Assembly (NCBI GenBank): GCA_016432345.1
Contig: CP066685.1
Span: 48,236-112,235, forward strand
Source: Candidatus Levyibacteriota bacterium
Lineage (GTDB): Bacteria > Patescibacteriota > Microgenomatia > Levybacterales > UBA12049
Direction of reading: 5' to 3'
DNA: 64,000 bases
The notes under the pieces are model-generated. The model was not told the DNA's origin, searched no databases, and saw only the letters and a program-made list of their open reading frames with translations. Made by a program: the position numbers and the translations under genes. Below are positions 1-64,000 of the stretch, one piece after another (positions within the stretch are counted from its first letter, which is position 1; every line of letters starts with the position of its first letter).

Positions 1-666
1 ATAGCCACCTTCCAAGAAGAAATTACCCAAATGATGCAAAATACTATTTGTTTGAGAAAAATTGTCATCTATAATACTTTGTACAGTATTTTCTCCCCGA
101 ACCTCTATATTTTTTACTTGAAGGTATTCGTAAAAATTAAAAGGGTAAATATCAAATTGCACATTCCTGCCTGTTAATACTGTTGCTGTCTCGGAATCTA
201 TTAAAGATCTTCTTGATCCGGAAATAATAAACTTGACGTTTTTATTAAATTCATAATGGGTATGCAGCCAATGATTAAATTCCCTTATTCCTTGTAGTTC
301 ATCAAGAAAAATATATACCTTTCCCTGGGGATTATGTTTCTCAAGGTAAAAAGTGTAAAATTGTTCCAAAATCTTGGCTCCTGATGATAAATATGGTTGT
401 ACTAACAAATCTTCAAAATATAAATACAAGACATTTTTTGGGTTTGTACCTGTTTCTATCAACTTGCCCATTAGTTGGCGCATCAGAGTGGACTTGCCAG
501 ATCTTCTAACACCAGTGAGTATGAGAATATGGCGTATATCCATGGCTTTCCATAATCGTTTAAGGTATTTCTCTCGTGGGACAGTTCCAACCCATTCTCC
601 TTTTTCAGGATTCTCAAAATGTGGATTCCATTTTTTTAACAATAATTCTATTTCTGTAAGGTTCAT
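1..666 (-). CDS. AAA+ ATPase, DUF4143/COG1373-like (C-terminal part cut by window edge)
   Basis: Absent from the ORF track because it runs off the window. My minus-strand translation from ATG at 666 gives MNLTEIELLLKKWNPHFENPEKGEW...ILILTGVRRSGKSTLMRQL (Walker A) and IFLDELQ (Walker B-like). The frame stays open to position 1. Confidence 0.7.
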   Translation of the reverse strand, partial: MNLTEIELLLKKWNPHFENPEKGEWVGTVPREKYLKRLWKAMDIRHILILTGVRRSGKSTLMRQLMGKLIETGTNPKNVLYLYFEDLLVQPYLSSGAKILEQFYTFYLEKHNPQGKVYIFLDELQGIREFNHWLHTHYEFNKNVKFIISGSRRSLIDSETATVLTGRNVQFDIYPFNFYEYLQVKNIEVRGENTVQSIIDDNFSQTNSILHHLGNFFLEGGY

Positions 667-734
667 ATATAATATATTTTACAATAAATGGTCATTCTTG
701 TCAAGTATATTTGACGTATTAACTAACGAAATGG

Positions 735-780
735 TTTTTTCTCCCTTCCATCGTAGAGCAAGGGGGAGGGGTTTTGCAAG
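735..780 (+). repeat. 46-bp direct repeat, copy 1 of 3 (TTTTTTC.C..TTCCATCGTAGAGCA..G.GGG..TTTGCAAG)
   Basis: Aligned by eye with 1429-1474 and 2360-2405 in the same orientation. Lies between the AAA ATPase start and the brnA stop. Confidence 0.7.
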
Positions 781-806
781 TATGTGAAGATACAAGATTA
801 CCCGAG

Positions 807-1076
807 TTATGCTCCTTTTGCCAATTGCTGCTTCATTAAACTTTGGTACGGAACATCAATTTTTGATGCTTTTTGCTTATAACTTCTAACAATATCTGTG
901 GGAATACGTATAGTTATTCTGGTTATTTTTGGCTCAGCGTGCTTTTTAAGAAATTCTGTTACATCAAAATGTTTAAAATCTTTTGCTTCGTAATACTTTG
1001 AAAGATCAATCTTTTCCCAAAAATCATGCTCCTCATCTTCATTTTTAAACTTAGGCAGTACTAATTTTTTCTTCAT
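807..1076 (-). CDS. brnA: BrnA-like antitoxin (RHH/CopG-type)
   Basis: 89 aa. Overlaps the upstream BrnT-like gene by 26 nt. C-terminal ITIRIPTDIVRSYKQKASKIDVPYQSLMKQ is typical of BrnA. Confidence 0.7.
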   Translation of the reverse strand: MKKKLVLPKFKNEDEEHDFWEKIDLSKYYEAKDFKHFDVTEFLKKHAEPKITRITIRIPTDIVRSYKQKASKIDVPYQSLMKQQLAKGA

Positions 1077-1350
1077 AAAGTTTTACCTCCTTCCTTTTTG
1101 CATCTCGCGCGTGAAGGACACGGATGTGGTTATTTCTTACAGTAAATGCCAAAAAGAGTGTTCTTCCTTTTCGAGTTTTGCCAATGATTGCAAAGCGTAT
1201 TTCGTTTTGAGAGTGAAGTTCATCTGTTCCTCCTATTGCATGAGGATCTTTTATAGCCTCTTCTGCCTCGAATGGTCGTACTTGATGCCTTTCCCATAGA
1301 TGAGTTGTATTTCCAAAGTCCCACTCAAAACGCCTCTTAATTTTTGGCAT
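1051..1350 (-). CDS. brnT: BrnT toxin (DUF497 ribonuclease family)
   Basis: 99 aa. FEWDFGNTTHLWERHQVRPFEAEEA matches the DUF497 N-terminal pattern. Paired with the brnA-like gene. Confidence 0.8.
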   Translation of the reverse strand: MPKIKRRFEWDFGNTTHLWERHQVRPFEAEEAIKDPHAIGGTDELHSQNEIRFAIIGKTRKGRTLFLAFTVRNNHIRVLHARDAKRKEVKLYEEKISTA

Positions 1351-1428
1351 ATCTAATACATCTTTAGTATGTACACATTTTAAGGGATATATTTAATCTT
1401 GTCAAGAAGCACCGCCGCTAAAAAAGAA

Positions 1429-1474
1429 TTTTTTTCACTCTTCCATCGTAGAACAGCTGCAGGGTTTTTGCAAG
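1429..1474 (+). repeat. 46-bp direct repeat, copy 2 of 3
   Basis: TTTTTTCACTCTTCCATCGTAGAACAGCTGCAGGGTTTTTGCAAG, lying between the divergent brnT and mnt genes. Its TTGCAA plus 17 nt plus TATTAT could double as the mnt promoter. Confidence 0.7.
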
Positions 1475-1502
1475 AGCGTAGAGTGTATGGTATTATGGTG
1501 AT

Positions 1503-1928
1503 ATGAAAAAGAAGATACAATTTGATAAAGAAAAAATGGCAGCAATTGCCAAAAAGCATGGTCTTGTATTTGTGGTGCTTTTTGGATCAAAAGCCCGGGG
1601 AGAAAAACCAAATGCCGAGAGCGATTTGGATATTGCCGTGCTGGCAAAAAAGGATTTATCGTATAAGCAATACATGAATGTGCATAGCATGATTGCCGAT
1701 CTTTTTTCGGGGCAAAACGCAGACGTGCGGTTGCTTAATGATACTGATTTATTATTTCAACATAATGTAGTGCGTGATGGCATTTTGCTTTTTGGGAATC
1801 ATGAGGAATATAAGACATATAAGCGTTTAATAGTTCGGCGTTACGTTGATGATGGAGAAATATATTTCCCTATGCTTGATAGACTTGTTTTTAAGCAGCA
1901 GGAAGAACTGGAAAGAAAAATACTATGA
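1503..1928 (+). CDS. MNT-type nucleotidyltransferase antitoxin
   Basis: LFGSKARGE...SDLDIAV is the minimal nucleotidyltransferase GS..D.D motif. Overlaps the downstream HEPN gene by 4 nt. Confidence 0.8.
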   Translation: MKKKIQFDKEKMAAIAKKHGLVFVVLFGSKARGEKPNAESDLDIAVLAKKDLSYKQYMNVHSMIADLFSGQNADVRLLNDTDLLFQHNVVRDGILLFGNHEEYKTYKRLIVRRYVDDGEIYFPMLDRLVFKQQEELERKIL

Positions 1929-2356
1929 TTGATGAAAAAATGGTCGTTGAAAAAATTAGAAGAATTCAGATAGAGTTGCTTAATCTTGAAAGATTTGAAG
2001 TATTTACGTTTGACGAGGTGGCAAAAAATTATGATACGCATACAATTGTGGAACGGATTATCGAACGCATTGTTGGTTTTGCAATAGATATTAATCAGCA
2101 TATTCTTGTTGAAGGCGGAAAAGGTGATTTGCCATTTGATTTTAAGAAGAGTTTTCTTTTTCTTGTAGATTTGGATGTTTATCCAAAAGAATTTGCGGAA
2201 CAAATTTGTGAATCGGCAGGATTGCGTAATATTTTAGTGCATGATTATGTGAAGCTTGACGAAAATAAGTTTTATAATTCAATCAGAGATTGTAATCACG
2301 ATTACACCAAGTATTGTCGTTATATCCTTGATTTTCTTAAGAAGAAATCTTCATAA
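1925..2356 (+). CDS. hepT: HepT/DUF86 HEPN toxin
   Basis: RNILVHDY matches the HEPN Rx4HxY motif. Paired with the MNT gene. Confidence 0.8.
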   Translation: MIDEKMVVEKIRRIQIELLNLERFEVFTFDEVAKNYDTHTIVERIIERIVGFAIDINQHILVEGGKGDLPFDFKKSFLFLVDLDVYPKEFAEQICESAGLRNILVHDYVKLDENKFYNSIRDCNHDYTKYCRYILDFLKKKSS

Positions 2357-2359
2357 AAC

Positions 2360-2405
2360 TTTTTTCACATTTACATCGTAGAGCAAAAGAGGGAGGAAAT
2401 GCAAG
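2360..2405 (+). repeat. 46-bp direct repeat, copy 3 of 3
   Basis: TTTTTTCACATTTACATCGTAGAGCAAAAGAGGGAGGAAATGCAAG. Ends 1 nt before the 3' end of tRNA-Ser(GGA). Confidence 0.7.
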
Positions 2406-2492
2406 CGGAGAGGGAGGGATTTGAACCCTCGATATCCTTGCGGATATACAGCTTTTCCAAAGCTGCGCACTAGGCCACTATGCGACCTCTCC
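2406..2492 (-). tRNA. tRNA-Ser(GGA)
   Basis: Hand-folded cloverleaf: acceptor GGAGAGG/CCTCTCC, anticodon arm CAGCT-TTGGAAA-AGCTG, long variable arm, T arm GAGGG-TTCAAAT-CCCTC. CCA is not encoded. Confidence 0.9.
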
Positions 2493-2498
2493 AAAATT

Positions 2499-2564
2499 CA
2501 GCGTTTAGCGTCTAGATATTAGCGTTCAGTTAATCTTAAACTAGACGCTATTAACTATACGCTG
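2499..2564. repeat. Palindromic heptad-repeat element, copy A
   Basis: Sequence CAGCGTT TAGCGTC TAGATAT TAGCGTT CAG ... CTAGACG CTATTAA CTATACG CTG. The arms are mutually complementary. Overlaps the last codons of the Nudix gene. Confidence 0.75.
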
Positions 2565-2969
2565 CTTAGCCTCTTTCCAAACTTGCTTGTCTGATGGATA
2601 TGTTAATCTTTTTTCGACTTTATCAATTAGTAACCATTCTACGTTTTCCATTTCCCAGTCGTGATCTTTTATATCGCCAGATATATACTCCATTAAAAAA
2701 TAATATACTGTTTTTTTAATTTTTTGTCCTTCAAAAACATACCAGTAGGTAATTGGCGTTAAAGGTTGTAAAATTTTCCCCAATACTCCTGTTTCTTCTT
2801 TAACTTCCCGAATGGCAGTTTCTTTTTTGGTTTCGTTTTCTTTGTAATCACCAATCAATCCTTTTGGAAACACCCAACCATGATGTTGAGAGTGTTGTGC
2901 AACTAAAATCTCAAGACCCTTTCCCGTTTTTTTATAAACTATTCCTCCAGCCGAAAACTCAAACTTCAT
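2541..2969 (-). CDS. Nudix hydrolase
   Basis: Nudix box GLIGDYKENETKKETAIREVKEETGV, matching Gx5Ex7REUxEExGU. Confidence 0.85.
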   Translation of the reverse strand: MKFEFSAGGIVYKKTGKGLEILVAQHSQHHGWVFPKGLIGDYKENETKKETAIREVKEETGVLGKILQPLTPITYWYVFEGQKIKKTVYYFLMEYISGDIKDHDWEMENVEWLLIDKVEKRLTYPSDKQVWKEAKQRIVNSV

Positions 2970-3010
2970 AAATTATTGACACTTGTTATCTTTTGTGTAA
3001 CGATTATAGC

Positions 3011-3346
3011 ATGGATATTAGTCAGGAAGTAAATCTTATAGAGAAAGAATTATTAGAACTTATTCTTCAACATTTGGAAAATAACAAAATTGACGCGGAT
3101 AAAGCCCAAAGTTTGGCAAAAGATTTTTTGGCAATTCTTCCTGTGGCAGACCAAAAAGATTTACTCCAAAAGTTACAGAATTTAAGCAACATTTACGAAG
3201 AGGCAAAAGAATTGTATGTTGATGAACTTACAAAAGTCAGCAACGAGCAGCGAGATTTAACATTAACTCAAATGCGGGATGCGATTCAAAAAGGAAATAT
3301 CGAACATGCAATAACTGCGGCAAAATCGCTGCAGCAAAATAACTAA
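3011..3346 (+). CDS. Hypothetical helical protein
   Basis: ORF 2993-3346. The ATG at 3011 (MDISQEV...) is preferred over the upstream TTG. No recognisable motifs. Confidence 0.4.
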   Translation: MDISQEVNLIEKELLELILQHLENNKIDADKAQSLAKDFLAILPVADQKDLLQKLQNLSNIYEEAKELYVDELTKVSNEQRDLTLTQMRDAIQKGNIEHAITAAKSLQQNN

Positions 3347-3348
3347 AT

Positions 3349-3543
3349 ATGGAAGGTCCACAATTACCAAAACCAGAAGCTCCTAAACAACCACCCGCAG
3401 TGGAAAAAAGACTAGATAATCCTTTGCAAACAGCAAGAAATTGGGTAGAAGCTAAATTTGGCAGACAAAAACTTGCTGAAGGAGAAACAGCGCATGATAT
3501 TTTATTGGGTATCTCCGGGGAGAGTCGAACTCCCGATTTTTAG
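3349..3543 (+). CDS. Hypothetical small protein (doubtful)
   Basis: 64-aa ORF directly after the previous gene. Its last 34 nt read antisense through tRNA-Arg(CCG). Confidence 0.25.
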   Translation: MEGPQLPKPEAPKQPPAVEKRLDNPLQTARNWVEAKFGRQKLAEGETAHDILLGISGESRTPDF

Positions 3544-3583
3544 GTTCGGAACCTAATGTTTTGTCCATCTAAACTACGGAGAC
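3510..3583 (-). tRNA. tRNA-Arg(CCG)
   Basis: Acceptor GTCTCCG/CGGAGAT, anticodon arm TTAGG-TTCCGAA-CCTAA, T arm GGGAG-TTCGACT-CTCCC. Confidence 0.9.
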
Positions 3584-3589
3584 AGGTCT

Positions 3590-3669
3590 CAGTGTTTAGT
3601 TAATCAGCGTCTAGCGTATAGTTATCCATTTTTCAACTAAACGCTAATAAACTCGCCGCTAAACGCTTG
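3590..3669. repeat. Palindromic heptad-repeat element, copy B (more degenerate)
   Basis: CAGTGTT TAGTTAA TCAGCGT CTAGCGT ATAG ... AACTAAACGCTAATAAACTCGCCGCTAAACGCTTG. Lies between the tRNA-Arg 5' end and the helicase start. Confidence 0.65.
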
Positions 3670-3720
3670 TATTGTACTAGATTCGTTTTTTCCAGGCAAT
3701 GCTTGTATAATCAAGTGTAT

Positions 3721-6009
3721 ATGCCAGCACCAGCAGAAGCACCAACAGCCAATCGTTCTTCAGAAGCAACACGGTCAGAAGTACGATCTCAATCTGTCCA
3801 GCCAAGAGAGTTGTCTTTAATAGAAGGGAGAAAAGAAGAGCTCATTGGCTATTTTAGAACACATAATACGGTTGTCTTAAAAGCAGGGACAGGAACAGGA
3901 AAATCCACCACTGGCCCTCTTATTTTACTCGAAGCTCTCCAGAGGGAAAACCCCGGTAAAAAAGTAAAAATACTGGTGGCCGAGCCACGGCAAATGTTGG
4001 CAGAGGGTATTTCTGATCATGTGGCAAAAACAAACGGCGTGCCATTGGGTGGAGATTTAATTGGTTTTTATCATGGGGATGACCATAAGTATTCGGACCA
4101 AACGCAAATTGTCTATACAGTTAATGGGTCGCTTCGAAAAAGAATAGAAGAGGATAAAGCTCTTTCAAAATACGATGCCGTCTGTTTGGACGAAATACAC
4201 TTACGCGACAGAGACCAGGAGGCAATTCTTATTGGATTAAAAGAAGTGCAAAAAGAACGCAAAAAACGAGGGCTAAAACCTTTTAAAATTCTTATTACTT
4301 CCGCCAACGCCGAGCAAAAACAGGCAGATTACTATGATAATGGGGTAATGATGGAGATAGAAGGGCAAAAACCTCGTTATGATGTTAAAGAACATTTTTT
4401 AGATAAAGCTCCTGACGTAGAAAATATTCCCATAGAAATGGCGAGATTGGCAGCAAAAGTTATCAAAGAAAAAAGGCGACCAGGACATCTTTTAGGGTTT
4501 TTACCGGGAAGACGGGAAATCCAAATTGCCCAAAAAGAGTTTGACCGCATTATGAGGGAAGAGGGTTTGGCGGATAAATATAAATCGGCCTCTCTTACCG
4601 GTGGTGGCGGCGAAGAAAATAAGGCTTTGCAGAAAAAATTACAAGATGATGATCCAAATATAAACCCAATTATGGCTTTTGCTACCGATGTGGCAGATGC
4701 GGGGGCAACGTTTGCAATTAGCGACGCTTTTGACGGCGGGCTTATACGGACTATGGTTTACGACAAAGAGTCGGGTCTTGAGTCCCTGCAAACCAGACAT
4801 CATGCGGTAAGTCAGTATATTCAACGAAAGGGAAGACTTGGAAGAATTTCAGATGGCGATTTTTATGCCATGTATTCAGAGGAAGAACTTAACAATCCGG
4901 GAATTCATCCCAAAGATGCACCTCCCTCAATCTTAATGGAAGACCTTACCCCATTAGTATTAAGCTTAAAAGCCATGGGTATTACCGATGTGTATGCTGT
5001 TGATTACATGGATCATCCGGGAAAAGAAAAATTAGACATGGCGGTCGGAACTCTCAATGTGCTGGGGGCACTAAAACCAGATGGCACACTGACAGATGAG
5101 GGAAAAGCTATGGTTGAACTGCCTTTGGATTCTCATTTAGCTCGTATTTTGGTGGAGGTCAAAAAGCGGGGGTGTGTGGAAGCAGCCAGTGTACTTGTGG
5201 CCTTTTTAAATAGTAATAGATCTGTTTTTGCCTACAATCCTCGAAGCGAGCAGTTTGACAAAAAATATGCCAGGTATATTTATACTGAACCTAATAAACC
5301 ACCAGATTCCGATTACCTAACACTATTAAAAGTTTGGAATGAATATAATCATCCAGAACTGCGGGAAGAAAACGAAAGACAAATGTCGGGGGAGGACTGG
5401 GCGCTAAAACATGGGTTTAGCATAAGCGTATTAAAGGATGTTAATACAACCAAAAACGAAATTCTCCAGGAGGATTTTTTTAAGGGTGCATTTGGTGGAG
5501 GCTTAGGTAATTTGGAAATTGATATTGCCGGCCAGGCCGACGCCATCAAAGCATGTATTGTGGCAGGATTTGCGGACAAGATTTTGCTAAGAGATGGCGA
5601 TACTTATGCATTGGGGAATGGGAAGCGGCCAGGTATTCAGATTGATCAAAAATCGGTCTTTGCCCAAAGGCGTCCCGGAATGTTGATTTCGGGCGCAATT
5701 CGGGTGCAAGAGGGCGGCAGGGCGTTTGCGAGTATGAATTGGGAAGTAACGAAAGAATTTGTAAAGGGAGTTGCGCCATATTTAGAAGAGATGGGATTAG
5801 TTGAGAAAGAACAAGAGGTACCGAAAACAGCAGCAGAACAGGTAAAAAACGAGCTGCAGACAGAAGCGGCAAAGGCTTCGAAATCGAGCGTTCCTGCCGA
5901 GTCTGAATCAAAAGAACAAAAAGCAGAAAAAAAACTGTCTATTATTGGGAAAATAAAACAAGCGTTTAAAACTTTTTTTGATAGAATAAAAGCATTTTGG
6001 GGATTATAG
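3721..6009 (+). CDS. DEAH-box ATP-dependent helicase (HrpA/HrpB-like)
   Basis: GTGTGKST Walker A and the LDEIH motif II, followed by an HA2-like C-terminal region and a Lys/Glu-rich tail. ATG at 3721 is preferred over the TTG at 3667. Confidence 0.85.
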   Translation: MPAPAEAPTANRSSEATRSEVRSQSVQPRELSLIEGRKEELIGYFRTHNTVVLKAGTGTGKSTTGPLILLEALQRENPGKKVKILVAEPRQMLAEGISDHVAKTNGVPLGGDLIGFYHGDDHKYSDQTQIVYTVNGSLRKRIEEDKALSKYDAVCLDEIHLRDRDQEAILIGLKEVQKERKKRGLKPFKILITSANAEQKQADYYDNGVMMEIEGQKPRYDVKEHFLDKAPDVENIPIEMARLAAKVIKEKRRPGHLLGFLPGRREIQIAQKEFDRIMREEGLADKYKSASLTGGGGEENKALQKKLQDDDPNINPIMAFATDVADAGATFAISDAFDGGLIRTMVYDKESGLESLQTRHHAVSQYIQRKGRLGRISDGDFYAMYSEEELNNPGIHPKDAPPSILMEDLTPLVLSLKAMGITDVYAVDYMDHPGKEKLDMAVGTLNVLGALKPDGTLTDEGKAMVELPLDSHLARILVEVKKRGCVEAASVLVAFLNSNRSVFAYNPRSEQFDKKYARYIYTEPNKPPDSDYLTLLKVWNEYNHPELREENERQMSGEDWALKHGFSISVLKDVNTTKNEILQEDFFKGAFGGGLGNLEIDIAGQADAIKACIVAGFADKILLRDGDTYALGNGKRPGIQIDQKSVFAQRRPGMLISGAIRVQEGGRAFASMNWEVTKEFVKGVAPYLEEMGLVEKEQEVPKTAAEQVKNELQTEAAKASKSSVPAESESKEQKAEKKLSIIGKIKQAFKTFFDRIKAFWGL

Positions 6010-6010
6010 G

Positions 6011-6095
6011 CGGAGGGTACAGGATTCGAACCTGTGTAGGGATTACTCCCTCGAGTTTTCGAAACTCGTGCAATTGTCCACTATGCGAACCCTCC
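6011..6095 (-). tRNA. tRNA-Ser(CGA)
   Basis: Acceptor GGAGGGT/ACCCTCC, anticodon arm CGAGT-TTCGAAA-ACTCG, long variable arm. Starts 2 nt after the helicase stop. Confidence 0.9.
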
Positions 6096-6101
6096 AAAAC
6101 T

Positions 6102-6168
6102 CAGCGTATAGCGTATAGAAATTAGGGTATAGTTTTAACTAAACGCTAGACGCTATTCACTAGACGTT
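6102..6168. repeat. Palindromic heptad-repeat element, copy C
   Basis: CAGCGTA TAGCGTA TAGAAAT TAGGGTA TAG ... AACTAAACG CTAGACG CTATTCA CTAGACG. Fills the gap between two tRNA genes. Confidence 0.75.
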
Positions 6169-6172
6169 AATG

Positions 6173-6247
6173 TGGTGCACCCACCCAGAATCGAACTGGG
6201 ATTAGCGGCTCCGCAAGCCGCTGTTCTATCCGTTAAACTATAGGTGC
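6173..6247 (-). tRNA. tRNA-Arg(GCG), CCA encoded
   Basis: Acceptor GCACCTA/TGGGTGC, anticodon arm GCGGC-TTGCGGA-GCCGC, T arm CCCAG-TTCGATT-CTGGG, 3' ACCA. Confidence 0.85.
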
Positions 6248-6295
6248 TTATAGCATAGCTATTATACTACAAGTTTACCCCGATTAAATCGGGGT

Positions 6296-6898
6296 TTAGG
6301 TGGTTTTCCGTTCCAGAGGAAATGTGCGGGCCAGCCAGTCGGCTGATTTTTCCATAAAGGTTGGTTTGATAATTTCCCGGTAGGGGAGATATTGTAATAG
6401 GAGCGATGTTAATTGCTTTTTATCTAAATCCCCAAGCATAATAATAAGCTCTCCTGGTAAAAATGTTTTGGTTCTAACATGTAGTGTTTCAATGCCTTCT
6501 CTTTTTTTGAAATAAAAATCATAGAGTTCTTGCCATAGATAAAAATGATCTTCAATAGTAATGCCCTCGGTGCTTAGGCGGTATTTAAAATCATGCGGTG
6601 GGACAGTAACAAGCGCAAAGGCGGCAAAAACAAAAGATAACACTACCACCATTAGCATATATTGAGAAAAAAGAAAAAGGATAATTTCGATAAATAGTGT
6701 CAAAAGCAGAGAAGTTAAGTAGTACTCTTTGCCTCTTTTTCTAAATGGTCTGCCAGGTGCTTTCCAGGAAAGAAGTGTTTTTAATTCGTGCATATCATTT
6801 GGTAAATCTAATGGTTCGCTAGGTAAATCAAGCGGTTCTTTTGGCAGAAATTGTTCTGTTTGGTTTTGAGCAGCCATAGCTTTATTACTGTATAGCAT
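6296..6898 (-). CDS. Hypothetical membrane protein
   Basis: Central hydrophobic hairpin (LTSLLLTLFIEIILFLF...VVVLSFVFAAFALV). The start is trimmed to the ATG at 6898 because the track start at 6961 overlaps tRNA-Ser(GCU). Contains a tandem EPLDLPS/EPLDLPN duplication. Confidence 0.5.
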   Translation of the reverse strand: MLYSNKAMAAQNQTEQFLPKEPLDLPSEPLDLPNDMHELKTLLSWKAPGRPFRKRGKEYYLTSLLLTLFIEIILFLFSQYMLMVVVLSFVFAAFALVTVPPHDFKYRLSTEGITIEDHFYLWQELYDFYFKKREGIETLHVRTKTFLPGELIIMLGDLDKKQLTSLLLQYLPYREIIKPTFMEKSADWLARTFPLERKTT

Positions 6899-6938
6899 TT
6901 TACTATTTGAGTCAACATGGTTATAATATGAATCAGTT

Positions 6939-7023
6939 GGAGGAGTCGCATAGAGGCCCATTGCGAGGGGTTGCTAACCCCTTGAGCTATAAAAGGCTCG
7001 CGTGAGTTCGAATCTCACCTCCT

Positions 7024-7029
<6 letters not shown>
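6939..7029 (+). tRNA. tRNA-Ser(GCU), CCA encoded
   Basis: Acceptor GGAGGAG/CTCCTCC, anticodon arm AGGGG-TTGCTAA-CCCCT, long variable arm, T arm GTGAG-TTCGAAT-CTCAC. Confidence 0.9.
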
Positions 7030-8827
<1,798 letters not shown>

Positions 8828-8832
8828 AACTT

Positions 8833-8918
8833 AAATGCCCCCACTGGGTTGTGCTCAGAACGGTGAAGTCCTGTCCCAATGAGGGCATTAAAAAACTCCA
8901 CCTTTCTCCTGAGCACAA
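8833..8918 (-). promoter_or_regulatory. Interleaved inverted repeats in the recombinase leader
   Basis: AATGCCCCCACTGGG (8833-8847) pairs with CCCAATGAGGGCATT (8875-8889). TTGTGCTCAG (8849-8858) pairs with CTGAGCACAA (8909-8918). The order A,B,A',B' gives pseudoknot topology, and the structure ends 6 nt from the start codon. Confidence 0.35.
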
Positions 8919-8957
8919 TTAAATTGTTACAGATTTTGAACTTAAATTCAAGTGTTT

Positions 8958-9590
8958 TCATATAGGTAAAAGGTCATTTTCTATTTCGTAATTAAGCATA
9001 AGTCCTGCAAGTCGTTGTTGTTCGTCAACTAATATTCTTTCTTCAGGTTTATCACTTAACCAACCATTCTTTTCATCAATATTTTTACTTAACTCATCTA
9101 CTTTATTCTTAATATCATTATATTCATCTACTGTACTAATACGATACTTACCCTTATAAGAAACTATAGTATTTTCATCTGTTTCATCTTGATTTGACTG
9201 CAATTCTGCAATATTTTCTTGCGTTTCTGCAATTCGGTCATGCAAATTTGCATTTTCATCTTGCAATTTAGCAATATCATTTTTTGAATTTGGTAACAAA
9301 ACTATTTCATAAAAACTTCTTGCCTTTTCTTTTATTGTTCCTTTTTGAATAAGTCCATTTCTTACCCGACATACTTTAGATGCTGACCAACCTAAAATAT
9401 CAGCAAGTACTTTATCTGTTGTTTCAACAGTTTGATATGTTTCCTCATGTTTTTTATCCCAATCGTAAACAGCTAAGTATAAATCCCACAACCGATACTC
9501 AGAATCTTTAAGGTTTAACCGTTTTGCTACATGATGACGATTACGATAAACCTTTTGGTAAGTATTATTCAGCCTTCTTAATATGTTCAT
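8958..9590 (-). CDS. Hypothetical protein, possible winged-helix N-terminus plus coiled coil
   Basis: 210-aa ORF. The LADILGWSASKVCRVRNGLIQKG segment looks HTH-like and the C-terminal half is acidic coiled coil. Confidence 0.45.
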   Translation of the reverse strand: MNILRRLNNTYQKVYRNRHHVAKRLNLKDSEYRLWDLYLAVYDWDKKHEETYQTVETTDKVLADILGWSASKVCRVRNGLIQKGTIKEKARSFYEIVLLPNSKNDIAKLQDENANLHDRIAETQENIAELQSNQDETDENTIVSYKGKYRISTVDEYNDIKNKVDELSKNIDEKNGWLSDKPEERILVDEQQRLAGLMLNYEIENDLLPI

Positions 9591-9794
9591 ATTCCTTCTT
9601 TGGAATTGGCTTATATATCAGCTTGAAATATTCCAATAGCTCAACACCCAACTTATTTGCTTCTTCATTGCTTAACTGTTGGTTAAATTTCTCAAGATAT
9701 ATTCGCTTAAAATCACTAATAGCTTTATGACTTAACTGCATAAAACCATTATTCCAAGAATGGAGAAGATAAAAGAGTTACGGGAAAAACTAAA

Positions 9795-10619
9795 TTACAT
9801 GTAGACCGCTAGAAGCTGTTTATATCTATATATCGCTTGCTTGACGTTGGTTAGCTCAGGTATCAAATATCTGTTTTTGTTGGTTTGATATTGTTTTTTG
9901 ACTTTATCAGAGGCTATAGACAATGCAATTTTTGTATAACTTTCACCTGCTAAATTTCGCCAATACCAATCCCTATCCCTTCGAATATTGTTTGCAGGGT
10001 CTTTTTTCATCCTGTAAAAGTGTTTAAGTAGTTGCTCATTTTCTTCAAAGATTTTAGGTACATTATCCTCAAAGATTTTTATCAAATCATCTTTAGTTGT
10101 CATGGGAGAAATACGGATAATAACTTCAGGATATGGGATTTCTTCAAGATGCAGTTCAGGCGGAAATACTTCTATGCTAGTTGTTCGATAGCTACTGTCG
10201 TCAACTTCACCGCAGACAATAGCACGTTGGATTATAGAGGTAAAATATTCAGGTCTTTTAAAATCCCTGCTTAGATTTTGTGTTTCCCATTCAAACCGCT
10301 TGTAATAGGCAACATATTGAAGGCGTCTTTCTATATCTTTGGGGTGTTTCTTAATATCTTCAAGTTCAGCCTCGATTTTGCCCGATTTATATCTTTCAGC
10401 TTGCCACTCGACACTCTCAAGCATTTTCTGTGAACGCCATGCATCGAAGTCTTCGTAAGATATTAACTTATCTATTGAGAATTTTTGCCTTAGTAAGGGC
10501 AAGAGTCTTAAAAATTCAGGTTTATCAAGAAGATAGGCACAATCCATATATGCAATATCATTTTTGCAGTTTATTTTTATCTTTAGTTTTAATAAATCAG
10601 AGTTGTCTTTTTGTTTCAT
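9795..10619 (-). CDS. Hypothetical protein (element cargo)
   Basis: 274-aa ORF with no motifs I recognise. Confidence 0.45.
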   Translation of the reverse strand: MKQKDNSDLLKLKIKINCKNDIAYMDCAYLLDKPEFLRLLPLLRQKFSIDKLISYEDFDAWRSQKMLESVEWQAERYKSGKIEAELEDIKKHPKDIERRLQYVAYYKRFEWETQNLSRDFKRPEYFTSIIQRAIVCGEVDDSSYRTTSIEVFPPELHLEEIPYPEVIIRISPMTTKDDLIKIFEDNVPKIFEENEQLLKHFYRMKKDPANNIRRDRDWYWRNLAGESYTKIALSIASDKVKKQYQTNKNRYLIPELTNVKQAIYRYKQLLAVYM

Positions 10620-10814
10620 AGTATCCTGTATATATTTTACACAAACTAGGGATGGGGGTGGTTAGCTTTAGAAATTATTTTTGTTACAATGTTCTTTGAT
10701 GCCTCTTATAATCGGGTCTAATTTTCAAAACTAGATTTTAGAGTAAAAACAGAGAGTCTTTCAGGTATAGAGTAAGACCAATAAAAACAACCATTAAAAA
10801 CTTGATGAAATCTT

Positions 10815-11297
10815 ATGGCAGACAAATTAATTTCAAACACAAAAAGGGATAAACTTTTAAATAAGTGTGAGAGTTTAATGCTCCAAGGGGTCGACAGTCC
10901 AACTGATATATCAGAATCCTTAAATGTTTCTTTTAATACCGCAAGAAGCTATGTAACCATCATTAAACAAAGATGGTCAAACTATTCAAACACTGAAGAA
11001 TTACAAGCTAAACGACAAGAATTAATTCGAAAAACAGAAGAAGTGATAAAAGAGGCGTGGACACTTAAAAATCACGCTAGAAACACCCTAGAAGCCGTTG
11101 GAAGCCTTCGCACTGCTCTCATGGGCATTGAGAGGCTACAAAAACTACTTGGGATTGATTCCTTGCCTATACCAATCGAGAAACCTGTTGAAATTCAGAC
11201 TTTTGAGCTTGCTCAAGAGGTTATTGCGTTACCTGAAGAAGATAAGAGTGTAGCGTTATCTATGATTAGAGAGGAAATTAAGAAAAGAGCTTGCTAA
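10815..11297 (+). CDS. Hypothetical protein, possible HTH
   Basis: 160-aa ORF. DSPTDISESLNVSFNTARSYVTII is HTH-like. Confidence 0.45.
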   Translation: MADKLISNTKRDKLLNKCESLMLQGVDSPTDISESLNVSFNTARSYVTIIKQRWSNYSNTEELQAKRQELIRKTEEVIKEAWTLKNHARNTLEAVGSLRTALMGIERLQKLLGIDSLPIPIEKPVEIQTFELAQEVIALPEEDKSVALSMIREEIKKRAC

Positions 11298-11365
11298 AAT
11301 ACCTATTGATTTTTTAATAAGGATTTGAGATAATTAATGTATAGGATAATAAATTTGAGAATTAT

Positions 11366-12085
11366 ATGAAAATTAAGAAAAAGGCTTCCTCTAAATATTC
11401 TTTTCAAAAAGGATTTTCCCCAATAATCATTGTTGTAATAGCTTTTGTTGTGCTTCTAGGCGGAGTATTTATATACTCAGTTTCAAAAAATCCAGCAGTC
11501 CAAAAACAGGTTGAGTTACAAAAATCCCTTCAAAATACTAGCCAAGATATTCCAAAAGGCAATGCTCACTGGGATAAATCACAAGATTTATTTTCCCAAA
11601 TGAAAAAAGAGACAGACACGGAAAAGATAAAAAAACTAAATGACCAGGCCATACAGGAGTTAAAAGCTGTACTTGATGAGATGCCGAATAATGCTAGAGT
11701 TTGGGATGAGCTTGGGAATGCATATACCTGGGTAAGCAGTTTAGATCCCAAAGCTCAGTTAGACTTAGGATTAGCAGCTTATAAAAAGGCAGAAGAATTA
11801 GACTCAAATAACACTGTCTATATAAATGCTGTGGGTGACCAACTAATAAGCATGCAGAGATACGATGAGGCTATTTTGCAATTTCAAAAGACTTTAAGGC
11901 TTACTCCTAATTCTGGCTATGCTAATTTGAGCTTATGTAATGCTTACAAAGGTGCAAAGGTTTATGATTCTGCCAGAGAAAGCTGCCAAAAGGCTATAGA
12001 TATATTCACTAATGAGAATAAAGACGGAAAGTATGACAGCCAGGTTTTAGAAGCAAAAAAAGCTATGGCTGGTATACCTAAATAA
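11366..12085 (+). CDS. TPR-repeat protein with N-terminal membrane anchor
   Basis: N-terminal TM segment (FSPIIIVVIAFVVLLGGVFIY), followed by TPR-like repeats (WDELGNAY..., AYKKAEELD..., YDEAILQFQKTLRL...). Confidence 0.65.
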   Translation: MKIKKKASSKYSFQKGFSPIIIVVIAFVVLLGGVFIYSVSKNPAVQKQVELQKSLQNTSQDIPKGNAHWDKSQDLFSQMKKETDTEKIKKLNDQAIQELKAVLDEMPNNARVWDELGNAYTWVSSLDPKAQLDLGLAAYKKAEELDSNNTVYINAVGDQLISMQRYDEAILQFQKTLRLTPNSGYANLSLCNAYKGAKVYDSARESCQKAIDIFTNENKDGKYDSQVLEAKKAMAGIPK

Positions 12086-12091
12086 TATTAT

Positions 12092-12445
12092 ATGAATAGA
12101 CCAAAATTTTTAACAGGTTGGCTAATTTTTATGATTATTGGAAATGTATTCTCTCTTTATTCCTATACTTTAGGTTCTGATAACATAGCAAAGACGCTAC
12201 CCAATATGCCTTCCTGGGCAATAACTGTATTTGCAGTAGGAGCAGTAGTAAATTTATTTGCTGTTGTAATGTTATGGATGTGGAAGAAAATGGGTTTTTA
12301 TATCCTAATTGGTTTAGCAATCGTTGTAGCTTCGTTGAATGGTATGCTATTAGGGGTTGCAGGAGTTTTTGCAAGTCTTTTTTCTCTGATTGGAGTAGGA
12401 ATTCTTTACCTAGCTATGAAGCCAGTTTGGCAAAACTTCAAATAA
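12092..12445 (+). CDS. Small multi-pass membrane protein
   Basis: 117 aa with about four hydrophobic segments. Confidence 0.5.
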   Translation: MNRPKFLTGWLIFMIIGNVFSLYSYTLGSDNIAKTLPNMPSWAITVFAVGAVVNLFAVVMLWMWKKMGFYILIGLAIVVASLNGMLLGVAGVFASLFSLIGVGILYLAMKPVWQNFK

Positions 12446-12614
12446 AATAATTGCCTCTGCAGAATATACAAGGATCAAAATAAACTTAAAGACAATCCTT
12501 TGACCTGGATTTTTTAACTTCAGTAAGAAGATTCTGCTATAATTACAGGGCAGAATAAACGGGAACCATAGAATAATTATTGATAAAATAGGTTCTAACA
12601 GCGTCAATGGTTCG

Positions 12615-12709
12615 CCGCCAAGGAGAGGTCGCATAGCGGACTAGTGCAGCAGTTTTGAAAACTGCCGTGACAGCAATGTTACCGTGGGTTCGAATCCCAC
12701 CCTCTCCGC
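12615..12709 (+). repeat. Direct repeat, right (att-like)
   Basis: Identical to 7024-7118. Diverges after ...CTCTCCGC: TA here versus CA on the left. Confidence 0.9.
12622..12708 (+). tRNA. tRNA-Ser(UGA), copy 2, no encoded CCA
   Basis: Sequence identical to 7031-7117. Followed by CTA rather than CCA. Confidence 0.85.
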
Positions 12710-12719
12710 TACGTAAAAC

Positions 12720-13574
12720 GTGGCTTCGCAAAAGTGTTATGATAAATATGTGGAGTATCAGGAAATTGATAATTGGGAAAAAGTATCAGAACTTAAAAAA
12801 CTTTTAGATTTATCAACAAAGCCAAAACATCTCTATTACATAGGCAACCTCGATCCTCAAATTTTTAAGCATTGTGCGGCAATTGTGGGGTCGAGAAAAA
12901 TGACTTCTTATGGACAAACAGTTGTTGAGAAAATGGCACCTCGGCTTATTTCCCAAAATATCACCATAGTTTCTGGGTTTATGTATGGGGTAGATCAATA
13001 TGCTCACAGAGTTTGCGTTGAGAGCGGGGGTAAAACAATTGCAGTTTTTGGTTGGGGAATAAACACTAAATTAACAGGTAATGATTTGAAACTGGCCAAA
13101 GATATTATCGCAAGCGGAGGATTATTACTGTCTGAATGGGAAGAACAAAAAGCATCTCATTGGACATTTCCTGTTAGAAACAGAATTGTAGCCGCTTTAT
13201 CTGATGCTGTGTATGTGGTGGAAGCAGCGTTGCACAGTGGTTCTTTAATTACTGCAAGACTGGCTCTAAAACTTAAAAAAGAGCTCTTCGCAGTTCCCGG
13301 ACCAATTACTTCTCGCACCTCTTTTGGCACCAATAAATTAATAGCGGATGGAAAAGCCAAAGTGTGGTTGGGGCAGGATGCAATAAACATTTTGCAGTCT
13401 GTCATTGATGATCCAATGCTGCAAATTTTAGATAACGAAGCATTAAGCGCTGATGAGTTGGCTTTGAAACTGAATGTTCCAATTTCTAAAATTGGAGCTA
13501 AACTTTCCATGTTTTTGTTGTCTGGTCAACTTAATGAAAAAGGAGGAAAATATTACATAAACTATGTTAGTTAA
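12720..13574 (+). CDS. dprA: DNA processing protein DprA (Smf)
   Basis: AIVGSRKMTSYG, IVSGFMYGVDQYAHR, GGKTIAVFGWGI and SGSLITARLALKLKKELFAVPG are typical DprA Rossmann-fold motifs. GTG start. Confidence 0.85.
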   Translation: MASQKCYDKYVEYQEIDNWEKVSELKKLLDLSTKPKHLYYIGNLDPQIFKHCAAIVGSRKMTSYGQTVVEKMAPRLISQNITIVSGFMYGVDQYAHRVCVESGGKTIAVFGWGINTKLTGNDLKLAKDIIASGGLLLSEWEEQKASHWTFPVRNRIVAALSDAVYVVEAALHSGSLITARLALKLKKELFAVPGPITSRTSFGTNKLIADGKAKVWLGQDAINILQSVIDDPMLQILDNEALSADELALKLNVPISKIGAKLSMFLLSGQLNEKGGKYYINYVS

Positions 13575-15111
13575 AATTCCCTCCATTGCCAATATTGGTT
13601 TAGAAACTGTGCCTATAGATGTGGAGGTGGATGTGGCGTCGGCCGGGTTTCCCGGATTTACTATTGTCGGGCTGGCTAGTAAAGCTGTGGAGGAGGCAAG
13701 GGAGAGAGTTAAAACAGCTATTATTAACTCGAAGTTGGATTTTCCAGGCAGAAAAATTACCGTTAATCTTGCTCCAGCAGATTTGCCTAAAGATGGAGCG
13801 GCTTATGATTTGCCAATTGCCATAGGGGTACTTTTGGCCAGCGGACAGTTACATCTGCCAAAAGAATTCAATCTTTCAAAATCATTTTTTTATGGCGAAT
13901 TATCATTAGACGGGACGCTGCGGCCAACACGTGGAATTTTACTGCTGGGCCTTTTTGCCCAAAAAATTCGCGCCTCCTCAATTTTTGTACCAGCCCAATC
14001 TGCATACGAAGCTAGTGTAGTTAAGGATATTGCCGTCGTGGGGCTAAATTCATTGTCAGAGCTAATTTTACATTTGTCGGGTGCCAAAGTAATTAATCCT
14101 TTAACGCACTCTAAAGCAAAAAAGAAGCTAGATTCCGAGCATGGAGAGTTTGATTTATCAGAAATTGCCGGGCAAGAACAAGCCAAAAGGGCACTAATTA
14201 TTGCTGCTTCCGGCGGACATAATCTGTTAATGTGGGGTCCTCCTGGAACAGGAAAGACCATGTTGTCCCGCTCCCTTCCAGGCATTTTGCCTCCGTTAAC
14301 TCTGGAAGAGAGTTTAGAAGTAACCAGAATTTACTCTGTTTCTGGTTTGATGTCTTCGGATCAACCGCTTATTTCCAAAAGGCCATTTCGATCGCCTCAT
14401 CATGGCATCTCAACAGCAGGAATGGTAGGAGGCGGCAGCAACCCTTTGCCAGGAGAGGTAAGTTTGGCCCATTTGGGGGTGTTGTTTTTGGATGAAATGC
14501 CGGAATTTCAAAGGGGTTTAATTGAAAGTTTACGACAGCCGATGGAGGATGGAACAGTGGAGATTGTGAGAGTTTTGGGGCATGTGAAGTACCCTGCCAG
14601 TTTTACTCTGATTGCGGCTATTAATCCTTGTCCTTGCGGGTATTTAGGGCATCCTAAAAAGGAATGTAAATGCTCTGAAAAACAGATTATTAAATATAAA
14701 CAGCGAATTTCAGGGCCTATTTTAGATCGGGTTGATTTATTTGTCCAGGTAGGTGTAGTAGAAACAGAAAAACTATCTGTAACATCACAAAATAAGGCAT
14801 ACCGATTGTCGTCAAAAGAGGCAAGAGAAAAAGTAATCAGTGCCCGTAAACTGCAAAAACAAAGATTCAAATATGAAAAGAGAAATATCTACACTAATTC
14901 CCAGATGAAAAATAGCGATGTGAAAAAGTACGCTAATTTAGAAAAAGAAGCAGAAAATCTGCTAAAACTTGCTTCCGATAAGTTTGATTTTTCCGCCAGA
15001 AGCTATTTTCGTTTAATAAAAGTGGCAAGGACTATTGCTGATTTAGAGGACTCAAGCAGTATAAAGCCTTTACACATGGCTGAAGCTTTGCAATATAAGC
15101 AGATGATATGA
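13564..15111 (+). CDS. comM: YifB/ComM family Mg-chelatase-like ATPase
   Basis: N-terminal Lon-like domain, Walker A GPPGTGKTM, Walker B LFLDEMPEF and a CPCG zinc motif. Overlaps dprA by 11 nt. Confidence 0.9.
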   Translation: MLVKIPSIANIGLETVPIDVEVDVASAGFPGFTIVGLASKAVEEARERVKTAIINSKLDFPGRKITVNLAPADLPKDGAAYDLPIAIGVLLASGQLHLPKEFNLSKSFFYGELSLDGTLRPTRGILLLGLFAQKIRASSIFVPAQSAYEASVVKDIAVVGLNSLSELILHLSGAKVINPLTHSKAKKKLDSEHGEFDLSEIAGQEQAKRALIIAASGGHNLLMWGPPGTGKTMLSRSLPGILPPLTLEESLEVTRIYSVSGLMSSDQPLISKRPFRSPHHGISTAGMVGGGSNPLPGEVSLAHLGVLFLDEMPEFQRGLIESLRQPMEDGTVEIVRVLGHVKYPASFTLIAAINPCPCGYLGHPKKECKCSEKQIIKYKQRISGPILDRVDLFVQVGVVETEKLSVTSQNKAYRLSSKEAREKVISARKLQKQRFKYEKRNIYTNSQMKNSDVKKYANLEKEAENLLKLASDKFDFSARSYFRLIKVARTIADLEDSSSIKPLHMAEALQYKQMI

Positions 15112-15464
15112 AAGCGCATAACAGACAAACAGGAATTTTGGCAGAAAATTTAGCTGCAGAGGAGCTGGCTAAAAAAGGCTACTCTATTTTAGAGCGAAAC
15201 TTTAGCAATCGCTATGGTGAAATAGATATTATTGCCAAAGATAAAGAAATGTTAATTTTTGTGGAGGTAAAAGCAAAGAGGGGAATAGAATTTGGCACAC
15301 CCGAAGAAATGATAACTGCTTATAAATTAAAACGAGTCCAAAATATGGCCACCATCTACATGAAAGGTAAAAATTTGCCTTGCAGAATTGATGTGGTAGC
15401 AATCGTTTTTTCTCCAGATAACAAGATACTGTCTTTAACTCATTACAAAAATGTTTACTTCTAA
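15108..15464 (+). CDS. YraN family endonuclease (UPF0102)
   Basis: YGEIDIIAKD...LIFVEVKAKR motif. ATGA overlap with comM. Confidence 0.8.
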   Translation: MKAHNRQTGILAENLAAEELAKKGYSILERNFSNRYGEIDIIAKDKEMLIFVEVKAKRGIEFGTPEEMITAYKLKRVQNMATIYMKGKNLPCRIDVVAIVFSPDNKILSLTHYKNVYF

Positions 15465-16095
15465 TTTTGTGGGTATACTTGATTTTTTGTTTCCCAAATA
15501 CTGCGTTAATTGTAAAAAGCTGGGATCGTATCTTTGCTCCGATTGCTTTTCTTACATTTCATTCAGCGAACAAAATACTAATAGTAGATATTTTTCTGCT
15601 ATTGCTTACAAAGGTGTGGTTAGGAAACTTATTTTCCAGTTTAAGTATAAACCATACTTGTCGGATCTTCGCAGTGTGTTGTCAGACCTTTTTTATGAAA
15701 GTTTAATTCAGCAAGAGAAATTTATGCAGATTTTAGAGACAAATCCTATTTTAGTTTCTATTCCGCTTCATAAATCAAGATTACAAAAGAGAGGATATAA
15801 TCATGCTCAAATTTTGGCAGAAGACCTAGCGAAGAGATTTGGTTTGTCTTACGTTGATTTACTCAAGCGGGTAAAGAAAACATTGTCGCAGTATGGTCTT
15901 AAAAAAGATGAGCGCAGAAAAAACGTTGCTGGCGCTTTTGTTTTTATAAATGATAAGCAACAAGTAATAAGAGATAGGTATGTTTTTTTAGTTGACGATA
16001 TTTTAACTACCGGCGCAACTATAAACGAAGCTACGCTGGTTCTCCAAAAAGCTGGGGCCAAAAACGTGTGGGGACTCGCCCTTGCGAGAGATTAG
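15451..16095 (+). CDS. comFC: ComF family phosphoribosyltransferase (ComFC)
   Basis: N-terminal CxxC...CxxC and the PRTase motif FLVDDILTTGATINE. Confidence 0.85.
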   Translation: MFTSNFVGILDFLFPKYCVNCKKLGSYLCSDCFSYISFSEQNTNSRYFSAIAYKGVVRKLIFQFKYKPYLSDLRSVLSDLFYESLIQQEKFMQILETNPILVSIPLHKSRLQKRGYNHAQILAEDLAKRFGLSYVDLLKRVKKTLSQYGLKKDERRKNVAGAFVFINDKQQVIRDRYVFLVDDILTTGATINEATLVLQKAGAKNVWGLALARD

Positions 16096-16097
16096 TG

Positions 16098-16505
16098 TGG
16101 AGATGTCCGAGAGTGACTCGGAGTCCAAGAGCGACAATAAAAAACATCTACAAGCATAGTTGATTTTTAAGAGTCATTTTATTCTTTGTCAATCAACAAA
16201 CATGAATAAAATCAAGGTTTAATAAATAAAATAAGGACAAAAACCAATCTTCCTTACCATTTCTCAACTGTGTTTCTGCCTATACCGTCCCATTGAGAAA
16301 GATGATATAAACAAACCTTAAGCTCTCGCTAACGCGAGTTCTCTTTGGTTAAGCATTCCAAGCTCGGACATAATTGCGTATGCCTCTGCAAAGAGTGCTC
16401 GTCTGCTGGTTTTAATAGCAGTTATTATTTGATCTTTTTTACGACTGTTATCAAAGTCGGCTTGCAGTTTTTTAACGTACATTCTTGTCGATGCAATGCA
16501 TCCCC
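16098..16505 (-). ncRNA. ssrA: tmRNA (ssrA)
   Basis: 5' GGGGATGCATTGCATCGACAAG pairs with 3' CATCTCC-A to give a 7-bp acceptor stem containing G3:U70. A tRNA-like 3' arm reads GGACTCCGAGTCACTCTCGGA. An internal frame ends ...NQRELALARA-TAA at 16318-16320. Starts 37 nt downstream of smpB on the same strand. Confidence 0.8.
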
Positions 16506-16541
16506 AAGTAAAAGTATTATATCCCAAAACTGTGGCAAAAG

Positions 16542-16973
16542 TCAAGTGATTTCCGAGGCTATTTCTCTTTCAATATCTTTCTGCTTTTTTGCCTCTTTTT
16601 TCTCGTACTTCTTTTTACCCTTTCCTAAGGCTAATTCGAGCTTGATAAAGTGGTCGTTGGTATATAAAGAAAGAGGAACAATAGTTAGGTTTTGCCCTTC
16701 TATTTTTGATTTGAGGGCAATAATTTCTTTCTTATGGAGCAGGAGCTTTCGCGTTCTTCTTTCGTCATAATTCTCCGGTCGGGCATACTTGTAGGGGAAA
16801 ATTTTGGCATTGATAAGATAGGCTTCAGAGCCAGTAATGCGAACATGCGAGCCTGTTAAATCAGCATGGCCGCCTCGCACTGCTTTTACTTCGGATCCTA
16901 ACAGGTTAATGCCTGCCTCAAACCGCTCAAAAATTTGATAATCATAAAATGCCCGTCTATTGTTAATTTTCAT
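16542..16973 (-). CDS. smpB: SsrA-binding protein SmpB
   Basis: NRRAFYDYQIFERFEAGINLLGSEVKAVRGG and the C-terminal basic tail are classic SmpB features. Confidence 0.9.
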   Translation of the reverse strand: MKINNRRAFYDYQIFERFEAGINLLGSEVKAVRGGHADLTGSHVRITGSEAYLINAKIFPYKYARPENYDERRTRKLLLHKKEIIALKSKIEGQNLTIVPLSLYTNDHFIKLELALGKGKKKYEKKEAKKQKDIEREIASEIT

Positions 16974-16976
16974 ACA

Positions 16977-18716
16977 TCAGAAATCAATTTCCCATATTTT
17001 ATCACTGCTTAAGACAAAAATCTTTTTATCTTTTTCCAAAACTTCAAACTCTTGAGCATCTTTAAATATATTTGCTTGATATTGTGTTTGGTAGACACCT
17101 GTTTTATTTAAAACCACAATTCGGCTGTTGCCGTTGTCTAAAATATACAGGCTGTCTATTTCTGTATCGGTAAAAATTCTTTGCGGTTTTGATAAGGGTT
17201 TGTCAAGTTCGGAAACCTTAAAATCTTCCTGTTTGCCGCGAGTAAATTTTTTAACTTCCCCGTTTTCAAAAAGGACAAAAATCGAAGCATCAATTGCTAA
17301 CGAAGTTACTTTTGAGAAGTCTTGTGTTTTTCCAGCAAGGTAATTTGTCTTGATATATTCATCCTCGCTTGGCACAAATTTTAAAATCTGACCCCTATTT
17401 TTATCAAGCACATAAATGTTTCCGTTGTATGCCCCAAGCCCCGAAGCATTTGTCCAATGGTCTTTATTTGGAATAAGCGTTTTTTTATTTTTCGTTTTTT
17501 TATCTATAGAAAAAATGGCGCTCTCGGTTAAAACAAAGATATTTTTTTCATCTTGAGTAGAGTAGAGGGCATTATTTTCTTTTGCAGCGGTAAGAAGAAG
17601 ACTGTCTTTTGCGTCAGCAGGTTTTGCCTCCACTATGCTAATGCCCGAGGCAGATTGCAAAGCGGAGTCTATTTTTGCAGATAACTCGGAAAGTTTTTTT
17701 TCATATTTTGATCCTTTTTTAAATTTATTTTTGCCTTCATTTACAAGCTTTTTCGCTTCTAAAAAGTCGTCTCGGCTCAAGTTTTTGTTAAGCGAGAAAA
17801 GACTTTGTCCTTCATCATATTTTTTCTGGGCTTTGGAAAATACTTCTTCAAACAAAGCATCATTTTTTGCCGCCTCTTTTTGCCGCAATACAAATATGCT
17901 GCTTCCCAAAAGCAATAGAATTAAAGCTGTTGTTATAACAAGAAATGTTTTTTGTTTGCGCGAAAAACTAAAATTCAAATAATAAAAGCGATTAGATATT
18001 AAGTTTCTAATCCAGGTCCAGGTTTGAATTGACAATGTCATAATTTTCTTTTTGACATTTATCTCTTGTTTTTCTTCCATTATCGTTTGTTCTTCTGTGG
18101 TTTCTGTGAGTGTTTCTTTATAGGTAATAACTATGGCAGAGGCGCCGCCTTCTTCTTTTTCGTGCAATATAGGAGAAAGGTTTTCGGCAATTTCCGAAAG
18201 ACTGTTGTGGTCGATTGCGCTGGCAAGTTGTGTTTTGGAAATTATTTTCCCAAACTGCTCTGTTTGTAAAATAATAATGTCGTTATCCTCCAAAAACCCT
18301 GATGCAGATGCGACTATTGCTTTTTGAGAGGTTAGAAGAAGTCCTAGTTTATTTGCTCGTTTTAGATATATTTTTGAGTCTCCCACGGCAATGACATACA
18401 AAACATTGTCCAGTACCGAGCACAGCGCCAAAGATAAGCTGATATTTTCTTTTTCCAGCGCTTGTTTTATAGCAATTTCTGTGGCTGTTTTTATGGCAGA
18501 CAAAGTTTTATTCTCTATGGTGAAATACTCGGCCTCCAGCGTATTTAAAATTTCTTTGCCAATTGTGCCAAGGGATAAATCTTCGTTTACTTTTGGTTCG
18601 GATGAATACGAAATAGAAACAACAGCAAAAAGATTTCCAGCAGTATAGCTTTGAGACCAAGACGAGGCAGTTGGAGAAGCAACAACGGTTGCGGCATGTA
18701 GTCGCTTGTTTTCCAT
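16977..18716 (-). CDS. Membrane protein with N-terminal PPM/PP2C-like domain and C-terminal beta-rich domain
   Basis: NLFAVVSISY...LYVIAVGDSKIYLKR...DNDIIILQTEQF resembles a degenerate PP2C/SpoIIE fold. One TM segment (FLVITTALILLLLGSSIFVL). Function unknown. Confidence 0.45.
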   Translation of the reverse strand: MENKRLHAATVVASPTASSWSQSYTAGNLFAVVSISYSSEPKVNEDLSLGTIGKEILNTLEAEYFTIENKTLSAIKTATEIAIKQALEKENISLSLALCSVLDNVLYVIAVGDSKIYLKRANKLGLLLTSQKAIVASASGFLEDNDIIILQTEQFGKIISKTQLASAIDHNSLSEIAENLSPILHEKEEGGASAIVITYKETLTETTEEQTIMEEKQEINVKKKIMTLSIQTWTWIRNLISNRFYYLNFSFSRKQKTFLVITTALILLLLGSSIFVLRQKEAAKNDALFEEVFSKAQKKYDEGQSLFSLNKNLSRDDFLEAKKLVNEGKNKFKKGSKYEKKLSELSAKIDSALQSASGISIVEAKPADAKDSLLLTAAKENNALYSTQDEKNIFVLTESAIFSIDKKTKNKKTLIPNKDHWTNASGLGAYNGNIYVLDKNRGQILKFVPSEDEYIKTNYLAGKTQDFSKVTSLAIDASIFVLFENGEVKKFTRGKQEDFKVSELDKPLSKPQRIFTDTEIDSLYILDNGNSRIVVLNKTGVYQTQYQANIFKDAQEFEVLEKDKKIFVLSSDKIWEIDF

Positions 18717-18721
18717 GTGTG

Positions 18722-18961
18722 TTACAGTATAACAAGAGCGTAAATAAAAAGCGAAATTGCCGCTATAAGATTAAAGCCTGTAATAAATGCAAGAAATGTT
18801 GAAGAGTGTGTTTCTTGTATCACTTTATTCATTACTCTTGTCTGGTGAAATACAACAAAGGTAAAAACCGCATATAAAAATAGAATAATAAGAAAAAAAG
18901 ATTTTAAAAGAAACTGCGGTAAAAGAATCGTATTTAGATCAGGCATGACTTCCTTTCCCAA
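18722..18961 (-). CDS. Small membrane protein
   Basis: 79 aa with two hydrophobic segments. Confidence 0.4.
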   Translation of the reverse strand: MGKEVMPDLNTILLPQFLLKSFFLIILFLYAVFTFVVFHQTRVMNKVIQETHSSTFLAFITGFNLIAAISLFIYALVIL

Positions 18962-19577
18962 TCAGGTCTTGAATTATGTTAACTACTTTTGTTGGGTTAG
19001 GAACTGCAAGAAAATCAAAATGAAGTTTTTCGCCGGCGGTTTGCACAAAAACATCGCCATAGTTAAATAACGATCGAATAAACCCTGTTTGCGTATAGTT
19101 TACGTCTTCGATAAGGCTAAGTTTGGTTACGGCGACATCGTGATACAAAAGGTCTGAAAAATCAATATCAACCACCCTTTTTTGAGTAACAAACGATATA
19201 TTAAAATACCAAGTGATAAATTCAACTAATGCAAATGTTAAAACAACAAGGTAATAAAAGATCAGAAAGATTTGCGTAAAGGCGCTAGGGAGAGAGAAAA
19301 AAAGAAATGCAGAAAGTTCAGAGGAAAGAAGCGGCAGTAGAGGAGGGATAATAAAAAGGAGAAATACCAGCGTAATCCAGGGAACATTGGTTATAAAGTG
19401 GCGGCGCAAAAGAAGCAAAATTATTTCGTTTGCTTCTTGGTTTTGAAACGATACTTCTCTTGGATGATCGCAAAATGATGCGAAATGATGAACGTGAGCA
19501 GACTTTTTAAGTACAGTATCTGTTTGCGTTTTGGATGCTGTAGAAGTATTTTTTTCTGTAGTAAAAATATCTGGCAT
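18939..19577 (-). CDS. Membrane protein, bacterial PH (YdbT-like) topology
   Basis: Two TM segments followed by a soluble beta-rich tail. LLRRHFITNVPWI resembles bPH-domain proteins. Confidence 0.45.
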   Translation of the reverse strand: MPDIFTTEKNTSTASKTQTDTVLKKSAHVHHFASFCDHPREVSFQNQEANEIILLLLRRHFITNVPWITLVFLLFIIPPLLPLLSSELSAFLFFSLPSAFTQIFLIFYYLVVLTFALVEFITWYFNISFVTQKRVVDIDFSDLLYHDVAVTKLSLIEDVNYTQTGFIRSLFNYGDVFVQTAGEKLHFDFLAVPNPTKVVNIIQDLIGKGSHA

Positions 19578-19582
19578 AATAT

Positions 19583-19650
19583 CAGCGTTTAGCGTATAGA
19601 TAATAGCGTATAGTTTAACTAAACGCTAGACGCTAACAAACTAGACGCTG
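19583..19650. repeat. Palindromic heptad-repeat element, copy D (best preserved)
   Basis: CAGCGTT TAGCGTA TAGATAA TAGCGTA TAGTTTAACTAAACG CTAGACG CTAACAA ACTAGACGCTG. Exactly fills the gap between two co-directional genes. Confidence 0.8.
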
Positions 19651-21399
19651 TCATCGTCTTTCTACATTATACAACGGGCCGACAATTTGAATATTTGCAG
19701 GTGCGCGTAAATTAAACCAGTCTTTAAATTCTGATCCGTTAAAACTTGTCGAACCAGCATCTCCAGAAAGATTGATTGTACTTATTTTACCACTGCCAAA
19801 ATCAGGACTTACCGAAACATCAGAAACATTATTATAAGGAGTAATATTTCTTGACAAAAGTTCTTGTTTTACTCTATTTGCATCCCAAACTTCTCCTCCG
19901 TAAGGATGGGGTTTGTCTGTTTGGTATAAATGGTCTTTAGCCGAAGAATCTACCCGTGCCAAGAGAATAATGTTAACAATATCAGCCACTTCATCAGGTT
20001 TTAACCAGGCAGTTTTGTTGTATTGGTTTCTTGATCCCCAGTCGCAGTAAAACCAGGGAGAATTGGCATGCGAAGGACCATCATAAGCATTATTTCTAAG
20101 ATCGTCAAAACTGTTTATGGAATCAGATGTTGTGTCTTTAGCGTTTTTAGTAAAAGAAGTTCCATTCCAGCCAATGTCGCCTGATGATTTTATATAACCT
20201 CCGTGAGTTGAGGAATACCATGCTTTGATAGGATTTCCTCCTTCAATCATCACCCAACCCTTAGTTATCTCAACTGCTTCGTTCCATTTCCCTCCTTTTT
20301 CGTTTGCTAAAAATACTTGGCAACGGTCAGTCGGGCAAATTGTTCCACTTCCATTATTGGTATAGGCTAATGCGTACGAACGGGCAGCGATAGCTTGCGC
20401 TTTTTGCGCTTCAAATCCTCCTTCGTTGCCCCAAGATTCTGGCATCTCTCCTAAATGTTTTAAGTAATCTTCAATCTTAAATGAACCAAAGCCATCGACG
20501 TTGATGGAAATATCTTGGCTGTAATCTTTTTTCAATTCATAATTTGTGTAATATGTTCGTAAAATGTCCTCGGCGTTTTGCCCTGCCCTTGATCTTCCAA
20601 ATGCGCCGTATTGCGAAAGACCGACTCGGTTGGGAACGCCGTAGGTAAAAAAAGCCAGACGGGGAGAAAATCCAGGATCTTTTTCCCTGTCATCAATGCA
20701 GGCAGGGACGCCTGCGCCAGCAGAGCGGGGGATGCCAAGACTTGCTAATCTTTGAGAGATAATATCTTGTTGTTTTGCCGAAAGTTGGGCGATTTGACTG
20801 GATAGTTTTTGTTGATAGGCTTTGGCACCAGACACAACCTCGTCTAATTTTTTACTTTGTTCGTCCAGAGTTGTTTTAAGTTGCGCCAGTCGGGTTTGTT
20901 CGATCTCAAGCGTTTTCTTTTTTTCCTCAAGATCAGAAATTGTAATGGCAATGTTGGTGATAATGGCTTTATCTTGATCTGCGGCGGCTTTTTGGTAGGC
21001 TAAAATCTGGGTGATTTCGGATGCCGATTGGAAAGAAAAAAAAGTAGCAAGCGGCGAATCGTAGTGGCTACGTATGTAATAATCACGAATTGTCCGGTTT
21101 AAAATTTCTTCCTGTTTGGTTAAATCTTTATAACCTTTATCGATATTTTTTCGTTTTTCTGCGACATCTGATTCGATTTCCAAAACTCTGTTTTTGATAT
21201 CATTGATTCTTTTTTGCAGACTGTTGAGTTCGGATTCAAGCGGGCGTGTTGCTTTAATTGACATATTTAATGCAGATGTTAAATCATTAATTTGCTTGTT
21301 GATGTCATCAAGCTCATCAGATAAAATTTTGGGGGCAAAAAGTGTGATAAAAGAAAAGAGAAAGACGAACAAAAACAATAAAAAAATCAACCGCTTCAT
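19651..21399 (-). CDS. SpoIID/LytB-domain protein with N-terminal coiled coil
   Basis: Signal/TM segment, long coiled coil, then KAQAIAARSYALAYT...CPTDRCQVF...WYSSTHGGY, which are SpoIID family motifs. Confidence 0.75.
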   Translation of the reverse strand: MKRLIFLLFLFVFLFSFITLFAPKILSDELDDINKQINDLTSALNMSIKATRPLESELNSLQKRINDIKNRVLEIESDVAEKRKNIDKGYKDLTKQEEILNRTIRDYYIRSHYDSPLATFFSFQSASEITQILAYQKAAADQDKAIITNIAITISDLEEKKKTLEIEQTRLAQLKTTLDEQSKKLDEVVSGAKAYQQKLSSQIAQLSAKQQDIISQRLASLGIPRSAGAGVPACIDDREKDPGFSPRLAFFTYGVPNRVGLSQYGAFGRSRAGQNAEDILRTYYTNYELKKDYSQDISINVDGFGSFKIEDYLKHLGEMPESWGNEGGFEAQKAQAIAARSYALAYTNNGSGTICPTDRCQVFLANEKGGKWNEAVEITKGWVMIEGGNPIKAWYSSTHGGYIKSSGDIGWNGTSFTKNAKDTTSDSINSFDDLRNNAYDGPSHANSPWFYCDWGSRNQYNKTAWLKPDEVADIVNIILLARVDSSAKDHLYQTDKPHPYGGEVWDANRVKQELLSRNITPYNNVSDVSVSPDFGSGKISTINLSGDAGSTSFNGSEFKDWFNLRAPANIQIVGPLYNVERR

Positions 21400-21453
21400 A
21401 CAATAGTTGTATTATAACAAATCTCATGTTATACTCCGCCTAGATTCTAGATT

Positions 21454-21996
21454 ATGGAAGTAAAAAAGCGAAACTGGAAGCGTTTTATTATTTTTTTGCT
21501 TGTTCTTTTACTGATTGGCGGCGGTATTTATTTTGGCGCAGTCAGTTTTTTTAATACACCGGAAGAGAAAAAGGCCGAGTCAATAACTCCAACGCAAGAG
21601 CCAACCCCCACAGAAGAAGTATCTCCTACTCCAGAAGAATCGCCAACACCAGAGATAAGTAAAACCCCAACATCAAAACCAACAGCCAATCCAGTAGACA
21701 AAACAACAGGTTTAGACAGAAGCAAGCTATCTGTTGAGGTACAAAATGGCAGCGGGCAAGCTGGCGTGGCAAACAAAGGATCGGATTTTCTAAAAAGCCT
21801 AGGTTATAAAGTAGCAGGCATTGGCAACGCGGATAATTATAATTATGAAGGCGTTGCAATTTTAGTAAAGTCTGATTTTTCAAAGTACTTATCTCTTCTA
21901 AAAACTGATTTATCTTCTCAGTATACAGTAAGCTCAACCTCTGCTGTTTTATCTGCTTCTTCTTCAGCCGACGCTGTTGTGATTATTGGAAAATAG
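21454..21996 (+). CDS. LytR_C domain protein
   Basis: TM anchor, Pro/Thr/Glu linker, then LSVEVQNGSGQAGVANKGSDFLKSLGYKV, typical of the LytR C-terminal domain. Confidence 0.7.
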   Translation: MEVKKRNWKRFIIFLLVLLLIGGGIYFGAVSFFNTPEEKKAESITPTQEPTPTEEVSPTPEESPTPEISKTPTSKPTANPVDKTTGLDRSKLSVEVQNGSGQAGVANKGSDFLKSLGYKVAGIGNADNYNYEGVAILVKSDFSKYLSLLKTDLSSQYTVSSTSAVLSASSSADAVVIIGK

Positions 21997-22024
21997 CTTT
22001 TCCTTTATGATACGATTGTATCTA

Positions 22025-23035
22025 ATGAAAACATTTGATGTTATTACCATAGGTAATGCGGTTGTTGACCTTTTTTTGGTGATTCACGATGCAAATGCTT
22101 CGATGCGGGTTGATAAGGAATTAAATGAATTATGTGTCAAGGCAGGAGAAAAGATTGAGGTAGACAGATGTGATGTAATGCTTGGAGGCAATGCCGCAAA
22201 TGCTGCGGTTGGGTTGGCAAGAAATGGTTTTATTGTTGGTCTTGCGGCAGAGATTGGCGATGATGAATTTGCCCAAAAAATTGAGCATATCTTGCAACAA
22301 GAAACGGTTGATACGACACTTCTTAAAAAAACAGAAAATGCTGCATCATCCATGACTGTTGGCATTAATTTTCAAAATGAACGAACATTATTTGTAGAGC
22401 ATGTAAAAAGGGAACATCATTTTAATTTTGATAATTTTGATACAAAATGGGTGTATTTAACAAGCTTGGGCAATGAATGGAAGGTTCCGTATGAGCGTGT
22501 TGTTAGGTATGTTAAAAAAACAGGAGCAAGACTGGCATTTAATCCAGGAACTCTGCAGGTACAGGCGAGATATGAAGAAATAAAAAACGCCATGCAGACA
22601 GCAGATATTTTGTTTCTTAATAAAGAAGAAGGTGCTAAAATTTTCAATTTTCAATTTTCAATTTTCAATGAAAACGGAAAAGAAGCAATAAAAAACCTTC
22701 TTAAAAAACTTCAGCAGGCGGGGCCGAAAGTAGTGGTGATTACCGATGGGGAAAATGGTTCTTATGCCATTGATGAGGAGGGGAAGATATGGTTTCTAGA
22801 TGTGTTTCCAGCCACGGTTGTTGAAAAAACCGGAGCAGGAGATGCTTTTGCCTCGGGTTTTATGTCGGCTATTTTAGCAGGAGAATCAGTACAGCAAGCA
22901 ATGTGCTGGGGTGCGGCTAATTCGGCAGCGGTTATCGAGCGCATTGGAGCGCAGCAAGGACTTCTTTCCAGAGAGAAAATAGAAGAAAAGCTTAAGAAAG
23001 CAGATTATTTAGCAAGATATTGCCAGACTGGATAG
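22025..23035 (+). CDS. PfkB-family carbohydrate kinase
   Basis: ITIGNAVVDLF at the N-terminus and the TGAGDAFASGF anion-hole motif. ATG at 22025 is preferred over the track start at 21986. Confidence 0.8.
   Translation: MKTFDVITIGNAVVDLFLVIHDANASMRVDKELNELCVKAGEKIEVDRCDVMLGGNAANAAVGLARNGFIVGLAAEIGDDEFAQKIEHILQQETVDTTLLKKTENAASSMTVGINFQNERTLFVEHVKREHHFNFDNFDTKWVYLTSLGNEWKVPYERVVRYVKKTGARLAFNPGTLQVQARYEEIKNAMQTADILFLNKEEGAKIFNFQFSIFNENGKEAIKNLLKKLQQAGPKVVVITDGENGSYAIDEEGKIWFLDVFPATVVEKTGAGDAFASGFMSAILAGESVQQAMCWGAANSAAVIERIGAQQGLLSREKIEEKLKKADYLARYCQTG
22639..22669 (+). repeat. Tandem heptanucleotide repeat (TTTTCAA)x4 inside the pfkB-family CDS
   Basis: Period-7 tract of 31 bp read directly from the sequence. 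Encodes KIFNFQFSIFNEN. Confidence 0.9.
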
Positions 23036-24186
23036 CTGGATTTGCCATCTGAATTTACCAGCTGGATGCCATAGGTTTTACCTCCTGCAAGATAAGCAGG
23101 GAGGACTCCATAAATCCAGTTGTTTGACCAGGTATAAATAATACTGGCCTGGGTAAAAGGATAGGACGAACTCATGTTGTACAAATTAATTTTGCCTTTG
23201 CCGCCAAAGTTTTGTCCTTTAATAATAAAATATCTTCCCATAGTTGTTGGAGTAATGGACAAAGAAGAAATGCTTGGGTTAGGCATGGTTACAGTAACAG
23301 AAGTTTTGTAAATATTGTTTGCTTCGTTGTTTTCCTTGACTAAATTGAAGCTATCGGCTTTAACGATTACCCGCTTTGTTCCTGCCTGCTTGTAGATAGC
23401 GCAATATCTTAATTTGACTGTTACGCTCTGGCCTGCTTTGACCTCGTTAACAGAGGTTGTACAAGTTCTTAATCCCTGGACATCGACGCTTATATAAATT
23501 TTGTTGTCCCAGACGGGGTTATTAACCCTGGCATCAGCATTGCCGATGTTTTTAATGGTGATGTTGAAGTCGTTTGTTAAGCCGACAGCCGGCGGGGTAT
23601 TGATATTGGCAGGCATAACTTGGGTAACAATAAGGTCAGGTTTGGCAACAGGAGATGGGGTTGCAGAGGGGGTGGAAGTTGGAGTAGGCAACACTATTAT
23701 ACCAGTATCTGTTAAAGTAATTGTGTACTGGACTGTTGGTCCGTCATGCCAACTACTATACTGGTAGTATTGAATTATAGCTGATCCTGTATAGATACCG
23801 TTTGGTTTGTTGGTATTAATATAGGTTCTAATTGTGGCTGAAGAACCAGAATTGATTCCTCCTGAGGACTCATAGAAACCCTGGCCCTGGGTGGGCTGAT
23901 TGTATTTAATCTGCCATCCTGTTGCCCCGCTGCTGGTGATAGTAAACCCCGGGCCGTATATTAAACCGTCCTGAGCGTTAACTCTGGCTAAATTAACATT
24001 TACAGAATTAGTGTCAACTGAAATGCCGGAAGTTGGTATTGGAAGCGGAATACTAATTGGAGAAGAGACAGGAGGATTATCTGTGGCATAAACAGCAAAA
24101 CTAAGCGGCATTATAATTGCTTCAAATAAAGCAGATAAAACAACCATTATGACCAAAAAGATAGACTTTTTTGAGGCTATTTTCAT
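23005..24186 (-). CDS. Secreted CARDB/IPT-domain protein
   Basis: Signal-like MKIASKKSIFLVIMVVLSAL. KPDLIVTQV...FNITIKNIGNADA resembles the CARDB domain. ATG at 24186 is preferred. Confidence 0.55.
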   Translation of the reverse strand: MKIASKKSIFLVIMVVLSALFEAIIMPLSFAVYATDNPPVSSPISIPLPIPTSGISVDTNSVNVNLARVNAQDGLIYGPGFTITSSGATGWQIKYNQPTQGQGFYESSGGINSGSSATIRTYINTNKPNGIYTGSAIIQYYQYSSWHDGPTVQYTITLTDTGIIVLPTPTSTPSATPSPVAKPDLIVTQVMPANINTPPAVGLTNDFNITIKNIGNADARVNNPVWDNKIYISVDVQGLRTCTTSVNEVKAGQSVTVKLRYCAIYKQAGTKRVIVKADSFNLVKENNEANNIYKTSVTVTMPNPSISSLSITPTTMGRYFIIKGQNFGGKGKINLYNMSSSYPFTQASIIYTWSNNWIYGVLPAYLAGGKTYGIQLVNSDGKSSYPVWQYLAK

Positions 24187-24334
24187 AGATAACGATAGAT
24201 AATAACATAAAAAAATCTTCTTGTCAAGTACTATGGGGTTGGGTCTCTTTTTCGCGGATTGACGTTGTTTATTGATACTTGTTATACTTAGCAAAAGAGA
24301 AGGAAATTAAATGTAAGAGGTTGATAAGAAAAAG

Positions 24335-24793
24335 ATGCTAATAAAAATCTATCTTGCTACCGACCATGCCGGTTTTACACTTAAAGAAAAAGTCAAAGAG
24401 TTTCTGCAGACAGAGGGATGCGAAGTAATAGATTGCGGGGCATATGCGTACGACAAAAATGATGATTACCCAGATTTTATTGTAAAAGCGGCAAGTGAAG
24501 TTTCTAAAGATCCAAAAAATAATCGAGGAGTAGTTTTTGGCGGCTCTGGCCAGGGAGAAGCAATGGTTGCGAATAAATATAAAAATGTGAGGGCTGTTGT
24601 GTATTATGGCGGAGAAACAAAGATTATTTCTCTTTCTCGAGAGCATAATAACGCCAATGTGCTTTCGATTGGCGCGCGGTTTGTTGATGAAAAAGAAGTG
24701 TTAGAAGTGGTAAAGCAGTGGCTAGAAACACCATTTTCCAACGAAGAAAGACACATGAGAAGGATTGAAAAGATAAATAAAATAGAATGTTAG
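24335..24793 (+). CDS. rpiB: Ribose-5-phosphate isomerase B
   Basis: IYLATDHAGFTLKEKVKEFL..., GVVFGGSGQGEAMVANK and NANVLSIGARF are RpiB/LacAB family motifs. Confidence 0.9.
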   Translation: MLIKIYLATDHAGFTLKEKVKEFLQTEGCEVIDCGAYAYDKNDDYPDFIVKAASEVSKDPKNNRGVVFGGSGQGEAMVANKYKNVRAVVYYGGETKIISLSREHNNANVLSIGARFVDEKEVLEVVKQWLETPFSNEERHMRRIEKINKIEC

Positions 24794-25428
24794 AAATTAT
24801 TCCTGGTATTTTAGAAAAAACTTGGGAAGAAGCGGAGAAGAAGATAGAAATGCTTTCTCCGTTTGCAAAAGTAATGCATATTGATCTGCTTGATGGTAAG
24901 TTTGCTCCTAATACCACATTTTTAGATCCAAAACCATTTAAAAAATATTCCAAAGACATTTTTTTTGAACTTCACATGATGGTCGAGGAGCCGGTGCAAT
25001 ATCTTAAGCCATTTGCCGACGCTGGATTTAGAAGATTTTTAGGACATGTGGAAAAAATGTCTGACCAGGCAGAATTTGTAGCACAAGGACAATTATTAGG
25101 AGAGGTGGGTTTGGCAATTGATGGAAAAACCACAATTGATGATATAAAAGTGCCATATGATGATTTGGATTGTTTGTTAGTAATGACTATCAATGCCGGA
25201 TTTTCCGGACAACAATTTATGCCAAAACATTTGGAGAAGGTAAAAGCTCTGCGGTCAAAAATCCAAAATCAGTTTTTTCCCATAGAGGTTGACGGGGGCG
25301 TAAACGACCTGACAATTGTCCAGGCAAAAAATGCAGGGGCAAACAGGTTTGTCGCCACCAGTTTTCTGTTTGGTCAAGAAAATCCCCAAAAACAATTTCA
25401 GGCTTTATCTCACCGTATTGCTGTATAA
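24787..25428 (+). CDS. rpe: Ribulose-phosphate 3-epimerase family protein
   Basis: MHIDLLDGKFAPNTTF, ELHMMVEEP and IEVDGGVN are Rpe TIM-barrel motifs. Overlaps rpiB by 7 nt. Confidence 0.8.
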   Translation: MLEIIPGILEKTWEEAEKKIEMLSPFAKVMHIDLLDGKFAPNTTFLDPKPFKKYSKDIFFELHMMVEEPVQYLKPFADAGFRRFLGHVEKMSDQAEFVAQGQLLGEVGLAIDGKTTIDDIKVPYDDLDCLLVMTINAGFSGQQFMPKHLEKVKALRSKIQNQFFPIEVDGGVNDLTIVQAKNAGANRFVATSFLFGQENPQKQFQALSHRIAV

Positions 25429-25430
25429 GA

Positions 25431-27575
25431 TTATTGGTTTGGAGAGAGCAAAGCGCTGGGGGTGGCGGAATAACGGTAGTTACAGTTGACTGTATTTTCT
25501 GTACCTCTAACAAAGTATTCGATTCGGCCAAGGCAGGGTTTGGTGATAATTCTTGTGGGTAGAATTGGTTTGTTATCTGCCTTTCCTTCAAGGAGTGTAA
25601 CCATAATTTTGTGCCAAATCGGCGCAGCGCCGGTGATACCCGAAGCTAGTTGTTGGCTCATTGGCGAATTGTCGTTATTGCCTACCCAAACTCCGGCAAG
25701 TCGGTCTTTGGTATATCCAAATGTCCAATTGTCTCGTTTGTTATCAGTGGTGCCGGTTTTGACAGATACAGTATATCCAGGAATGTTAAGAGGAGAATTA
25801 GTGCCAAATTCTATTGATCTAGCGTTATTGTCGGCTAAAATATTGGAGAGTACAAATGTAATGTTTTCATCTAGGACCCGCAGTCCCATATTGCCATTTT
25901 TTTCTTCAAGAATGTTGTCTTTGCTGTCGGTAATTTTAAGAACAGGATTTACATCAACCCGTATACCACCATTTGCTAAAACTCCATAGACAGTGGTCAT
26001 ATCTAGCATAGTAACTTCGGCTGCCCCTAGCGTTATAGATAATCCATAATTTTTGGGATCTCCCCAGGTAGTTATGCCCATTTTTTTGCCCATGTCGACA
26101 AATGCCGGTATGCCAATATAGTTAAGGGTCCGAACTGCTGTAATGTTGAAAGAATTTGCTAAAGCAATCCGTAAAGACGGCCTGCCATGAAACTTCCCAT
26201 CGTAATTGACCGGAGAGTAGGAGGGGGCGCCGGGACTGGTGTAGGTAACGGGTGAGTCATCAAGAATAGTTGCTGCCGTGTACCCTTTTTTTAGGGCTGC
26301 TGCGTAGGTAATAACTTTTATGGAAGATCCCGGTTGGCGAGGAGATGTTGTTACATTAACATTTCCATCTTTTTCGTCTTCAAAATTACGGCTTCCCACC
26401 ATGGCTAAGACATCGCCATTTTGAGGATTTGTAACCATGGCCGCGCCATTGGAAAGATTAAGATGCGCATTTTTTGCCACCTCATCGGCCACAATTTTTT
26501 GCGCTTTTTCTTGTAAAGGTAGATCAAGGCTTGTGATTACAGTTAATCCTCCATGTTCAACAAAGGGGAGACCATATTTTTTAATAAGCAGGTCTTTGAC
26601 GTACATTACAAAATGAGGAGCATAGAGCGGCATTTGTGGATGTTTAAAAAATAGTTCTTCTTCGATTGCTTTACTTGCTTCTTCTTGTGTAATATACCCA
26701 AGCTCTTTCATGCGATTGATAACTTCAAGTTGTCGTTTTTTCCATAAGTTTGGGTTTTGTCCAAAAGGGGAATAAATACTTGGCGCCCGAGGGATGCCTG
26801 CTAAAAATGAACTTTCGGCAAGGTTTAAATCTTTAACATGTTTGCCAAAGTAATTTTCTGCCGCTGCCTCAGCACCCCAGGCGGTTCCACCGTAGGGAAC
26901 TTGATTAAAATACATTTCTAAAATTTGAGCTTTGCTAAACATCCGTTCTGCCCAGAAAGCCAAAATAATCTCTTTTAATTTACGAGTTAAGCTTGTTTCA
27001 GGAGTAAGAAGCGCTGATTTAATAAGCTGTTGGGTAATAGTTGATCCTCCCTGGAGTTCTTTCCCGGAAAAATTGGCGACAATGGAGCGGATGATTGCCG
27101 AGATATCAAATCCAAGATGCTTGTAAAAGTCTTTATCTTCAATGGCAATGGTTGCTTCCTGCAATTGTTTTGGAATATCAGCAAGTGAAACAACAGTTCT
27201 ATTTTGATCTGCATATATTTGGTAAAGAAGAGTGTTATTTCTGTCGTAGATTTTGGTGGTTTGTGGTATTTGTCCTAAAACTAATGTTTTGGGACTGGGG
27301 AGGTCTTGGATAAAAATAAGTATAAGAAGAGGCGCGAATATAAAAAAGAAAGAAAAAATAATTCCTAAGGAAAAATATTTAAATTTAAAAAAAAACGGAA
27401 ATGGGAATATAGTAATTTGTTTTGTCTTTTTTTCCTTCTTTTTGGGGATAGTGCCACTACCAAGAAGTATAAAATTGCAAAGCATAAAAATTTTCTGGGC
27501 AAAAAAAATAACACCATCTCCAACAGCAATGAAAAAAAGAAGAATAAAGACAATAAGTGTCCGTATAGAAGTCAT
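25431..27575 (-). CDS. Class A penicillin-binding protein (PBP1A family)
   Basis: Glycosyltransferase motifs EDKDFYKHLGFD and GGSTITQQL. Transpeptidase motifs SSIK and KTGTT. Confidence 0.9.
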   Translation of the reverse strand: MTSIRTLIVFILLFFIAVGDGVIFFAQKIFMLCNFILLGSGTIPKKKEKKTKQITIFPFPFFFKFKYFSLGIIFSFFFIFAPLLILIFIQDLPSPKTLVLGQIPQTTKIYDRNNTLLYQIYADQNRTVVSLADIPKQLQEATIAIEDKDFYKHLGFDISAIIRSIVANFSGKELQGGSTITQQLIKSALLTPETSLTRKLKEIILAFWAERMFSKAQILEMYFNQVPYGGTAWGAEAAAENYFGKHVKDLNLAESSFLAGIPRAPSIYSPFGQNPNLWKKRQLEVINRMKELGYITQEEASKAIEEELFFKHPQMPLYAPHFVMYVKDLLIKKYGLPFVEHGGLTVITSLDLPLQEKAQKIVADEVAKNAHLNLSNGAAMVTNPQNGDVLAMVGSRNFEDEKDGNVNVTTSPRQPGSSIKVITYAAALKKGYTAATILDDSPVTYTSPGAPSYSPVNYDGKFHGRPSLRIALANSFNITAVRTLNYIGIPAFVDMGKKMGITTWGDPKNYGLSITLGAAEVTMLDMTTVYGVLANGGIRVDVNPVLKITDSKDNILEEKNGNMGLRVLDENITFVLSNILADNNARSIEFGTNSPLNIPGYTVSVKTGTTDNKRDNWTFGYTKDRLAGVWVGNNDNSPMSQQLASGITGAAPIWHKIMVTLLEGKADNKPILPTRIITKPCLGRIEYFVRGTENTVNCNYRYSATPSALLSPNQ

Positions 27576-27625
27576 AAGGGTTTGGGAATTATACTATGAG
27601 ACCAGAATAAAAAAAAGAGGGAAGA

Positions 27626-27949
27626 TTATAGTTGTTGTATATCTGCTTGGATATCTTGGACGTCTGTGTCGGGATTTTCTACATTTATTTGTCCCAGTTC
27701 TTCTTCTGGTGTTTGAACAATTGTTGGAGAAGGCTTTGTAATTGTTGGCTGTTGGATTACTGGTTTAGTCGTGGGAAGCGTTGATGTAGTGGCGGTTCTA
27801 TTTGCAGCAATATATATTGTTCCTGCTCCTAAAAATATAATAAGAAGCATAATTAAAAAGAGTATAAGTCCTTTTCGGCTTCTACCATTTGTTGTTTCAA
27901 CCACAGGTTGTTGAACTGGTTGAGTAAGTTCTGTTTGATTTGAATCCAT
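27626..27949 (-). CDS. Hypothetical single-pass membrane protein
   Basis: TM segment LILFLIMLLIIFLGAGTIYIA. The start is trimmed to MDSNQTEL to avoid overlapping the upstream gene. Confidence 0.4.
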   Translation of the reverse strand: MDSNQTELTQPVQQPVVETTNGRSRKGLILFLIMLLIIFLGAGTIYIAANRTATTSTLPTTKPVIQQPTITKPSPTIVQTPEEELGQINVENPDTDVQDIQADIQQL

Positions 27950-27950
27950 A

Positions 27951-28712
27951 TTATTCTTGTATTGTCGAGTTTGTACTGACTGTTGGTTTTTCAACTTTTG
28001 TTATTTTTGCAAGCTCGGCGGCTGCTTTTTGGACAGCCTGTTTGGCATCAACAACTGTTTTATGGGCTATTTGTAAATCTGCTTGTAACTGAGAGGTTGT
28101 TTTTCCAACAGCGCTTTTTAGGGCTTGTTCTGTAGTAATTGTTATGACATATTCTTTACCAGCTTGGGTGGCCACAATGCTTTTGGCGCTTGTGATGCTG
28201 CTTTGCGCTGTTATTATAGCCGCATCTAAGATTGCTGTATTTTTTTCATTTGCTTTTGCTGTATTTGCTTGTTCGGTAATTTTTGTCAGAATAGAGGAGA
28301 GTTTCTCCAGGTTAGCTGTCATAGCATCTATCCGATTGGTATTAACCGCGGAAAGCTTATTATCAATACGTTCTAGTACAACTTTTTTTCTTTCATCTTT
28401 AATTTGGGCTATCTTAAGTTTAAGAGTTTCCCTTTTGGCTTTAAATAATTCTTTTGCTTCTTCTCTTTTTTGCATGATTGTTTCTCGAAGCTCTTTTTTT
28501 TGCTCCAAAATTGCCGCCCGTGTTGCTTGGCGGGTTTCGCGTATTGCAGTCATGCGTTCTTGGGTTTGTTTTTTAATTTCAAGTTGTTTTTCAAGTGCAT
28601 TTTGCCGCTTTTCTTTTTGCGCGGCGCTTTCTGTTTGAGCAATAGTAGAAGGTACAAAAATAAAAGAAAGAAAAACTATTGCAGAAAAAACAATCAGCCG
28701 TTTTTGGTGCAT
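27951..28712 (-). CDS. Secreted coiled-coil protein
   Basis: Signal peptide (IVFSAIVFLSFIFVPSTIAQ) followed by a long Lys/Glu/Ala-rich helical region. Confidence 0.45.
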   Translation of the reverse strand: MHQKRLIVFSAIVFLSFIFVPSTIAQTESAAQKEKRQNALEKQLEIKKQTQERMTAIRETRQATRAAILEQKKELRETIMQKREEAKELFKAKRETLKLKIAQIKDERKKVVLERIDNKLSAVNTNRIDAMTANLEKLSSILTKITEQANTAKANEKNTAILDAAIITAQSSITSAKSIVATQAGKEYVITITTEQALKSAVGKTTSQLQADLQIAHKTVVDAKQAVQKAAAELAKITKVEKPTVSTNSTIQE

Positions 28713-28743
28713 ATAATAACCTTAGTATATTTTTTTCTCTCTG

Positions 28744-30927
28744 TCAAGGGTTCGAAGGTTTTTCGGGTTCGGGGTGAGGGCAGGACAAACAATAACGATC
28801 ACCTAAGGGATCGGTAATCACAATTTCGTCTCGTTCTTCAACATTGTCTGTTTGTCTTGGTTTAGTAAGATCATTTGTTGTTTTATCGATAAAAACTTTT
28901 TGTTTGCCAGGATCTACCTTTGTCGGCTCGGTGCCTTTGATAAAATATTCGTATCTAGTTGGGCAGCGATCTGCTGTTCCATCGGGTGGGGGAATAAGAC
29001 CAGATGTGGCACAAACAATTTTTCCCACAATATCGCTTGGCCGATCAGGCCAGGCAGACTTGGTATTTTTTAACAGCTCAACCATAATAGCATGCCAAAT
29101 GGGAGCAGCGCCGGTAACGCCAGACACCAAGTTGCCCATAGGAGTATTGTCGTTATTGCCTACCCACACACCAACCACAAAGTTTGGGGTATAGCCAAAT
29201 GTCCAGTTATCTCTAAAGTCATTGGTGGTTCCTGTTTTAACAGCTACTGTGGCATTGGGAATTCGAAGTTGTGAATTTGTACCAAAGGCCAGCTCCCTGG
29301 CGCCGTTATCTGACAGAATTTGCGAGATTATAAATGGAATGCCAGGATTAAACACTTTTTTGCCAAAAATTGGGCTTTTGGGAGGCTTATATTCTTCCAA
29401 AATTTTTCCGTCTTTGTCAGTTACTTTTAAAATTGAACGAAGAGGAATAAGATATCCTTGATTGGCAAAAACTCCATAAGCCTGCAACATTTGCAGCATT
29501 GTTACTTCTCCTCCGCCTAATGTTAGTGATAATCCATAGCGGCTGGCATTGGTAAAGGTGGTAATGCCCATGGCCGAGGAGGTGGCCATCATAGTTTCAA
29601 TGCCGTTATATTTAAGCACTTTAATAGCAGGGATATTAATAGAGCTTCCAAGTGCCTGTCGGAATTGAACAATGCCATGCCATTTGCCGTCATAATTTAG
29701 CGGGCAGTATTCTTTTTGTCCTGGGTTTGGAAAACACACTTTTTGATCAACAAAAGGAGTGGCAGCGGTAAGTCCTTTAACAAGCCCTGTTGCGTAGTTA
29801 ATTGGTTTAATTGCAGATCCTGGTTGTCTGTTGGAAAGTGTTACATTGACATTGCCGTCTATTTCGGTATCAAAGTAATCTTTACTTCCAACCATAGCTA
29901 AAATTTCGCCAGTTGCTGGATTTGTAACCATAGCGGCGCCATTACCAACATGCTGGTTTTTAAGTTTTGCAACCTCTGTTGCCACAGCGTCTTCGGTAAA
30001 GATTTGGATATTAAGATCAAGGCTTGTTTTTACTTTAAGACCTCCTTGTTCGGTAAGTCTTTGGCCGTATTTTTTACTAAGCAACTCTTTAGTATATAAA
30101 ACAAAGTGGGGAGCTTTTATGCTATTGGCGACTTTTTGTATATTTAGAGGTTCTATAATGGCATCTTCCATTTGTTTTTTTGTAATGTATTTTTGTTCAA
30201 ACATTTTTTGCAGGACATCTTCTTGTTTTTGCTTGGCAAGTTCGGGATGTGCGCCTTGAGGAGAAAATGTGGTTGGTGATTCTGGAAGTCCTGCCAACAA
30301 AGCGCTTTCGGAAAGATTTAACTCTCTGACATGTTTACCAAAGTAATTTTCAGAGGCCGCTTCAGCTCCCCAGGCAGTGCCTCCATAAGGAGATTGATTA
30401 AGATACATTTCTAAAATCTTGTTTTTGGGATACAAAATTTCTGTGGCAAATGCTAAAATAATCTCTTTAATTTTTCTGATGATAGTTCGTTCTTGGGTAA
30501 GAAGGCTATTTTTAACAAGCTGTTGGGTGATGGTTGACCCGCCTTGAATGACCTGTTTTCTTAAAAGATTTGCGTATACTGCGCGGAGAATACCTTTTAT
30601 ATCAATTGCGCCGTGTTTGTAGAAATCTTTGTCTTCTGTGGCAATTGTTGCTTGTTGTAAAAACACTGGAATATCGGAAATCGGGACAAATGTTTGGTTT
30701 TTTTGCGCATAAATAGTAAAAAGCAATTTGTCGTTTCTGTCAAAAATTTGAGTTGATTGAGGAATTTGATTGCTGCTTAACCATGTTGGGGATGGAAGAT
30801 CTTTTAATATAAATATATAAAAGGCTCCGCAAAACAAAGCAAGTAAAATGCCAAGCGCGCAAAATTTAACTGATTTTGCCGTAGTTTTTGGAATTTTTGA
30901 AGCAAACTGGCGGATTTTTTTCACCAT
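28744..30927 (-). CDS. Class A penicillin-binding protein (PBP1A family), second copy
   Basis: EDKDFYKHGAID, GGSTITQQL, SAIK and KTGTT. Confidence 0.9.
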   Translation of the reverse strand: MVKKIRQFASKIPKTTAKSVKFCALGILLALFCGAFYIFILKDLPSPTWLSSNQIPQSTQIFDRNDKLLFTIYAQKNQTFVPISDIPVFLQQATIATEDKDFYKHGAIDIKGILRAVYANLLRKQVIQGGSTITQQLVKNSLLTQERTIIRKIKEIILAFATEILYPKNKILEMYLNQSPYGGTAWGAEAASENYFGKHVRELNLSESALLAGLPESPTTFSPQGAHPELAKQKQEDVLQKMFEQKYITKKQMEDAIIEPLNIQKVANSIKAPHFVLYTKELLSKKYGQRLTEQGGLKVKTSLDLNIQIFTEDAVATEVAKLKNQHVGNGAAMVTNPATGEILAMVGSKDYFDTEIDGNVNVTLSNRQPGSAIKPINYATGLVKGLTAATPFVDQKVCFPNPGQKEYCPLNYDGKWHGIVQFRQALGSSINIPAIKVLKYNGIETMMATSSAMGITTFTNASRYGLSLTLGGGEVTMLQMLQAYGVFANQGYLIPLRSILKVTDKDGKILEEYKPPKSPIFGKKVFNPGIPFIISQILSDNGARELAFGTNSQLRIPNATVAVKTGTTNDFRDNWTFGYTPNFVVGVWVGNNDNTPMGNLVSGVTGAAPIWHAIMVELLKNTKSAWPDRPSDIVGKIVCATSGLIPPPDGTADRCPTRYEYFIKGTEPTKVDPGKQKVFIDKTTNDLTKPRQTDNVEERDEIVITDPLGDRYCLSCPHPEPEKPSNP

Positions 30928-30968
30928 CCTATGATAGCACGCAAGTAAGATTTATGGCAAGGAAGTCC

Positions 30969-30997
30969 TTGACAGTAAATTATATGTATGGTATACA
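30969..30997 (+). promoter_or_regulatory. Sigma70-like promoter of the vapBC pair
   Basis: TTGACA, 17 nt, TATACA, placed 8 nt upstream of the ATG at 31006. Confidence 0.4.
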
Positions 30998-31005
30998 TTA
31001 GACAT

Positions 31006-31242
31006 ATGATACGAACACAAGTGTATTTACCTAAAGAGCTCTATCAAGAAGTGCAGTTAGTAGCCAAGAAAGAGAGCAAAAAATCTGCTCAAGTAGTGCG
31101 CGATTTATTGAGCGAGGGATTAATAAGGCGTAAGAAAAAAGTAACGATTGGAGAGGCTTTTCTTGATCTAGCTAGCGTGGCCGTAAAAGGCGGTCCTCCT
31201 GATTTATCTACAAATCATGATAAGTATCTATATGAAGACTAA
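31006..31242 (+). CDS. Ribbon-helix-helix antitoxin (VapB-like)
   Basis: MIRTQVYLPKELYQEVQLVAKKESKKSAQVVRDLL is an RHH pattern. Located upstream of, and overlapping, the PIN gene. Confidence 0.7.
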   Translation: MIRTQVYLPKELYQEVQLVAKKESKKSAQVVRDLLSEGLIRRKKKVTIGEAFLDLASVAVKGGPPDLSTNHDKYLYED

Positions 31243-31654
31243 TAAAGCAGTTATTGCAGACACAAGTGGTCTAATTTCTCTTGTTTCGAAAGATGATAGT
31301 AATTATAAAGAAGCAATTTCAATTGGTAAAAGCCTCTCAAAAGTAGAAGGAAGAATTTATATCCCAACAGAGATTTTTGCTGAGACTATGAATGTTCTTG
31401 GCAAGAAAATTAATCATGCATCAGCAATAAGAGCAGCTAGAAAGATAGAGCGCTCGCCATTTTTTTTAATTGTGGATACTACGCATGAAATTAGAAGAAG
31501 CGCGCTAGATCAATTTGAAAAAATTTCAGAATCAATAAGCTTTACTGACTGTCTTGTTATGGCATGTGCGAATTTTTATGAGACAAAAGAAATTTTTGGT
31601 TTTGACGAAGCATTTCGGAAGAATGGATATAAACGGATTGGGATTGATAAGTAA
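31217..31654 (+). CDS. vapC: PIN-domain toxin VapC
   Basis: VIADTSGLISL (first acidic residue), EIFAET and SFTDCLVMA. An alternative ATG lies at 31232. Confidence 0.8.
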   Translation: MISIYMKTNKAVIADTSGLISLVSKDDSNYKEAISIGKSLSKVEGRIYIPTEIFAETMNVLGKKINHASAIRAARKIERSPFFLIVDTTHEIRRSALDQFEKISESISFTDCLVMACANFYETKEIFGFDEAFRKNGYKRIGIDK

Positions 31655-31887
31655 GGTGTCAATACCTGTACACCTTTCAAGTGTCGCCTCAGGTTCATCT
31701 AATTTTTTTCAAAAACCTGATATTTATTTGAAGATATTGTTTCATAGGGTAGTATGAATTCACCTTTTGATGATTCATCCTTTATGAAGTATTCAAAATA
31801 ATCTTCATTGAGTGAAAATTTAATCTCGTTTTTCCCTTTTTTCTGATGAAACTTCATATATTAGTGATTGTATTTTATACTAAAAAA

Positions 31888-31925
31888 CAAAACGCAACAA
31901 GAGTAACTTGTTGTAAGCGTTTTTC
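31888..31925 (+). terminator. Possible bidirectional intrinsic terminator
   Basis: AAAACGCAACAAG-AGTAA-CTTGTTGTAAGCGTTTTT is a hairpin flanked by A and T runs. The stem is AT-rich. Confidence 0.3.
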
Positions 31926-31945
31926 ATATGCTATACTCAACATAT

Positions 31946-32977
31946 ATGATCAGGGTGGTAATAAATGGGTATGGACGGATTGGGCGGGTGGCGCATCGGG
32001 TGATTTTGGAGAAGCACTCATCCGAAATTGAAGTAGTGGCTATAAATGCCGGGTCGTCTACTGATATTAAAGGGTGGATGTATTTACTCAAGTACGATTC
32101 CGTATACGGATCACTCAAAAATTCAGAATTCAGAATTCAGAATTCAGAATTAAAAGATAGTATTGGCACGTTTGTGATTAATGGTAAGGAAATTCCTGTT
32201 TTCTCACAGAAAGATCCAAGTCTTTTACCCTGGAAAGATTTACAAGTTGATGTGGTTTTGGAATGCACAGGGAAACTAACAACAGAAGAAAAACTTAAAA
32301 GCCATATTACTGCTGGAGCAAAAGCAGTGGTGTTATCGGCTCCAGTCAAAGAAGGCGACATTAGTACCTATGTTTTGTCTGTTAATGCCAATGATTATAA
32401 AAACGAAAATTTAATTAGCAATGCTTCTTGTACTACAAACTGCATCGCTTCTGTTGCAAAAGTAATTTTAGATAATTTTGGGATCGAAAAAGCCATGATG
32501 ACCACCATTCACGGGTACACATCTGACCAGCGTTTGCACGATGGAGGACACAAGGATTACCGTCGGGCAAGAGCAGCAGCCCTAAACATTATTCCAACCT
32601 CAACAGGCGCCACCAAAGCTGCAGCCAAAACCATACCAGAGCTTAAAGATAAATTCACCGGCCTGGCCATTCGCGTGCCTGTTGCGGTTGGTTCGTTGTC
32701 TGATTTTACTTTTTTAGTTTCCAAAAATACTACCAAAGAAGAAATTAATGAGGTTCTTAAAAAAGCAGCTAAAGATGCCAAATATAAAGGTATATTAGAT
32801 GTAACAGAAGATCCAATTGTGTCAAGCGATATTATTGGTAGTAGCTACTCATCAATTGTAGATTTATCGCTAACTCAAGTAGTTGGAGGAAATATGATTA
32901 AAGTAATTGCTTGGTATGACAATGAATGGGGATACGCAAATAGGTTGGTTGAAGAAGCAATCATGGTTGGAAAATGA
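31946..32977 (+). CDS. gap: Glyceraldehyde-3-phosphate dehydrogenase
   Basis: VINGYGRIGR, the active site ASCTTNCIA and WYDNEWGY. ATG at 31946 is preferred. Confidence 0.9.
   Translation: MIRVVINGYGRIGRVAHRVILEKHSSEIEVVAINAGSSTDIKGWMYLLKYDSVYGSLKNSEFRIQNSELKDSIGTFVINGKEIPVFSQKDPSLLPWKDLQVDVVLECTGKLTTEEKLKSHITAGAKAVVLSAPVKEGDISTYVLSVNANDYKNENLISNASCTTNCIASVAKVILDNFGIEKAMMTTIHGYTSDQRLHDGGHKDYRRARAAALNIIPTSTGATKAAAKTIPELKDKFTGLAIRVPVAVGSLSDFTFLVSKNTTKEEINEVLKKAAKDAKYKGILDVTEDPIVSSDIIGSSYSSIVDLSLTQVVGGNMIKVIAWYDNEWGYANRLVEEAIMVGK
32120..32151 (+). repeat. Tandem heptanucleotide repeat (AATTCAG)x4.5 inside gap
   Basis: Period-7 tract of 32 bp. Encodes NSEFRIQNSEL in a loop that is about 8 aa longer than in the E. 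coli and B. subtilis GapA sequences I recall. Confidence 0.9.
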
Positions 32978-33558
32978 TTCCTATTGATTTAGCAAACATC
33001 CGAAATATTACCGTTTCTGGAAGGATTGGCGCCGGAACTACAACCCTTGCCAAAGGTCTTGCCGATGCGCTTGGATGGGAGGTTTTTGAAGGAGGAGAAA
33101 TTTTTGCTCAAATTCACCAGAGTTTAAAACTAAGCGAACTTGAGGTAAGCGGCAGGCCTGATAGTTTTGATGTTGAATACGAAGAAAAGATAAAAGAAAT
33201 GTTAAAAGATAAGAAACATCAAGTTATTCAAAGTCATCTTAGCGGATTTGACGCGCAGGGAATAGATGGTGTGTTTAAGATTCTTGTTTTGTGCGAAGAT
33301 GATAAAGGAAATGATAAAATAGATATTAGAATAGATCGCTTGGTCAATAGAAGAAAGATTTCGGTTGAAGAGGCAAAAGAAGAGGTACGGCTTAGAGAAG
33401 AAGAAAATCTTACAAAATGGCGGCGTTTATATGCCAATAGTGATAAAAATTGGATAAATTGGGATAAAAAGTATTATGATTTGGTAATAAATACCTATAT
33501 TAATAATCCGCAGCAGTCACTAGCAATAGCTCTTAAAGCAATAGGTTATATAGATTGA
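32974..33558 (+). CDS. Cytidylate kinase-like P-loop NTPase
   Basis: ITVSGRIGAGTTTLAKGLADALG P-loop. Size and layout resemble archaeal-type CMP kinase family proteins. Confidence 0.55.
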   Translation: MIPIDLANIRNITVSGRIGAGTTTLAKGLADALGWEVFEGGEIFAQIHQSLKLSELEVSGRPDSFDVEYEEKIKEMLKDKKHQVIQSHLSGFDAQGIDGVFKILVLCEDDKGNDKIDIRIDRLVNRRKISVEEAKEEVRLREEENLTKWRRLYANSDKNWINWDKKYYDLVINTYINNPQQSLAIALKAIGYID

Positions 33559-33590
33559 CAAAAATAGTTTAAAGGGAGATATTTGGCAAT

Positions 33591-34142
33591 ATGAAAAGGA
33601 TACTTATTTTTTTTCTTTTCTTTTTTATTGTTACAGTGCAAGCAGCCTTTGCCCAGGAGATAATATCAACAAATGCCGCAACAGCGGCAATTACGCCAAC
33701 TCCTGTTGAGTACCAATTACCATATCCCGGCCTTTTGCCAGACAGCCCATTGTATTTTTTAAAGGTATTTAGAGATAGACTGATTGATTTTTTAGTATCA
33801 GACCCTCTAAAAAAGGCAGAACTTCAGTTGTTGCAGGCAGATAAGCGTTTGTCTTCTGGACAGGCGCTTTTTGGGAAGGGGAAAAAAGATCTTGCTGAAT
33901 CCACAATTTCCAAAGGAGAAAATTACTTTGAAAGCGGCATAGAAAAATTAATTGATGCCAAAAAACAAAGATTTGATACAAAACATCTTGAGAGAAAATT
34001 TTCAATATCTGTAAGAGTGCACAAAGAAATTATATCTGGTCTTGAAAAAGAGACAACAGGAGATATTAAGAAAAAATTGCAGGATACAAAGAAGAGAGTT
34101 GCGGAGTTTGAAAAAAAGGTTAATCAATTTGGGTCTAATTAA
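33591..34142 (+). CDS. Secreted DUF5667-like protein
   Basis: Signal peptide, then LPDSPLYFLKVFRDRLIDFL, characteristic of DUF5667 proteins common in CPR. Confidence 0.5.
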   Translation: MKRILIFFLFFFIVTVQAAFAQEIISTNAATAAITPTPVEYQLPYPGLLPDSPLYFLKVFRDRLIDFLVSDPLKKAELQLLQADKRLSSGQALFGKGKKDLAESTISKGENYFESGIEKLIDAKKQRFDTKHLERKFSISVRVHKEIISGLEKETTGDIKKKLQDTKKRVAEFEKKVNQFGSN

Positions 34143-34271
34143 AAGCATAAATTATTACAATTGTATTCTTTTCTTAATCACCAAAAGCAAGGCAGTTTTG
34201 ATTTTCCAGGAAAAATAAAGAAATTGAGGCTAAGTAAAAGGGTTGCATAATTTTGATCTAGTTATTTCTAG

Positions 34272-34300
34272 TTGACACTGCAGATGTAGTGTCATATTCT
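34272..34300 (+). promoter_or_regulatory. Putative nrdR-nrdJ promoter
   Basis: TTGACA, 17 nt, TATTCT. Overlaps NrdR box 1. Confidence 0.4.
34274..34293 (+). promoter_or_regulatory. NrdR box 1 (atypical, 2 bp wider)
   Basis: GACACTGCAGATGTAGTGTC has palindromic arms GACACT/AGTGTC. Its centre is 32 bp from the centre of box 2. Confidence 0.5.
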
Positions 34301-34307
34301 TGATTTT

Positions 34308-34323
34308 GCACTATATATAGCGT
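34308..34323 (+). promoter_or_regulatory. NrdR box 2
   Basis: GCACTATATATAGCGT compared with the published consensus acaCwAtATaTwGtgt. Confidence 0.7.
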
Positions 34324-34409
34324 TTAGAAACTAGCGTTCAGCGTCTAGTTATACTATAATAATAACTAAAATAATAACTAAGCGCTAGACTCTAATAACT
34401 AAACGCTAA
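34317..34409. repeat. Heptad-repeat element, copy E (degenerate, in the nrdR leader)
   Basis: ATAGCGTTTAGAAACTAGCGTTCAGCGTCTAG ... AAGCGCTAGACTCTAATAACTAAACGCTAA. Confidence 0.5.
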
Positions 34410-34412
34410 CGT

Positions 34413-34862
34413 ATGAGGTGTCCATATTGCGGCAGTCGAGAGACAGAGGTGGTTGAAACCAGAGACAGCGAAGATTTGGAGATAATTCGCCGAAGACGGG
34501 CGTGTGTTGCTTGCGAAAAGCGATTTACCACATACGAGCGGGTAGAAAATTTCCATCTTATTGTCATTAAAAAAGATGGAAAAAGGGAACAGTTTGGTAG
34601 AGATAAATTGCGAAACGGTATTATACGGGCATGTGAGAAAACAACAGTACCAATTGAGGAGATAGATAAAATTGTTACGGAAGTTGAGCGGGAGTTAAGG
34701 ACAGGGGAAGCAATAGAAATAGAAAGCAAAAAAATTGGACAAATGATAGCCGATAAACTGAAAAAAATAGATAAGGTGGCGTATATTAGGTTTGCCAGTG
34801 TATTTAAAAGATTTGTCGATGTTGAGGATTTTGAAAAAGAAGTCCAGAAACTGATTAAATAA
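34413..34862 (+). CDS. nrdR: Transcriptional repressor NrdR
   Basis: MRCPYCGSRETEVVETRDSED...RRRRACVACEKRFTTYERVE is a zinc ribbon followed by an ATP-cone. Confidence 0.9.
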   Translation: MRCPYCGSRETEVVETRDSEDLEIIRRRRACVACEKRFTTYERVENFHLIVIKKDGKREQFGRDKLRNGIIRACEKTTVPIEEIDKIVTEVERELRTGEAIEIESKKIGQMIADKLKKIDKVAYIRFASVFKRFVDVEDFEKEVQKLIK

Positions 34863-34863
34863 T

Positions 34864-37800
34864 ATGAAATTAGAAGGAATTAGAGAAAAAGTATTTTTAG
34901 ATAGGTATTCCTTAAAAGATAAGGAAGGTAAACCAGTAGAAAAAACTCCAGAGGAAATGTGGCGTCGTGTTGCAAAGGGAGTTGCAAAAGTTGAAAAGCC
35001 AAAACTTCGTAAAGTGTGGGAAGACAAGTTTTATAAAGCCATGGAATATTTTAAATTTGTTCCAGGGGGCAGGGTTTTGGCAGGCGCGGGCACTGGGTAT
35101 GCAGTAACATTCTATAATTGTTTCGTTATCCCTTCTCCCAAAGACTCCAGGGGTGGCATTTTAGACACTTTAAAACAAATGGTGGAGATTATGGCACACG
35201 GCGGTGGAGTGGGTATTAATTTGTCGTCTCTTAGGCCCCGAGGATTTAGAGTCAAAAAAGTCAATGGTTTTTCTTCTGGTCCTTGCAACTGGGCAGAGCT
35301 TTTTTCGGTTGCCACCAAAGATATTATCCAGCAAGGGGGGAGCCGGCGCGGGGCTTTAATGCTAATGCTGTGGGATTGGCATCCAGATATCGAGGAATTT
35401 ATTACTGTCAAGCAGGATTTAACCCGCATTAATGGTGCAAATTTGTCGGTTTGCGCCTCGGATGAATTTATGGAGGCAGTCAAAAAAGATGCAGATTGGG
35501 ATTTGATTTTCCCCGATACAACGGATCCAGAGTACGACGAAAAGTGGGATGGTATTATGGCTAATTGGAAAAAGATGGGTAAGAAAGTTAAAGTTTATAA
35601 AACAGTCAAAGCCAGACACTTGTGGGATCTTATTTGTAAAGCTGCCTGGACAAGTGCCGAGCCAGGACTGGTTTTTATGGAGCGTTACAACAAATGGTAT
35701 AACAACTGGTACTGGAATACCATTAATTGTGTTAATCCATGCGTAACTGGAGATACGTTGGTTTCCACAACCAATGGTTTGCAGTCCATGAGAAAACTCT
35801 ACGATGGTGGTATGCCATTTAGAGTGGTAGTTGATGGAAAACATTATTTGTCTACTCATGTTAAGTTAACCGGCGTAAAGCCTGTATATAAGCTTAAAAC
35901 CCGCGAAGGATACGAGCTGCGGTTGACAGAAGATCATAAAGTCTTTACTACGAATGGTAAAAAGGAAGCAGGAAAGCTGGTAGCAGGAGAAAAAATTCTT
36001 TTATCTGCAGGTGGCGCTTTTGGAACGGTTGGTACATTAGATGAAGGACGAGTGTTAGGATGGTTGGTGGGAGATGGATCAATGAAAGAAGATGTGGCAA
36101 CGCTCTTTTTCTATAGAAAAGAAAAGCAAGAGCTCGCCCCACAATTTGCTTTGATGGTTGAAAAAATGGTTGAGGGGGAACAAGTAGTTGCAAGGTCATA
36201 TCCAGTAGCTCCTCAATATGTTGAGAAAGAAGATAAGGCAGTTGTCGAGTCGGTAAGATTGTGGAGAATAGCAAATAGGTATGGTATAACACATGCAAAT
36301 AAATATGTTGTCCCGGAAAAAATCTTTGAAGGAGCCGAGGAATTTCAGCGAGGATTTTTGCAGGGTCTTTTTTCAAGCGATGGGAGCGTGCAGGGGACAG
36401 TGCAAAAGGGTGTAAGTGTTAGATTGACATCTATTAGTAGAGAACTTCTTGTTGGCGCACAAAAACTGCTTCTTAATTTTGGTATTGTCAGTAAATTGTA
36501 TGAAAATAGACGAGTCGCGCAATCTAGATTTTTGCCAGACGGTAAAGGAGGCAGCAAAGAGTATATGTGTAAAGCCTATCATGAGTTGGTTGTTGCCAAA
36601 GATAGTCTTATTGCCTATGCAGCACTGGTCGGTTTTTTACAAGAGGAAAAACAAGAGAAACTTCGAACACTATTATCTTTGTATAAAGAAGGTCCATATA
36701 AACAGCCTTTTGTGGCAACGTTCTCCTCTCTCAAGGCAGGGGGTGTTGAAGAGGTGTTTGATATAACTGTTTCAGATATCCATAGATTTTCTGCAAATGG
36801 TCTTGTTGTTTCTAATTGCGGTGAAGAGGGATTACCGGCGTGGGGCGTTTGCAACCTTGCCTCTCTTAATTTATCAGCGTTTGTTAAGGGGTATACACTT
36901 GATAAACCGGGGACGTTTGATTATGAAAGTTTGGCAGAGCATGCCCGAATTGGCGTAAGGTTTCAAGATGATGTGGTGGATGCCGACCAGTATGTGTACC
37001 CGCAGATTAAAGAGATGCAGCTTAATGGCGAACGACGCATTGGGCTTGGAACACTAGGTTTGGCAGACGCTTTAATTAAAATGCATCTTCGTTATGGGAG
37101 TGCCGAGGCCCAAAAAGTGGTTGATAAAATCTACCAGACCATCCGCGATGCAGCATATGATGAATCAATTAACATTGCCAAAGAAAAAGGAGCATTCCCC
37201 AAGATTAATGTTAAAAAGCATCTTCTGGGGTATTTTATAAAACAGTTGCCAGAGGGAGTAAAGAAGAAAATGCAAAAGTACGGGGTAAGAAATTCCATGT
37301 TGCTTCAGGCTGCGCCAACCGGCACAACAAGTTTACTTTCTGGGGCATCATCTGGTGTTGAACCTGTTTATGAATTTGAATACACCCATAATGGTCGTTT
37401 GGGCAAACAAACCGTTTTTCATTCGCTCTACGGCGAATGGAAAAAGGCTCACCCAGATGCAAAAAGACCAGACTACTTTGTTGGTGCCAACGATTTAACG
37501 CCAGAAGACCATGTCAAAATTCAGGCCACAGTCCAGAAATATGTCGACGCCTCCATCTCTAAAACTGTGAATGCTCCAAATGCCCATACAGTTGAGGATG
37601 TGAAGAAACTCTATATGATGGCATACGACGCAGGCTGCAAAGGGATTACCTATATGCGGGATGGGAGTAGATTAGGTGTTTTACAGCGGGTAGAGGAGCC
37701 AAGCGTTTCCCAGCCAGCAATTATGAAGCGCCCGATTATGGTCCAGGGCGTTACATACCAAACTAATACTCCTGTTGGTGAAGCATTTGTTACTATCAAT

Positions 37801-38277
37801 CATAACGAAAAACACGAACCATTCGAAGTCTTTATTACTATCGGTAAATCCGGGTCTGATATCGCAGCTATGGCCGAGGCCTTGGGCAGAACTATTTCCC
37901 TTTCTTTACGCTTAAACGGTGGTTTGCCGGCGCGGGAAAGAATTCGCCAGGTGATTGCGCAACTAGCAGGTATTGGAGGCGCAGGGAGTGTGGGTTTTGG
38001 GAAAGATAGGGTGCGATCTTTGCCTGATGCAGTGGCCAAAGTGCTAGCTAAACATTATGGATTTCGGGTAAATGGAAAAGTAGAAGATAAAGAAGAGGGC
38101 ACTGTAAGTAATGGGCATGTTGCCGAGGCAACAGGTATGAGTATGGTTCAGCAATTGGCTATTGATGGGTCGTCTTCGACAAGCTTGTTTGATCTATGCC
38201 CAGACTGCGGAGCAGGAACTTTTGCCTACGAAGAAGGTTGTAAAAAATGCTATTCATGCGGATACTCGGCGTGTTGA
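34864..38277 (+). CDS. nrdJ: Class II (adenosylcobalamin-dependent) ribonucleotide reductase NrdJ, intein-containing
   Basis: The extein is about 778 aa. The active-site NPCGE motif is split as ...INCVNP | intein | CGEEGLPAWGVCNLASLNL. A C-terminal Cys-rich tail reads CPDCGAG...CKKCYSCGYSAC. Confidence 0.9.
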   Translation: MKLEGIREKVFLDRYSLKDKEGKPVEKTPEEMWRRVAKGVAKVEKPKLRKVWEDKFYKAMEYFKFVPGGRVLAGAGTGYAVTFYNCFVIPSPKDSRGGILDTLKQMVEIMAHGGGVGINLSSLRPRGFRVKKVNGFSSGPCNWAELFSVATKDIIQQGGSRRGALMLMLWDWHPDIEEFITVKQDLTRINGANLSVCASDEFMEAVKKDADWDLIFPDTTDPEYDEKWDGIMANWKKMGKKVKVYKTVKARHLWDLICKAAWTSAEPGLVFMERYNKWYNNWYWNTINCVNPCVTGDTLVSTTNGLQSMRKLYDGGMPFRVVVDGKHYLSTHVKLTGVKPVYKLKTREGYELRLTEDHKVFTTNGKKEAGKLVAGEKILLSAGGAFGTVGTLDEGRVLGWLVGDGSMKEDVATLFFYRKEKQELAPQFALMVEKMVEGEQVVARSYPVAPQYVEKEDKAVVESVRLWRIANRYGITHANKYVVPEKIFEGAEEFQRGFLQGLFSSDGSVQGTVQKGVSVRLTSISRELLVGAQKLLLNFGIVSKLYENRRVAQSRFLPDGKGGSKEYMCKAYHELVVAKDSLIAYAALVGFLQEEKQEKLRTLLSLYKEGPYKQPFVATFSSLKAGGVEEVFDITVSDIHRFSANGLVVSNCGEEGLPAWGVCNLASLNLSAFVKGYTLDKPGTFDYESLAEHARIGVRFQDDVVDADQYVYPQIKEMQLNGERRIGLGTLGLADALIKMHLRYGSAEAQKVVDKIYQTIRDAAYDESINIAKEKGAFPKINVKKHLLGYFIKQLPEGVKKKMQKYGVRNSMLLQAAPTGTTSLLSGASSGVEPVYEFEYTHNGRLGKQTVFHSLYGEWKKAHPDAKRPDYFVGANDLTPEDHVKIQATVQKYVDASISKTVNAPNAHTVEDVKKLYMMAYDAGCKGITYMRDGSRLGVLQRVEEPSVSQPAIMKRPIMVQGVTYQTNTPVGEAFVTINHNEKHEPFEVFITIGKSGSDIAAMAEALGRTISLSLRLNGGLPARERIRQVIAQLAGIGGAGSVGFGKDRVRSLPDAVAKVLAKHYGFRVNGKVEDKEEGTVSNGHVAEATGMSMVQQLAIDGSSSTSLFDLCPDCGAGTFAYEEGCKKCYSCGYSAC
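35740..36816 (+). mobile_element. Intein (359 aa) with LAGLIDADG homing-endonuclease domain
   Basis: Starts CVTGDTLV, has block B LRLTEDHKVF, and ends GLVVSN followed by +1 Cys. LAGLIDADG motifs are LGWLVGDGSM and FLQGLFSSDGSV. Confidence 0.85.
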
Positions 38278-38278
38278 A

Positions 38279-38680
38279 ATGGAAGAACAAAACAATAGAA
38301 GATTTGCCAATATTTTTATTGGTATTTTGATCCTTTTAATCATTGGATATTTTGGTTATGGATATATTGCTTCTCAAGATGCTGCAAAAAAAAGCGCAGA
38401 ATTAACAACACAGAATAAACCAACTCCAACTATCGTCCTTGTTGATTATGTGAAGTATCAAGGAAAAACAGGAAAGAATGCTATGCAGCTTTTGCAAGAA
38501 AAATCTTCAGTTGAGACTGCAACATCAGGACTTATTATTGCTATTAATGGAAGAAGAGCAGATAATGCAAAACGTGAGTATTGGGCATTTTATGTGAACG
38601 GCAAACTGGCAACTGTTGGCTCGTCTGATTATCAAACAAAGGATGAAGATATGATTGAGTGGAAAATAGATAAGTATTAA
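38279..38680 (+). CDS. DUF4430-like protein with membrane anchor (possible cobalamin binder)
   Basis: TM anchor, then YWAFYVNGKLATVGSSDYQTKDEDMIEWK, which resembles the DUF4430 domain related to the transcobalamin beta-domain. Start trimmed to the ATG at 38279. Confidence 0.5.
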   Translation: MEEQNNRRFANIFIGILILLIIGYFGYGYIASQDAAKKSAELTTQNKPTPTIVLVDYVKYQGKTGKNAMQLLQEKSSVETATSGLIIAINGRRADNAKREYWAFYVNGKLATVGSSDYQTKDEDMIEWKIDKY

Positions 38681-38685
38681 GTATT

Positions 38686-39219
38686 ATGTATCAAGTATTA
38701 AGGGAGATAACGAATCCATTATTAATTATTGGTATTGCTGTTGCTTTGCGGCTTGTGCCGCATCCTGCAAATTTTGCGCCGATTGGGGCTATGGCGTTGT
38801 TTGGAGGAGCATATCTTAACAAGAAATATGCATTAGCAGTACCACTACTAGCAATGTTGGTATCGGATTTTTTTATTGGTTTTCATAATACCATGGGTTT
38901 TGTGTATGCAAGCTTTTTACTTATTGGCATTCTTGGTTTGTGGTTAAGAAGGCACAAAAATGTTAGAAATGTGATAGGTGCTGCGTTTGTTTCCTCAATA
39001 CTTTTTTTCCTTATTACCAACTTTGGAGTATGGTTGGTTAGTAATATCTATCCAAAAACTGCTGCAGGACTAATAGAATGTTATGTTGTAGCAATCCCGT
39101 TTTTTAGAAATACATTACTTGGAGATTTGTTTTATGTAGGTTTATTTTTTTTTGGTTACGAAGCAGTGTTGAGGTTTATAAAAAGCTATGGTCAAAATCT
39201 ACACAAAAACAGGGGATAA
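38686..39219 (+). CDS. Small multi-pass membrane protein (candidate vitamin/B12 transporter component)
   Basis: About 5-6 TM segments. The HPANFAPIGAMALFGGAYL motif resembles S-component-like membrane proteins. The function is inferred from context only. Confidence 0.4.
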   Translation: MYQVLREITNPLLIIGIAVALRLVPHPANFAPIGAMALFGGAYLNKKYALAVPLLAMLVSDFFIGFHNTMGFVYASFLLIGILGLWLRRHKNVRNVIGAAFVSSILFFLITNFGVWLVSNIYPKTAAGLIECYVVAIPFFRNTLLGDLFYVGLFFFGYEAVLRFIKSYGQNLHKNRG

Positions 39220-39727
39220 AGGGGAGACATCGCTATATGGCGGAAAAAGAGTATCAAAAGCAGATCTAAGAGTTGAAGCCTATGGGACAGTGGATGAACT
39301 CAACAGCGCAATAGGTATTACGATTGCGCAATTTTCAAATAAATCTCAAATAATAAATCTCAAAAAAGAACTTACACAAATTCAAAATGATTTGTTTGAA
39401 ATTGGCTCAATCTTAGCGAGTCCATCAACTATACGCTATACGCTAGACGCTAGACGCTTGGAGAAGATGATTGATGAGATGACAAAAGAACTTCCAGAGC
39501 TTCGAAACTTTATTTTGCCAGGAGGAGGTATTGTAGGTTCGTATTTGCATCTTACTCGTTCGATTGCAAGGCGGGCAGAACGAAGAATTGTTGTATTGTC
39601 TCAAAAAGAGCAGGTTGACAAAAGTATTTTAATGTATTTTAATCGTCTTTCTGATTTGCTGTTTACCATGGCTAGGTTTGTAAATTATAAAGAAAATAAA
39701 AAAGAAGTTATTTGGACAAATAAATAG
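39188..39727 (+). CDS. pduO: PduO-type ATP:cob(I)alamin adenosyltransferase
   Basis: KIYTKTGDKGETSLYGGKRVSK, DELNSAIG, NFILPGG and ARRAERR. Confidence 0.9.
   Translation: MVKIYTKTGDKGETSLYGGKRVSKADLRVEAYGTVDELNSAIGITIAQFSNKSQIINLKKELTQIQNDLFEIGSILASPSTIRYTLDARRLEKMIDEMTKELPELRNFILPGGGIVGSYLHLTRSIARRAERRIVVLSQKEQVDKSILMYFNRLSDLLFTMARFVNYKENKKEVIWTNK
39429..39458 (+). repeat. Heptad array (CTATACG CTATACG CTAGACG CTAGACG) in frame inside pduO
   Basis: This is the right-arm type of the palindromic family. 22 nt (39424-39445) are identical to 52944-52965. Encodes STIRYTLDARR. Confidence 0.9.
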
Positions 39728-39818
39728 ACGGGTGAAACCTTGTGAAATTCAAGGGTAGTGCCGCTACTGTGACAACCAGAGCCCCGATATGAGTCTTCCG
39801 AGCAGAAGCGTTTTTTTT
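39728..39818 (+). ncRNA. Candidate cobalamin riboswitch (short variant)
   Basis: GGUGAAACCUUGUGAAAUUCAAGGGUAGUGCCGCUACUGUGA aligns without gaps to the core consensus AGGGAAnnnnGGUGnAAnUCCnnnnCnGnnCCCGCnACUGUnA. The CCUUG-UGAAAUU-CAAGG hairpin resembles P4/L4, and CGGG...CCCG forms a closing helix. A U8 run precedes the ATG at 39819. Confidence 0.45.
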
Positions 39819-40916
39819 ATGGAAAGAGAAGTAAGATTAGGCTCGCAAGCTTTTGATGTTGAAAAAGAAAGAGTATACGGAAATAAACAAATTCGTGATG
39901 ATTTAGTGTCGTATTTAGACGAATATCGTTTGCAAGTATCAAAACATGGTTTTGAATTTCAATATTCTGGTTATAAGGTTAAGGATATATATAGTGGCGA
40001 GCCAATGAGCGTTAAGACAAAACGAACTTTAGCAGAGCGACGAGCAAAAGGATTGCCAATACACAGAGAATTAGCAGAAGATGCAGGTATTGAAAGTCTT
40101 GATGAGCAGTTGGCATATGCCAAAGAAGGAGACCGTATTTTTTGGATGAGCCCGCCAGGACCAAAAGAAGATGGATATGGTAATTATGGCTTTGTTTTTG
40201 AAGGTAGAGTTGTGGGTGAGCGTCTTTTTATGACTGCAAATCGAATAGAAAAACCAACTATTGCCCAGTGCAACAAAGCATTTTTTGAATTAACAAGAGA
40301 TAATGTTGGCTATATAAATCCAGAGGGATTTTTAGCCAACCCCAGAGTTGTTAGAAATAGTATGGTTGATGCAGATTTTATCTTGCAAAGAAATTTTTCG
40401 TTTGCAGTAGATCAGAAAGAAGCATTAATAAATAAACAAGTTATTGCAGAAATGGATTCGATGATTGATGAATTTGTTGGGGTAGTAAAAACAGGCACGC
40501 GAGAAGAAAAGATTACTGCTTTTCATGCGCTGGAAAATTACGCGCTCGAACTCAAAAAACGTCTTATGCATAAGGCCGAAGCAAGGGAAAACGATAACAT
40601 TATTTTTATGAGCGAATATCGTGATCATAGATATTTAGCAGATATACTGAATGTCTATGGATATATGCCCCCCATTGTTGCGGGAAGCTGTGGACCAACC
40701 GGAGAGGAAACAAAAAGTAACGATCTGTTTGCCGATAATTTTAAAGATTTAATGAAGGCAATTTTTGGAGACTTGAAGGAGATGTTTGGTATTGATGAAG
40801 AATCTTATTCTTTTGATAAGAGCGGTACGTGTGTGCGGTGCAAAAACGAAGGCATGCTTGGTCCGTGTAATTTGTGTCAAGGGTGTGATAGCTACTTACG
40901 ATTGCAAGCCGCGTAA
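39819..40916 (+). CDS. Hypothetical protein with C-terminal Cys cluster
   Basis: 366 aa from the ATG at 39819 (the track start 39789 lies inside the leader structure). Ends CVRCKNEGMLGPCNLCQGCDSYL. No family recognised. Confidence 0.5.
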   Translation: MEREVRLGSQAFDVEKERVYGNKQIRDDLVSYLDEYRLQVSKHGFEFQYSGYKVKDIYSGEPMSVKTKRTLAERRAKGLPIHRELAEDAGIESLDEQLAYAKEGDRIFWMSPPGPKEDGYGNYGFVFEGRVVGERLFMTANRIEKPTIAQCNKAFFELTRDNVGYINPEGFLANPRVVRNSMVDADFILQRNFSFAVDQKEALINKQVIAEMDSMIDEFVGVVKTGTREEKITAFHALENYALELKKRLMHKAEARENDNIIFMSEYRDHRYLADILNVYGYMPPIVAGSCGPTGEETKSNDLFADNFKDLMKAIFGDLKEMFGIDEESYSFDKSGTCVRCKNEGMLGPCNLCQGCDSYLRLQAA

Positions 40917-40962
40917 TAAAGCGTTTTGCCTAAAAATGGGTTTTTTGTGATATCATGAGAAT

Positions 40963-41427
40963 ATGGATGATACTGTCCAGAATTCAGTTCAAAGTTCAAA
41001 GTTCAAAGTTCAAAGCCAGACGCAGGGAGACGATAGTGCGACGACCCAAGTTCAGTCTCAGGTTGTTCCGCAGCCTGTTGGATCAGTTGCAAAAGAACAT
41101 GGGCCGATTGAGGAATACATTAAATCATCGGGAGCAGAATTAGAGCTTATTATACCAGAGGAACTTAAAAATCATGTTGAGGTGGTTTCGGATCGGGAAA
41201 AACCACAGCTTACTCATCATCATAAAGCAGTTGGAATTCATCCCGCCAAAGAATCGGTGTCTGTAGCTGTACAGCCGCAGCAGGTAATTCAGCTCCCAAT
41301 GACAGAAGAAGAGGCTTTGCAAGCAATAAAAACAACAAGCATAAGCGATTCCAAACATTGGATGGCTGTTTTAATTGAAAAGGTTTATGAACATATAAGA
41401 AATATGCATAGAAGAATAACAAATTAG
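40963..41427 (+). CDS. Hypothetical protein
   Basis: 154-aa ORF ending 1 nt before the next gene. The N-terminus contains a heptamer repeat, so the start codon is uncertain. Confidence 0.4.
   Translation: MDDTVQNSVQSSKFKVQSQTQGDDSATTQVQSQVVPQPVGSVAKEHGPIEEYIKSSGAELELIIPEELKNHVEVVSDREKPQLTHHHKAVGIHPAKESVSVAVQPQQVIQLPMTEEEALQAIKTTSISDSKHWMAVLIEKVYEHIRNMHRRITN
40986..41015 (+). repeat. Tandem heptanucleotide repeat (GTTCAAA)x4
   Basis: Period-7 tract of 30 bp. Preceded by CAGAATTCAG, which matches the unit of the gap repeat. Confidence 0.9.
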
Positions 41428-41428
41428 T

Positions 41429-43810
41429 ATGCCATTACAAGGATTTACGCCAGAAAATATTAGTTCGGTTTTGACCTTAATTTTTTTTGCTCTCATTGCA
41501 GCTTTGGGATTTCTTTTAGGGGCATGGGGATTTTTGTATATCTTTTTGCTTTGGATTAGAAATAAAGACCGAGAACAAGAAGCACTGGATTCGGTGTTAT
41601 TGCAAATTGCCGTGCCGCGGGATAACGAAATTAAAATTGACGCGGCAGAACAAATGTTTTCCTCGCTTGCCTCGATTAAAAAAAGTGGAAGATTAATGTT
41701 TTTTAAAAGACAGCCGCATATTTCTTTTGAAATTGTCGGGTTGCCGGGAGATATTCGTTTTTACGTGCATGTGTCGCAAAATTTACGGGATTTGGTAGAA
41801 AAACAAATTAACGGCGCGTATCCAGATGCCGAAATAGTGGTGGTTGATGAGATGGCGGCAAAGCAAAAGCACGCAAATGTTTTAGGAAATGAATATAATA
41901 TTTTTTCAGAAGGCGGCAAGGTTGCCTTTGCTTCTTTAAAACTAAAAGCTGTAGATTACAAGCCAATAAAAGTGTATAAAGATTTAGCTGTTGATCCGCT
42001 TTCTTCAATTACCTCAGTTTTGGCCAAAATGACAGATGGTGAAGGTGCGGCAGTTCAAATTATGGTAAGACCATCAAGTAGTGATTGGAAAAAGCAAGGC
42101 CGTTCGTATGTGTCTAAAATTAAAAAAACAGAGGCTAATCCAGAAACTGCCAAGTATTCGGCAGACAGTAAAGAGCTTGAGGCAATTGAAAATAAAGTCA
42201 GTAAACCAGGTTTTGATGTAGTGGTGCGAATTGTTGTGTCATCAAGCAGTAAAGAAGTGGCGCAAGCGCATTTATCCAATATTAAAAGCGCGTTTTCCCA
42301 GTTTGACGGGATTAATTCTTTTACCAGTAACAAACATAGATTTAAAAGCCTATTTTTAACAGATTTTATTTATCGCTACATGCCAATGCGCGGGCAGACA
42401 TCTGTTTTGTCCAGCGAAGAGTTAGCCACAATTTTTCACTTTCCCAACAAAAGCATTACCACGCCTAATATTTATTGGATGACAGCCAAAAGAGCTCCAG
42501 CCCCGGCTACCATTCCAGATAGCGGTTTATATTTGGGCAGAAGTACTTACAGGGGTCTTTCCAAGTCTGTTTTTATGTCGGAGGATGATAGAAGAAGGCA
42601 CATGTATATTATTGGCAAAACCGGTACTGGCAAGTCGGAATTTTTAAAAGATATGATTATGCAGGATATTAGAGATGGCAAGGGTTTGGCAGTGATTGAC
42701 CCACATGGTGATTTAATTGAAGATATGTTGCCCATGATTCCGCCTAGTCGGGCAGAGGATGTTATTTTGTTTGATCCATCAGATGCTAGTCGGCCAATGG
42801 GTTTTAATATGCTTGAAGCCCAAACCGAAGAGCAGAAGCATTATGTTGTGTCATCAATCATTGGACTTATGTACAAACTTTTTGATCCTAATAAAACAGG
42901 TATTATTGGTCCTCGTTTTGAACACGCCATTAGAAACGCCATGTTAACAGTTATGTACGAGAAGGGAAGTACTTTTATTGAAGTGGTGCGAGTACTTACT
43001 GATGCAGCGTATGTGCAGGAACTGTTGCCTAAAGTGCAAGACCCAATTGTGCGGCGCTACTGGACAGATCAAATTGCCCAAACATCAGATTTCCATAAAT
43101 CAGAAGTTTTGGATTATATTGTGTCAAAGTTTGGCCGTTTTGTTACCAACAAAATGATTAGAAACATTATTGGGCAATCGGATAGTGCGTTTAATTTTAG
43201 AAAAGTTATGGACGAGGGGAAAATTTTACTGGTTAACTTAGCCAAAGGGAGAATAGGCGAGGAAAACTCCAGCTTCTTAGGTCTTATTTTGGTGCCAAAA
43301 ATTTTAGTGGCAGCCATGAGCAGACAAGATATGCCAAAAGATCAAAGACGCGACTTCTTTTTATATGTTGACGAGTTTCAAAATTTTGCCACGCCAGATT
43401 TTGCCCAGATTTTATCAGAAGCTAGAAAATACAAACTAAATCTGGTGGTGGCAAATCAATTTATTGGACAAATGGAAGAGGAGGTCAAAAACGCCATTTT
43501 TGGTAATGTTGGATCAGTTGTTTCTTTCCGCGTTGGAGTAACCGATGCAAATTACTTACAGCATGAATTCCAGCCCACTTTTACCGAAGCGGATCTTATT
43601 AATGTGGAGCGTTTTAATACTTACATTAAAAAAATTGTGGGCGGAGAACCTGTTTCGCCTTTTTCCATGGATTTGACTCGTGATTTAACTAAGGAAAAAG
43701 CCGCTGCTAATCCCCGGGTGGCCGAGTTGATTCGCGAACTCTCGCGTCTTAAGTATGGTCGCGACGCGGCAGTTGTTGAAGCCGAGATTGCGCAACGAGC
43801 TAGGCTTTAG
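41429..43810 (+). CDS. Membrane-anchored VirD4/TraG-like (TrwB/DUF87-type) ATPase
   Basis: N-terminal TM hairpin, Walker A IIGKTGTGKSEF, Walker B-like FLYVDEFQNFAT and a C-terminal TraD/TraG-like region. Confidence 0.6.
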   Translation: MPLQGFTPENISSVLTLIFFALIAALGFLLGAWGFLYIFLLWIRNKDREQEALDSVLLQIAVPRDNEIKIDAAEQMFSSLASIKKSGRLMFFKRQPHISFEIVGLPGDIRFYVHVSQNLRDLVEKQINGAYPDAEIVVVDEMAAKQKHANVLGNEYNIFSEGGKVAFASLKLKAVDYKPIKVYKDLAVDPLSSITSVLAKMTDGEGAAVQIMVRPSSSDWKKQGRSYVSKIKKTEANPETAKYSADSKELEAIENKVSKPGFDVVVRIVVSSSSKEVAQAHLSNIKSAFSQFDGINSFTSNKHRFKSLFLTDFIYRYMPMRGQTSVLSSEELATIFHFPNKSITTPNIYWMTAKRAPAPATIPDSGLYLGRSTYRGLSKSVFMSEDDRRRHMYIIGKTGTGKSEFLKDMIMQDIRDGKGLAVIDPHGDLIEDMLPMIPPSRAEDVILFDPSDASRPMGFNMLEAQTEEQKHYVVSSIIGLMYKLFDPNKTGIIGPRFEHAIRNAMLTVMYEKGSTFIEVVRVLTDAAYVQELLPKVQDPIVRRYWTDQIAQTSDFHKSEVLDYIVSKFGRFVTNKMIRNIIGQSDSAFNFRKVMDEGKILLVNLAKGRIGEENSSFLGLILVPKILVAAMSRQDMPKDQRRDFFLYVDEFQNFATPDFAQILSEARKYKLNLVVANQFIGQMEEEVKNAIFGNVGSVVSFRVGVTDANYLQHEFQPTFTEADLINVERFNTYIKKIVGGEPVSPFSMDLTRDLTKEKAAANPRVAELIRELSRLKYGRDAAVVEAEIAQRARL

Positions 43811-43828
43811 TATACTATCCAGAAATTA

Positions 43829-43900
43829 GGGCGGATAGCTCAACGGCAGAGCAGATGTCTTATACACATCTGGTTATAGGTTCGAATCCTATTCCGCCCA
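43829..43900 (+). tRNA. tRNA-Ile(UAU)
   Basis: Acceptor GGGCGGA/TCCGCCC, anticodon arm GATGT-CTTATAC-ACATC, T arm ATAGG-TTCGAAT-CCTAT. CCA is not encoded. Confidence 0.85.
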
Positions 43901-43903
43901 CCC

Positions 43904-45628
43904 ATGAAACCTCGATTTTCCTCGCGGCAAACAATTGGAGCGGCATTTCCAGATTTTATTAGTACTGACAAAGGGTACGGTTCGCATAAACATGTAGAGG
44001 AGGGTTTTTTGGGAGGAAAAAGAGCGATGCGCGGCTTCCTTTTACCTTTTTTGCTTTTTTTCTTGGTTGGTATGCTTGTGGCGCGGCTTTTATCAATTGT
44101 AATATTTCAAGGTAAATACTATAGTAGGCTTGCGGAAAATAACAGAGTAAAAACAACAACTATTTATGCTTCGAGAGGAATAATATATGACCGAAACGGC
44201 GTTCCTTTAGTTTTTAATATGCCAGGTTTTCGGCAAAGGGTTGGAGATAAGACAATTATTTTAACTCATGAGGAAGCAACGAGTAAAATTGCAAATGGTG
44301 AAAAAAATATAGAAATAGACAGTCTTAGACAATATCCATATAAAGATGCGTTTGCTCATGTTTTAGGATATATTGGGCAAATTACCAAAGAGGAGCTTAA
44401 CAAGCCTCAATTCTCCGTTTACAAACCAGGAGATATTGTTGGTAAAACTGGCATTGAACAAATATACGAGCAGGAATTGCGGGGGGTAGATGGAAAGCAA
44501 TTAATAGAGGTAGATGCGCTTGGTAAGCTGGTGCGCACACTTGGACAAAAAGAGTCGGTGTCAGGCCATGATGTCGCTTTAACTATAGATAAAAAATTAC
44601 AGGAAGCTGCATTTAATGCTTTAAAAGATATTAAAAAAGGCGCTGTTATTGCCGCAACACCAAAAGGAGAAATATTAGCTATGGTGTCGAAGCCATCGTT
44701 TGATCCAAACTTATTTACTATGGGTAAAACGTATCAAGCGTCAGATAGTGCCTATTCGGATATTACTGCAATACTTACCGATAATGATAATCAGCCGCTT
44801 TTAAATCGGGCAGTTGCGGGAATCTATCCTCCTGGTTCAACATTTAAGCTTATTACAGCTATTGCTGCTTTGGAAGAGAAAAAGATAGATGAGAAGTTTT
44901 CTATTATGGATACAGGAGTGTTACAGGTTGGGACATTTTCTTTTGGCAGTTGGTACTTTTTGCAGTATGGCAGGACGGAGGGAGAGCTAAATGTGGTAGG
45001 TGCGTTAAAGCGGTCCAACGATATTTTTTTCTATAAAACAGCAGAAAAACTGGGGGTTGATGATCTTGCTAAAAGGGCAAAGATGTTTGGTTTGGGACAA
45101 AAACTGGGAATAGATTTAGAAGGTGAAGCGGCAGGTTTAGTTCCGGACCCAGCATGGAAACAAAAAGCTTTAGGTGAGCAGTGGTATCTTGGGGATACGT
45201 ATCATTATGGAATTGGACAGGGGTATTTACTTGCTACGCCGTTGCAGATAAATACTTTCACGCAAGCGATCGTAAATGAGGGGAAAATATATAAACCTCA
45301 TTTATTCAAGAACAATGAATCAAGAATCATAAATAATGCAAACTTATCTAAAAAAAATGTTGATTTAATAAGAGAAGGAATGATTCAAAGTTGTAGTCCT
45401 GGTGGTGTAGCTTGGCCGCTGTTTGAGTTTAAAATAAGCGTTGCTTGTAAAACTGGCACTGCCCAGCATGGGACAGAAAAGGATTTGCCGCACGCCTGGA
45501 TAACACTTTGGGCGCCGGCAAACGAGCCGCAAGTTATAATTACAGTATTAGCAGAATCATCTGGTGAAGGTTCCAATATTGCAGCGCCAATTGCAAAAAA
45601 GATTTTAGATGAGTGGTTTAGTCGGTAG
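43904..45628 (+). CDS. Class B penicillin-binding protein (PBP2/FtsI-type transpeptidase)
   Basis: TM anchor, STFK (SxxK), SND (SxN) and KTGTA motifs. Confidence 0.85.
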   Translation: MKPRFSSRQTIGAAFPDFISTDKGYGSHKHVEEGFLGGKRAMRGFLLPFLLFFLVGMLVARLLSIVIFQGKYYSRLAENNRVKTTTIYASRGIIYDRNGVPLVFNMPGFRQRVGDKTIILTHEEATSKIANGEKNIEIDSLRQYPYKDAFAHVLGYIGQITKEELNKPQFSVYKPGDIVGKTGIEQIYEQELRGVDGKQLIEVDALGKLVRTLGQKESVSGHDVALTIDKKLQEAAFNALKDIKKGAVIAATPKGEILAMVSKPSFDPNLFTMGKTYQASDSAYSDITAILTDNDNQPLLNRAVAGIYPPGSTFKLITAIAALEEKKIDEKFSIMDTGVLQVGTFSFGSWYFLQYGRTEGELNVVGALKRSNDIFFYKTAEKLGVDDLAKRAKMFGLGQKLGIDLEGEAAGLVPDPAWKQKALGEQWYLGDTYHYGIGQGYLLATPLQINTFTQAIVNEGKIYKPHLFKNNESRIINNANLSKKNVDLIREGMIQSCSPGGVAWPLFEFKISVACKTGTAQHGTEKDLPHAWITLWAPANEPQVIITVLAESSGEGSNIAAPIAKKILDEWFSR

Positions 45629-45630
45629 TG

Positions 45631-46044
45631 TCATGCGGGTTTGTCGGAGAAAGTTGTTTTGTGATTATAAAAAAGCGTTGCAAATTTTTCCATAAATTCT
45701 TGTCGTCCAAGAAGTGGCGGTACAGAATCTCTCTCCAAAAACCCAACTGGCGCGATTATTTCCCTTGTTCCAAGTTTGATTTTTGTTTTTTCTAAAAGAT
45801 AGACGTTTTCGCTTCCGCCGATACCAATTGTTGAGAAACATTTGCAGTCTTTTTTAGGATCAATACCAAGGTATGAACTCATGTAATGTGGTAAAAGTGA
45901 ATAATCCGCGCCACTATCAATAATCATCCAAATGCCCACCCAGTCATTTTTAGATTTTGACCAAAACTTGATCCAAGCAACAGGTCGGTACACGGTGCCA
46001 AAAAGCGAAGAAGACGATTTCTCAAAAGCAAAACTTATTTCCAT
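45631..46044 (-). CDS. Retropepsin-like aspartic protease
   Basis: The IIDSGADYSLLP active-site motif (DSGA). Size is typical of single-domain clan AA proteases. Confidence 0.65.
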   Translation of the reverse strand: MEISFAFEKSSSSLFGTVYRPVAWIKFWSKSKNDWVGIWMIIDSGADYSLLPHYMSSYLGIDPKKDCKCFSTIGIGGSENVYLLEKTKIKLGTREIIAPVGFLERDSVPPLLGRQEFMEKFATLFYNHKTTFSDKPA

Positions 46045-46247
46045 AGAAGGACAAGGCTTTCTGCTTTGGGGATATAGGTAACAGTAGGCGTTGCGTTTGG
46101 ATACTTGCTGGTTGCCTTATTAAAAATTTTTATTGCTTCTTTTCCTGTTTTTGCGGTAAACAGATGCCCTGCAATTAAAACAATATGTTTTCCTTGCAAT
46201 TTTGGATCTTGCAAAATTTTTTTGATGTCAGAAGAATGCGTTATCAT
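46035..46247 (-). CDS. DUF5678-like small protein
   Basis: 70 aa. GKHIVLIAGHLFTAKTGKEAIKIF resembles DUF5678. Overlaps the protease gene by 10 nt. Confidence 0.45.
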   Translation of the reverse strand: MITHSSDIKKILQDPKLQGKHIVLIAGHLFTAKTGKEAIKIFNKATSKYPNATPTVTYIPKAESLVLLWK

Positions 46248-46337
46248 ATAAATTGATCATACCAAAGCAGAAGGAATAATACAATAAAAAGAAGGTACTA
46301 TATTACTTGGTGAATTTGAAGGTTTGGAGGATTTTGG

Positions 46338-47204
46338 TTACAGCTCGATTAGCTGAGTGTTTTCTTTGCCTTTGTCTTTGACAAATTCTAAGTATCTTTC
46401 AGTTGTTGAGATGCGTTTGTGGCCGAGGATTTTGGAAAGCATCACCAAAGACACACCGTGTTTGATGTGGTGGGCAACAAAGGTATGGCGAAGGTCATTG
46501 ACCTTGGCATTTTTAATCTCTGCCAATCTAAAGTAGCGCTCGATAGCAGTTCTAATATTACGAATTAAGAAAGGTTTTCCAGATTTGGTCACAAAGATAC
46601 GTTCCTCTTTGGTTTGGGGTCTGATAGTTAGATATCGCTTTAATGCTTCTTTAGCTGGCCGATTAAGCGGTACCAGGCGTTCTTCGTGTTTTTCGTACGG
46701 GCGGATTTTAAGGGTGTCGTTTTGAATATCTTCGAGTCTAAGATTGGCAAGTTCGCCGATACGAATTCCTGTTTGGAGAAGGATTTCAATAACAGCAAAC
46801 ATACGTGCATCATCTCGCGCGGCATCCCTAAGAGCTCGATACTCCATGGGTGTTAGAATTCGGGGTGGCGCAAGCTCGTAGCGGGGATGAGAGACTAAAA
46901 GAGATGGGTCATCTGTTATGTATTCGTTTACTTTAAGAAAGCGGTAGAATGTTCGAGTAGAGTTGAGTTTTCGGGAAATAGTTTTTGGCGTATAGCCAGT
47001 GCCGGTAAGTTTTGCCAAGAATGCTTCAAGATCGTTTTTGGTTACCTCGTGAACGTGATTTTTTTTCATTTCCTCCAAAAAAGAGATCAGCTGATCAATA
47101 TCTTTTCCGTATGCTACAATGGTAGCATTGGAGTGTTTTTTACCTTTGAGGAAATTAGTAAATTCCTGGTGGGCATCTCGTAATTTAACTTGCTTGCTGT
47201 TCAT
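46338..47204 (-). CDS. Tyrosine recombinase XerC/XerD-like
   Basis: N-terminal SAM-like domain. Catalytic region GIRIGELANL, LRHTFVAHHI and GHKRISTTERYLE. Confidence 0.85.
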   Translation of the reverse strand: MNSKQVKLRDAHQEFTNFLKGKKHSNATIVAYGKDIDQLISFLEEMKKNHVHEVTKNDLEAFLAKLTGTGYTPKTISRKLNSTRTFYRFLKVNEYITDDPSLLVSHPRYELAPPRILTPMEYRALRDAARDDARMFAVIEILLQTGIRIGELANLRLEDIQNDTLKIRPYEKHEERLVPLNRPAKEALKRYLTIRPQTKEERIFVTKSGKPFLIRNIRTAIERYFRLAEIKNAKVNDLRHTFVAHHIKHGVSLVMLSKILGHKRISTTERYLEFVKDKGKENTQLIEL

Positions 47205-47250
47205 AAAAGCCTATAATATCATTCAAAAAGATATAAGTCAAGGGTGAAAA

Positions 47251-47598
47251 ATGAAAAAAATAATTTTTTTAACCATTATTATTGTTTCTTTTTTTGTGAT
47301 TCAAAGCTTAGCGCGTTCAATTTATACGCTTTTTAGTAAGCATGATTTACTTGTGAAAGCTGAAAATGAATTAAGGCAAAAAAAAAGGGAAAACCAAGAG
47401 CTTAAGAATAGACTTTTGATTGTTGAGGACGAAGGGTTTGTAGAACAAGAAGCGCGAAACAAGCTATTTTTACAAAAACCAGGAGAGAGCAGAGTGATTG
47501 TTGATAAGCGTCTTATAGAAGCAATTTTAGGCAAAAAAACTGCAGTAAAAGAAGAACAAAAACCCAGTTGGCAAAAGTGGTGGGAGCTGTTTTTCTAA
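47251..47598 (+). CDS. Septum formation initiator (FtsB/DivIC family)
   Basis: TM anchor, coiled coil, and EDEGFVEQEARNKLFLQKPGE, which is typical of the family. Confidence 0.65.
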   Translation: MKKIIFLTIIIVSFFVIQSLARSIYTLFSKHDLLVKAENELRQKKRENQELKNRLLIVEDEGFVEQEARNKLFLQKPGESRVIVDKRLIEAILGKKTAVKEEQKPSWQKWWELFF

Positions 47599-48643
47599 TG
47601 TTTCTGTAGAATCCCATGACATCTCGTACACTTTTGCTATGATAGAAAGTAGTGAAAGTAATGATAACAAGCGAGCAACAAGAAATACTAAGAAAACTCG
47701 ATCAACGCTCTCGTACGAGATTGCGTTGGGTCTTAGCATATGAGCAGATTAAAAAGGTATCTTCAGTCTGCCGTTACTTTGGAGTTTCCCGCTCCACTTT
47801 TTACGTCTGGTATCAGTGATACTTGAGTTTTGGAGTTGAAGGATTAAAGGATAGATCTACCCGTCCTCATAAGATCTCAAGCAAAATCCCAGCAGATATT
47901 GTTCAAACAGTTATTACTCTTCGAAATCAACGCAAGTACGGGCCAAAGAGGATGTTATATTCTCTTAAAGAGAAATACAACTGGTATATCTCCAAAATAA
48001 CCATCTGGAGGATGTACAAAGAGCATGGATTAAACAGATTAAAATACAAAAGGAGATGGCAGAGATACCCACAAAAGTATTCTAAACCACTTCCTGGGGG
48101 GACAGGATACAGATAGATGTCAAGTTTTTGGATAATTTGGAGTTTGAGAGTAAACGGTATTATCAATTTACCGCAATTGACGATTGCACCCGGTATCGAG
48201 TCCTTCGTATTTATGACCATAATACCGTTAAAAACGCAACAGATTTTGTTAGTCAAATCAAAAAAATCCTCCCTTTTGCCATCCAACAAATCCAAACAGA
48301 TAATGGTTCTGAATTTTCAGAGGAATTTAGCTGGTATTTACAAGACCTTGGCATCAACCATAGAAAAACAAAAGTACGATCACCTGAAGAGAATGGGAAG
48401 GTCGAAAGATCACACAGAACTGATAATGAGGAGTTCTATCAGATCAATCGTTTTGTTTCGATTACCCACTGCATTAAACTTCTCAAAGAGTGGGAAAAAG
48501 AGTACAATGAAAAAAAGACCACATATGGCATTACAGGGAAAAACACCAAAAGAATATCTGATGGAGAAACTTAAAAACCATGCCCTAAACCGTACTGGAA
48601 ATTTCCCTGTCAAAAGTGTAGTGGATGTGGGTTAGACAATACA
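47599..48643 (+). mobile_element. IS481-family insertion sequence, decayed
   Basis: 1045 bp. Imperfect terminal inverted repeats: TGTTTCTGTAGAATCCCATGACATCTCGTACACTTTTG versus the reverse complement of the right end, TGTATTGTCTAACCCACATCCACTACACTTTTG. Contains a broken DDE transposase. Confidence 0.7.
47661..48635 (+). pseudogene. IS481-type DDE transposase pseudogene
   Basis: HTH part MITSEQQEILRKLDQRSRTRL...STFYVWYQ, then an in-frame TGA at 47817-47819. A frameshift occurs at a G6 run near 48095 (…PLPGG / DRIQIDVKFLD…) and another at an A7 run near 48505 (…EKEYNEKK / RPHMALQGKTPKEYL). The rve core reads FTAIDDCTRY...TDNGSEF...NGKVER. Confidence 0.8.
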
Positions 48644-48645
48644 TG

Positions 48646-48717
48646 TACCAGGGGTGGGGATCGAACCCACAACCGTAGCGTTATGAATGCTGTGCTCCAC
48701 CATTGAGCTACCCTGGC
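48646..48717 (-). tRNA. tRNA with CAU anticodon (Met or Ile2), imperfect
   Basis: Acceptor GCCAGGG/CCCTGGT (G1:U72), D arm GCTC/GAGC, anticodon loop TTCATAA, T arm GTGGG-TTCGATC-CCCAC. The anticodon stem CAGCA/CGCTA has two mismatches. Its 3' end lies 2 nt from the IS end. Confidence 0.6.
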
Positions 48718-49412
48718 AAATTACTGCTTATTCTATCAAACTTTAGTCCTTCAATCCAACCTTTCATTTTCAATAAGGAGTCTAAACTATCTTTAACATG
48801 AATTCGCAAGACTCCGTGATAATTATCAGTATTATACTGCTTTTTCCATTTTGAATTTTGATAAAATGGTTTTGTAAACTGTTTTAAGGGAATCTCTATT
48901 AGGCGTGACCAATAAACTTGAATTTCTTCTACTTTATTTTTATAAGAAATATTAAGAGTTAGTCTTGCTACAATACGATCTTTACGTATCTTTAAGCATC
49001 TTTTAAGCCATTTTATGTAAAATTGAATCATTGCTGGGTCAGAATTGCAGAATCCCAAACGACTTTCGTGAATGTTTTTAAAGCCTTCTGCCCAATAAAG
49101 AGCTACGCCTGCAATAAACAAATCTCTAAAAGAAAGATCATTGATATAATTTTTACCCTCTTCTAGCAGATTTTTTTCCTTTCGCTTTCGAACTTCTTTT
49201 AGTTCGTTTTGTGCTTTTTTTCTACCATCTTGTAGTGCTTTTTGTGCTCTCTGTTTCAAATTATAGAATTGTGCTTCAGAAAGTTTGATATGAGGAATCC
49301 AGGTACGAATGGTAGTTATTGGAATTCCTGTAGCTTTTTTTATTTGATTTAAGCTCCATCCAGATGATCTAAGGTTCATGACTTTTTCTTTAGTTGCTTG
49401 ATTGTAGCGCAT
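48708..49412 (-). CDS. HTH plus LAGLIDADG-like endonuclease-type protein (free-standing)
   Basis: N-terminal Hin-like HTH (SSGWSLNQIKKATGIPITTIRTW), a basic linker, then DLFIAGVALYWAEGFK as a single LAGLIDADG-like motif. The last 10 nt overlap the tRNA 5' end. Confidence 0.5.
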   Translation of the reverse strand: MRYNQATKEKVMNLRSSGWSLNQIKKATGIPITTIRTWIPHIKLSEAQFYNLKQRAQKALQDGRKKAQNELKEVRKRKEKNLLEEGKNYINDLSFRDLFIAGVALYWAEGFKNIHESRLGFCNSDPAMIQFYIKWLKRCLKIRKDRIVARLTLNISYKNKVEEIQVYWSRLIEIPLKQFTKPFYQNSKWKKQYNTDNYHGVLRIHVKDSLDSLLKMKGWIEGLKFDRISSNLPG

Positions 49413-49485
49413 AAACTTATTATGAATAATAAATTGCTGTATGTCAATAAGACAACTTTATTATAAGTAGCTATGCAACATGATG

Positions 49486-49514
49486 TTGACTAATAGAGAA
49501 AATTTTGTTAGTAT
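49486..49514 (+). promoter_or_regulatory. Sigma70-like promoter for the structured RNA/leader
   Basis: TTGACT, 17 nt, TAGTAT. Confidence 0.35.
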
Positions 49515-49520
49515 GTAAAT

Positions 49521-49800
49521 TACGCGCGGGGTAGTGTAGAGTGCACGTGAGGCTCAAAATGGGCCCTTTTATTAGTAATAATGAGAGAGAACTTAGCTAT
49601 ATCGGTAAAATCCCCCTTCGCATAAAGTTTTGGAGGGACAATACCGAGGGAATCCGCAAACTGGCGGAACACCGTAGAGACTACACGCTAAGCTCCCGAT
49701 ACTATCGGGATGATGATATAGTCCGACACTCCAAGCAATTGGAGAAACAGATCGCATAATCTCACAGGCTGGGCGCAACTCCCAGCCCCGCAACACATTT
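49521..49800 (+). ncRNA. Unclassified structured RNA (stand-alone sRNA or long 5' leader of the MFS gene)
   Basis: Hairpins: CGGTA...TACCG (49603-49646) enclosing TCCCCC/GGAGGGA; TCCGC-AAACTG-GCGGA (49653-49668); CCCGAT-ACT-ATCGGG (49695-49709); CTCCAA-GCAA-TTGGAG with a GNRA loop (49729-49744); GGCTGGG-CGCAACT-CCCAGCC (49767-49787) followed by a T5 run. A possible closing helix is GCGGGG/CCCCGC. The ORFs on both strands look like noise. Confidence 0.4.
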
Positions 49801-49832
49801 TTCTTCCAGACCCCTTTTGCTATACTAGCAGA

Positions 49833-51014
49833 GTGAACAGGATTATTCGGGAGCTTTTTTTGCTGCATGTTTTAAACGATGGTGTTCGTACCACCTTTGT
49901 TGTTTTACTGCCATTTATTGCCAAAGATTTACTGCTTCCTTACACCTACGTTGGGTTTTTAGGATCATTTCAATCACTGGCAGGTACTATTTTGGCTTTG
50001 CCGGCTGGTTTTATTGCCGCTAGAATTGGCGGGCTTCATTTGTTAGCCAGCTTGTTAATTATCTATAGTTTGGGTGCTTTGGGAGTAGGTTTTTCACCAA
50101 ACATAGTTTTATTAACCATATTTTTTGCTTTAGGCGCCATTGGGTTTGGCATGTTTCATACAGTCAGTTATTCAGTGGTTGCCAAAAGTGCTGAAAAATC
50201 ATCTGTTGGCAAGCTTATGGGAGATTTTACCTCGGTTGGAGATATTGGCAGACTGGGTTTGCCCCCGCTGGCTCTTTTTATTGCTTCTTTAATTGGCTGG
50301 CGAATGACAATGTTTTTTTTAGCTGCAGTTGGTTTTGCAACATATGTTTTTATCCGCTTTTTATCTCCTTCAAAAGATATATATAAATTCCGAAGGTCAA
50401 GCAATGTCGAGCATCATCGAGACTTTTTCAAAATCACATTGCTGCTTTTGCGCATTGAAAAACTGCTGTTAATTCTTTTTGCTGCTATTATAGATTCGTT
50501 GGCTGGCGGGGCAATGGCTGTGTTTTTGCCTTTCTTACTTTTATCAAAAGGTATTACTTCTCAACAATTAGCATTTGTAATGGGAATATATTTTTTGGGC
50601 AGTCTGTTAGGTAAATCTCTTCTTGGTCGGGTAGTAGACAAGTTTGGCAATGCCAAAGTTTTTGTATTATCCGAGCTTTGTATGTCAATTATACTTTTTT
50701 TGCTTATTGATACATCAGTTATTTATTTTATTTTCTTTTTAGCCATTTTTTTAGGCGCTTTTACCAGAGGAACAAATCCAGTTGTTTTAACAATGCTGGC
50801 TGGTATTACTGATCAAATTCACTATAACAAAGTTTATGCAGTAAGCGAAATTTCTATTACTGCTGCCTCAACCATTACAGGTGTTGTCATGGGTATTGTT
50901 GCCGATAAAGCAGGCATCACAACGGTTTTCTATGTCCTAGCAACGTTAGCATTTTTGGCGATTTTTCCTATTCTGCCAGTTCTTTTTGGCAAAATTCGCC
51001 TAAATCACCTATAA
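49833..51014 (+). CDS. MFS transporter
   Basis: 393 aa with about 12 hydrophobic segments. GTG start. Confidence 0.8.
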   Translation: MNRIIRELFLLHVLNDGVRTTFVVLLPFIAKDLLLPYTYVGFLGSFQSLAGTILALPAGFIAARIGGLHLLASLLIIYSLGALGVGFSPNIVLLTIFFALGAIGFGMFHTVSYSVVAKSAEKSSVGKLMGDFTSVGDIGRLGLPPLALFIASLIGWRMTMFFLAAVGFATYVFIRFLSPSKDIYKFRRSSNVEHHRDFFKITLLLLRIEKLLLILFAAIIDSLAGGAMAVFLPFLLLSKGITSQQLAFVMGIYFLGSLLGKSLLGRVVDKFGNAKVFVLSELCMSIILFLLIDTSVIYFIFFLAIFLGAFTRGTNPVVLTMLAGITDQIHYNKVYAVSEISITAASTITGVVMGIVADKAGITTVFYVLATLAFLAIFPILPVLFGKIRLNHL

Positions 51015-51023
51015 TAGCCTTTT

Positions 51024-51821
51024 ATGAACAATCAGCCGATTGGTGTTTTAGACTCTGGAGTTGGAGGATTGTCCATTTGGCAAGAAATTGTTAAACAGAT
51101 GCCTCGCGAATCCACAATCTATATTGCCGATTCCAAAAACTGTCCGTACGGCAGTCGAGCACCACACGAGATTTTCCCGCTCGCCAAGCGAATAGTGCAA
51201 TTTCTCCTTGAAAAAAAAGTAAAAGTAATTGTTGTTGCCTGCAATACTATTTCTGTTTGTGCATTAAAAGAGTTGCGCGGTGAATATAAAACTGTGCCAA
51301 TTGTTGGTATTGTGCCGGTTATAAAAACTGCGGCAATCAAGACAAAAAACAAATACATCGGTATTTTTTCTACAGTAACAACAGCTAAAAGCGGATACGA
51401 AAAGGAACTTATTAAAACATTCACAAGCGGTTGTAAAGTTACAAATATTGGCACAGAAAAGCTTGTTCCATTTATCGAGAGAGGAGATATTGATTCGGAG
51501 GAGGTTAAAAAGGTTATCAAAATTGTGACTAAGCCGTTTGTAAAAAATAACATTGATGTGATTGCGCTTGGGTGTTCGCACTTTCCGTTTTTAGCAAAGC
51601 CAATGCAAGAGATTTTAGGGAAAAACGTATTGATCTTGGATTCGGCAAGAGCGGTGGGGCGACATGTGGGACGAGTACTAACAAAGAATAATATGTTGAC
51701 ATCACGAAATAAAGCACAGCACCAGTTTTTTACCACGGGAAATGCAAATAAGTTTGAGAAGGTCGCAGAGAAATTAATTGGCGATACAATACGAGGAAAT
51801 GTTATATATGTACGACTTTAA
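51024..51821 (+). CDS. murI: Glutamate racemase
   Basis: IGVLDSGVGGLSI, VVACNT and LGCSHFPFL. Confidence 0.9.
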   Translation: MNNQPIGVLDSGVGGLSIWQEIVKQMPRESTIYIADSKNCPYGSRAPHEIFPLAKRIVQFLLEKKVKVIVVACNTISVCALKELRGEYKTVPIVGIVPVIKTAAIKTKNKYIGIFSTVTTAKSGYEKELIKTFTSGCKVTNIGTEKLVPFIERGDIDSEEVKKVIKIVTKPFVKNNIDVIALGCSHFPFLAKPMQEILGKNVLILDSARAVGRHVGRVLTKNNMLTSRNKAQHQFFTTGNANKFEKVAEKLIGDTIRGNVIYVRL

Positions 51822-53157
51822 AGATAAAAAAATTGCGGTTTTGGGAATGGGAATAGAGGGAGAATCAAGCGCAGAATTCCTTCGTAAGCGCGGTGCCAAT
51901 GTTGCAGAATTAGATCAGAAAATAGATAAAGATTATCTTGAGTATCTGGAAAAGTTTGACATGATTGTTAGAAGTCCGGGAATTAAAAGAAATCTTCCTC
52001 AACTTATTGAAGCAGAAAAAAAAGGAGTAATTATTACCTCCCAAACCAAACTTTTTTTTGATATGTGTCCCTGTCCAATTATTGGTGTGACCGGTACTAA
52101 AGGAAAGGGGACAACATCTGCGCTTATTTATGAAATGTTAAAAGAATCTGGTAAGGATGTGTATTTAGGTGGCAATATTGGTAATCCTCCATTTACATTT
52201 TTGGATAAACTTACTATTCAGTCAAAAGTGGTTTTAGAAATGTCTAGTTTTCAACTGCAAGACATGACTGTAAGTCCGCACATTGGTGTTGTTTTAATGA
52301 TTACTCAAGAACATTTAGCTCCTGATAAAAAAGACAGTCCAGACCAGAATTTTCATACCGATATTTATGAATATATTGATGCCAAAAGAAACATTATTCG
52401 TTTTCAGAGCAATAAAGATTTTGCAGTAATCAATAGAGACTATATTGCCAGTAACGAGTCGGATATCACAACCGCGGGAAAAGTATTTCATGTCAGCCGC
52501 GAGCAGGGAGTTAGTCAGGGAGCATATGTAAAAAATAATGTAGTATTCTTGCGGTTTAACGATAAAGAGCAAAAAATTATTGATGCAAAAGACGTCTTGC
52601 TTCGGGGTGGACATAATTTGGAAAACGTGTGTGCAGTGGTGATGGCGGCAACGCTTTCCGGCGTAACGGCTAAAAATATAGTTTCAGTCTTAACCAGTTT
52701 TCGAGGACTGGAACATAGGCTGCAGTTTATTGGCCAAGTGAGTGGAGTTGAGTATTATGACGATTCGTTTTCGACTACTCCCGAAACTGCTATTGCGGCA
52801 ATCCAGGCCTTTACCGAGCCGGAGGTTTTAATTCTGGGAGGCGCACATAAGGGGAGCGATTTTACCGAGTTAGGCAGGGTTATTAGTGAAGCAAAAAATA
52901 TCAAAGCCATTATCGGCATCGGCATTGAGTGGAGCAGGATAAAATCAACTATACGCTATACGCTAAACGCTATGCGTTATATTGAAGGATGTGGGGATAT
53001 GCAGGAGATTGTACGAAAGGCAGCCGAGGTGGCAAAGCCGGGGGATGTGGTGGTATTGAGTCCTGCCTGTAGTAGTTTTGATATGTTTAAAAATTACAAA
53101 GACCGGGGCGAGCAGTTTAAGAGGGAAGTTGGAAAATTAGAACTCTATACTCCATAA
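51808..53157 (+). CDS. murD: UDP-N-acetylmuramoylalanine--D-glutamate ligase
   Basis: IAVLGMGIEG, GVTGTKGKGTTS, GGNIGNP and LSPACSSFDMFKNYKDRG. ATG at 51808 is preferred. Confidence 0.9.
   Translation: MYDFKDKKIAVLGMGIEGESSAEFLRKRGANVAELDQKIDKDYLEYLEKFDMIVRSPGIKRNLPQLIEAEKKGVIITSQTKLFFDMCPCPIIGVTGTKGKGTTSALIYEMLKESGKDVYLGGNIGNPPFTFLDKLTIQSKVVLEMSSFQLQDMTVSPHIGVVLMITQEHLAPDKKDSPDQNFHTDIYEYIDAKRNIIRFQSNKDFAVINRDYIASNESDITTAGKVFHVSREQGVSQGAYVKNNVVFLRFNDKEQKIIDAKDVLLRGGHNLENVCAVVMAATLSGVTAKNIVSVLTSFRGLEHRLQFIGQVSGVEYYDDSFSTTPETAIAAIQAFTEPEVLILGGAHKGSDFTELGRVISEAKNIKAIIGIGIEWSRIKSTIRYTLNAMRYIEGCGDMQEIVRKAAEVAKPGDVVVLSPACSSFDMFKNYKDRGEQFKREVGKLELYTP
52949..52976 (+). repeat. Heptad array (CTATACG CTATACG CTAAACG CTATGCG) in frame inside murD
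   Basis: Same element type and same reading frame as the copy in pduO. Encodes STIRYTLNAMRY. Confidence 0.9.
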
Positions 53158-53387
53158 TTTTGCAAGCTCCTCTTTAAGTTTTTTGTTCTCTTTTTGCTTG
53201 AGGCTAAAGTTGCGGTTGAACTCAAAACTGCGCAAGCGCGCAAACTCTCCCCCGGGCATCACATCATTTCTCAATAGTGCATAATAGAATTATGAGCAGT
53301 TATTTGTGGGACTAAGACGAAAAAAAAGATAAAAAAGATAAAGAAGATCATCAAGATGCAAACTAATATTATAGGATACAATGGTGC

Positions 53388-53415
53388 TTGACATGGTAAG
53401 GTGAAAGCGTATAAA
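53388..53415 (+). promoter_or_regulatory. Sigma70-like promoter of guaB-guaA
   Basis: TTGACA, 16 nt, TATAAA, then AAGGAG 9 nt before the GTG at 53438. Confidence 0.45.
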
Positions 53416-53437
53416 ATAGACTAAGGAGCCGTATAAA

Positions 53438-54583
53438 GTGACCCATTTTAATAAACTTCCTCTTGGACTGACATTTGATGACGTATTGCTCCTTCCTGGG
53501 TACGCAGATTTTTCCCGCTCGGATATTTCGCTTTCCACCAACATCACCAAAAAAATAAAAATCAATATCCCATTTGTTTCCTCTCCTATGGATACTGTTA
53601 CCGAAAGCAAGTTGGCTATAGCACTTGCTAGAATGGGAGGGATTGGTTTTATTCACCGCAATTTTTCAATTACTGATCAAGCAGCAGAAGTAAAAAAAGT
53701 AAAAGAGCAAAACTTGCTGGTTGGAGCGGCAATTGGGGCAGGAAAAAGTTCGGAAGAGCGCATTAAAGCATTAGTGGCAGTAGGCGTTGATGTGTTACTT
53801 GTTGATAGTGCCGATGGGTTTAAAAAACCGGTGCTCGATACCACAAGATATATAAAGCAAACGTATCCACATGTCGAAGTTATTTCGGGGAGTGTTGCAA
53901 CAGAAGAGGGTGCAGAAGCACTTATTGCTGCCGGAGCAGATAGTATTCGGGTTGGCATGGGGCCGGGGGCAATTTGCACCACACGAATTATTTCCGGTAT
54001 GGGTATCCCACAAATAACGGCAATTATAGAAACTGTTAAAGCTGCTAAAAAAAGTGGCATACCTATTATTGCTGATGGCGGTATAAAATATTCTGGAGAT
54101 ATGGCAAAAGCGTTAGCAGCCGGAGCATCTGCAGTGATGATGGGTGGATTTTTTGCTGCCTCAGAAGAAGCGCCAGGAAAAGTAATAATTCTAACACGAA
54201 GCCAGGTGCCGCATAGGTTTCAGAGCAGTCTGGATCAAGATATAGAAAAATACGAGTTTAAAGAGTATCGGGGAATGGGTTCGGTGGGGGCAATGAAAAA
54301 AGGAGCAGAGGTAAAATCAGAAGGGGAATTTCATGGAAAAAGTTATAAAGATCGAGTGTTAATAGCAGAAGGAGTTGAAGGATTAGTTCCAATTAAAGGA
54401 ACAGTACAAGATATTGTGGAACAGGCAATGGGAGGGATTAGGTCGGGTATGTATCATGTGGGAGCAAAGACGATTGCGGAGCTGTGGGAAAAAGCTAAGT
54501 TTATTCAAATTACTCAAGCATCACTTACCGAGTCTCATCCGCATGATATTTTAATTACAAATCCAGGCAAAAGCTACTCATGA
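53438..54583 (+). CDS. guaB: IMP dehydrogenase family protein lacking the CBS subdomain
   Basis: LTFDDVLLLPGYADF, IPFVSSPMDTVTE, VGMGPGAICTTR (catalytic Cys loop) and IADGGIKYSGD. At 381 aa, GMP reductase cannot be excluded. Confidence 0.8.
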   Translation: MTHFNKLPLGLTFDDVLLLPGYADFSRSDISLSTNITKKIKINIPFVSSPMDTVTESKLAIALARMGGIGFIHRNFSITDQAAEVKKVKEQNLLVGAAIGAGKSSEERIKALVAVGVDVLLVDSADGFKKPVLDTTRYIKQTYPHVEVISGSVATEEGAEALIAAGADSIRVGMGPGAICTTRIISGMGIPQITAIIETVKAAKKSGIPIIADGGIKYSGDMAKALAAGASAVMMGGFFAASEEAPGKVIILTRSQVPHRFQSSLDQDIEKYEFKEYRGMGSVGAMKKGAEVKSEGEFHGKSYKDRVLIAEGVEGLVPIKGTVQDIVEQAMGGIRSGMYHVGAKTIAELWEKAKFIQITQASLTESHPHDILITNPGKSYS

Positions 54584-56109
54584 TTTTAATTGTTGATTTT
54601 GGTTCACAAACAACCCATCTTATTGGCAGGCGAATAAAAGAGTTAGGCGCTGCGGTGCAAATTGTTACTCCCGAATCCGTTTTATCAACAATTCAAAAAG
54701 AGAAACCATCGGGTATTATTTTGTCCGGGGGTCCCTCATCAGTTTACGAAAGCGGCAGTCCAACCATAGATAAGAAAATTTTTGATCTTAAAATTCCCGT
54801 TTTGGCAATTTGCTACGGGTTTCAGTTAACAGCACATTTGTTAGGTGGTAAAGTCTTATTTGGCAGAAAAGAATATGGACCAGCCAGGCTGGAAATCTTA
54901 AATCTTAAATCTCAAATCTCAAATAGCTTACCAAAAAAGTTTACGGTCTGGATGAGTCATGGGGATGATATTGTTTTTCTGCCAAGTGGATTTATTGTTT
55001 TTGGTAGTACCGAACATGTGTCGTTTGCTTTAGCAACAGATGAAGAGAGAAAAATTTTTGGCTTGTTGTTTCACCCGGAGGTCGAGCATACAGAGTATGG
55101 CAGGCATATTTTAGCTAATTTTATCCGCATTTGTGGGAGTTCCGTCAAAGAACACAAAATTGATGTAGAACAGATTATTGCCGAAATAAAAGAAAAAGTA
55201 GGGGATAATTATGTGATTGGTGCGGTTTCGGGCGGTGTTGATTCCACAGTTGCTGGAGTATTAGCAGCCAGCGCAATAGGTGACAAATTTATTCCAGTCT
55301 ATGTTGACAATGGATTGATGCGGCAGGGGACAACAGAACATGTGAAAAAAATTTTCACAAAAACAGCTGGAATAAATCCTATAGTTATTGACGCGGTGGG
55401 GGAGACTTTGGAGAATTTACGGGGGATAGCCGACCCGGAAGAAAAAAGAAAAGTAATTGGTAATTTATATATTACAATTTTTGAGCATCAAGCGGAAAAA
55501 TTGGCAAAATCTGGTAAATCTACCAAATTTCTTATGCAAGGTACTATTTATTCGGATGTCATAGAGTCTCAAGGCAGCAAGCACGCGGCTAAGATAAAAA
55601 GCCATCATAATGTTGGCGGTTTACCCGAGCGCATGAAGTTACAACTTTTGGAACCGCTCCGAGGGTTATATAAAGACGAAGTCAGGACTCTTGGAAAAAG
55701 TTTGGGACTCCCCGATGAATTTGTGCATAAACAACCATTTCCCGGCCCAGGTTTTGCCGTACGAATTAGAGGAGAAGTTACCAAAGAGCGACTAGAGAAA
55801 GAGAAGAAGGCAGATGTAATAGTGCTTGAAGAATTAGAAAAAGCGGGGTTGCTTGCTAGTATTTTTATTTCATTTCCCGTGATGACCAATGCTTTTTCTA
55901 CAGCAGTCAAGGGAGACGGGCAGTTTTTTGGCGAAGTTATTGCTCTTCGAGTGGTTGAGTCTCAAGATGTAATGACTGCCACATGGGCCCGACTCCCCTA
56001 CGAAGTCTTGCAAAAAATTTCCTCTCGTATTGTTAATGAAGTTTCGGGAATTTCCCGCGTTGTCTACGACATTTCCACCAAACCCCCAGCCACCATGGAG
56101 TGGGAATAG
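54580..56109 (+). CDS. guaA: GMP synthase (glutamine-hydrolysing)
   Basis: GATase motifs CYGFQ and HPE, the ATP-PPase motif VSGGVDS, and the C-terminal dimerisation domain ending PPATMEWE. Confidence 0.9.
   Translation: MILIVDFGSQTTHLIGRRIKELGAAVQIVTPESVLSTIQKEKPSGIILSGGPSSVYESGSPTIDKKIFDLKIPVLAICYGFQLTAHLLGGKVLFGRKEYGPARLEILNLKSQISNSLPKKFTVWMSHGDDIVFLPSGFIVFGSTEHVSFALATDEERKIFGLLFHPEVEHTEYGRHILANFIRICGSSVKEHKIDVEQIIAEIKEKVGDNYVIGAVSGGVDSTVAGVLAASAIGDKFIPVYVDNGLMRQGTTEHVKKIFTKTAGINPIVIDAVGETLENLRGIADPEEKRKVIGNLYITIFEHQAEKLAKSGKSTKFLMQGTIYSDVIESQGSKHAAKIKSHHNVGGLPERMKLQLLEPLRGLYKDEVRTLGKSLGLPDEFVHKQPFPGPGFAVRIRGEVTKERLEKEKKADVIVLEELEKAGLLASIFISFPVMTNAFSTAVKGDGQFFGEVIALRVVESQDVMTATWARLPYEVLQKISSRIVNEVSGISRVVYDISTKPPATMEWE
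54893..54924 (+). repeat. Tandem heptanucleotide repeat (AAATCTT x2, AAATCTC x2) inside guaA
   Basis: Period-7 tract of 32 bp. Encodes LNLKSQISNS just before the conserved VWMSHGD. Confidence 0.9.
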
Positions 56110-56113
56110 ATAA

Positions 56114-57496
56114 ATGAAAACTAGTAGGCTGTTTGATGTATTTGCTTTGCTTTTTTGTTTATATTTTATTTTGGCTGGATCAATTGTTTCTGTTAATCGT
56201 TTCTGGCAGTATGATGTTTTTTATTATGATTTTGGTATATTTGACAGGGCGATTTGGCAAGTAGCGCATCTTCAAAAGCCAATTATTGACCATTTGGTAG
56301 TTTCTGGAAAGTGGATTTTTGCAGATCATTTTAGCCCTGGTATTTTCCTTTTTTCCCCTTTGTATTGGTTAACTGATAAAAGCGAGATGTTGTTGATTGC
56401 TCAAGCAGTTGTTGTAGGGATAAGCGGCTTTTTTTTATACGATCTTGGTAAGATAGTGCTTAAAAATAAATTTTTTGCGGCTAGCGTACTTTTTTCTTAC
56501 TATCTTTTTATCGGCCTGCAAAATGCAGTTATTAGTGATTTTCATGAAACAACTATTATGACATTGCCGTTTGTTTTAGTCTTTTGGGCAGCGGCAAAAA
56601 AGAAAAAGCTATGTACGTTTTTATTTTTTATTCTGATGCTTTCTTTTAAAGAAAGCGCTTTTTTAATTGGAATGGGTGTAGCGATAGCAATATTTTTTCT
56701 TCAAAAAAAATGGCAAAAATTTGCTTTTATTCTTTTTGTTACCTCACTTTTATGGGGTTTTTTAACCATACAGGTAATTATTCCCTATTTTTCTGGCGAC
56801 GGGTATCATTATAGCGAGCCAATTTTGGCTAGAAAAGATTACTTAGCAACTTTTCTTTTTGATAACACTTTAAAGCGAAACACCCTTTTTTATAGTTTTG
56901 CCAGTTTTGGATTTTTGCCTTTTTTTGCTCCTCAATTTTGGCTGCTTATTTTTCAAGATTTTTTTAGCAGGTTTTTTGCGCAGTGGTCAACAAGATGGAC
57001 TTTAGGATTGCACTATAGCGCGATACTGGCTTCGATAAATGGAGTTGCTGCTATTTATGCGCTTACTCTTTTACAGAATATAATGGCAAATCGGATGTTA
57101 AAATTTTATTGCATATTTCTAATTATAATCTCGATTATTTTATATCGTTTTGTCCTGCATGGCCCATTTGCTCTTTTTTATAACACCGCATTTTATGCTC
57201 ATACAAAAGATTTTTTGTTTCTTGACTTACTAATTAAAAAAATTCCTAAAAATGTTTCGATAATGACCCAAAACAATCTGGCTGGCCATTTTACACACCA
57301 ACAGGTATTTCTTTTGCGGGGAGATCCATTTTTCTATAAACCAGATTTTATACTTATTGATCTTAGACAGGGACAAAACCCAAATAATTTTTTTGGTGTA
57401 ATTTATCCTAAAGAGACTGTGGAAAAAATAAAAAAACACCCGCAATATATGGTAATATATCAATCCAAGGATCAATATATATTTAAGAGGAGATAA
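56114..57496 (+). CDS. DUF2079-like polytopic membrane protein
   Basis: 460 aa, many TM segments. FADHFSPGIFLFSPLYW is typical of DUF2079 (glycosyltransferase-C-like fold). Confidence 0.55.
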   Translation: MKTSRLFDVFALLFCLYFILAGSIVSVNRFWQYDVFYYDFGIFDRAIWQVAHLQKPIIDHLVVSGKWIFADHFSPGIFLFSPLYWLTDKSEMLLIAQAVVVGISGFFLYDLGKIVLKNKFFAASVLFSYYLFIGLQNAVISDFHETTIMTLPFVLVFWAAAKKKKLCTFLFFILMLSFKESAFLIGMGVAIAIFFLQKKWQKFAFILFVTSLLWGFLTIQVIIPYFSGDGYHYSEPILARKDYLATFLFDNTLKRNTLFYSFASFGFLPFFAPQFWLLIFQDFFSRFFAQWSTRWTLGLHYSAILASINGVAAIYALTLLQNIMANRMLKFYCIFLIIISIILYRFVLHGPFALFYNTAFYAHTKDFLFLDLLIKKIPKNVSIMTQNNLAGHFTHQQVFLLRGDPFFYKPDFILIDLRQGQNPNNFFGVIYPKETVEKIKKHPQYMVIYQSKDQYIFKRR

Positions 57497-57500
57497 AAGT

Positions 57501-58589
57501 TTATTTAGAATATTTTTGGATCCATTCCTCAAGGTTTTTATGGGCTTTTGTATCGGTGAATTGTTGGGGAGGAGATTTCATAAAGTACGCAGACGGCTCA
57601 ATCAGCGCGCCACTTAATTTATTATCCAGCGCTATTTTGGCACAGCGGATGGCATCTATTATCACTCCTGCCGAGTTTGGACTATCTTCAACCGAAAGCC
57701 GTACTTCTACATTCATTGGCACATCGCCAAAATGCCTGCTTTCAATTCGAATAAACGCCACTTTATTATCTTTCATCCATGGTACATAATCAGATGGACC
57801 AATATGAACATTATCATCCGCTATATCGAGATCTCTAAGCTTTAACTGTGAGGTAACAGATTGAGTTTTGGAGATTTTTTTAGATTTTAATCGACTTCGC
57901 TCCAGCATATTCAAAAAATCCGTGTTTCCCCCAACATTAAGTTGATATGTGTGATCAATCGGCATGCCTCGATCAAGGAAAAGATTCACAAGTGTTCGGT
58001 GCAGTATAGTTGCGCCAACTTGGGATTTAATATCATCGCCAATAATTGGCAGATGCTTTTCTGCAAAGCGTTTCTGCCAGTAAGGCTCACTGGCGATAAA
58101 AACAGGGATACAATTGATAAAAGCGCAGCCGGCTTCAATGACTTGTTCGACATACCATTTAGTAGCCTCTTCGCTGCCAACCGGCAGGTAGGATATAACA
58201 ATGTCGGTCTTAGTATCTTTAAGAATTTTTACCACGTTTGCGGTTTCGCCCGGGGCTTTTATAACAACATCTTTTAGGTACTCGCCAATGCCATCGTGAG
58301 TCATGCCGCGGCTAACAATAATGCCAGTTTTTTCTACTTTTGCAAACGTGGCAGTGTTATTAGGATAGGCATAAATGGCCTCCGATAGATCTTTTCCAAC
58401 TTTGGTTTTATTTACATCAAATGCCGCCACAACTTCGATATCGGAAATTTTATAACCCCCCAAAACCGTATGCATCAGCCCAACTATTTTTTGATCTTCT
58501 TTTGTATCTTTATAGTATGTAAGTCCTTGAACAAGCGATGAGGCGCAGTTCCCTACTCCAATAATAGCAATCCTGATTTTTTTATCCAT
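57501..58589 (-). CDS. Inositol-3-phosphate synthase
   Basis: IRIAIIGVGNCASSLVQGLTYY is nearly identical to the Ino1/MIPS NAD-binding N-terminus. The length of 362 aa fits the prokaryotic type. Confidence 0.85.
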   Translation of the reverse strand: MDKKIRIAIIGVGNCASSLVQGLTYYKDTKEDQKIVGLMHTVLGGYKISDIEVVAAFDVNKTKVGKDLSEAIYAYPNNTATFAKVEKTGIIVSRGMTHDGIGEYLKDVVIKAPGETANVVKILKDTKTDIVISYLPVGSEEATKWYVEQVIEAGCAFINCIPVFIASEPYWQKRFAEKHLPIIGDDIKSQVGATILHRTLVNLFLDRGMPIDHTYQLNVGGNTDFLNMLERSRLKSKKISKTQSVTSQLKLRDLDIADDNVHIGPSDYVPWMKDNKVAFIRIESRHFGDVPMNVEVRLSVEDSPNSAGVIIDAIRCAKIALDNKLSGALIEPSAYFMKSPPQQFTDTKAHKNLEEWIQKYSK

Positions 58590-58613
58590 GGAAGTTTAAT
58601 CATAACATAAAGA

Positions 58614-59708
58614 TTATCGTAAATCGAGGGTTGAGCTTTTGTAGGTAAAGTTTTTGGGTTTGATAATGACTTGTCGTTCTCCTTCTGTGATATATCCTCC
58701 ATTGATACTTTCAAAACCATTTTCTTTGACAATACTTTGTGCTTTTGCAATGTCTGCCTCGGGTAAAAATATGGCATAGTCTTGTCCCATGTTGTATGTT
58801 TGGTACATTTCAAAATCAGAAAGTTCGGCATGTTGTTGGATAAAATTAAATACTTCTTGGGGACGGAAAATATTTTCAATTGTGTAGGTAAAATTTCCCC
58901 GAGCCCGCATAACTTTTCGTACACCATGGCCGGTAATATTACTTATATAATGGATGTCTATTTCGCTATTAAGCAAATCTTGGACAAGTTTTGCATAGAT
59001 ATTTGTTTTGGTTAGTAATGCTTCTCCGTAGGGTGTTCCGTTCGATAGTTTTGTAGCATATCCCTCGGGAAGTTTTTTTGCAACTGCTCTGGCCAGTGAT
59101 AATCCATTCGCGTTTATGCCATTACTTTTTAATAGGAGAATTCTGTCTCCACTTTTTAACCTTTCTCCTCTTAGTCTTTTGTTGTCGTTTGTTATTGCTC
59201 CTATCGCTGATCCGCCTAGATCAATAGTGTCTGGAGTAATAATTCCTTTAAGTGTTGGAGTTTCTCCTCCGCCCCATGCAGTACCCGATATGTCACAAGC
59301 GTCTTTCCACCCCTTTATTAAATCTTTCATTCTTTCTTCGTCTTGAAGCCAAGAATTATCTTCAATTGCCCAATAAGCGTGAATTACAAAAGGCTTTGCA
59401 CCTACAGTTATTAGATCGTTAATTATTGTTGCAACTGTATCATGCCCAATAATATCGTAATACGTTTTATTGCTAATTTTTCTCATCTCATCCGCGACAA
59501 GATTTTTTGTTCCTAAGCCTTCAATTACAGAAGCCATAAAAGACTTATCACGAAGTTGCCATACAAATGCGGATTCACCCAAACTATCAGATATTTCTTC
59601 ATAACCTGCTTTTTTAAGATGACTAATAGTTTGTGCCGCAGCAGTCTGCGCCAGTTTTTTAATTGGGTCTTTGGTATCGTAATTGTCACCAACTTGCGCG
59701 TAGTTCAT
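58614..59708 (-). CDS. PurM-like AIR synthase family protein
   Basis: EGLGTKNLVA, IGHDTVATIINDLITVGAKP, GGGETP and MYQTYNMGQDYAIFLP parallel the E. coli PurM motifs but are divergent. Confidence 0.65.
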   Translation of the reverse strand: MNYAQVGDNYDTKDPIKKLAQTAAAQTISHLKKAGYEEISDSLGESAFVWQLRDKSFMASVIEGLGTKNLVADEMRKISNKTYYDIIGHDTVATIINDLITVGAKPFVIHAYWAIEDNSWLQDEERMKDLIKGWKDACDISGTAWGGGETPTLKGIITPDTIDLGGSAIGAITNDNKRLRGERLKSGDRILLLKSNGINANGLSLARAVAKKLPEGYATKLSNGTPYGEALLTKTNIYAKLVQDLLNSEIDIHYISNITGHGVRKVMRARGNFTYTIENIFRPQEVFNFIQQHAELSDFEMYQTYNMGQDYAIFLPEADIAKAQSIVKENGFESINGGYITEGERQVIIKPKNFTYKSSTLDLR

Positions 59709-59711
59709 ATG

Positions 59712-60506
59712 TTAAGCTTTCTGTACATAGTTTATCATGTTTTCAAAGATGGTGAGACCAGCTGGTTTTGTTATCTGCTCGCTTGCGGACATTCGGCGCC
59801 AGTTGGGGTGGTTGGTAATGTGGTTAAATTTTTCCGGATGGGGCATTAGACCTAAAATTCTGCCAGTTGGGTCACAAATGCCGGCAATGGCATTAATAGA
59901 TCCATTTGGATTTTCTGGATAATTTTGGGTTGGTTTACTGTTCGCATCGACATAGCGAAAGACAACCAAATTTTCATCCTCGATTTTTTGTATCATATCG
60001 GGTGTTGCTAAGAATTTACCTTCTCCATGATTGACAGAAACATCTGTTATTAATTCCGCATTTTTCAGAAAGACACAAGCACTTTTTTCCTGTTTTATCT
60101 TTACCCACCTGCATTGAAATAGACCAGATTCATTATTGGTTAAGGTCGCATTTATAGTGCCTATGTTTCCAAATGGTAAAAGACCTGTGAGGATAAGTAC
60201 CTGGAAGCCGTTACATATACCTATAACAAGTGTATCTTTACGTTCAACAAATTTTTTAAGTTCATCAGAAAAAAATGATATCAGCTCAACTGCTAAAATT
60301 TTCCCAGATACAATATCATCTCCGTATGCAAAACCGCCAGGGAGGGCGAGAATATTGAAGTCACGAAACTTTTTTTCTTTGTTTCGTAACTGATTAACAT
60401 GGACAATTTCGGCATTGCCGCCGCTTACATTAAATGCAAAGGCTAATTCTTCATCGCAGTTTGTCCCATCTGCTTTTAGCACTAAAACCTTTGGTTTTAT
60501 TTTCAT
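59712..60506 (-). CDS. purQ: FGAM synthase glutaminase subunit PurQ
   Basis: ALPGGFAYGDD, GICNGFQ and the HGEG triad context. Confidence 0.85.
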   Translation of the reverse strand: MKIKPKVLVLKADGTNCDEELAFAFNVSGGNAEIVHVNQLRNKEKKFRDFNILALPGGFAYGDDIVSGKILAVELISFFSDELKKFVERKDTLVIGICNGFQVLILTGLLPFGNIGTINATLTNNESGLFQCRWVKIKQEKSACVFLKNAELITDVSVNHGEGKFLATPDMIQKIEDENLVVFRYVDANSKPTQNYPENPNGSINAIAGICDPTGRILGLMPHPEKFNHITNHPNWRRMSASEQITKPAGLTIFENMINYVQKA

Positions 60507-63352
60507 CCAAAAATCTCCTTCATCGGTTTTTGCCAGACCTGTTTTAGTTTATCTACATTTGCAGCAAAAAGTGTTGTTTTATCTTGTTTGGTTGATATGA
60601 TTTTTTCTTTTTTTGTTCTCCCTAGAATTATATATGGAACATTTTTAAACAGTGCGCTAGCGATTTTTTCATTTTCCACTTCAACAACAAAACAACCAGC
60701 AGTTTCGTTAAAGAGAAAATTATCTATTTTTGTTTGACCATTTATAATTATTTCTGCGCCCATGTTCCCCCCAACGCACATTTCAAAAAGGCTAGTGATT
60801 GTTCCGCCTTCGCTAATATCGTGGCAAGAAAGGAGAGCATTTTTTTGTATAGCATGGTGAATTGCATCAAGCGTTTTGGGTAGTTGTTGTAAATTAACGT
60901 GTGGGATGCGTCCATCTCCATCAAAATATGTCGAGCCAGCCATTGCCAAAAAATCCATTGCGCCCACAAGATAAATAAGGCTACCATTTTTCTTGAAATC
61001 CGTACTCACCGTTTTTGTCACATCTTTAATTTTGCCAAATGCAGAGATGCATAAAACCGGTGGTATTTTAATAACAGTTCCATCACTCCCTTTGTAAGTT
61101 GAAGAAAGGCTGTCTTTTCCAGAAATAACAGGAATTTGTAAAGTCTTCATAAAATCGCAAACTGCATCAACAGATTTGTCAATTGACCACAATGATTCAC
61201 TATCTGGAAATGGCCAAATATAATTGTTGATAAGAGACGCATCCTTGTAATTTCCGCCAACTGCTACATAGTTAGAAATAGCTTCTGCCGCAGCCCAGAT
61301 GCTTCCCCAATAAGGGTCGATATTATTAAGAATTGGGTTTAATCCATGCGAAACAATTACTCCATATGGTTTTTCAAGGATTGGTCTAACAATAGAAGCA
61401 TCATTTGGGCCATCGAGCAATTCTCCGCTATATGGTTGCATGGCGTTGGTGCCCTGCACCGTGTGGTCATAGCGTCTGACAATTGGTTCTTTTGAGCAAA
61501 TGTTTCCATGAGAGAGGACTTTTTTAAGAATCTCTATCCATCCTCTTTCTGTTTTTGGAGCATTTTGTGTTTTGCCTGCCCGCCGAATTGGAGGAAGTTT
61601 CAAGTTTTTAGTTTTAAGTTCGCGTTTTGCATACAAAACACGTTGTGGCAGACCGTGGTGGAGAAATTCCATATCCAGGCTACAAACAGTTTCTTTGCCA
61701 AAGTAAACTTGAAGTTTTTTACTGCCGTTAAATTTTCCCAAAACCGATGATTCAACATTGTACTTTTTGCAAATCTCTAAAAATTTTTGCAGTTTATTTT
61801 TGGGAATAGCTAAAATCATTCTTTCTTGAGATTCTGCTAGCCAAATTTCCCAAGGAGACAAGCCTTTATATTTAAGCCGTTCATTTTCTAAGTGTACAGA
61901 AACACCTGTATGTTCTCCCATTTCTCCAATTGCCGAGGAAAGTCCTCCGCCGCCGCTATCTTGGATTGCTCGAATGCAATTTTTGTCTCTCGCTTCCAAA
62001 ATTGCATCAAACATCCGTTTTTCTTCGATAGCATTGCCAATTTGGACTGCTTGGGCATTAACATTTATTGTCCGTTCTGTCATTTCTGCGCTTGAAAATG
62101 TAGCGCCGTGAATGCCGTCTCGGCCAACACGGCCGCCAATACTTAAAATTACATCGCCAACTTTTGGTTGTCCTTTTTTGGCGTATTTCTTGGGCATTAT
62201 GCCGTACGCGCCAACTAACACAGTTGGTTTGGCGCGAAAGTCATCGTGGAAATGAAACGAGCCGTTGTTAGTGGGAATTCCCATGCGGTTACCGTAATCT
62301 TTGATCGCAGCAACAACTCGTTTTAAAATATAAGCAGGCGGCAGAGAACCTTTGGGTAATTTTCCTTTATCCATATCCCACGGCGCAAGACAGAAAATAT
62401 CTGTTGAAACAATTGTTTTAGCGCCCTTGCCTGTACCAACAATGTCGCGAAAAACCCCGCCGCTTCCGGTCATTGCCCCGCCATATGGTTCAATGGCAGA
62501 TGGACTGTTATGTGTTTCGCCTTTGCCGCAAATGGCATATCCATCATAAAAATCCATCACTCCAGAATTATCAACAAAAGCAGAGACAATGTGTTTATTG
62601 TGTTTTAAGGCTTCATTTTGTAAGCGTTTTATAAGTGGTTCTTTTTCCGTTCCGTCAACAATAAGTTTGGCTTTAAATGTTTTGTGTCCCGAGTGTTCGC
62701 TCCATGTTTGGGCAAGGGTTTCAAGTTCCAAATCTGTTGGGTCTCGTTTTATGTTTTGAAAATACTTTTGAATTATTTTCATTTCTTCTAAATTTAAAAA
62801 AAGCTTATCGTGGGAAAGATTTAACATTTCCTGGTCGGTCATATCTTGAAGAGGAATAATGGTTGTTTTACCCACAACGCCTTTAATTAAAAGTGTGTCT
62901 GGTTTTTTTCCGACAATGTGTTCAATAAGTGGATTAAAAAGTTTTAGTTTTTCCGCAATTTCAATTGCTTTTTGTCTATTGGTATTACCGTAAAATCCAT
63001 ACTCCCAAGACGAATCAGCGGCTTTAAGTTTTATTCCTAAATTATCTGCGGCCTTTGTGATTGATGCAATTTCGGGGTTCATGACACCTGGCTTATAAGC
63101 TATTTCAATAATTTGGCTGGCATTTTTTAATATTGATTTATTAAGAGTATATGTTTGGTTGATTGGTTCACTAAATAATTTTTCTGCAAGAACTGTCGCT
63201 TCTTTTTCGCTTATGCCTTCAAGTCTATAGACGCGTGCTGTTTTGACCGAAGCAACTTGTTTATTTTTTAGAATATTTAAGATGTCGTGTAGAATTGTTT
63301 CCCCTGGTAGGTCTTTACCAATAATTGTTTGTACTCGAACTGTTTGTATCAT
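60503..63352 (-). CDS. purL: FGAM synthase subunit PurL with N-terminal PurS-like extension
   Basis: 949 aa. HNSPSAIEPYGGA, duplicated AIR-synthase-like domains, and an N-terminal PurS-like segment of about 80 aa. Confidence 0.9.
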   Translation of the reverse strand: MIQTVRVQTIIGKDLPGETILHDILNILKNKQVASVKTARVYRLEGISEKEATVLAEKLFSEPINQTYTLNKSILKNASQIIEIAYKPGVMNPEIASITKAADNLGIKLKAADSSWEYGFYGNTNRQKAIEIAEKLKLFNPLIEHIVGKKPDTLLIKGVVGKTTIIPLQDMTDQEMLNLSHDKLFLNLEEMKIIQKYFQNIKRDPTDLELETLAQTWSEHSGHKTFKAKLIVDGTEKEPLIKRLQNEALKHNKHIVSAFVDNSGVMDFYDGYAICGKGETHNSPSAIEPYGGAMTGSGGVFRDIVGTGKGAKTIVSTDIFCLAPWDMDKGKLPKGSLPPAYILKRVVAAIKDYGNRMGIPTNNGSFHFHDDFRAKPTVLVGAYGIMPKKYAKKGQPKVGDVILSIGGRVGRDGIHGATFSSAEMTERTINVNAQAVQIGNAIEEKRMFDAILEARDKNCIRAIQDSGGGGLSSAIGEMGEHTGVSVHLENERLKYKGLSPWEIWLAESQERMILAIPKNKLQKFLEICKKYNVESSVLGKFNGSKKLQVYFGKETVCSLDMEFLHHGLPQRVLYAKRELKTKNLKLPPIRRAGKTQNAPKTERGWIEILKKVLSHGNICSKEPIVRRYDHTVQGTNAMQPYSGELLDGPNDASIVRPILEKPYGVIVSHGLNPILNNIDPYWGSIWAAAEAISNYVAVGGNYKDASLINNYIWPFPDSESLWSIDKSVDAVCDFMKTLQIPVISGKDSLSSTYKGSDGTVIKIPPVLCISAFGKIKDVTKTVSTDFKKNGSLIYLVGAMDFLAMAGSTYFDGDGRIPHVNLQQLPKTLDAIHHAIQKNALLSCHDISEGGTITSLFEMCVGGNMGAEIIINGQTKIDNFLFNETAGCFVVEVENEKIASALFKNVPYIILGRTKKEKIISTKQDKTTLFAANVDKLKQVWQKPMKEIFG

Positions 63353-63360
63353 GATTCACT

Positions 63361-64000
63361 TTAGTTATAAAATCGCGAAACATCCCTCCATCCAATATCT
63401 ATTCGGTAATGGAGGTTATTTCCCTCGATATGAATAAACGACATTGCTCGATATGCTCGACGTCTGGCCTCTATAATATTTTTACCCTTTGCAACTATGT
63501 GGAAAATTCTGCCGCCATTGACAAAAAATCGTTTTCCATTCCGTTTGATACCTGCGCCAAAAATTTTGACATTTTTTAATCTGCTTACTTCGTTAATCCC
63601 AAAAATTTCTTTTCCTTTTACCTCATCGTAGTTATCAGGATATCCAGAAGCGCAAGCTGCAATGCTGATCCGCACTTTTTTACTTGGTGAAATTTTTATT
63701 TGTTTTAATTTTTTATCCAGCACGGTCTCGATAATAGTTATGTAATCTTTTGTTATGCCTGGAAGAATAACTTCTGCTTCCGGATCTCCCCAGCGGGCAT
63801 TAAATTCAACCAGTTTTATGCCATTTTCTGTTAGCATGCCGCCAACATACAATATGCCGCTGTATGGTCTGCCTTCAATCCTCATGCCTTTCATAAATGG
63901 TTTAAGAATATCTCTTTCTGCTTCATGGATAATTTTGTTGGTTATTACTCCTGCCCGGGCAACACAACCCATACCGCCGGTGTTGGGTCCCATATCTTTT
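63361..64000 (-). CDS. purD: Phosphoribosylamine--glycine ligase PurD (N-terminal part outside the window)
   Basis: GPNTGGMG..., ATP-grasp C-terminal half and PurD C domain. The frame is open to the window edge. Confidence 0.85.
   Translation of the reverse strand, partial: KDMGPNTGGMGCVARAGVITNKIIHEAERDILKPFMKGMRIEGRPYSGILYVGGMLTENGIKLVEFNARWGDPEAEVILPGITKDYITIIETVLDKKLKQIKISPSKKVRISIAACASGYPDNYDEVKGKEIFGINEVSRLKNVKIFGAGIKRNGKRFFVNGGRIFHIVAKGKNIIEARRRAYRAMSFIHIEGNNLHYRIDIGWRDVSRFYN

Follow-up and report, generated by a model that had tools for sequence, protein, structure and literature searches.

Truncated copies of a pilin-like gene promoter separate toxin-antitoxin and ATPase cassettes in a Levybacteria genome: a probable record of serial insertion

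We propose that the three short direct repeats lying between accessory gene cassettes in a 64-kb stretch of a Levybacteria genome (hereafter the window; 64,000 nucleotides of contig CP066685.1) are truncated extra copies of a pilin-like gene's promoter and 5′ end, and that the cassettes were serially inserted by recombination anchored on this promoter and start-codon module. We assign this reading a probability of about 0.7. The anatomy of the module, its orthologous position and the polymorphism of insertions between genomes are all directly observed in the loci compared.

As the preliminary description had claimed, the plus strand of the window carries three same-orientation copies of the repeat, at 735-780, 1429/1430-1474 (with a 1-nt indel) and 2360-2405. 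Their number is far above chance: the 12-nt core CATCGTAGARCA, allowing at most one mismatch, matches three times in the 64-kb window against 0.24 expected; a 26-nt repeat pattern with at most three mismatches likewise matches three times against 0.01 expected; and TTGCA-N18/19-TACGAT, in the minus-strand reading given below, does so against 0.05. The gene borders assigned to the copies are also correct, with copy 1 separating the start of the AAA_14 ATPase (666) from the stop of brnA (807), copy 2 the start of brnT (1350) from that of mnt (1503), and copy 3 the stop of hepT (2356) from tRNA-Ser(GGA). That description, sound on these three copies, overlooked both a fourth copy beyond the window and the minus strand, on which alone the repeats become intelligible.

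Read on the minus strand, each copy has the form TTGCA(A/T)-N17/18-TACGAT-GGAAGn-GTG-AAA-AAA, its coding part being a start codon followed by Lys-Lys. In an alignment of 13 copies, TTGCA and TACGAT are invariant (13/13) and stand 17 or 18 nt apart across a variable spacer, and the start codon lies 6 nt past the -10 box in every intact copy. Sigma-70 promoters have hexamers resembling TTGACA and TATAAT, 17 +/- 1 nt apart. The module resembles the sigma-70 promoters of leaderless mRNAs in the 17-18-nt spacing and in the start codon 6 nt past the -10 box, but differs from them in its variant TTGCA and TACGAT (the latter matching TATAAT at 4/6 positions), which are conserved for this one gene. We infer a sigma-70-like promoter with a GTG start in a predicted leaderless layout, whose transcript would begin at, or adjoining, the start codon; both the promoter activity and the leaderless start are predicted from sequence and position. 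The sole indirect hint toward leaderless starts is the rarity of Shine-Dalgarno-like motifs upstream of long ORFs (5/50). A dyad, GTTGCA-N7-TGCAAC, is present in some modules, and its overlap with the -35 box in some genomes suggests dedicated regulation.

The three copies in the window are minus-strand stubs that retain merely 14-24 nt of coding sequence and reach a stop codon 5-6 codons in. Copy c3 (2353..2407; -35 TTGCAT at 2404->2399, -10 TACGAT at 2380->2375) has its GTG at 2368->2366, continues as MKKVL* with about 14 nt of coding-sequence homology, abuts the 3′ end of tRNA-Ser and points antisense into the 3′ end of hepT. In copy c2 (1423..1476; -35 TTGCAA at 1473->1468, -10 TACGAT at 1450->1445) the GTG at 1438->1436 is followed by MKKILF*, and the palindromic TTGCAA doubles as the -35 box of a predicted divergent mnt promoter (TTGCAA-17-TATTAT, plus strand, 1468-1496). 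Copy c1 (720..781; -35 TTGCAA at 779->774, -10 TACGAT at 755->750) has its start, at 743->741, mutated to GAG, after which about 24 nt of frameshifted coding-sequence homology remain. Taking c1-c3 together with the stub of a second genome (L007_B), homology to intact genes ends at differing points, namely 14, 17, 24 and 37 nt. The hexamers of the stubs are perfect although their spacers have diverged, which fits either continuing selection or a recent foreign origin; the stub promoters are predicted probably still to fire. The minus-strand ORFs over the repeats are conserved only as MKK plus 2-4 residues, and we rejected a small protein gene.

The fourth copy, c4, is intact and lies outside the window, at 3158-3210 of the extended locus of the source genome (L001), 29 nt past the ATPase stop. 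A 344-aa PF18895 T4SS-pilin-like protein (MKKIPFHIF...) is called as starting at the c4 GTG (3195); its gene is the first in a row of four PF18895 genes that form a pilin cluster just beyond the window. Homologues of this pilin-like protein number only 24 at E<=1e-5. In six other Levybacteria loci (L020, L021, L025, L027, L028 and L029) the module is single-copy and directly upstream of the orthologous gene, starting in L020, L027 and L029 only 0-4 nt past the stop of a gene for a Trans_reg_C regulator. The start chosen by independent gene callers coincides with the module GTG in L001, L021 and L028, and is within one base of it in L029. Counting against our reading, in one further locus (L019) the module stands upstream of a different, unrelated small membrane protein of 151 aa. 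At the pilin-like orthologues the motif occupies a fixed site upstream of a conserved gene, an arrangement that the preliminary description had itself named as speaking against its view of the repeats as recombination scars, and it is therefore to be read as a promoter with a 5′ gene stub and not as a dedicated recombination site. Left of c1 and c4, inspection by eye for leftovers of the 3′ end of Trans_reg_C gave 6-8 matches in 14 nt, which is too weak to retain.

Among the copies, c4 has its best match (86%) in the module of L020, whose pilin orthologue is the nearest, while c3 and c1 show 56-58% identity to the resident c4 versus 78-84% to the modules of other genomes; this signal of foreign origin is weak because the copies are short (~50 nt). 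Module copies are confined to this locus within 72 kb of the 762-kb source genome and to the corresponding locus within ~200 kb of related DNA. Across 185,579 species genomes, a strict 24-nt pattern gave L007 as the sole real match, the lone matches in unrelated taxa (L006, L008 and L009) not being real copies. In the JGI metagenomes, a looser pattern gave one real match, L019, and a chance match within a dehydrogenase gene (L018). Viral contigs gave no match to the first pattern, and with the second only a chance match within a phage primase-helicase gene (L030).

The stubs separate three self-promoted cassettes. A plus-strand mnt-hepT toxin-antitoxin pair (1475..2356; nucleotidyltransferase and HepT RNase; Pfam Polbeta 1.8e-17, HepT-like 1.9e-17) is inverted relative to the other two. 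A minus-strand brnT-brnA cassette (807..1405; Pfam BrnT 1.4e-15, CopG/BrnA antitoxin 1.1e-19) has its own predicted promoter, TTGACA-17-TAAAAT (1405->1377), scoring 11/12 in the promoter scan. The third, an AAA_14/DUF4143 ATPase, is represented in the window by the 5′ part of its cassette (1..716, minus strand), the gene running past position 1 to give 453 aa in L001; it too has a predicted promoter of the form TTGACA-17-TAAAAT (704->676). Homology to L031 sets the left edge of the ATPase cassette and begins at CGTCAAATATA (716->706). In L031 an 83%-identical ATPase cassette adjoins rho without any module, with homology that starts and stops at the cassette edges. The ATPase cassette is a discrete unit found elsewhere too, with homologues 75-88% identical across CPR lineages, and we rejected the idea that it is a module-specific element given its module-free copy beside rho.

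The insertion site itself is polymorphic. It is empty in L020, L027 and L029; in L021 and L025 it holds a Phd-PIN cassette next to an unduplicated module; and in L007 an ATPase cassette lies between one stub and one intact module, with flanking genes orthologous to those of L021. Since L021 and L025 gained a cassette at the site without duplication, duplication is not obligatory. That these two relatives have a toxin-antitoxin cassette at the site but no repeats also speaks against the interpretation in the preliminary description. Of its notion of insertion scars and cassette accretion, the architecture stands, in that the repeats bracket accessory cassettes and insertions vary among relatives; the dedicated recombination site does not.

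We envisage the following plausible course of events, of which the recombination mechanism is the inferred part. Three accessory cassettes would have entered successively, immediately within the pilin-like gene's 5′ end, and the three truncated stubs would be the consequence: each incoming DNA would bring or regenerate a module beside the gene, displacing the prior module upstream as a stub, and the one intact module, c4, would still drive the pilin-like gene. The likeliest route would be uptake of DNA from other Levybacteria and its subsequent recombination, with a homology anchor in the module and pilin gene and an illegitimate join at the other end, a scheme that would amount to homology-facilitated illegitimate recombination ('sequential displacement'). 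The competence genes in the window (DprA and ComFC-like) count in favor of uptake. If active, the stubs would add read-through or antisense transcription over the cassettes, and they could be under the same control as the pilin-like gene. Against this explanation stands the fact that c3 is joined directly to the tRNA end, together with the loss of a ~7-kb block considered below, neither of which it accounts for.

Sequential-displacement, or 'orphan', arrays are known from Rhs/CDI toxins and from the T6SS effector-immunity modules of Vibrio cholerae (PMC5361080), displacement of Rhs C-termini being credited to Jackson et al. 2009, as cited there. The present array is like them in several respects: (i) an intact gene at one end, here c4, as against stubs with 14-37 nt of coding sequence (c1-c3 and L007_B); (ii) a short anchor piece before each unit, here presumably acquired horizontally, yielding same-orientation repeats; (iii) heterogeneous junctions and no dedicated recombinase; and (iv) the homology-facilitated illegitimate recombination that has been proposed. 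It differs in that its anchor is a promoter with the first codons rather than a conserved 3′ core, and with the anchor at the 5′ end old copies pile up upstream; its units are unrelated self-promoted toxin-antitoxin and ATPase cassettes rather than alternative toxin/immunity alleles; and its host is a CPR bacterium. Hence, with unrelated units and a 5′ anchor, the array resembles sequential displacement in its apparent workings without being a member of that class.

Integron arrays pair attI and attC sites with the integrase IntI, attC being an imperfect inverted repeat that folds into a hairpin. The present locus recalls them in its accessory cassettes, often toxin-antitoxin systems, stacked by a promoter with repeated elements between them, but it has no IntI and no attC-type imperfect palindrome, its repeat is a predicted promoter, its cassettes are self-promoted with one inverted, and its junctions vary. 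The pdif modules of Acinetobacter are Xer-dependent and combine 28-bp XerC-6-XerD dyads in alternating orientation on plasmids (PMC6449649, PMC6160057). They share with our array small modules, frequently toxin-antitoxin pairs, that lie between short repeated sites and have no recombinase of their own, whereas the repeats described here are direct, dyad-free, chromosomal promoter copies.

These parallels raise the question of whether the module is instead a dedicated recombination site, integron-attC-like or Xer/dif-like, served by a recombinase acting in trans on cassettes that move as circles, its likeness to a promoter being secondary. The bracketing of each cassette by direct repeats in two genomes would suit this, as would the dyad seen in some modules; with two modules, a circle of one cassette and one module is formally excisable. 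The cassettes have no recombinase of their own, and an Xer-like tyrosine recombinase is encoded in the window (46338-47204). That protein, the only Phage_integrase member found, lies 44 kb from the array; no integrase was found within 10 kb on either side, and recombinase domains are absent both from the 8.4 kb upstream of the window (L001) and from the ORFs scanned within ~10 kb downstream. Nor do the window copies have a conserved hairpin or an 11-6-11 dyad: the best 11-nt dyad matches 6-8 of 11 positions and is not conserved, and all copies are direct. From stub to stub the right junction shifts between 14 and 37 nt inside the coding sequence, a spread that speaks against integron-like site-specific exchange; six loci that have no cassette array possess this sequence as a fixed, single-copy element ahead of an orthologous gene; L021 and L025 hold a cassette without a second site; and the ATPase cassette of L031 has no module. 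We regard such a site as unlikely. The preliminary description's anchoring of accretion at the tRNA fares worse. Tied to it is the possibility that the repeats are attL/attR-type duplications left behind when genomic islands entered the tRNA-Ser(GGA) 3′ end. In tRNA-linked islands, the attL/attR direct repeats comprise the 3′ portion of the tRNA gene. Like such islands, the array lies beside a tRNA gene and is bordered by direct repeats; the tRNA 3′ end directly adjoins copy 3, and the region downstream of this tRNA differs among relatives. But the tRNA (minus strand; 2405-2492 by ARAGORN, 2406-2492 by Rfam), which forms the left boundary of the array, lies outside the repeat: homology among the copies begins directly after the tRNA end, past the discriminator base, and the repeat contains no tRNA sequence. 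No integrase is present, and in relatives L010 and L012-L017 the sequence downstream of tRNA-Ser(GGA) yielded no module, the orthologous home of the motif being the pilin-like gene, several kb from the tRNA in relatives. In L010 and L021 the ~7-kb block separates the tRNA from the pilin cluster; it has been lost in the source genome. Att-type duplications at the tRNA are thus largely refuted and highly improbable.

The stubs could also be leftovers of tandem pilin-like paralogues, each with its promoter, whose bodies were later deleted or overwritten by a cassette; pilin-like genes are indeed tandemly multiplied here, four PF18895 genes in a row, and the stubs keep genuine coding-sequence homology. 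In the six related loci, however, the module occurs only at the first gene of the cluster, with no tandem module-bearing genes; three or four independent near-complete deletions, each sparing the promoter, would be required; and L007 is left unexplained, so that we consider this quite unlikely. A small mobile promoter element inserting upstream of genes, for which the unrelated membrane-protein gene behind the module of L019 and the multiple copies in one locus might speak, is more doubtful still, because the copies lack terminal inverted repeats and target duplications, are confined to this locus in the DNA surveyed, keep their position relative to the orthologous gene, and in the strict genome-collection scan had only L007 beside chance matches. 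Finally, that the repeats are terminators, insulators or a structured regulatory RNA common to the cassettes is hardly credible. Two copies do follow a minus-strand gene (brnA in one case, the tRNA in the other), but no terminator call overlaps the repeats, the minus-strand element ends in an A-run instead of a U-run, and the variable part coincides with where a stem must lie. As had been maintained before, hairpin potential is not conserved and the copies are not terminators: on both strands no copy folds better than its shuffles (z = -0.6 to +0.6), and Rfam yields nothing at the gathering threshold or even at E<=1, and we rejected an RNA element or terminator.

Returning to serial insertion at the pilin-like gene, what had been a puzzling repeat receives a concrete and testable reading: it is a module of predicted promoter plus start codon, and the additional copies would mark the succession in which the cassettes came in. 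In this uncultivated lineage with reduced genomes, the region ahead of a gene cluster for a surface appendage is a hotspot for the gain of toxin-antitoxin and ATPase cassettes. A bolder extension, which we hold to be a long shot, is that the pilin-like gene offers, in its promoter and 5′ end, a dedicated capture platform in Levybacteria, and perhaps CPR-wide, at which self-promoted defence or toxin-antitoxin cassettes are stacked, and exchanged between genomes via the conserved ~50-nt module. Catalysis would occur in trans, with the Xer-like recombinase and the transformation machinery as examples of candidates, and the retained stub promoters would bring every captured cassette under the regulator of the pilus; if true, this would be a recombinase-less, promoter-based analogue of the integron. 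More generally, our observations suggest that the accessory gene content of this locus is shaped by recombination of taken-up DNA and not by integrases. They also provide a candidate promoter and leaderless-start consensus for the Levybacteria, a lineage without mapped promoters. Were the stub promoters active, regulation of the pilin-like gene would extend to toxin-antitoxin expression, an antisense transcript over hepT-mnt included.

Three same-orientation copies of the repeat, c1 (735-780), c2 (1429/30-1474) and c3 (2360-2405), stand where the preliminary description had placed them: its 12-nt core, CATCGTAGARCA, at <=1 mismatch matches three times in the 64 kb against 0.24 expected, and a 26-nt degenerate pattern at <=3 mismatches three times in the 64-kb window against 0.01. 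They mark the borders of cassettes whose gene assignments are upheld by Pfam: an AAA_14 ATPase (1-666, minus); a CopG/BrnA antitoxin (807-1076, minus) with BrnT (1051-1350, minus), together brnTA; and Polbeta/MNT (1503-1928, plus) with HepT (1925-2356, plus), beyond which lie tRNA-Ser(GGA) (2405/6-2492, minus) and a Pfam-supported NUDIX gene (2541-2969, minus). No fold of the three copies on either strand was better than shuffled sequence, and neither terminator predictions nor Rfam matches overlap any copy, in keeping with the earlier view that hairpin potential is not kept and that the repeats are not terminators.

Read on the minus strand, the repeat resolves into a module, CTTGCA(A/T) - 17/18 nt - TACGAT - GGAAGn - GTG AAA AAA, i.e., promoter-like hexamers followed by a start codon. 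The gene to which it belongs is seen in L001, a Logan contig that matches window 1-2434 exactly and reaches 8.4 kb past position 1. Here the ATPase is complete (453 aa, AAA_14+DUF4143; L001 1769-3130), and four PF18895 "T4SS_pilin" genes come after it, ahead of unannotated genes. A fourth copy, c4 (L001 3158-3210), lies 29 nt past the ATPase stop, and its GTG (L001 3195) is the called start of a 344-aa pilin-like protein (MKKIPFHIFTFF...). In the window, each copy is a shortened form of this gene's 5' end: c3 codes for MKKVL* and c2 for MKKILF*, while c1 has GAG replacing GTG, plus a frameshift. In an alignment of 13 distinct copies, TTGCA and TACGAT never vary; 17-18 nt of variable spacer separate them, and the start codon always falls at the same position. 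On sequence grounds, a start codon 6 bases past a -10-like hexamer is the predicted geometry of a leaderless transcript; several cassette genes likewise start 6-9 nt after their own -10 boxes. A crude test, with SD-like motifs upstream of 5 of 50 long window ORFs (background 5.7%) and TAnnnT 5-9 nt ahead of the start in 10 of 50 (background 10%), gives a crude hint that the organism may rely little on Shine-Dalgarno sequences and use short or absent leaders. A dyad over the -35 of some modules (c4 and those of L020, L028 and L029), GTTGCA-N7-TGCAAC or CTTGCAA-N4-TTGCAAG, hints at a candidate regulator site.

An nhmmer profile of the module recovered it once per locus, directly upstream of the pilin-like orthologue, in six other loci; it is thus, by the criterion that the preliminary description itself had set, a fixed upstream element of a core gene. 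In L020 (7989-8040), L027 (6706-6756) and L029 (5677-5727) the stop of a Trans_reg_C gene lies 0-4 nt ahead; in L021 (7963-8015) and L025 (7930-7983) a Phd-PIN TA cassette separates the module from the regulator's stop, with no second copy; L028 (6586-6637) has another upstream gene. In L019, a JGI contig, a single module immediately precedes the ATG of a small membrane protein. The regulator gene (AAA-ATPase plus winged-helix Trans_reg_C, 410-460 aa) occurs at the pilin locus of L020, L021, L025, L027 and L029; it is lacking in L007 and at the locus of the source genome, the two that carry an AAA_14 ATPase cassette there.

In the source genome c3 abuts the tRNA-Ser(GGA) end exactly, and the tRNA had been proposed as the site of accretion. 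The order NUDIX then tRNA-Ser(GGA) is conserved in Levybacteria and the sequence after it varies among the relatives compared; in those examined the module is never present there, so that proposal is not sustained. The block that parts this tRNA from the pilin cluster in L010 and L021 (GH113, genes of 564 aa and 1202 aa, and Trans_reg_C) is missing in the source genome; tblastn gave no match to it in the window or L001. A recombination site or tRNA att site was likewise rejected, as the copies are a gene's promoter and 5' end; of the "insertion scar", the marking of cassette borders stands and the recombination site does not. No recombinase domain was found in the 8.4 kb of L001 beyond position 1, where one had been suggested as a check, and the sole tyrosine recombinase among 20 window ORFs scanned with Pfam is a 288-aa Xer-like protein (46338-47204, minus).

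Around the tRNA genes, three independent Logan contigs of the source organism all stop at 2432-2434, inside tRNA-Ser(GGA), probably an assembly break from k-mers common to several tRNA-Ser genes, or strain variation at the junction. Common repeats, TCAGCGTnTAGCGTnTAG and CTAGACGCTA (2498-2561, 3604-3646, 6101-6166), lie just 5' of the minus-strand Ser-GGA, Arg-CCG and Ser-CGA genes and probably serve these tRNA genes as a shared promoter or leader element. Elsewhere, a group I intron (RF00028, 66.5 bits, 49545-49745, within 49520-49805, plus) has flanks resembling the two halves of one tRNA, GCGGGGTAGTGTAGAG... on its upstream side and a T-arm with acceptor, ...CTGGGCGCAACTCCCAGCCCCGCA, on its downstream side; ARAGORN calls no tRNA at 49520-49805 (plus). 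An AdoCbl-II riboswitch match (39716-39792, plus; 39.8 bits, barely over the gathering threshold) lies directly upstream of a 375-aa ORF (39789-40916) with no Pfam match.

A genome-collection scan uncovered a second array in L007 (contig CAZIZQ010000005.1), where two modules bracket a 409-aa AAA_14/DUF4143 ATPase. The upstream module is a stub, i.e., has a truncated coding sequence (MKKVFS*, 37 nt homologous to the L021 coding sequence), and the downstream one stands ahead of the pilin-like orthologue. The flanking genes (1305 aa and 424 aa) are orthologues of L021 neighbours, and Trans_reg_C is absent from its usual place. The MAG in which L007 was deposited bears the label "uncultured Gammaproteobacteria"; the genes of L007 are of the Levybacteria type, matching the L021 pilin-cluster neighbours, and the contig is probably mis-binned.

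The ATPase cassette is, judging from its boundaries, a discrete unit: a copy 83% identical adjoins rho in L031 (1598-3147), the homology to the window starting at CGTCAAATATA, shortly before the promoter that belongs to the cassette, and ending ~20 nt past the stop. A 13-nt near-direct repeat, AT(A/T)CTTGTCATTG, flanks the ATPase in L031. Many CPR lineages have homologues at 75-88% identity, almost always on contigs of 1.5-5 kb; by comparison, the core NUDIX gene is less conserved (70-81%). This pattern suggests a mobile, possibly multi-copy gene.

How, then, did the duplicates arise? In the stubs, homology to intact genes extends for a different length in each, 14, 17, 24 or 37 nt beyond the start, and the junctions therefore do not share a single crossover point. 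In the identity matrix c4 is nearest to the module of L020 (86%), whose pilin orthologue is the closest; c2 is closest to c4 (82%); and c3 and c1 are just 56-58% identical to c4 against 78-84% to modules of other genomes. DprA (DNA_processg_A, 12720-13574, plus; Pfam 4.6e-61) and a ComFC-like protein (Pribosyltran + DZR_2, 15451-16095, plus; Pfam) indicate a predicted natural-transformation machinery in the source organism. (Adjoining the latter gene is a tmRNA, 16095-16505, minus, with an 89-bit Rfam match and no ARAGORN report.) The varied junctions, the identity matrix, the discrete ATPase unit and DprA/ComFC fit stepwise gains of foreign DNA that carried a cassette, a module and the 5' part of a pilin gene, in this order. 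Homology on the side of the module and gene would anchor each incoming piece, and its other end would be joined illegitimately a short way inside the resident gene, so that every time the resident promoter and first codons stay behind as an upstream stub. L021 and L025, where a single module has a cassette immediately in front of it, show the donor-type arrangement. Displacement along these lines has been put forward before to explain the orphan arrays of Rhs, CDI and V. cholerae T6SS loci (PMC5361080). Alternatively, circularised "cassette plus module" units may have integrated Campbell-type, via homologous or trans-acting site-specific recombination. On the reading of serial displacement, what this CPR genome shows is a new variant form of anchor-based sequential displacement, a process that is itself known.

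The hexamers are perfect in the stubs, which points to continued selection, as active promoters or operator sites, or to functional modules as their recent source. Both brnTA and the ATPase have a strong predicted promoter of their own (TTGACA-17-TAAAAT), 24-30 nt downstream of c2 and c1, respectively, and the palindromic TTGCAA of c2 doubles as the -35 of a predicted mnt promoter on the opposite strand. Copies c2 and c1 would give brnTA and the ATPase a second, upstream predicted promoter, and c3, if active, would drive transcription antisense to hepT-mnt.

Follow-up and report, generated by a model that had tools for sequence, protein, structure and literature searches.

A dispersed family of heptad-phased hairpins in a Levyibacteriota genome shares its arms with four-helix-bundle gene cassettes

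We analyzed a 64-kb window (the whole stretch of DNA under study, 64,000 nucleotides of a 762,565-bp contig of a Candidatus Levyibacteriota bacterium) in which five intergenic copies of a palindromic element, all real and each 66–93 nt long, lie where the first-pass annotation had placed them (Table 1). Copies consist of ~4 TAGCGTn units, a short A/T-rich loop (TAGTT...AACTA), and ~4 nACGCTA units; the copy at 2499–2564 reads CAGCGTT TAGCGTC TAGATAT TAGCGTT CAGTTAA..CTA GACGCTA TTAACTA TACGCTG, and those at 3590–3669, 6102–6168, and 19583–19650 are built in the same way. The window copies fill gaps between a stop and a start codon, or tRNA leaders and spacers. At 19583, the bordering SpoIID-domain stop occupies 19651–19653 and the next ATG lies at 19577 (both on the minus strand). 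At 2499, a Nudix gene (2541–2969, minus strand) has its 3′ end inside the copy, whose right end supplies its last 7 codons (QRIVNSV) and TAG stop, i.e., the element does provide the gene end as previously proposed, with 7 codons instead of 8. The 6102 copy is separated by 4 nt from the 3′ end of tRNA-Arg(gcg) and by 6 nt from the 5′ end of tRNA-Ser(cga). Promoter-like sequences stand just outside two copies: TTGCCT-17-TACAAT (3699..3671, minus strand) beside the 3590 copy, which would be the 5′ leader of tRNA-Arg(ccg), and TTGACA-17-TATTCT (34272–34300) beside the 34317 copy, which would form the 5′ UTR of the gene starting at 34413, whose product was identified as NrdR.

Table 1 Heptad elements of the window and adjoining tRNA genes.
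Feature	Coordinates	Strand	Remarks
tRNA-Ser(gga)	2405..2492	-	directly downstream (transcription sense) of 2499 copy
Full hairpin copy	2499..2564	.	H H x H H' / h x h; 6 nt upstream of tRNA-Ser(gga) 5′ end
tRNA-Arg(ccg)	3506..3584	-	directly downstream (transcription sense) of 3590 copy
Full hairpin copy	3590..3669	.	opposite asymmetry, H x H H / h x h h; 5 nt upstream of tRNA-Arg(ccg) 5′ end
tRNA-Ser(cga)	6009..6095	-	directly downstream (transcription sense) of 6102 copy
Full hairpin copy	6102..6168	.	H H x H / h h x h; spacer tRNA-Arg(gcg) / tRNA-Ser(cga)
tRNA-Arg(gcg)	6173..6247	-	directly upstream (transcription sense) of 6102 copy
Full hairpin copy	19583..19650	.	whole gap between SpoIID-domain gene stop and next gene's ATG
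Longer-looped copy	34317..34409	.	H x H H / h h x h; 3 nt before nrdR ATG at 34413
Solo right-arm array	39425..39459	+	in PduO-type adenosyltransferase gene; TCAACTA TACGCTA TACGCTA GACGCTA GACGCTT; encodes STIRYTLDARR
Solo right-arm array	52945..52979	+	in murD; TCAACTA TACGCTA TACGCTA AACGCTA TGCGTTA; encodes STIRYTLNAMR

Dispersed and phased by 7 nt, these copies form one family of imperfect palindromes. The pattern TAGCGTNTAGCGT, searched with ≤2 mismatches, had 21 matches against 2.3 ± 1.5 in shuffled sequences (maximum 6), and a TAG-phased array followed by a loop and a CTA-phased array occurred 52 times in 1.17 Mb of fetched DNA and 0 times in shuffles. Across the fetched loci, the heptad sequence varies widely from locus to locus and genome to genome within a preserved architecture, a constant skeleton of TAG every 7 nt in one arm and CTA every 7 nt in the other. 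This phase places stops in all three frames on both strands, so that an inserted copy ends an upstream ORF within ~7 codons, as in the Nudix gene. Each window copy is predicted to fold into an imperfect hairpin (−18 to −36 kcal/mol, z −2.5 to −5.4), and in many stems internal loops recur at 7-nt intervals. The arms also covary: complementarity is higher within an element than between elements, to a degree matched in 127 of 100,000 permutations. Within one genome, it is only weakly above the cross-element level at variable positions (8.4 vs 7.7 of 16, p ~0.05). Further copies, anticipated by the first-pass annotation, were found in Levyibacteriota, Daviesbacteria, Gottesmanbacteria, Curtissbacteria, and other Microgenomates, with the same H H x H architecture and TAGTT..AACTA loops. 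One Levyibacteriota contig holds 14 copies in 16 kb among closely packed same-strand genes, all of the form (TAGnnnn)4-TAG-loop-CTA-(nnnnCTA)4 and folding at −17 to −33 kcal/mol (z −2.7 to −8).

The proposed clustering around tRNA genes holds in the window, where three copies lie 5–6 nt upstream of tRNA 5′ ends, but not family-wide, with 1 of ~47 hairpins outside the window adjoining a tRNA. In addition, a 111-nt block of 77% identity spans the 2499 and 6102 copies together with the 5′ halves of the tRNA-Ser genes, so that two of the three tRNA-linked copies probably derive from one event, duplicated later. The tRNA clustering is a local feature, and the general position is stop codon, element, start codon: among 47 hairpins surveyed, a start codon lies 2–15 nt beyond the arm in 30, and the stop of the preceding gene lies at the edge of the element or is one of its TAGs. 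An SD-like 4-mer occurs near the ATG in 6 of these 30, and mostly no SD stands between array and start. Stable hairpins after stop codons, with short T runs (TTTT) on the transcribed strand after the 2499 and 6102 copies, might suggest intrinsic terminators or attenuators. A terminator scan called none of the copies, as neither a G+C-rich uninterrupted stem nor a T tract is present. They also occur within densely packed operons, immediately ahead of start codons and the 5′ ends of tRNAs, and termination at each gene of the run with 14 copies would be lethal, which makes this function extremely improbable.

Comparison with an orthologous locus shows at least one copy to be an insertion. In a relative (L204), the gene pair that borders the 68-nt 19583 copy in the window is joined by TAA-AAT-ATG, i.e., a 3-nt gap; no target-site duplication is visible at this sole filled/empty comparison. 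The gene that co-occurs with the family encodes a four-helix-bundle (S23p/Avd-like) protein rather than a transposase. Inverted heptad arms like those of the window flank genes of this family (TIGR02436/PF05635) in relatives, and in L089, L036, L067, L050, L108, and L095 such a gene is enclosed or adjoined by heptad arms. The product of this gene family is the "23S rRNA intervening-sequence protein" (S23p), related to Avd. The source genome itself encodes one (QQG41097.1), on the same contig as the window and flanked by TAGCGTn and nACGCTA arms. In two further loci (L126 and L144), the four-helix-bundle gene ends in the same arm as the window Nudix gene, which encodes ..LVNSV before the stop there, so that the ..VNSV tail is common to these genes and the Nudix gene.

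This association was also evaluated in an independent sample of 72 unselected metagenomic four-helix-bundle genes, compared with other ORFs. Period-7 arrays were found upstream of 51% and downstream of 43% of these genes vs 5.8% for other ORFs, an 8- to 9-fold association. The flanking arrays were reverse complements of each other in 21 of 25 cassettes, again in line with arm covariation, and 70% of upstream consensus heptads contained a stop codon vs 31% of random heptads. When entire cassettes are folded, the 5′ arm pairs with the 3′ arm. Plasmids of Nostoc PCC 7120, N. punctiforme, and Geminocystis likewise carry four-helix-bundle genes flanked by heptad arrays.

These data bear on two further explanations. 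If the arrays were ordinary heptameric simple sequence repeats (SSRs), made in situ by replication slippage, they would have neither dispersal nor function, and hairpin formation would be incidental. Bacterial genomes in general hold an excess of SSRs with heptameric units, which has been attributed to polymerase slippage (PMC4692102), and strains of Coxiella differ by one heptamer (PMC4990558). Here too, unit number and unit sequence change in concert, e.g., in the murD array of fetched locus L213, which points to slippage-type concerted evolution. However, copies at unrelated sites share non-repeat traits, namely the 4+4 unit count, an odd third unit (TAGATAT, TAGAAAT, TAGATAA, TAGTTAA), TAGTT..AACTA loops, and sequence identity that reaches 91% over 55 nt. 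Clusters of near-identical full-length copies at non-homologous sites are in part apparent here. Nor is a complete 68-nt unit in a 3-nt gap a slippage product, and both the inverted complementary arms, far above chance, and the link to one gene family argue against slippage as a full account, which we consider quite unlikely.

A second possibility would be that a RAYT (Y1) or other IS transposase encoded elsewhere in the genome mobilizes the copies in trans as a REP/REPIN or classical MITE family, consistent with short dispersed intergenic palindromes, conserved ends (CAGCGT...ACGCTG), and the insertion polymorphism at 19583. The window does contain a transposase-like HTH_32 ORF pair (47823–48635), a serine recombinase, and a tyrosine recombinase. 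A Pfam survey of its 62 ORFs, though, detected no Y1/RAYT domain, in agreement with the earlier statement that no RAYT/IS200-type gene is nearby. Target-site duplication was not seen, and the only gene found with the same arms, in all six pattern-scan loci holding such a gene and in the source genome, is the four-helix-bundle gene. Correia/NEMIS elements of Neisseria and REP/BIME of enterobacteria are likewise small palindromic repeats, found in operon transcripts as the window copies would be; RNase III cuts Correia hairpins, and REP hairpins affect mRNA stability. Unlike the window family, Correia elements have transposon-like inverted repeats with a TA duplication, REPs have a RAYT partner, and neither, to our knowledge, shows a 7-nt phase. 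This phase and the variable unit sequence are foreign to REP or MITE families, and we regard a mobile element of that type as very unlikely.

The view of this family as undescribed holds in so far as it is not a REP/RAYT element, but the kind itself is not new: published work covers heptamer arrays between genes, paired inverted heptamers, and heptamers within an intervening sequence of rRNA (PMC4692102, PMC4679880, PMC4990558). The closest precedent is the 23S rRNA intervening sequence (IVS) of Coxiella, in which a 28-bp stem closes a loop that contains the S23p ORF and 2–3 (+1 degenerate) tandem GACAGAT heptamers directly precede the ATG, with the SD upstream of the heptamers. RNase III cleavage was mapped experimentally to the first heptamer, heptamer number varies between strains, and the element is regarded as selfish (PMC4990558). 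As in Coxiella burnetii and Leptospira-type IVS, the inverted-repeat stem of ~28 bp corresponds to four heptads, and the cassettes in L089, L220, and others are built the same way. The window copies differ in lying in mRNA spacers, a 5′ UTR, and tRNA leaders rather than in rRNA, in having no ORF, in their many copies per genome, and in their heptad (TAGCGTn vs GACAGAT), and RNase III cleavage is putative for them.

Three other systems are more distant. Xanthomonas GGGAATC repeats form paired convergent arrays (70–75 pairs per genome, stem-loop capable) and Nostoc arrays consist of GGGGA(C/T)T heptamers (PMC4692102). Both resemble the window family as intergenic tandem heptamers, often with two nearby arrays on opposite strands, whose position is conserved between related genomes and whose unit number varies; unlike it, they are G-rich and were studied as G-quadruplex formers, and no TAG phase, gene-family link, or 4+4 architecture was reported (PMC4692102). 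TAACTGA direct repeats occur in Beggiatoaceae, Cyanobacteria, and Bacteroidetes, with a patchy distribution across phyla that suggests horizontal spread (PMC4679880). As here, 2–6 heptamers end 1 to a few nt before starts, mostly without SD, and provide stops in all frames, some overlapping the upstream stop and some lying in ORFs in non-stop orientation; unlike here, the unit is another one, almost all arrays are direct (one inverted pair in 170 sets), and the report mentions no hairpin and no associated gene (PMC4679880). Finally, STRR heptanucleotides of Calothrix, Nostoc, and Anabaena are likewise dispersed intergenic tandem heptamers, but have been described as direct arrays and used mainly for fingerprinting. 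A search of the STRR literature found neither a palindromic unit nor a gene link. STRR taxa dominate the plasmid records carrying four-helix-bundle genes, which are flanked there by heptamer arrays.

Besides the hairpins, the window holds two half-arrays within genes, one pduO-like and one murD, that the first-pass annotation had missed. The PduO-type array adds no net insertion relative to solved homologues, and 21 nt are identical between the two. In murD orthologues with 85, 69, and 63% protein identity, the array is conserved as DNA; in one with 86% identity, all array units have become ATATACn in concert. At synonymous third positions, identity is 0.82 in the array vs 0.58 in the rest of murD; among 407 sliding windows, the array is within 0.02 of the best, with one other region tied. 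It also uses rare codons (CGC 12%, ACG 9%, CTA 8%). Given that this array is conserved at synonymous sites without a partner arm, a hairpin-only model does not account for it.

It is possible, if only tentatively so, that the heptad array itself is the functional unit, i.e., a sequence-specific RNA- or DNA-binding array for a trans-acting factor that sets translation initiation or transcript fate of the gene a few nt downstream, the palindrome being two facing arrays. Candidates for this factor are the four-helix-bundle protein, ribosomal protein S1, and Csp- or CsrA-like proteins, although binding is putative for each of them. Such a role would fit the murD array, kept at the nucleotide level despite its rare codons and partly recurring in the pduO-like gene, the position of arrays just before starts with few SD-like motifs, and TAGCGTA arrays found directly before ATGs on phage-like contigs. 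TAACTGA heptamers of Beggiatoaceae are placed alike, with S1, Csp, and CsrA proposed as binders (PMC4679880). Conversely, heptad sequences that vary within a fixed architecture are better explained by a structural or stop-codon role than by a single sequence-specific binder, complementary arms in inverted pairs are the rule, and gene conversion by other genomic copies could also yield synonymous-site conservation. Array-level binding can be compatible with the IVS-like hairpin interpretation favored below.

Overall, we favor, with a probability of about 55%, the interpretation of the window sites as ORF-less, transcribed IVS-like hairpins of a widespread S23p-type cassette that are probably RNase III substrates. 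Copies would be transcribed with their neighbors as mRNA spacer, 5′ UTR, or tRNA leader, would fold into a bead-like RNA hairpin, and may be cut by RNase III, by analogy with the stem that carries the heptamers in the Coxiella 23S rRNA IVS. As counter-points, the 64-kb window encodes no RNase III, and the internal loops spaced by 7 nt could block the enzyme. Descent may run either way, by loss of the ORF from a cassette or by arrival of the gene in a hairpin loop that was already there. We know of no transposition activity of the four-helix-bundle protein, which leaves the dispersal without a mechanism. Transcription, folding, and RNase III cleavage of this kind would make the elements selfish or weakly domesticated modules for processing and insulation. 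Through the cassette link, heptamer repeats of bacteria that had lacked an explanation are connected with one specific gene family.

All five intergenic copies listed in the first-pass annotation were present in the window (see table), with a shared build, in which (T/C)AGCGTn units make up the left arm, nACGCTA units the right arm, and an A/T-rich TAGTT..AACTA stretch the short loop between them. The arms span ~28–31 nt, and one odd unit, usually the third in an arm, retains just the TAG or CTA phase (TAGATAT, TAGAAAT, TAGATAA, TAGTTAA). Overall, the core pattern matched 21 times in the window versus 2.3 ± 1.5 times in dinucleotide shuffles, i.e., a ~9-fold enrichment, and an imperfect hairpin was predicted for 5/5 copies (-18 to -36 kcal/mol, z -2.5 to -5.4). 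They occur in gaps between protein genes, ahead of nrdR and beside tRNA genes. The three said to abut tRNA genes (2499, 3590 and 6102) do so: on the minus strand, which is the transcribed one, each lies 5–6 nt upstream of its tRNA 5' end, and the 6102 copy also follows tRNA-Arg(gcg) after 4 nt. The 2499 copy was described as supplying the end of the Nudix gene: the ORF indeed stops at an element TAG, with 7 rather than 8 codons inside the copy. Two copies have promoter-like hexamers just beyond their edge, 3590 for tRNA-Arg and 34317 for nrdR; the former would then form a tRNA 5' leader and the latter a 5' UTR. Both MurD and the helicase of the window matched proteins of a Candidatus Levyibacteriota MAG exactly, and short Logan contigs from sample SRR12113425 were 100% identical to the window and broken at the elements. 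Directly after nrdR, whose 5' UTR would be the 34317 element, comes the ribonucleotide reductase gene, split by an intein that has a LAGLIDADG domain. Toxin–antitoxin type genes (BrnT toxin, MNT-like nucleotidyltransferase with HepT RNase, PIN domain protein) occur in two places, one set adjoining the tRNA and element cluster.

Coordinates of heptad elements and neighboring features in the window and in other loci
Feature	Sequence	Position	Remark
Inverted-arm copy	window	2499-2564	Nudix gene end; tRNA
Inverted-arm copy	window	3590-3669	tRNA
Inverted-arm copy	window	6102-6168	tRNA
Inverted-arm copy	window	19583-19650	
Inverted-arm copy	window	34317-34409	before nrdR
Solo right-arm array	window	39425-39459	PduO-type adenosyltransferase gene; pattern scan
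Solo right-arm array	window	52945-52979	murD; pattern scan
murD array	L210	10140-10174	
murD array	L212	2317-2351	
murD array	L211		
murD array	L213		
Cassette, 5' arm	QQG41097.1 locus		TAGGGTA TAGAGAA TAGCGTT TAGCGTA TAG..., then ATG, gene, TAG
Cassette, 3' arm	QQG41097.1 locus		TTCTAACTA TACGCTA TTTTCTT TACGCTA TACGCTT, 6 nt, next gene's ATG
Merging arrays	L030	354-408	
Merging arrays	L080	1750-1870	
Merging arrays	L031		
Merging arrays	L034		
Type IV secretion genes	L220	606-6214	PrgI-like and TraC/VirB4-like
Coupling protein gene	window	41429-43810	TrwB/TraG-like
Ribonucleotide reductase gene	window	34864-38277	intein
AdoCbl-II riboswitch match	window	39716-39792	
Toxin–antitoxin type genes	window	1051-2356	adjoins tRNA and element cluster
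Toxin–antitoxin type genes	window	31217-31654	
tRNA-Ser(tga)	window	7031-7120	
tRNA-Ser(tga)	window	12622-12709	
Large serine recombinase	window	7088-8827	minus strand
XerC/D-like recombinase	window	46338-47204	
HTH_32 ORF and 172-codon ORF	window	47823-48635	
tRNA-Met	window	48645-48717	
Group I intron match	window	49545-49745	plus strand; 66.5 bits

The 19583 copy fills the gap that separates a SpoIID-domain gene from the one that follows it. In a relative (L204), the junction of the orthologous pair (57% and 44% protein identity) consists of just TAA-AAT-ATG, and the 19583 copy is thus a gain into a 3-nt spacer. The contig yielding this empty site was that of a homologue of the DEAD/DEAH helicase that adjoins three copies; the seven helicase homologues themselves (closest 55% identity) were unusable for a synteny-based empty-site test. 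No target-site duplication was seen at the filled and empty junctions, and the sole longer element found with the same arms carries a four-helix-bundle gene and not a transposase, both of which argue against a MITE. Around the 2499 and 6102 copies, 77% identity extends over a 111-nt block that takes in the 5' halves of the tRNA-Ser genes, suggesting that tRNA and element were duplicated together. Outside the window, just one hairpin adjoined a tRNA, so the clustering around tRNA genes that had been proposed as a feature of the family does not hold as a family trait. The two tRNA-Ser(tga) genes in the table bracket ~5.5 kb with a large serine recombinase and several ORFs lacking a Pfam match, and this stretch resembles an integrated element that used tRNA-Ser as attachment site.

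Next, we evaluated the distribution of the element across genomes. A scan of 185,579 species genomes with AGCGTnTAGCGTnTAG returned at least 120 loci, many of which, among the matches listed, were arrays of 3–9 units, often followed by an inverted array, and not chance single matches. Arrays were found in Levyibacteriota, Daviesbacteria, Curtissbacteria, Gottesmanbacteria and other Microgenomates, so that further copies do exist in relatives, and also in Omnitrophota, Atribacterota, Saccharibacteria, Nitrospira and others. The H H x H architecture and the loop sequence of the window are common to the Microgenomates copies. One Levyibacteriota contig (L116 and L006) held 14 copies in 16 kb, with ~1 copy per gap in a closely packed same-strand gene run. 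All 14 read (TAGnnnn)4 TAG, a 6–15-nt loop and CTA (nnnnCTA)4, the right arm being followed by a 4–14-nt A-rich stretch and then ATG. Their inner four bases vary by copy (CGTC, GGTA, TAAT, GGTT) around an invariant skeleton in which TAG recurs with a 7-nt period in the left arm and CTA does so in the right arm; as 7 is not divisible by 3, each of the three reading frames of either strand meets a TAG stop.

For 14/14 of these copies, the predicted fold was a long helix interrupted by a small internal loop at 7-nt intervals (-17 to -33 kcal/mol, z -2.7 to -8). Arm complementarity at the variable positions was marginally element-specific in this genome alone (p ~0.05), and clearly so over 50 hairpins from 30 loci: own arms reached 9.0/16 versus 8.25/16 for cross pairs, a difference attained in 127 of 100,000 permutations, consistent with the arm covariation by which the hairpin was to be judged. 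For arms paired in shifted register, i.e., in the same unit order rather than as mirror images, no register was preferred at the variable positions. Among the 47 hairpins with enough flank, 30 had, 2–15 nt further on, the ATG that opens an ORF (≥60 codons), and in co-directional cases the stop of the upstream gene lay at the element edge or on an element TAG. A Shine–Dalgarno-like motif stood between element and ATG in 6 of these 30 (a 4-mer near the ATG) and just upstream of the element in 12, the background control for the latter count being weak and too crude for significance. The arm next to the ATG is CTA-type (non-stop) in hairpins, whereas it is TAG-type in the four-helix-bundle cassettes described below.

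Several loci combine heptad families. TAGCGTn arrays merge stepwise into TTTAGGG, TATAGGG or TTCAGGG arrays in L030, L080, L031 and L034, TTTAGGG being the plant-type telomere repeat unit. In Atribacterota (L023, L077, L115, L101), TAGCGTn, TTGGTTA-like and CTATATA families are adjacent within the same intergenic regions, suggesting that arrays with unlike units are built side by side. Pure TAGCGTA arrays of 4–7 units also stand directly before start codons in IMG/VR contigs classed as viral (L214, L216-L219).

A Gottesmanbacteria locus (L089) displayed a longer form of the element: its arms lie ~400 nt apart and enclose a 124-codon gene, flush with both ATG and stop, whose product belongs to the TIGR02436 four-helix-bundle family (E = 1e-36) and weakly matches Avd, a DGR protein. 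Five more such genes were detected by tblastn among the 120 pattern loci listed, and heptad arrays flanked 6/6 of the four-helix-bundle genes among these loci, including arrays quite unlike TAGCGTn (ATCAGCn with nGCTGAT in L108, GATGCAn with TGAATCG in L095). Since loci found by pattern carry an ascertainment bias, we analyzed an independent sample of 80 JGI metagenome loci picked by protein alone, in which 72 genes had enough flank. A period-7 array lay ≤100 nt upstream of 51% and ≤100 nt downstream of 43% of the four-helix-bundle genes, versus 5.8% on either side for other ORFs of the same loci. Arrays on both sides were found for 35%, while a random segment held any array in 2.6% of cases, and 21/25 array pairs were reverse complements. 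Upstream consensus heptads contained a stop codon in 70% of cases versus 31% of random heptads. Typically, 2–10 nt separate the upstream array from the ATG, and the downstream array provides the gene's stop codon with its first TAG or TAA. The family is very large (at least 7,821 at E ≤ 1e-10 among 8,000 scored candidates), with no homologue in the phage database. Plasmid records carrying the gene come mostly from Nostoc, Calothrix and Trichormus, where heptamer arrays flank it too; it was in these taxa that STRR heptamers were first described.

In the window itself, neither tblastn nor hmmsearch found a four-helix-bundle gene. Two genes from other loci (L126, L144) end in ..LVNSV* and ..AVQSV* inside an arm AAGCGTT TAGTTAA TAGCGTT TAG, and the window Nudix gene ends with the same arm and peptide tail. 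A search with the L126 protein led to QQG41097.1, a Levyibacteriota four-helix-bundle protein encoded on the window's own 762,565-bp contig, with a Logan twin from the same sample as the window's Logan contigs. The source genome therefore holds a full cassette (L220/L221) with the same arms as the window copies, and its TAGTT/AACTA junctions are the loop sequences of the gene-less copies. Whole cassettes were predicted to pair 5' arm to 3' arm over 36–57 pairs. By eye, TTGAAA-17-TATAAA could be picked out in the L220 cassette, where the promoter scan made no call. PrgI-like and TraC/VirB4-like type IV secretion genes directly follow this cassette, and the window encodes a TrwB/TraG-like coupling protein.

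A transposase or DNA-binding protein had been envisaged as a possible partner of the arms; the gene found to carry the same arms is the four-helix-bundle gene and not a transposase. The absence of a RAYT gene noted on first reading also stood, as a Pfam survey of the 62 window ORFs yielded neither Y1/RAYT (Y1_Tnp) nor an IS partner, which argues against a RAYT-mobilised REP/REPIN family. An intrinsic terminator would have a T tract after an uninterrupted, G+C-rich stem; a terminator scan of 2300–6400 called 0/3 of the copies there, and this reading was rejected. In Rfam scans (gathering threshold and E ≤ 1), only tRNAs were matched around the elements. Elsewhere in the window, a group I intron match above the gathering score lies outside detected tRNA and rRNA genes, overlapping a 91-codon minus-strand ORF just upstream of an MFS transporter gene. 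A XerC/D-like recombinase gene is also present, as is a pair of ORFs that adjoins tRNA-Met and may be a degraded IS: an HTH_32 (transposase-like) ORF and, after it, one of 172 codons without Pfam match.

The pattern scan added two solo right-arm arrays in coding sequence that were absent from the first-pass list. Both start with TCAACTATACGCTATACGCTA and are read in the same frame, giving STIRYTL(D/N)A(R/M)R. The pduO-like array shares its 21-nt start and peptide with the murD array, and an AdoCbl-II riboswitch match directly follows the gene. A recent insertion is contradicted by the lack of net length change relative to solved homologues and by the occurrence of the murD array in diverged orthologues. 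Orthologues of 85, 69 and 63% protein identity carry the array at the same codons, its DNA being nearly unchanged (TCA ACT ATA CGC TAT ACG CTA AAC GCT..), and the codons kept are rare in this genome. Synonymous third-position identity was 0.82 in the array versus 0.58 in the rest of murD, and the array windows came within 0.02 of the best among 407 sliding windows (columns 454–455 tie at 0.82). In an 86% orthologue (L213), every unit reads ATATACn with frame and length kept, a concerted change of the whole array from CTAnACG to ATAnACA. No partner arm was found near the murD array. The hairpin model does not explain this conservation, which suggests either that the array as such is under constraint or that gene conversion by other copies maintains it. 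Some other murD orthologues (P0004, P0006, P0053) carry long insertions at the same loop.

These elements resemble two known kinds of sequence. Intervening sequences (IVS) of 23S rRNA insert in helix 9, 25 or 45; the window holds no rRNA, and its copies are not in a 23S rRNA helix. With arms of this length and a hairpin predicted for every copy, they have IVS-type long terminal inverted repeats, while the optional IVS ORF is absent from them and present in the homologous cassettes (L089, L036, L126, L144, L220/L221). Heptameric SSRs/STRRs are matched by the tandem 7-nt intergenic units, often in two convergent arrays. The Coxiella 23S rRNA IVS has a 28-bp stem with an S23p ORF in its loop and a putative SD, 2–3 (+1) tandem GACAGAT heptamers varying in number by strain, and then directly ATG, with RNase III cleavage mapped experimentally to the start of the first heptamer (PMC4990558). 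This is the build of the cassettes found here, although RNase III cleavage is known from the Coxiella experiments alone. Xanthomonas genomes carry 70–75 convergent GGGAATC heptamer pairs each, of unknown function (PMC4692102). TAACTGA heptamers of Beggiatoaceae, Cyanobacteria and Bacteroidetes reach to within 1 to a few nt of start codons, with no SD; they put stops in three frames, overlap the stops of upstream genes and, within ORFs, occur in the non-stop orientation only (PMC4679880). The hairpins studied here are placed alike, 2–15 nt from the ATG in 30 of 47 and seldom with an SD-like 4-mer near it, but the arm they turn toward the ATG is the non-stop one. What is new here is the CPR host, the non-rRNA and mostly ORF-less setting and the TAGCGTn unit, the heptamer kind itself being known but unexplained. 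The general association between arrays and four-helix-bundle genes is apparently unreported: we found no literature generalizing it, although coverage was incomplete and this is no proof of novelty.

Taken together, these elements are a real family, a dispersed, gained and foldable repeat at gene junctions whose units carry three-frame stops and whose arms are homologous to those of four-helix-bundle cassettes, one of them in the same genome. The copies would be transcribed with their neighbors, and by analogy with the Coxiella IVS the hairpin may be an RNase III substrate, and cutting there would part adjoining cistrons or trim the leaders of tRNAs. The element stops may also insulate neighboring genes, in which case insertion would be tolerated in either orientation. 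More broadly, we put at roughly one in four the probability that inverted heptamer arrays and the TIGR02436/PF05635 four-helix-bundle (S23p, Avd-like) gene form one unrecognized, widespread unit, from CPR to Nostoc, Nitrospira, Omnitrophota and Atribacterota, of which rRNA IVS and STRR/heptamer repeats are special cases or relics, and whose protein binds the arrays or helps to create or move them. Such a protein, acting in trans on arrays, would also explain the nucleotide-level conservation of solo arrays inside essential genes, e.g., murD.

Knowledge of tandem heptamer repeats goes back to 1990 (STRR); they are statistically over-represented in many bacterial genomes, yet to our knowledge no function or origin has been established for them, and we know of no role for the S23p/four-helix-bundle family outside diversity-generating retroelements. 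Our results suggest that the two belong together and that rRNA intervening sequences represent one setting in which a more general cassette lives, and the array–gene association makes the old heptamer-repeat question testable. For annotation, these elements supply gene ends, as in the Nudix tail, occur within genes and interrupt short-read assemblies. Compact CPR genomes can accommodate dozens of such hairpins in the gaps from stop to start codon and in tRNA leaders.

Follow-up and report, generated by a model that had tools for sequence, protein, structure and literature searches.

A perfect heptanucleotide array in the GAPDH gene of a Candidatus Levyibacteriota bacterium is one member of a genome-wide population of period-7 arrays

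A perfect tandem array of the heptanucleotide AATTCAG lies within gap, the gene for type I glyceraldehyde-3-phosphate dehydrogenase (GAPDH), in a 64,000-nucleotide stretch of contig CP066685.1 from a Candidatus Levyibacteriota bacterium (the window, in whose coordinates all positions are given). The tract is one member of a genome-wide Levybacteria population of period-7 arrays of about 30 nt. The reading favored here, with a probability of roughly 0.7, is that it is a simple-sequence array that was made and homogenized by slippage or misaligned copying in a 7-nt register and was then filtered by selection. Arrays of this kind are already known (heptamer SSRs/STRR, TAACTGA repeats, neuO); new here are their occurrence in this lineage, their bias toward coding sequence and a concerted evolution that is anchored to codons.

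The array was located by TRF at 32120–32151 on the forward strand (period 7, unit AATTCAG, 4.6 copies, 100% matches, score 64), and direct reading agreed. The ORF that contains it (31928–32977) has its annotated start at 31946, so that gap occupies 31946–32977 on the forward strand and encodes a 343-aa protein. This product is 100% identical to P0001, named by NCBI 'type I glyceraldehyde-3-phosphate dehydrogenase [Candidatus Levyibacteriota]'. Pfam assigned Gp_dh_N (PF00044) at 103 bits (cut-off 31.7) and Gp_dh_C (PF02800) at 200 bits (cut-off 24.4), in agreement with the precomputed Pfam matches of P0001. The closest PDB match was 1hdg (E = 4.5e-103, residues 3–337, ASCTTN aligned), and the catalytic-cysteine motif SCTTNC was found in the translation. 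Codon 59 begins at 32120, and the tract therefore encodes N59–L69, NSEFRIQNSEL, with KYDSVYG before it and FVINGK after it. The preliminary description, which had reported a period-7 tract encoding this peptide between conserved segments of GAPDH, was borne out in these respects. An array of such quality appeared in 0 of 50 Markov shuffles of the window, which excludes chance. An assembly or sequencing artefact, for which no point in favor was found, can practically be dismissed: the identical array is present in an independent assembly (GCA_964544105.1), and homologous arrays lie at the same codon in at least 8 other independent assemblies (NCBI, ENA, JGI, Logan).

The GAPDH loop that holds the array is longer, in frame, by 8 residues than those of the solved Thermotoga (1hdg) and Synechococcus (3b1j) enzymes; the figure of about 8 had previously been given relative to E. 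coli and B. subtilis. As had been suggested, the structure was modeled to locate this loop. The AlphaFold model (27 close sequences) was poor overall (pLDDT 63.5, pTM 0.55), and the secondary structure of the N domain alone was used. Residues 62–65 and 72–78 are predicted to be paired strands, and within the NAD-binding domain the array is predicted to encode the first strand and turn of a beta-hairpin at the periphery.

The unit also creates the palindrome GAATTC, which had drawn attention as EcoRI-like. Three complete GAATTC sites lie inside the array, and the array RNA self-folds through these palindromes (-7.6 kcal/mol, z = -4.4). A conserved RNA hairpin was nevertheless rejected because the orthologous units AGTTCAG and AACTCAG are not palindromic. 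Significance of the EcoRI site as such was likewise rejected, with 20 GAATTC in the whole window against 25 +/- 5 expected. The palindrome is thus present but incidental, since the orthologous arrays built of AGTTCAG or AACTCAG do without it and its frequency across the window shows neither depletion nor excess. No known RNA family in Rfam overlapped any of the arrays.

An array of about 4.6 units, anchored at one and the same codon, is present in all Levybacteria GAPDH orthologues examined. The unit is a perfect AATTCAG in the window and in the relative L081, a perfect AGTTCAG in L210, AACTCAG in L205 and A[GA]TTCAA in L209; a period-7 signal is absent in the outgroup L001. The gap genes of the window and L081 share 77% nucleotide identity and differ at 137 of 285 conserved degenerate codons, and the longest identical run between them (47 nt, the next being 19 nt) falls exactly on the array. 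In L210, A has changed to G in five of five unit positions, with three of the changes synonymous. In L205, T has changed to C in four of five unit positions; two of the resulting codon changes are synonymous and two are non-synonymous. Comparison of units within an array gave a difference of 1.04 of 7 nt, against 1.58 of 7 nt when units in matching positions were compared across species. The unit has been replaced in several or all copies at once across lineages, which is concerted evolution. Judged from the orthologous sequences, the array was already present in the common ancestor of the sampled Levybacteria. A recent, local and gene-specific expansion, as implied by the preliminary description, is contradicted by these results: the window GAPDH loop belongs to the commonest length class among relatives, an identical array persists in a relative at 77% nucleotide identity, and a copy number of about 4.6 and the codon are shared by every Levybacteria orthologue examined. 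The outcome that would have spoken against slippage, relatives with a loop of equal length but without the periodicity, came out the opposite way, as relatives share both.

Selection on the protein might be proposed to account for this persistence, with the 7-residue-periodic NSEFRIQ NSEL forming an extended beta-hairpin that confers a lineage-specific property on GAPDH, such as a surface interaction or stability. The enlarged loop is kept in nearly all Levybacteria GAPDHs, its C-terminal part (NSELKDSIG) is conserved in many relatives, and the strand pairing predicted by the model would fit. However, the first half of the array peptide varies greatly (NSELRTQ, SSKFKIQ, DIKNQRS, LEFRVQ), loop length ranges from 14 to 41 residues, and the same repeat type is found in many unrelated proteins and in intergenic DNA. 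In addition, selection on the protein cannot drive parallel synonymous changes across units, and this explanation is considered improbable.

Loop lengths among 88 parsed GAPDH homologues fall in clusters at 14, 19–24, 26–30, 33–36 and 41 residues, which form a ladder with steps of about 7 residues. A step of the same size was seen in PGK at a (CAATTCG)x4 array, where L208, which has the array, is 7 residues longer than L083, which does not. In-frame three-unit steps are therefore real. The earlier proposal that the longer GAPDH loop reflects three extra 7-bp units holds to that extent, but the extra residues cannot be equated with three units of this array, because the short-loop class of canonical length still has 4.6 degenerate units. 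Among the orthologues, none with 1.6 or 7.6 units of the main gap array was found, and no change in unit number was seen there. Copy-number variation within a species was not seen, P0001 and P0002 each being the sole member of their 90% cluster, and the unit-number steps seen are between species. Single-unit steps also occur: the PGK gene of L083 is broken at (AAATGGC)x2.6, and removing one 7-nt unit gives an intact 384-aa PGK.

Another possible reading is phase variation, in which the array would be a contingency locus that switches GAPDH off and on by one-unit slips. Such loci are classically recognized by an SSR of non-triplet period within coding sequence, and one extra unit puts the L083 PGK in an 'off' state. 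However, all 120 GAPDH homologues recovered were called full-length (338–388 aa, covering 99–100% of the query), and 12 of 12 orthologue loci read as DNA were in frame through the loop. GAPDH, PGK, GuaA and MurD are housekeeping enzymes rather than surface or restriction functions, and 4.6 units is short compared to phase-variable tracts (3–53 in neuO). Phase variation is very unlikely here. The neuO VNTR of E. coli K1 (5'-AAGACTC-3') resembles the gap array as a coding 7-nt unit read in three frames, and it gives full-length protein only at frame-keeping unit numbers, multiples of three (PMC13001214). Its unit is A-rich with a TCA bridge (CTCAAGA), one substitution away from the Levybacteria unit ATCAAGA. 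In neuO, 3–53 units stand at the 5' end of an accessory gene carried by a phage; their number differs among strains as well as within a strain and frequently breaks the frame, so that the tract is a true phase switch (PMC13001214), whereas the gap array is fixed at 4.6 units in a housekeeping gene and was never seen out of frame.

Arrays of the same period were found elsewhere in the window. Across the window as a whole, period 7 alone gave tandem arrays, 7 in number against none at periods 4–6, 8 and 10–12; 50 shuffles yielded none. A perfect (AATTTTC)x4.4 array at 22639–22669 (forward strand) lies in a ribokinase-like PfkB gene and encodes KIFNFQFSIFN; its unit is also present at unrelated loci in L082 and L209. 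On the same strand, (TAAGTAT)x4.6 at 38671–38702 extends across the stop of a DUF4430 gene and the start of a DUF6580 gene, a boundary at which relatives carry arrays of other units. The (CTATACG/CTAGACG)x4.3 array at 39429–39458 (forward) is in the gene for a PduO-type cobalamin adenosyltransferase and encodes TIRYTLDARR; it is conserved in L083, is absent in L081 and has (GAATCAA)x4 in its place in L082. A perfect (AGTTCAA)x4.3 array at 40986–41015 (forward) marks the 5' end of a 154-aa ORF without a known family, with AGAATTCA before the array. Two further forward-strand arrays are a (CTATACG)-type x4.7 array in murD (52949–52981), encoding STIRYTLNAMRY, and (AAATCTT/AAATCTC)x4.6 in guaA, the gene for GMP synthase (54893–54924), encoding EILNLKSQISN. 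A degenerate (AAAACTT)-type x3.7 array lies on the reverse strand at 61595–61620, in an inter-domain segment of purL (FGAM synthase). Heptamers also form hairpins on the reverse strand, one intergenic (19584–19650, z = -3.5) with arms made of AGCGTAT-type heptamer arrays and their reverse complement, and one of AGCGTAT / ACGCTAG between two tRNA genes (6103–6160). Part of the gap unit had been noted to recur at 40977–40986 beside another heptamer array. The recurrence is real (CCAGAATTCA, directly 5' of the (AGTTCAA)x4.3 array) but only 8 nt long, and AATTCAG occurs in the window in the gap array and one 8-nt fragment only. In the arrays at 39429 and 54893, adjacent sub-variants are in the order AABB, which argues for neighbor-to-neighbor copying.

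The size of the wider population was assessed in Levybacteria orthologues retrieved individually (from NCBI, ENA, JGI and Logan) and, as a background control, at 79 unrelated GAPDH loci among the matches listed in the reference-genome scan. Period-7 arrays numbered 19 in 148 kb of Levybacteria loci compared to 8 in 1.33 Mb of the control loci. At other periods, the Levybacteria loci had 1 array at period 9 and 10 at period 14, the latter being the same arrays as at period 7. With a slightly looser threshold, 43 arrays were found in 205 kb of Levybacteria loci, about 1 per 5 kb and each about 30 nt long. The arrays are not predominantly intergenic, as 33 of the 43 (77%) lie within ORFs of at least 90 aa, and their host genes include those for GAPDH, PGK, GuaA, MurD, PurL and the PduO adenosyltransferase. 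The 43 arrays have 29 unit necklaces, none of which is TAACTGA, GGGNATC or one of the STRR units CCCCAGT, TTGGTCA and CAACAGT. The coding arrays are biased in orientation: the consensus unit is stop-free in the sense direction in 24 of 33 and in the antisense direction in 4 of 33. Where a unit does contain a stop triplet, the copy that would place the stop in frame is a variant. A stop-codon filter was rejected as the sole cause of the unit vocabulary, because circularly stop-free sense 7-mers (65%; an effective vocabulary of about 740 units) contain TCA in only 13% of cases, whereas most coding arrays contain it. The notion that every array is a 7-residue insertion was also rejected, since in four other hosts (ribokinase-like, PduO, GuaA and MurD) the array takes the place of a homologous segment, at a net length change of -7 to +3 residues.

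Identical units recur at unrelated, non-homologous loci within and between genomes, and this would be expected had the arrays been inserted pre-formed as mobile or horizontally spread elements (REP-/MITE-like, or transposon footprints with 7-bp target duplications) rather than generated locally. The CTATACG family shares a common 12-nt start, AACTAWACGCTA, at 15 places versus 0.6 expected and also occurs in intergenic palindromes. Likewise, (AATTCAG)n is present in more than 120 metagenomic contigs of 34–68% GC, and horizontal spread has been proposed in the literature for TAACTGA repeats. However, REP/MITE-like conserved ends, flanks or inverted repeats were found for the CTATACG family and not for AATTCAG, and 80 of the metagenomic AATTCAG arrays have unrelated flanks. 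The gap unit variants are 1–2 substitutions apart at the same codon, which fits descent and in-situ homogenization. No transposase or recombinase gene lies beside the arrays in the window, and the L083 PGK event is a plain local 7-nt duplication. Insertion of pre-formed arrays thus has a low probability. Separately, an AATTCAG array and a GAPDH match in L122 lie 2.4 kb apart and are a coincidence.

Homogenization in place, the preferred reading, would proceed through copying errors in a 7-nt register that create arrays and keep their units uniform. Strand slippage would add or remove whole units, and/or transient misalignment or out-of-register repair would overwrite a neighboring unit with length unchanged. 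In genes, the products would pass three filters: a net length change that is a multiple of 21 nt (three units, seven codons), a sense strand without an in-frame stop as the three frames are read in turn, and a peptide placed in a tolerant, usually surface-exposed segment. On this reading, the gap array has stayed at about 4.6 units while new units took over several or all of its copies at once, on several occasions. Because every position of the unit falls in turn on the first, second and third base of a codon as the units follow one another, a spreading change alters several residues at once. This can explain an array that evolves more slowly than synonymous sites without a function at the DNA level, and the arrays may be neutral. 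Since no 1.6- or 7.6-unit orthologue was found, homogenization by cycles of gain and loss of three units is not directly supported, and length-neutral conversion would be favored. Simple slippage does not predict a constant 4.6 units over deep divergence or a size of about 30 nt everywhere, it gives no reason for period 7, and the choice of units is not accounted for by the stop-free filter.

These same features have a different possible source, in which the arrays are cis-elements read as RNA or single-stranded DNA by a putative protein whose footprint is 7 nt, such as one with a cold-shock domain or an S1-type OB-fold. Four to five or so identical units would be selected, and the coding arrays would be mRNA binding sites. 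Consistent with this, copy number has remained near 4.6 through deep divergence as the unit itself was exchanged in several or all copies, the array is conserved beyond synonymous sites, and some units are preferred beyond the stop filter. A length of about 30 nt recurs at every locus and in unrelated bacteria, matching the published preference for four units (PMC4692102). CspB binds one heptamer per protomer, and S1, Csp or CsrA have been proposed as readers of TAACTGA (PMC4679880). However, 29 necklaces among 43 arrays make a single sequence-specific reader unlikely, and the orientation of the arrays tracks the coding strand in the way that stop avoidance explains. Some lineages have decayed or no array at orthologous sites (L207, L084, L081 at PduO, L083 at PGK) without visible consequence. 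A reader protein is therefore regarded as unlikely. A tentative idea, with odds well below even, is that period-7 arrays of about four to five units are the footprint of an undescribed specific process, either templated 'overwriting' of patches of about 30 nt in a 7-nt register during replication or repair, or upkeep by a factor that reads heptamers.

Heptanucleotides are described as the most abundant class of long SSRs in most genomes, and slippage related to the polymerase footprint has been proposed (Mrazek 2007, as cited in PMC4679880). The LSSR5-11 class, as relayed in PMC4679880 and PMC4692102 from Mrazek et al. 2007, resembles the Levybacteria arrays in its head-to-tail 7-nt units, the dominance of period 7 over long periods, its scatter across the genome and the proposed slippage origin. 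According to the same sources, it is described mainly in large genomes (Burkholderia, Xanthomonas, cyanobacteria, actinobacteria) and multiple-of-three units are likeliest in coding regions, whereas the genome here is small (source contig 762 kb) and 77% of the period-7 arrays lie in ORFs, core metabolic enzymes included. GGGNATC arrays of Xanthomonas and Nostoc and the cyanobacterial STRR are likewise genome-wide with about four units, some able to form secondary structure (Rehm et al. 2015, PMC4692102). They are G-rich, form G-quadruplexes and show an intergenic excess and a coding-strand deficit (PMC4692102), whereas the Levybacteria arrays are A/T-rich, lack G4 and lie mostly on the sense strand of genes. 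As Levybacteria units cannot form G4, the four-unit preference is not owed to G4 here. TAACTGA repeats of Beggiatoaceae, cyanobacteria and Bacteroidetes have a similar 2–6 copies (MacGregor 2015, PMC4679880), and reverse complements of Levybacteria units end in [CT]TGA, as TAACTGA does. Within ORFs these repeats appear only as the stop-free 'reverse' TCAGTTA (LSVISYQ), at protein peripheries (PMC4679880). They have one dominant unit and are about 85% intergenic, just 5' of start codons (PMC4679880), in contrast to the many, mostly coding units inside conserved enzyme domains of Levybacteria. Nothing specific to heptamer repeats in Patescibacteria/CPR was found in the literature.

The dominance of 7-nt units and the preference for about four of them in long prokaryotic SSRs have posed a question since STRR and the 2007 survey, the latter as relayed in later papers. 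The majority of known arrays lie between genes, in sequence that soon ceases to be alignable across species. The Levybacteria arrays lie inside highly conserved enzymes, so that each can be aligned to the exact codon among the orthologues of many genomes. This reveals what is beyond the reach of intergenic arrays: copy number can stay constant as a new unit takes over several or all copies, arrays can replace existing sequence as well as insert, and single-unit steps happen and break genes. In a reduced CPR genome, a slippage-type process would regularly supply core proteins with new surface loops, with each coding array a latent frameshift hotspot in an essential gene. If an undescribed 7-nt process does exist, many bacteria would share it, and it would account for STRR and the preference for four units as well. 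Within the genes of Levybacteria it would operate unhindered, as a major generator of new protein loops, and the codon-anchored orthologous coding arrays would allow its dissection.

The tract at window positions 32120-32151 consists of 4.6 AATTCAG units with zero mismatches (TRF score 64; also read directly in the sequence). It is located inside an ORF (31928..32977) whose 343-aa product, starting at 31946, is 100% identical to an NCBI type I glyceraldehyde-3-phosphate dehydrogenase (GAPDH) from a 762-kb contig of Candidatus Levyibacteriota, contains both Gp_dh_N and Gp_dh_C domains, and matches the Thermotoga GAPDH 1hdg (E=4.5e-103). Codon 59 of this gene, gap, starts at 32120, and the tract encodes N59-L69 (NSEFRIQNSEL), flanked by KYDSVYG and FVINGK. 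Because 7 and 3 have no common factor, three units cover all three frames and the peptide has a period of 7 residues. Alignments to 1hdg and 3b1j place 8 additional residues in this loop, and no comparable array was present in 50 shuffles of the window. These results confirm the heptamer tract that the preliminary description had placed in the GAPDH loop.

The AlphaFold model of this protein is weak overall (pLDDT 63.5), with fair confidence in the N-terminal domain. In the model, residues 62-65 (FRIQ) and 72-78 (SIGTFVI) form paired strands with an enlarged turn, the counterpart of the 1hdg peripheral hairpin KVEYTE-NSLIVDG. The array leaves the catalytic motif untouched. Immediately upstream of gap is an RHH antitoxin and PIN toxin pair (30988-31654); the corresponding place in the related Levybacteria locus L081 holds three RHH/PIN pairs.

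Protein alignment showed that the GAPDH loop is hypervariable in length and sequence, with 7-residue-periodic peptides in many relatives. The loop DNA of eleven orthologues was read in heptamer register. The window and L081 are identical to each other (AATTCAG x4 + AATTA), and the array of another relative, L210, is also perfect (AGTTCAG x4 + AGTTG). L205 reads AACTCAG AACTCAG AACTCAA AACTCAG AAGTA and L209 reads AGTTCAA AATTCAA AATTCAA AGTTCAA AGTTA. Units are progressively mixed or decayed in L208, L206, L207, L083, L084 and L082, and the period-7 signal is absent from the outgroup locus L001 (72% identity). The Levybacteria gap arrays all start at the identical codon position, and all contain ~4.6 units except the longer array of L082.

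L205 has the same T-to-C change at four of the five unit positions, with two codons altered synonymously and two non-synonymously; L210 has the same A-to-G change at all five, and three of these are synonymous. Neither parallel point mutation nor selection at the protein level is able to yield such unit-wide changes. The gap array evolves in concert, its copies undergoing homogenisation at the DNA level. Units diverge by 1.04/7 nt within an array as compared to 1.58/7 nt between species at the equal unit position. The gap genes of the window and L081 share 77% nucleotide identity and differ at 137 of 285 conserved degenerate codons; their longest identical run, 47 nt, falls exactly on the array, and the next longest is 19 nt. 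This run is probably due to homogenisation together with every unit position serving as codon position 1, 2 and 3, since a unit-wide change read in all three positions is never silent.

The sole period producing tandem arrays in the window is 7, and nothing comparable was found there for periods 4-6, 8 or 10-12. Perfect arrays are located at 22639 (AATTTTC), 32120 (AATTCAG) and 40986 (AGTTCAA), near-perfect arrays at 38671, 39429, 52949 and 54893, and weaker ones at 19584, 61595 and 6103. The window and four syntenic Levybacteria loci contain 19 arrays in 148 kb, compared to 8 in 1.33 Mb from 79 GAPDH loci of other phyla; six of these eight arrays are confined to two loci. When the threshold is relaxed slightly, nine Levybacteria sources totalling 205 kb contain 43 arrays of 27-52 nt, 33 of them within ORFs of at least 90 aa. 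Host genes in the window include those for a ribokinase-like kinase, a PduO-type adenosyltransferase, MurD, GuaA and PurL. PGK genes of Levybacteria relatives have between two and four separate arrays each, at sites that recur, and the units differ by lineage (L208 4323-5170; L209 6420-7142; L210 2304-2434; L084 8328-8466). The gap tract is genuine, old and in frame, and belongs to a class of heptanucleotide arrays that extends across the lineage. The weight given earlier to an EcoRI-like site in the unit is not supported.

In 33 coding arrays, the consensus unit is stop-free on the sense strand in 24 and on the antisense strand in 4; this accounts for the arrays sharing the orientation of their genes. 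For units that include TAA or TGA, a variant stands in the copy where that triplet would be read in frame (L208 GATTTAA, L210 AAATTGA). The A-run, T-run, C pattern (TCAAAGT, TCAGAAT, TCAATTT etc.) is the one found in most coding arrays, and identical units reappear at unrelated loci. The stop filter does not account for this choice of units: only 13% of the ~740 effective stop-free units contain TCA. Peptide tolerance, with hydrophilic S/Q/K/N-rich loops, or a bias of the mechanism could underlie the preference.

A dispersed palindromic family of AGCGTAT / ACGCTAN heptamers is also present in the window (2497-2565, 3600-3665, 6103-6160, 19584-19650 and 34340-34410; also 39427 and 52947). The 12-mer AACTAWACGCTA occurs 15 times with at most one mismatch, versus 0.6 expected, mostly as intergenic inverted pairs beside tRNA genes and upstream of nrdR. 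Two of the palindromes fold as hairpins (z = -2.7 and -3.5). The coding arrays of the PduO gene and murD both begin with the 12-mer and both encode STIRYTL. The PduO-type ORF (39188-39727) is overlapped in its final 12 nt by an AdoCbl-II riboswitch aptamer (39716-39792, + strand; 39.8 bits, gathering score 36.5) that reaches the start of the downstream gene (39789-40916). Other features of the window are a group I intron hit (49545-49745, + strand; Rfam 66.5 bits, gathering score 50), around which ARAGORN found no tRNA, and an unusually long tmRNA gene of 411 nt (16095-16505, - strand; 89 bits). The ribonucleotide reductase large subunit (34864-38277) is 1137 aa, and 1204 aa in L081, as compared to ~800-850 aa in L082-L084, L209 and L210. 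The L081 protein contains Intein_splicing and LAGLIDADG domains; the intein is thus confined to some of the lineages.

Steps of length change were seen at several scales. In L083 (GCA_043823085.1), the PGK gene (8808-9969) is broken into two ORFs at the sequence AAATGGC AAATGGC AAAT (9737-9754). Once 7 nt are removed, the gene encodes an intact PGK of 384 aa, which can be aligned with the L209 protein over its whole length. The extra AAATGGC copy provides direct evidence that a glycolytic gene has slipped by one unit; the break itself may represent a pseudogene, a variant within the population or an error in the consensus. GAPDH loop lengths in 88 parsed homologues cluster at 14 (n=2), 19-24 (57), 26-30 (18), 33-36 (10) and 41 residues (1). 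Downstream of the PGK motif GHLGRP, L083 has 7 residues and no array, L208 has 14 residues from (CAATTCG)x4, and other lineages have AATTTTC, AAA[TG]TCA or GAATCAA arrays. The earlier suggestion that 21-nt steps are tolerated thus holds in principle, from the GAPDH loop ladder and the PGK step from 7 to 14 residues. However, a recent local expansion in gap is not supported, as the array is old, common to orthologues and of a lineage-wide class.

For four host proteins (ribokinase-like, PduO, GuaA and MurD), the segment filled by the array peptide also exists in homologues, with net differences of +3, -3 to -7, -2 and +2 residues, respectively. The short-loop GAPDH class has canonical length, yet keeps 4.6 degenerate units. 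Arrays therefore also spread over existing sequence, which, with the constant unit number in gap, suggests that transient misalignment or out-of-register repair acts in addition to net slippage. Slippage or misaligned copying in a 7-nt register, with homogenisation, would generate the arrays, and selection to keep the frame, avoid stop codons and stay within structurally tolerant segments would then filter them. Such a mechanism is supported for one-unit, three-unit and no-length-change steps; its enzymology, the cause of period 7 and the preference for 4-5 units are parts that we infer.

An exact search of metagenomes returned at least 120 stretches with three AATTCAG units, of which 80 loci were kept. 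These have unrelated flanks and a GC content of 34-68%. Perfect array lengths are bimodal (25-27 and 32-33 nt), which indicates that array ends tend to fall in the AATT core, and ~40% of the arrays are in a long open frame in a translatable orientation. The contigs contain 152 period-7 arrays versus at most 10 for any other period; genomes rich in heptamer arrays are thus widespread, and ~4-5 units are typical there. Many of these AATTCAG arrays adjoin other heptamer arrays or their own reverse complement. One contig (L139, 243-584) has six (CTGAATT)x3-5 arrays with start-to-start spacing of 55-67 nt within a 292-codon open frame; this repeat of repeats could be a repetitive protein, and its resemblance to CRISPR repeat-spacer spacing is superficial. 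A 19-kb Chloroflexales locus has four heptamer arrays, with (GAATGTT)x4 followed directly by its reverse complement (AACATTC)x4 as a perfect hairpin (L034 18255-18323).

The gap tract belongs to a known kind of prokaryotic heptamer repeat. Heptanucleotides are summarised as the most abundant class of long SSRs in most prokaryotic genomes, with 7 nt suggested to be the stretch contacting polymerase (Mrazek 2007, as summarised in PMC4679880). In Xanthomonas and Nostoc, G-rich heptamers show a preference for four units and an avoidance of coding sequence (PMC4692102). TAACTGA repeats are mainly intergenic and occur in ORFs solely in the stop-free orientation, at protein peripheries. In the phase-variable neuO, an AAGACTC repeat at the 5' end of the coding sequence keeps the frame only when its unit number is a multiple of three (PMC13001214). 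No report of heptamer arrays in CPR was found in the literature searched. In contrast to these four systems, the Levybacteria arrays are in a CPR lineage with a small genome and are predominantly coding, inside core enzymes; the gap array has a fixed unit number, and concerted evolution is directly visible in it.
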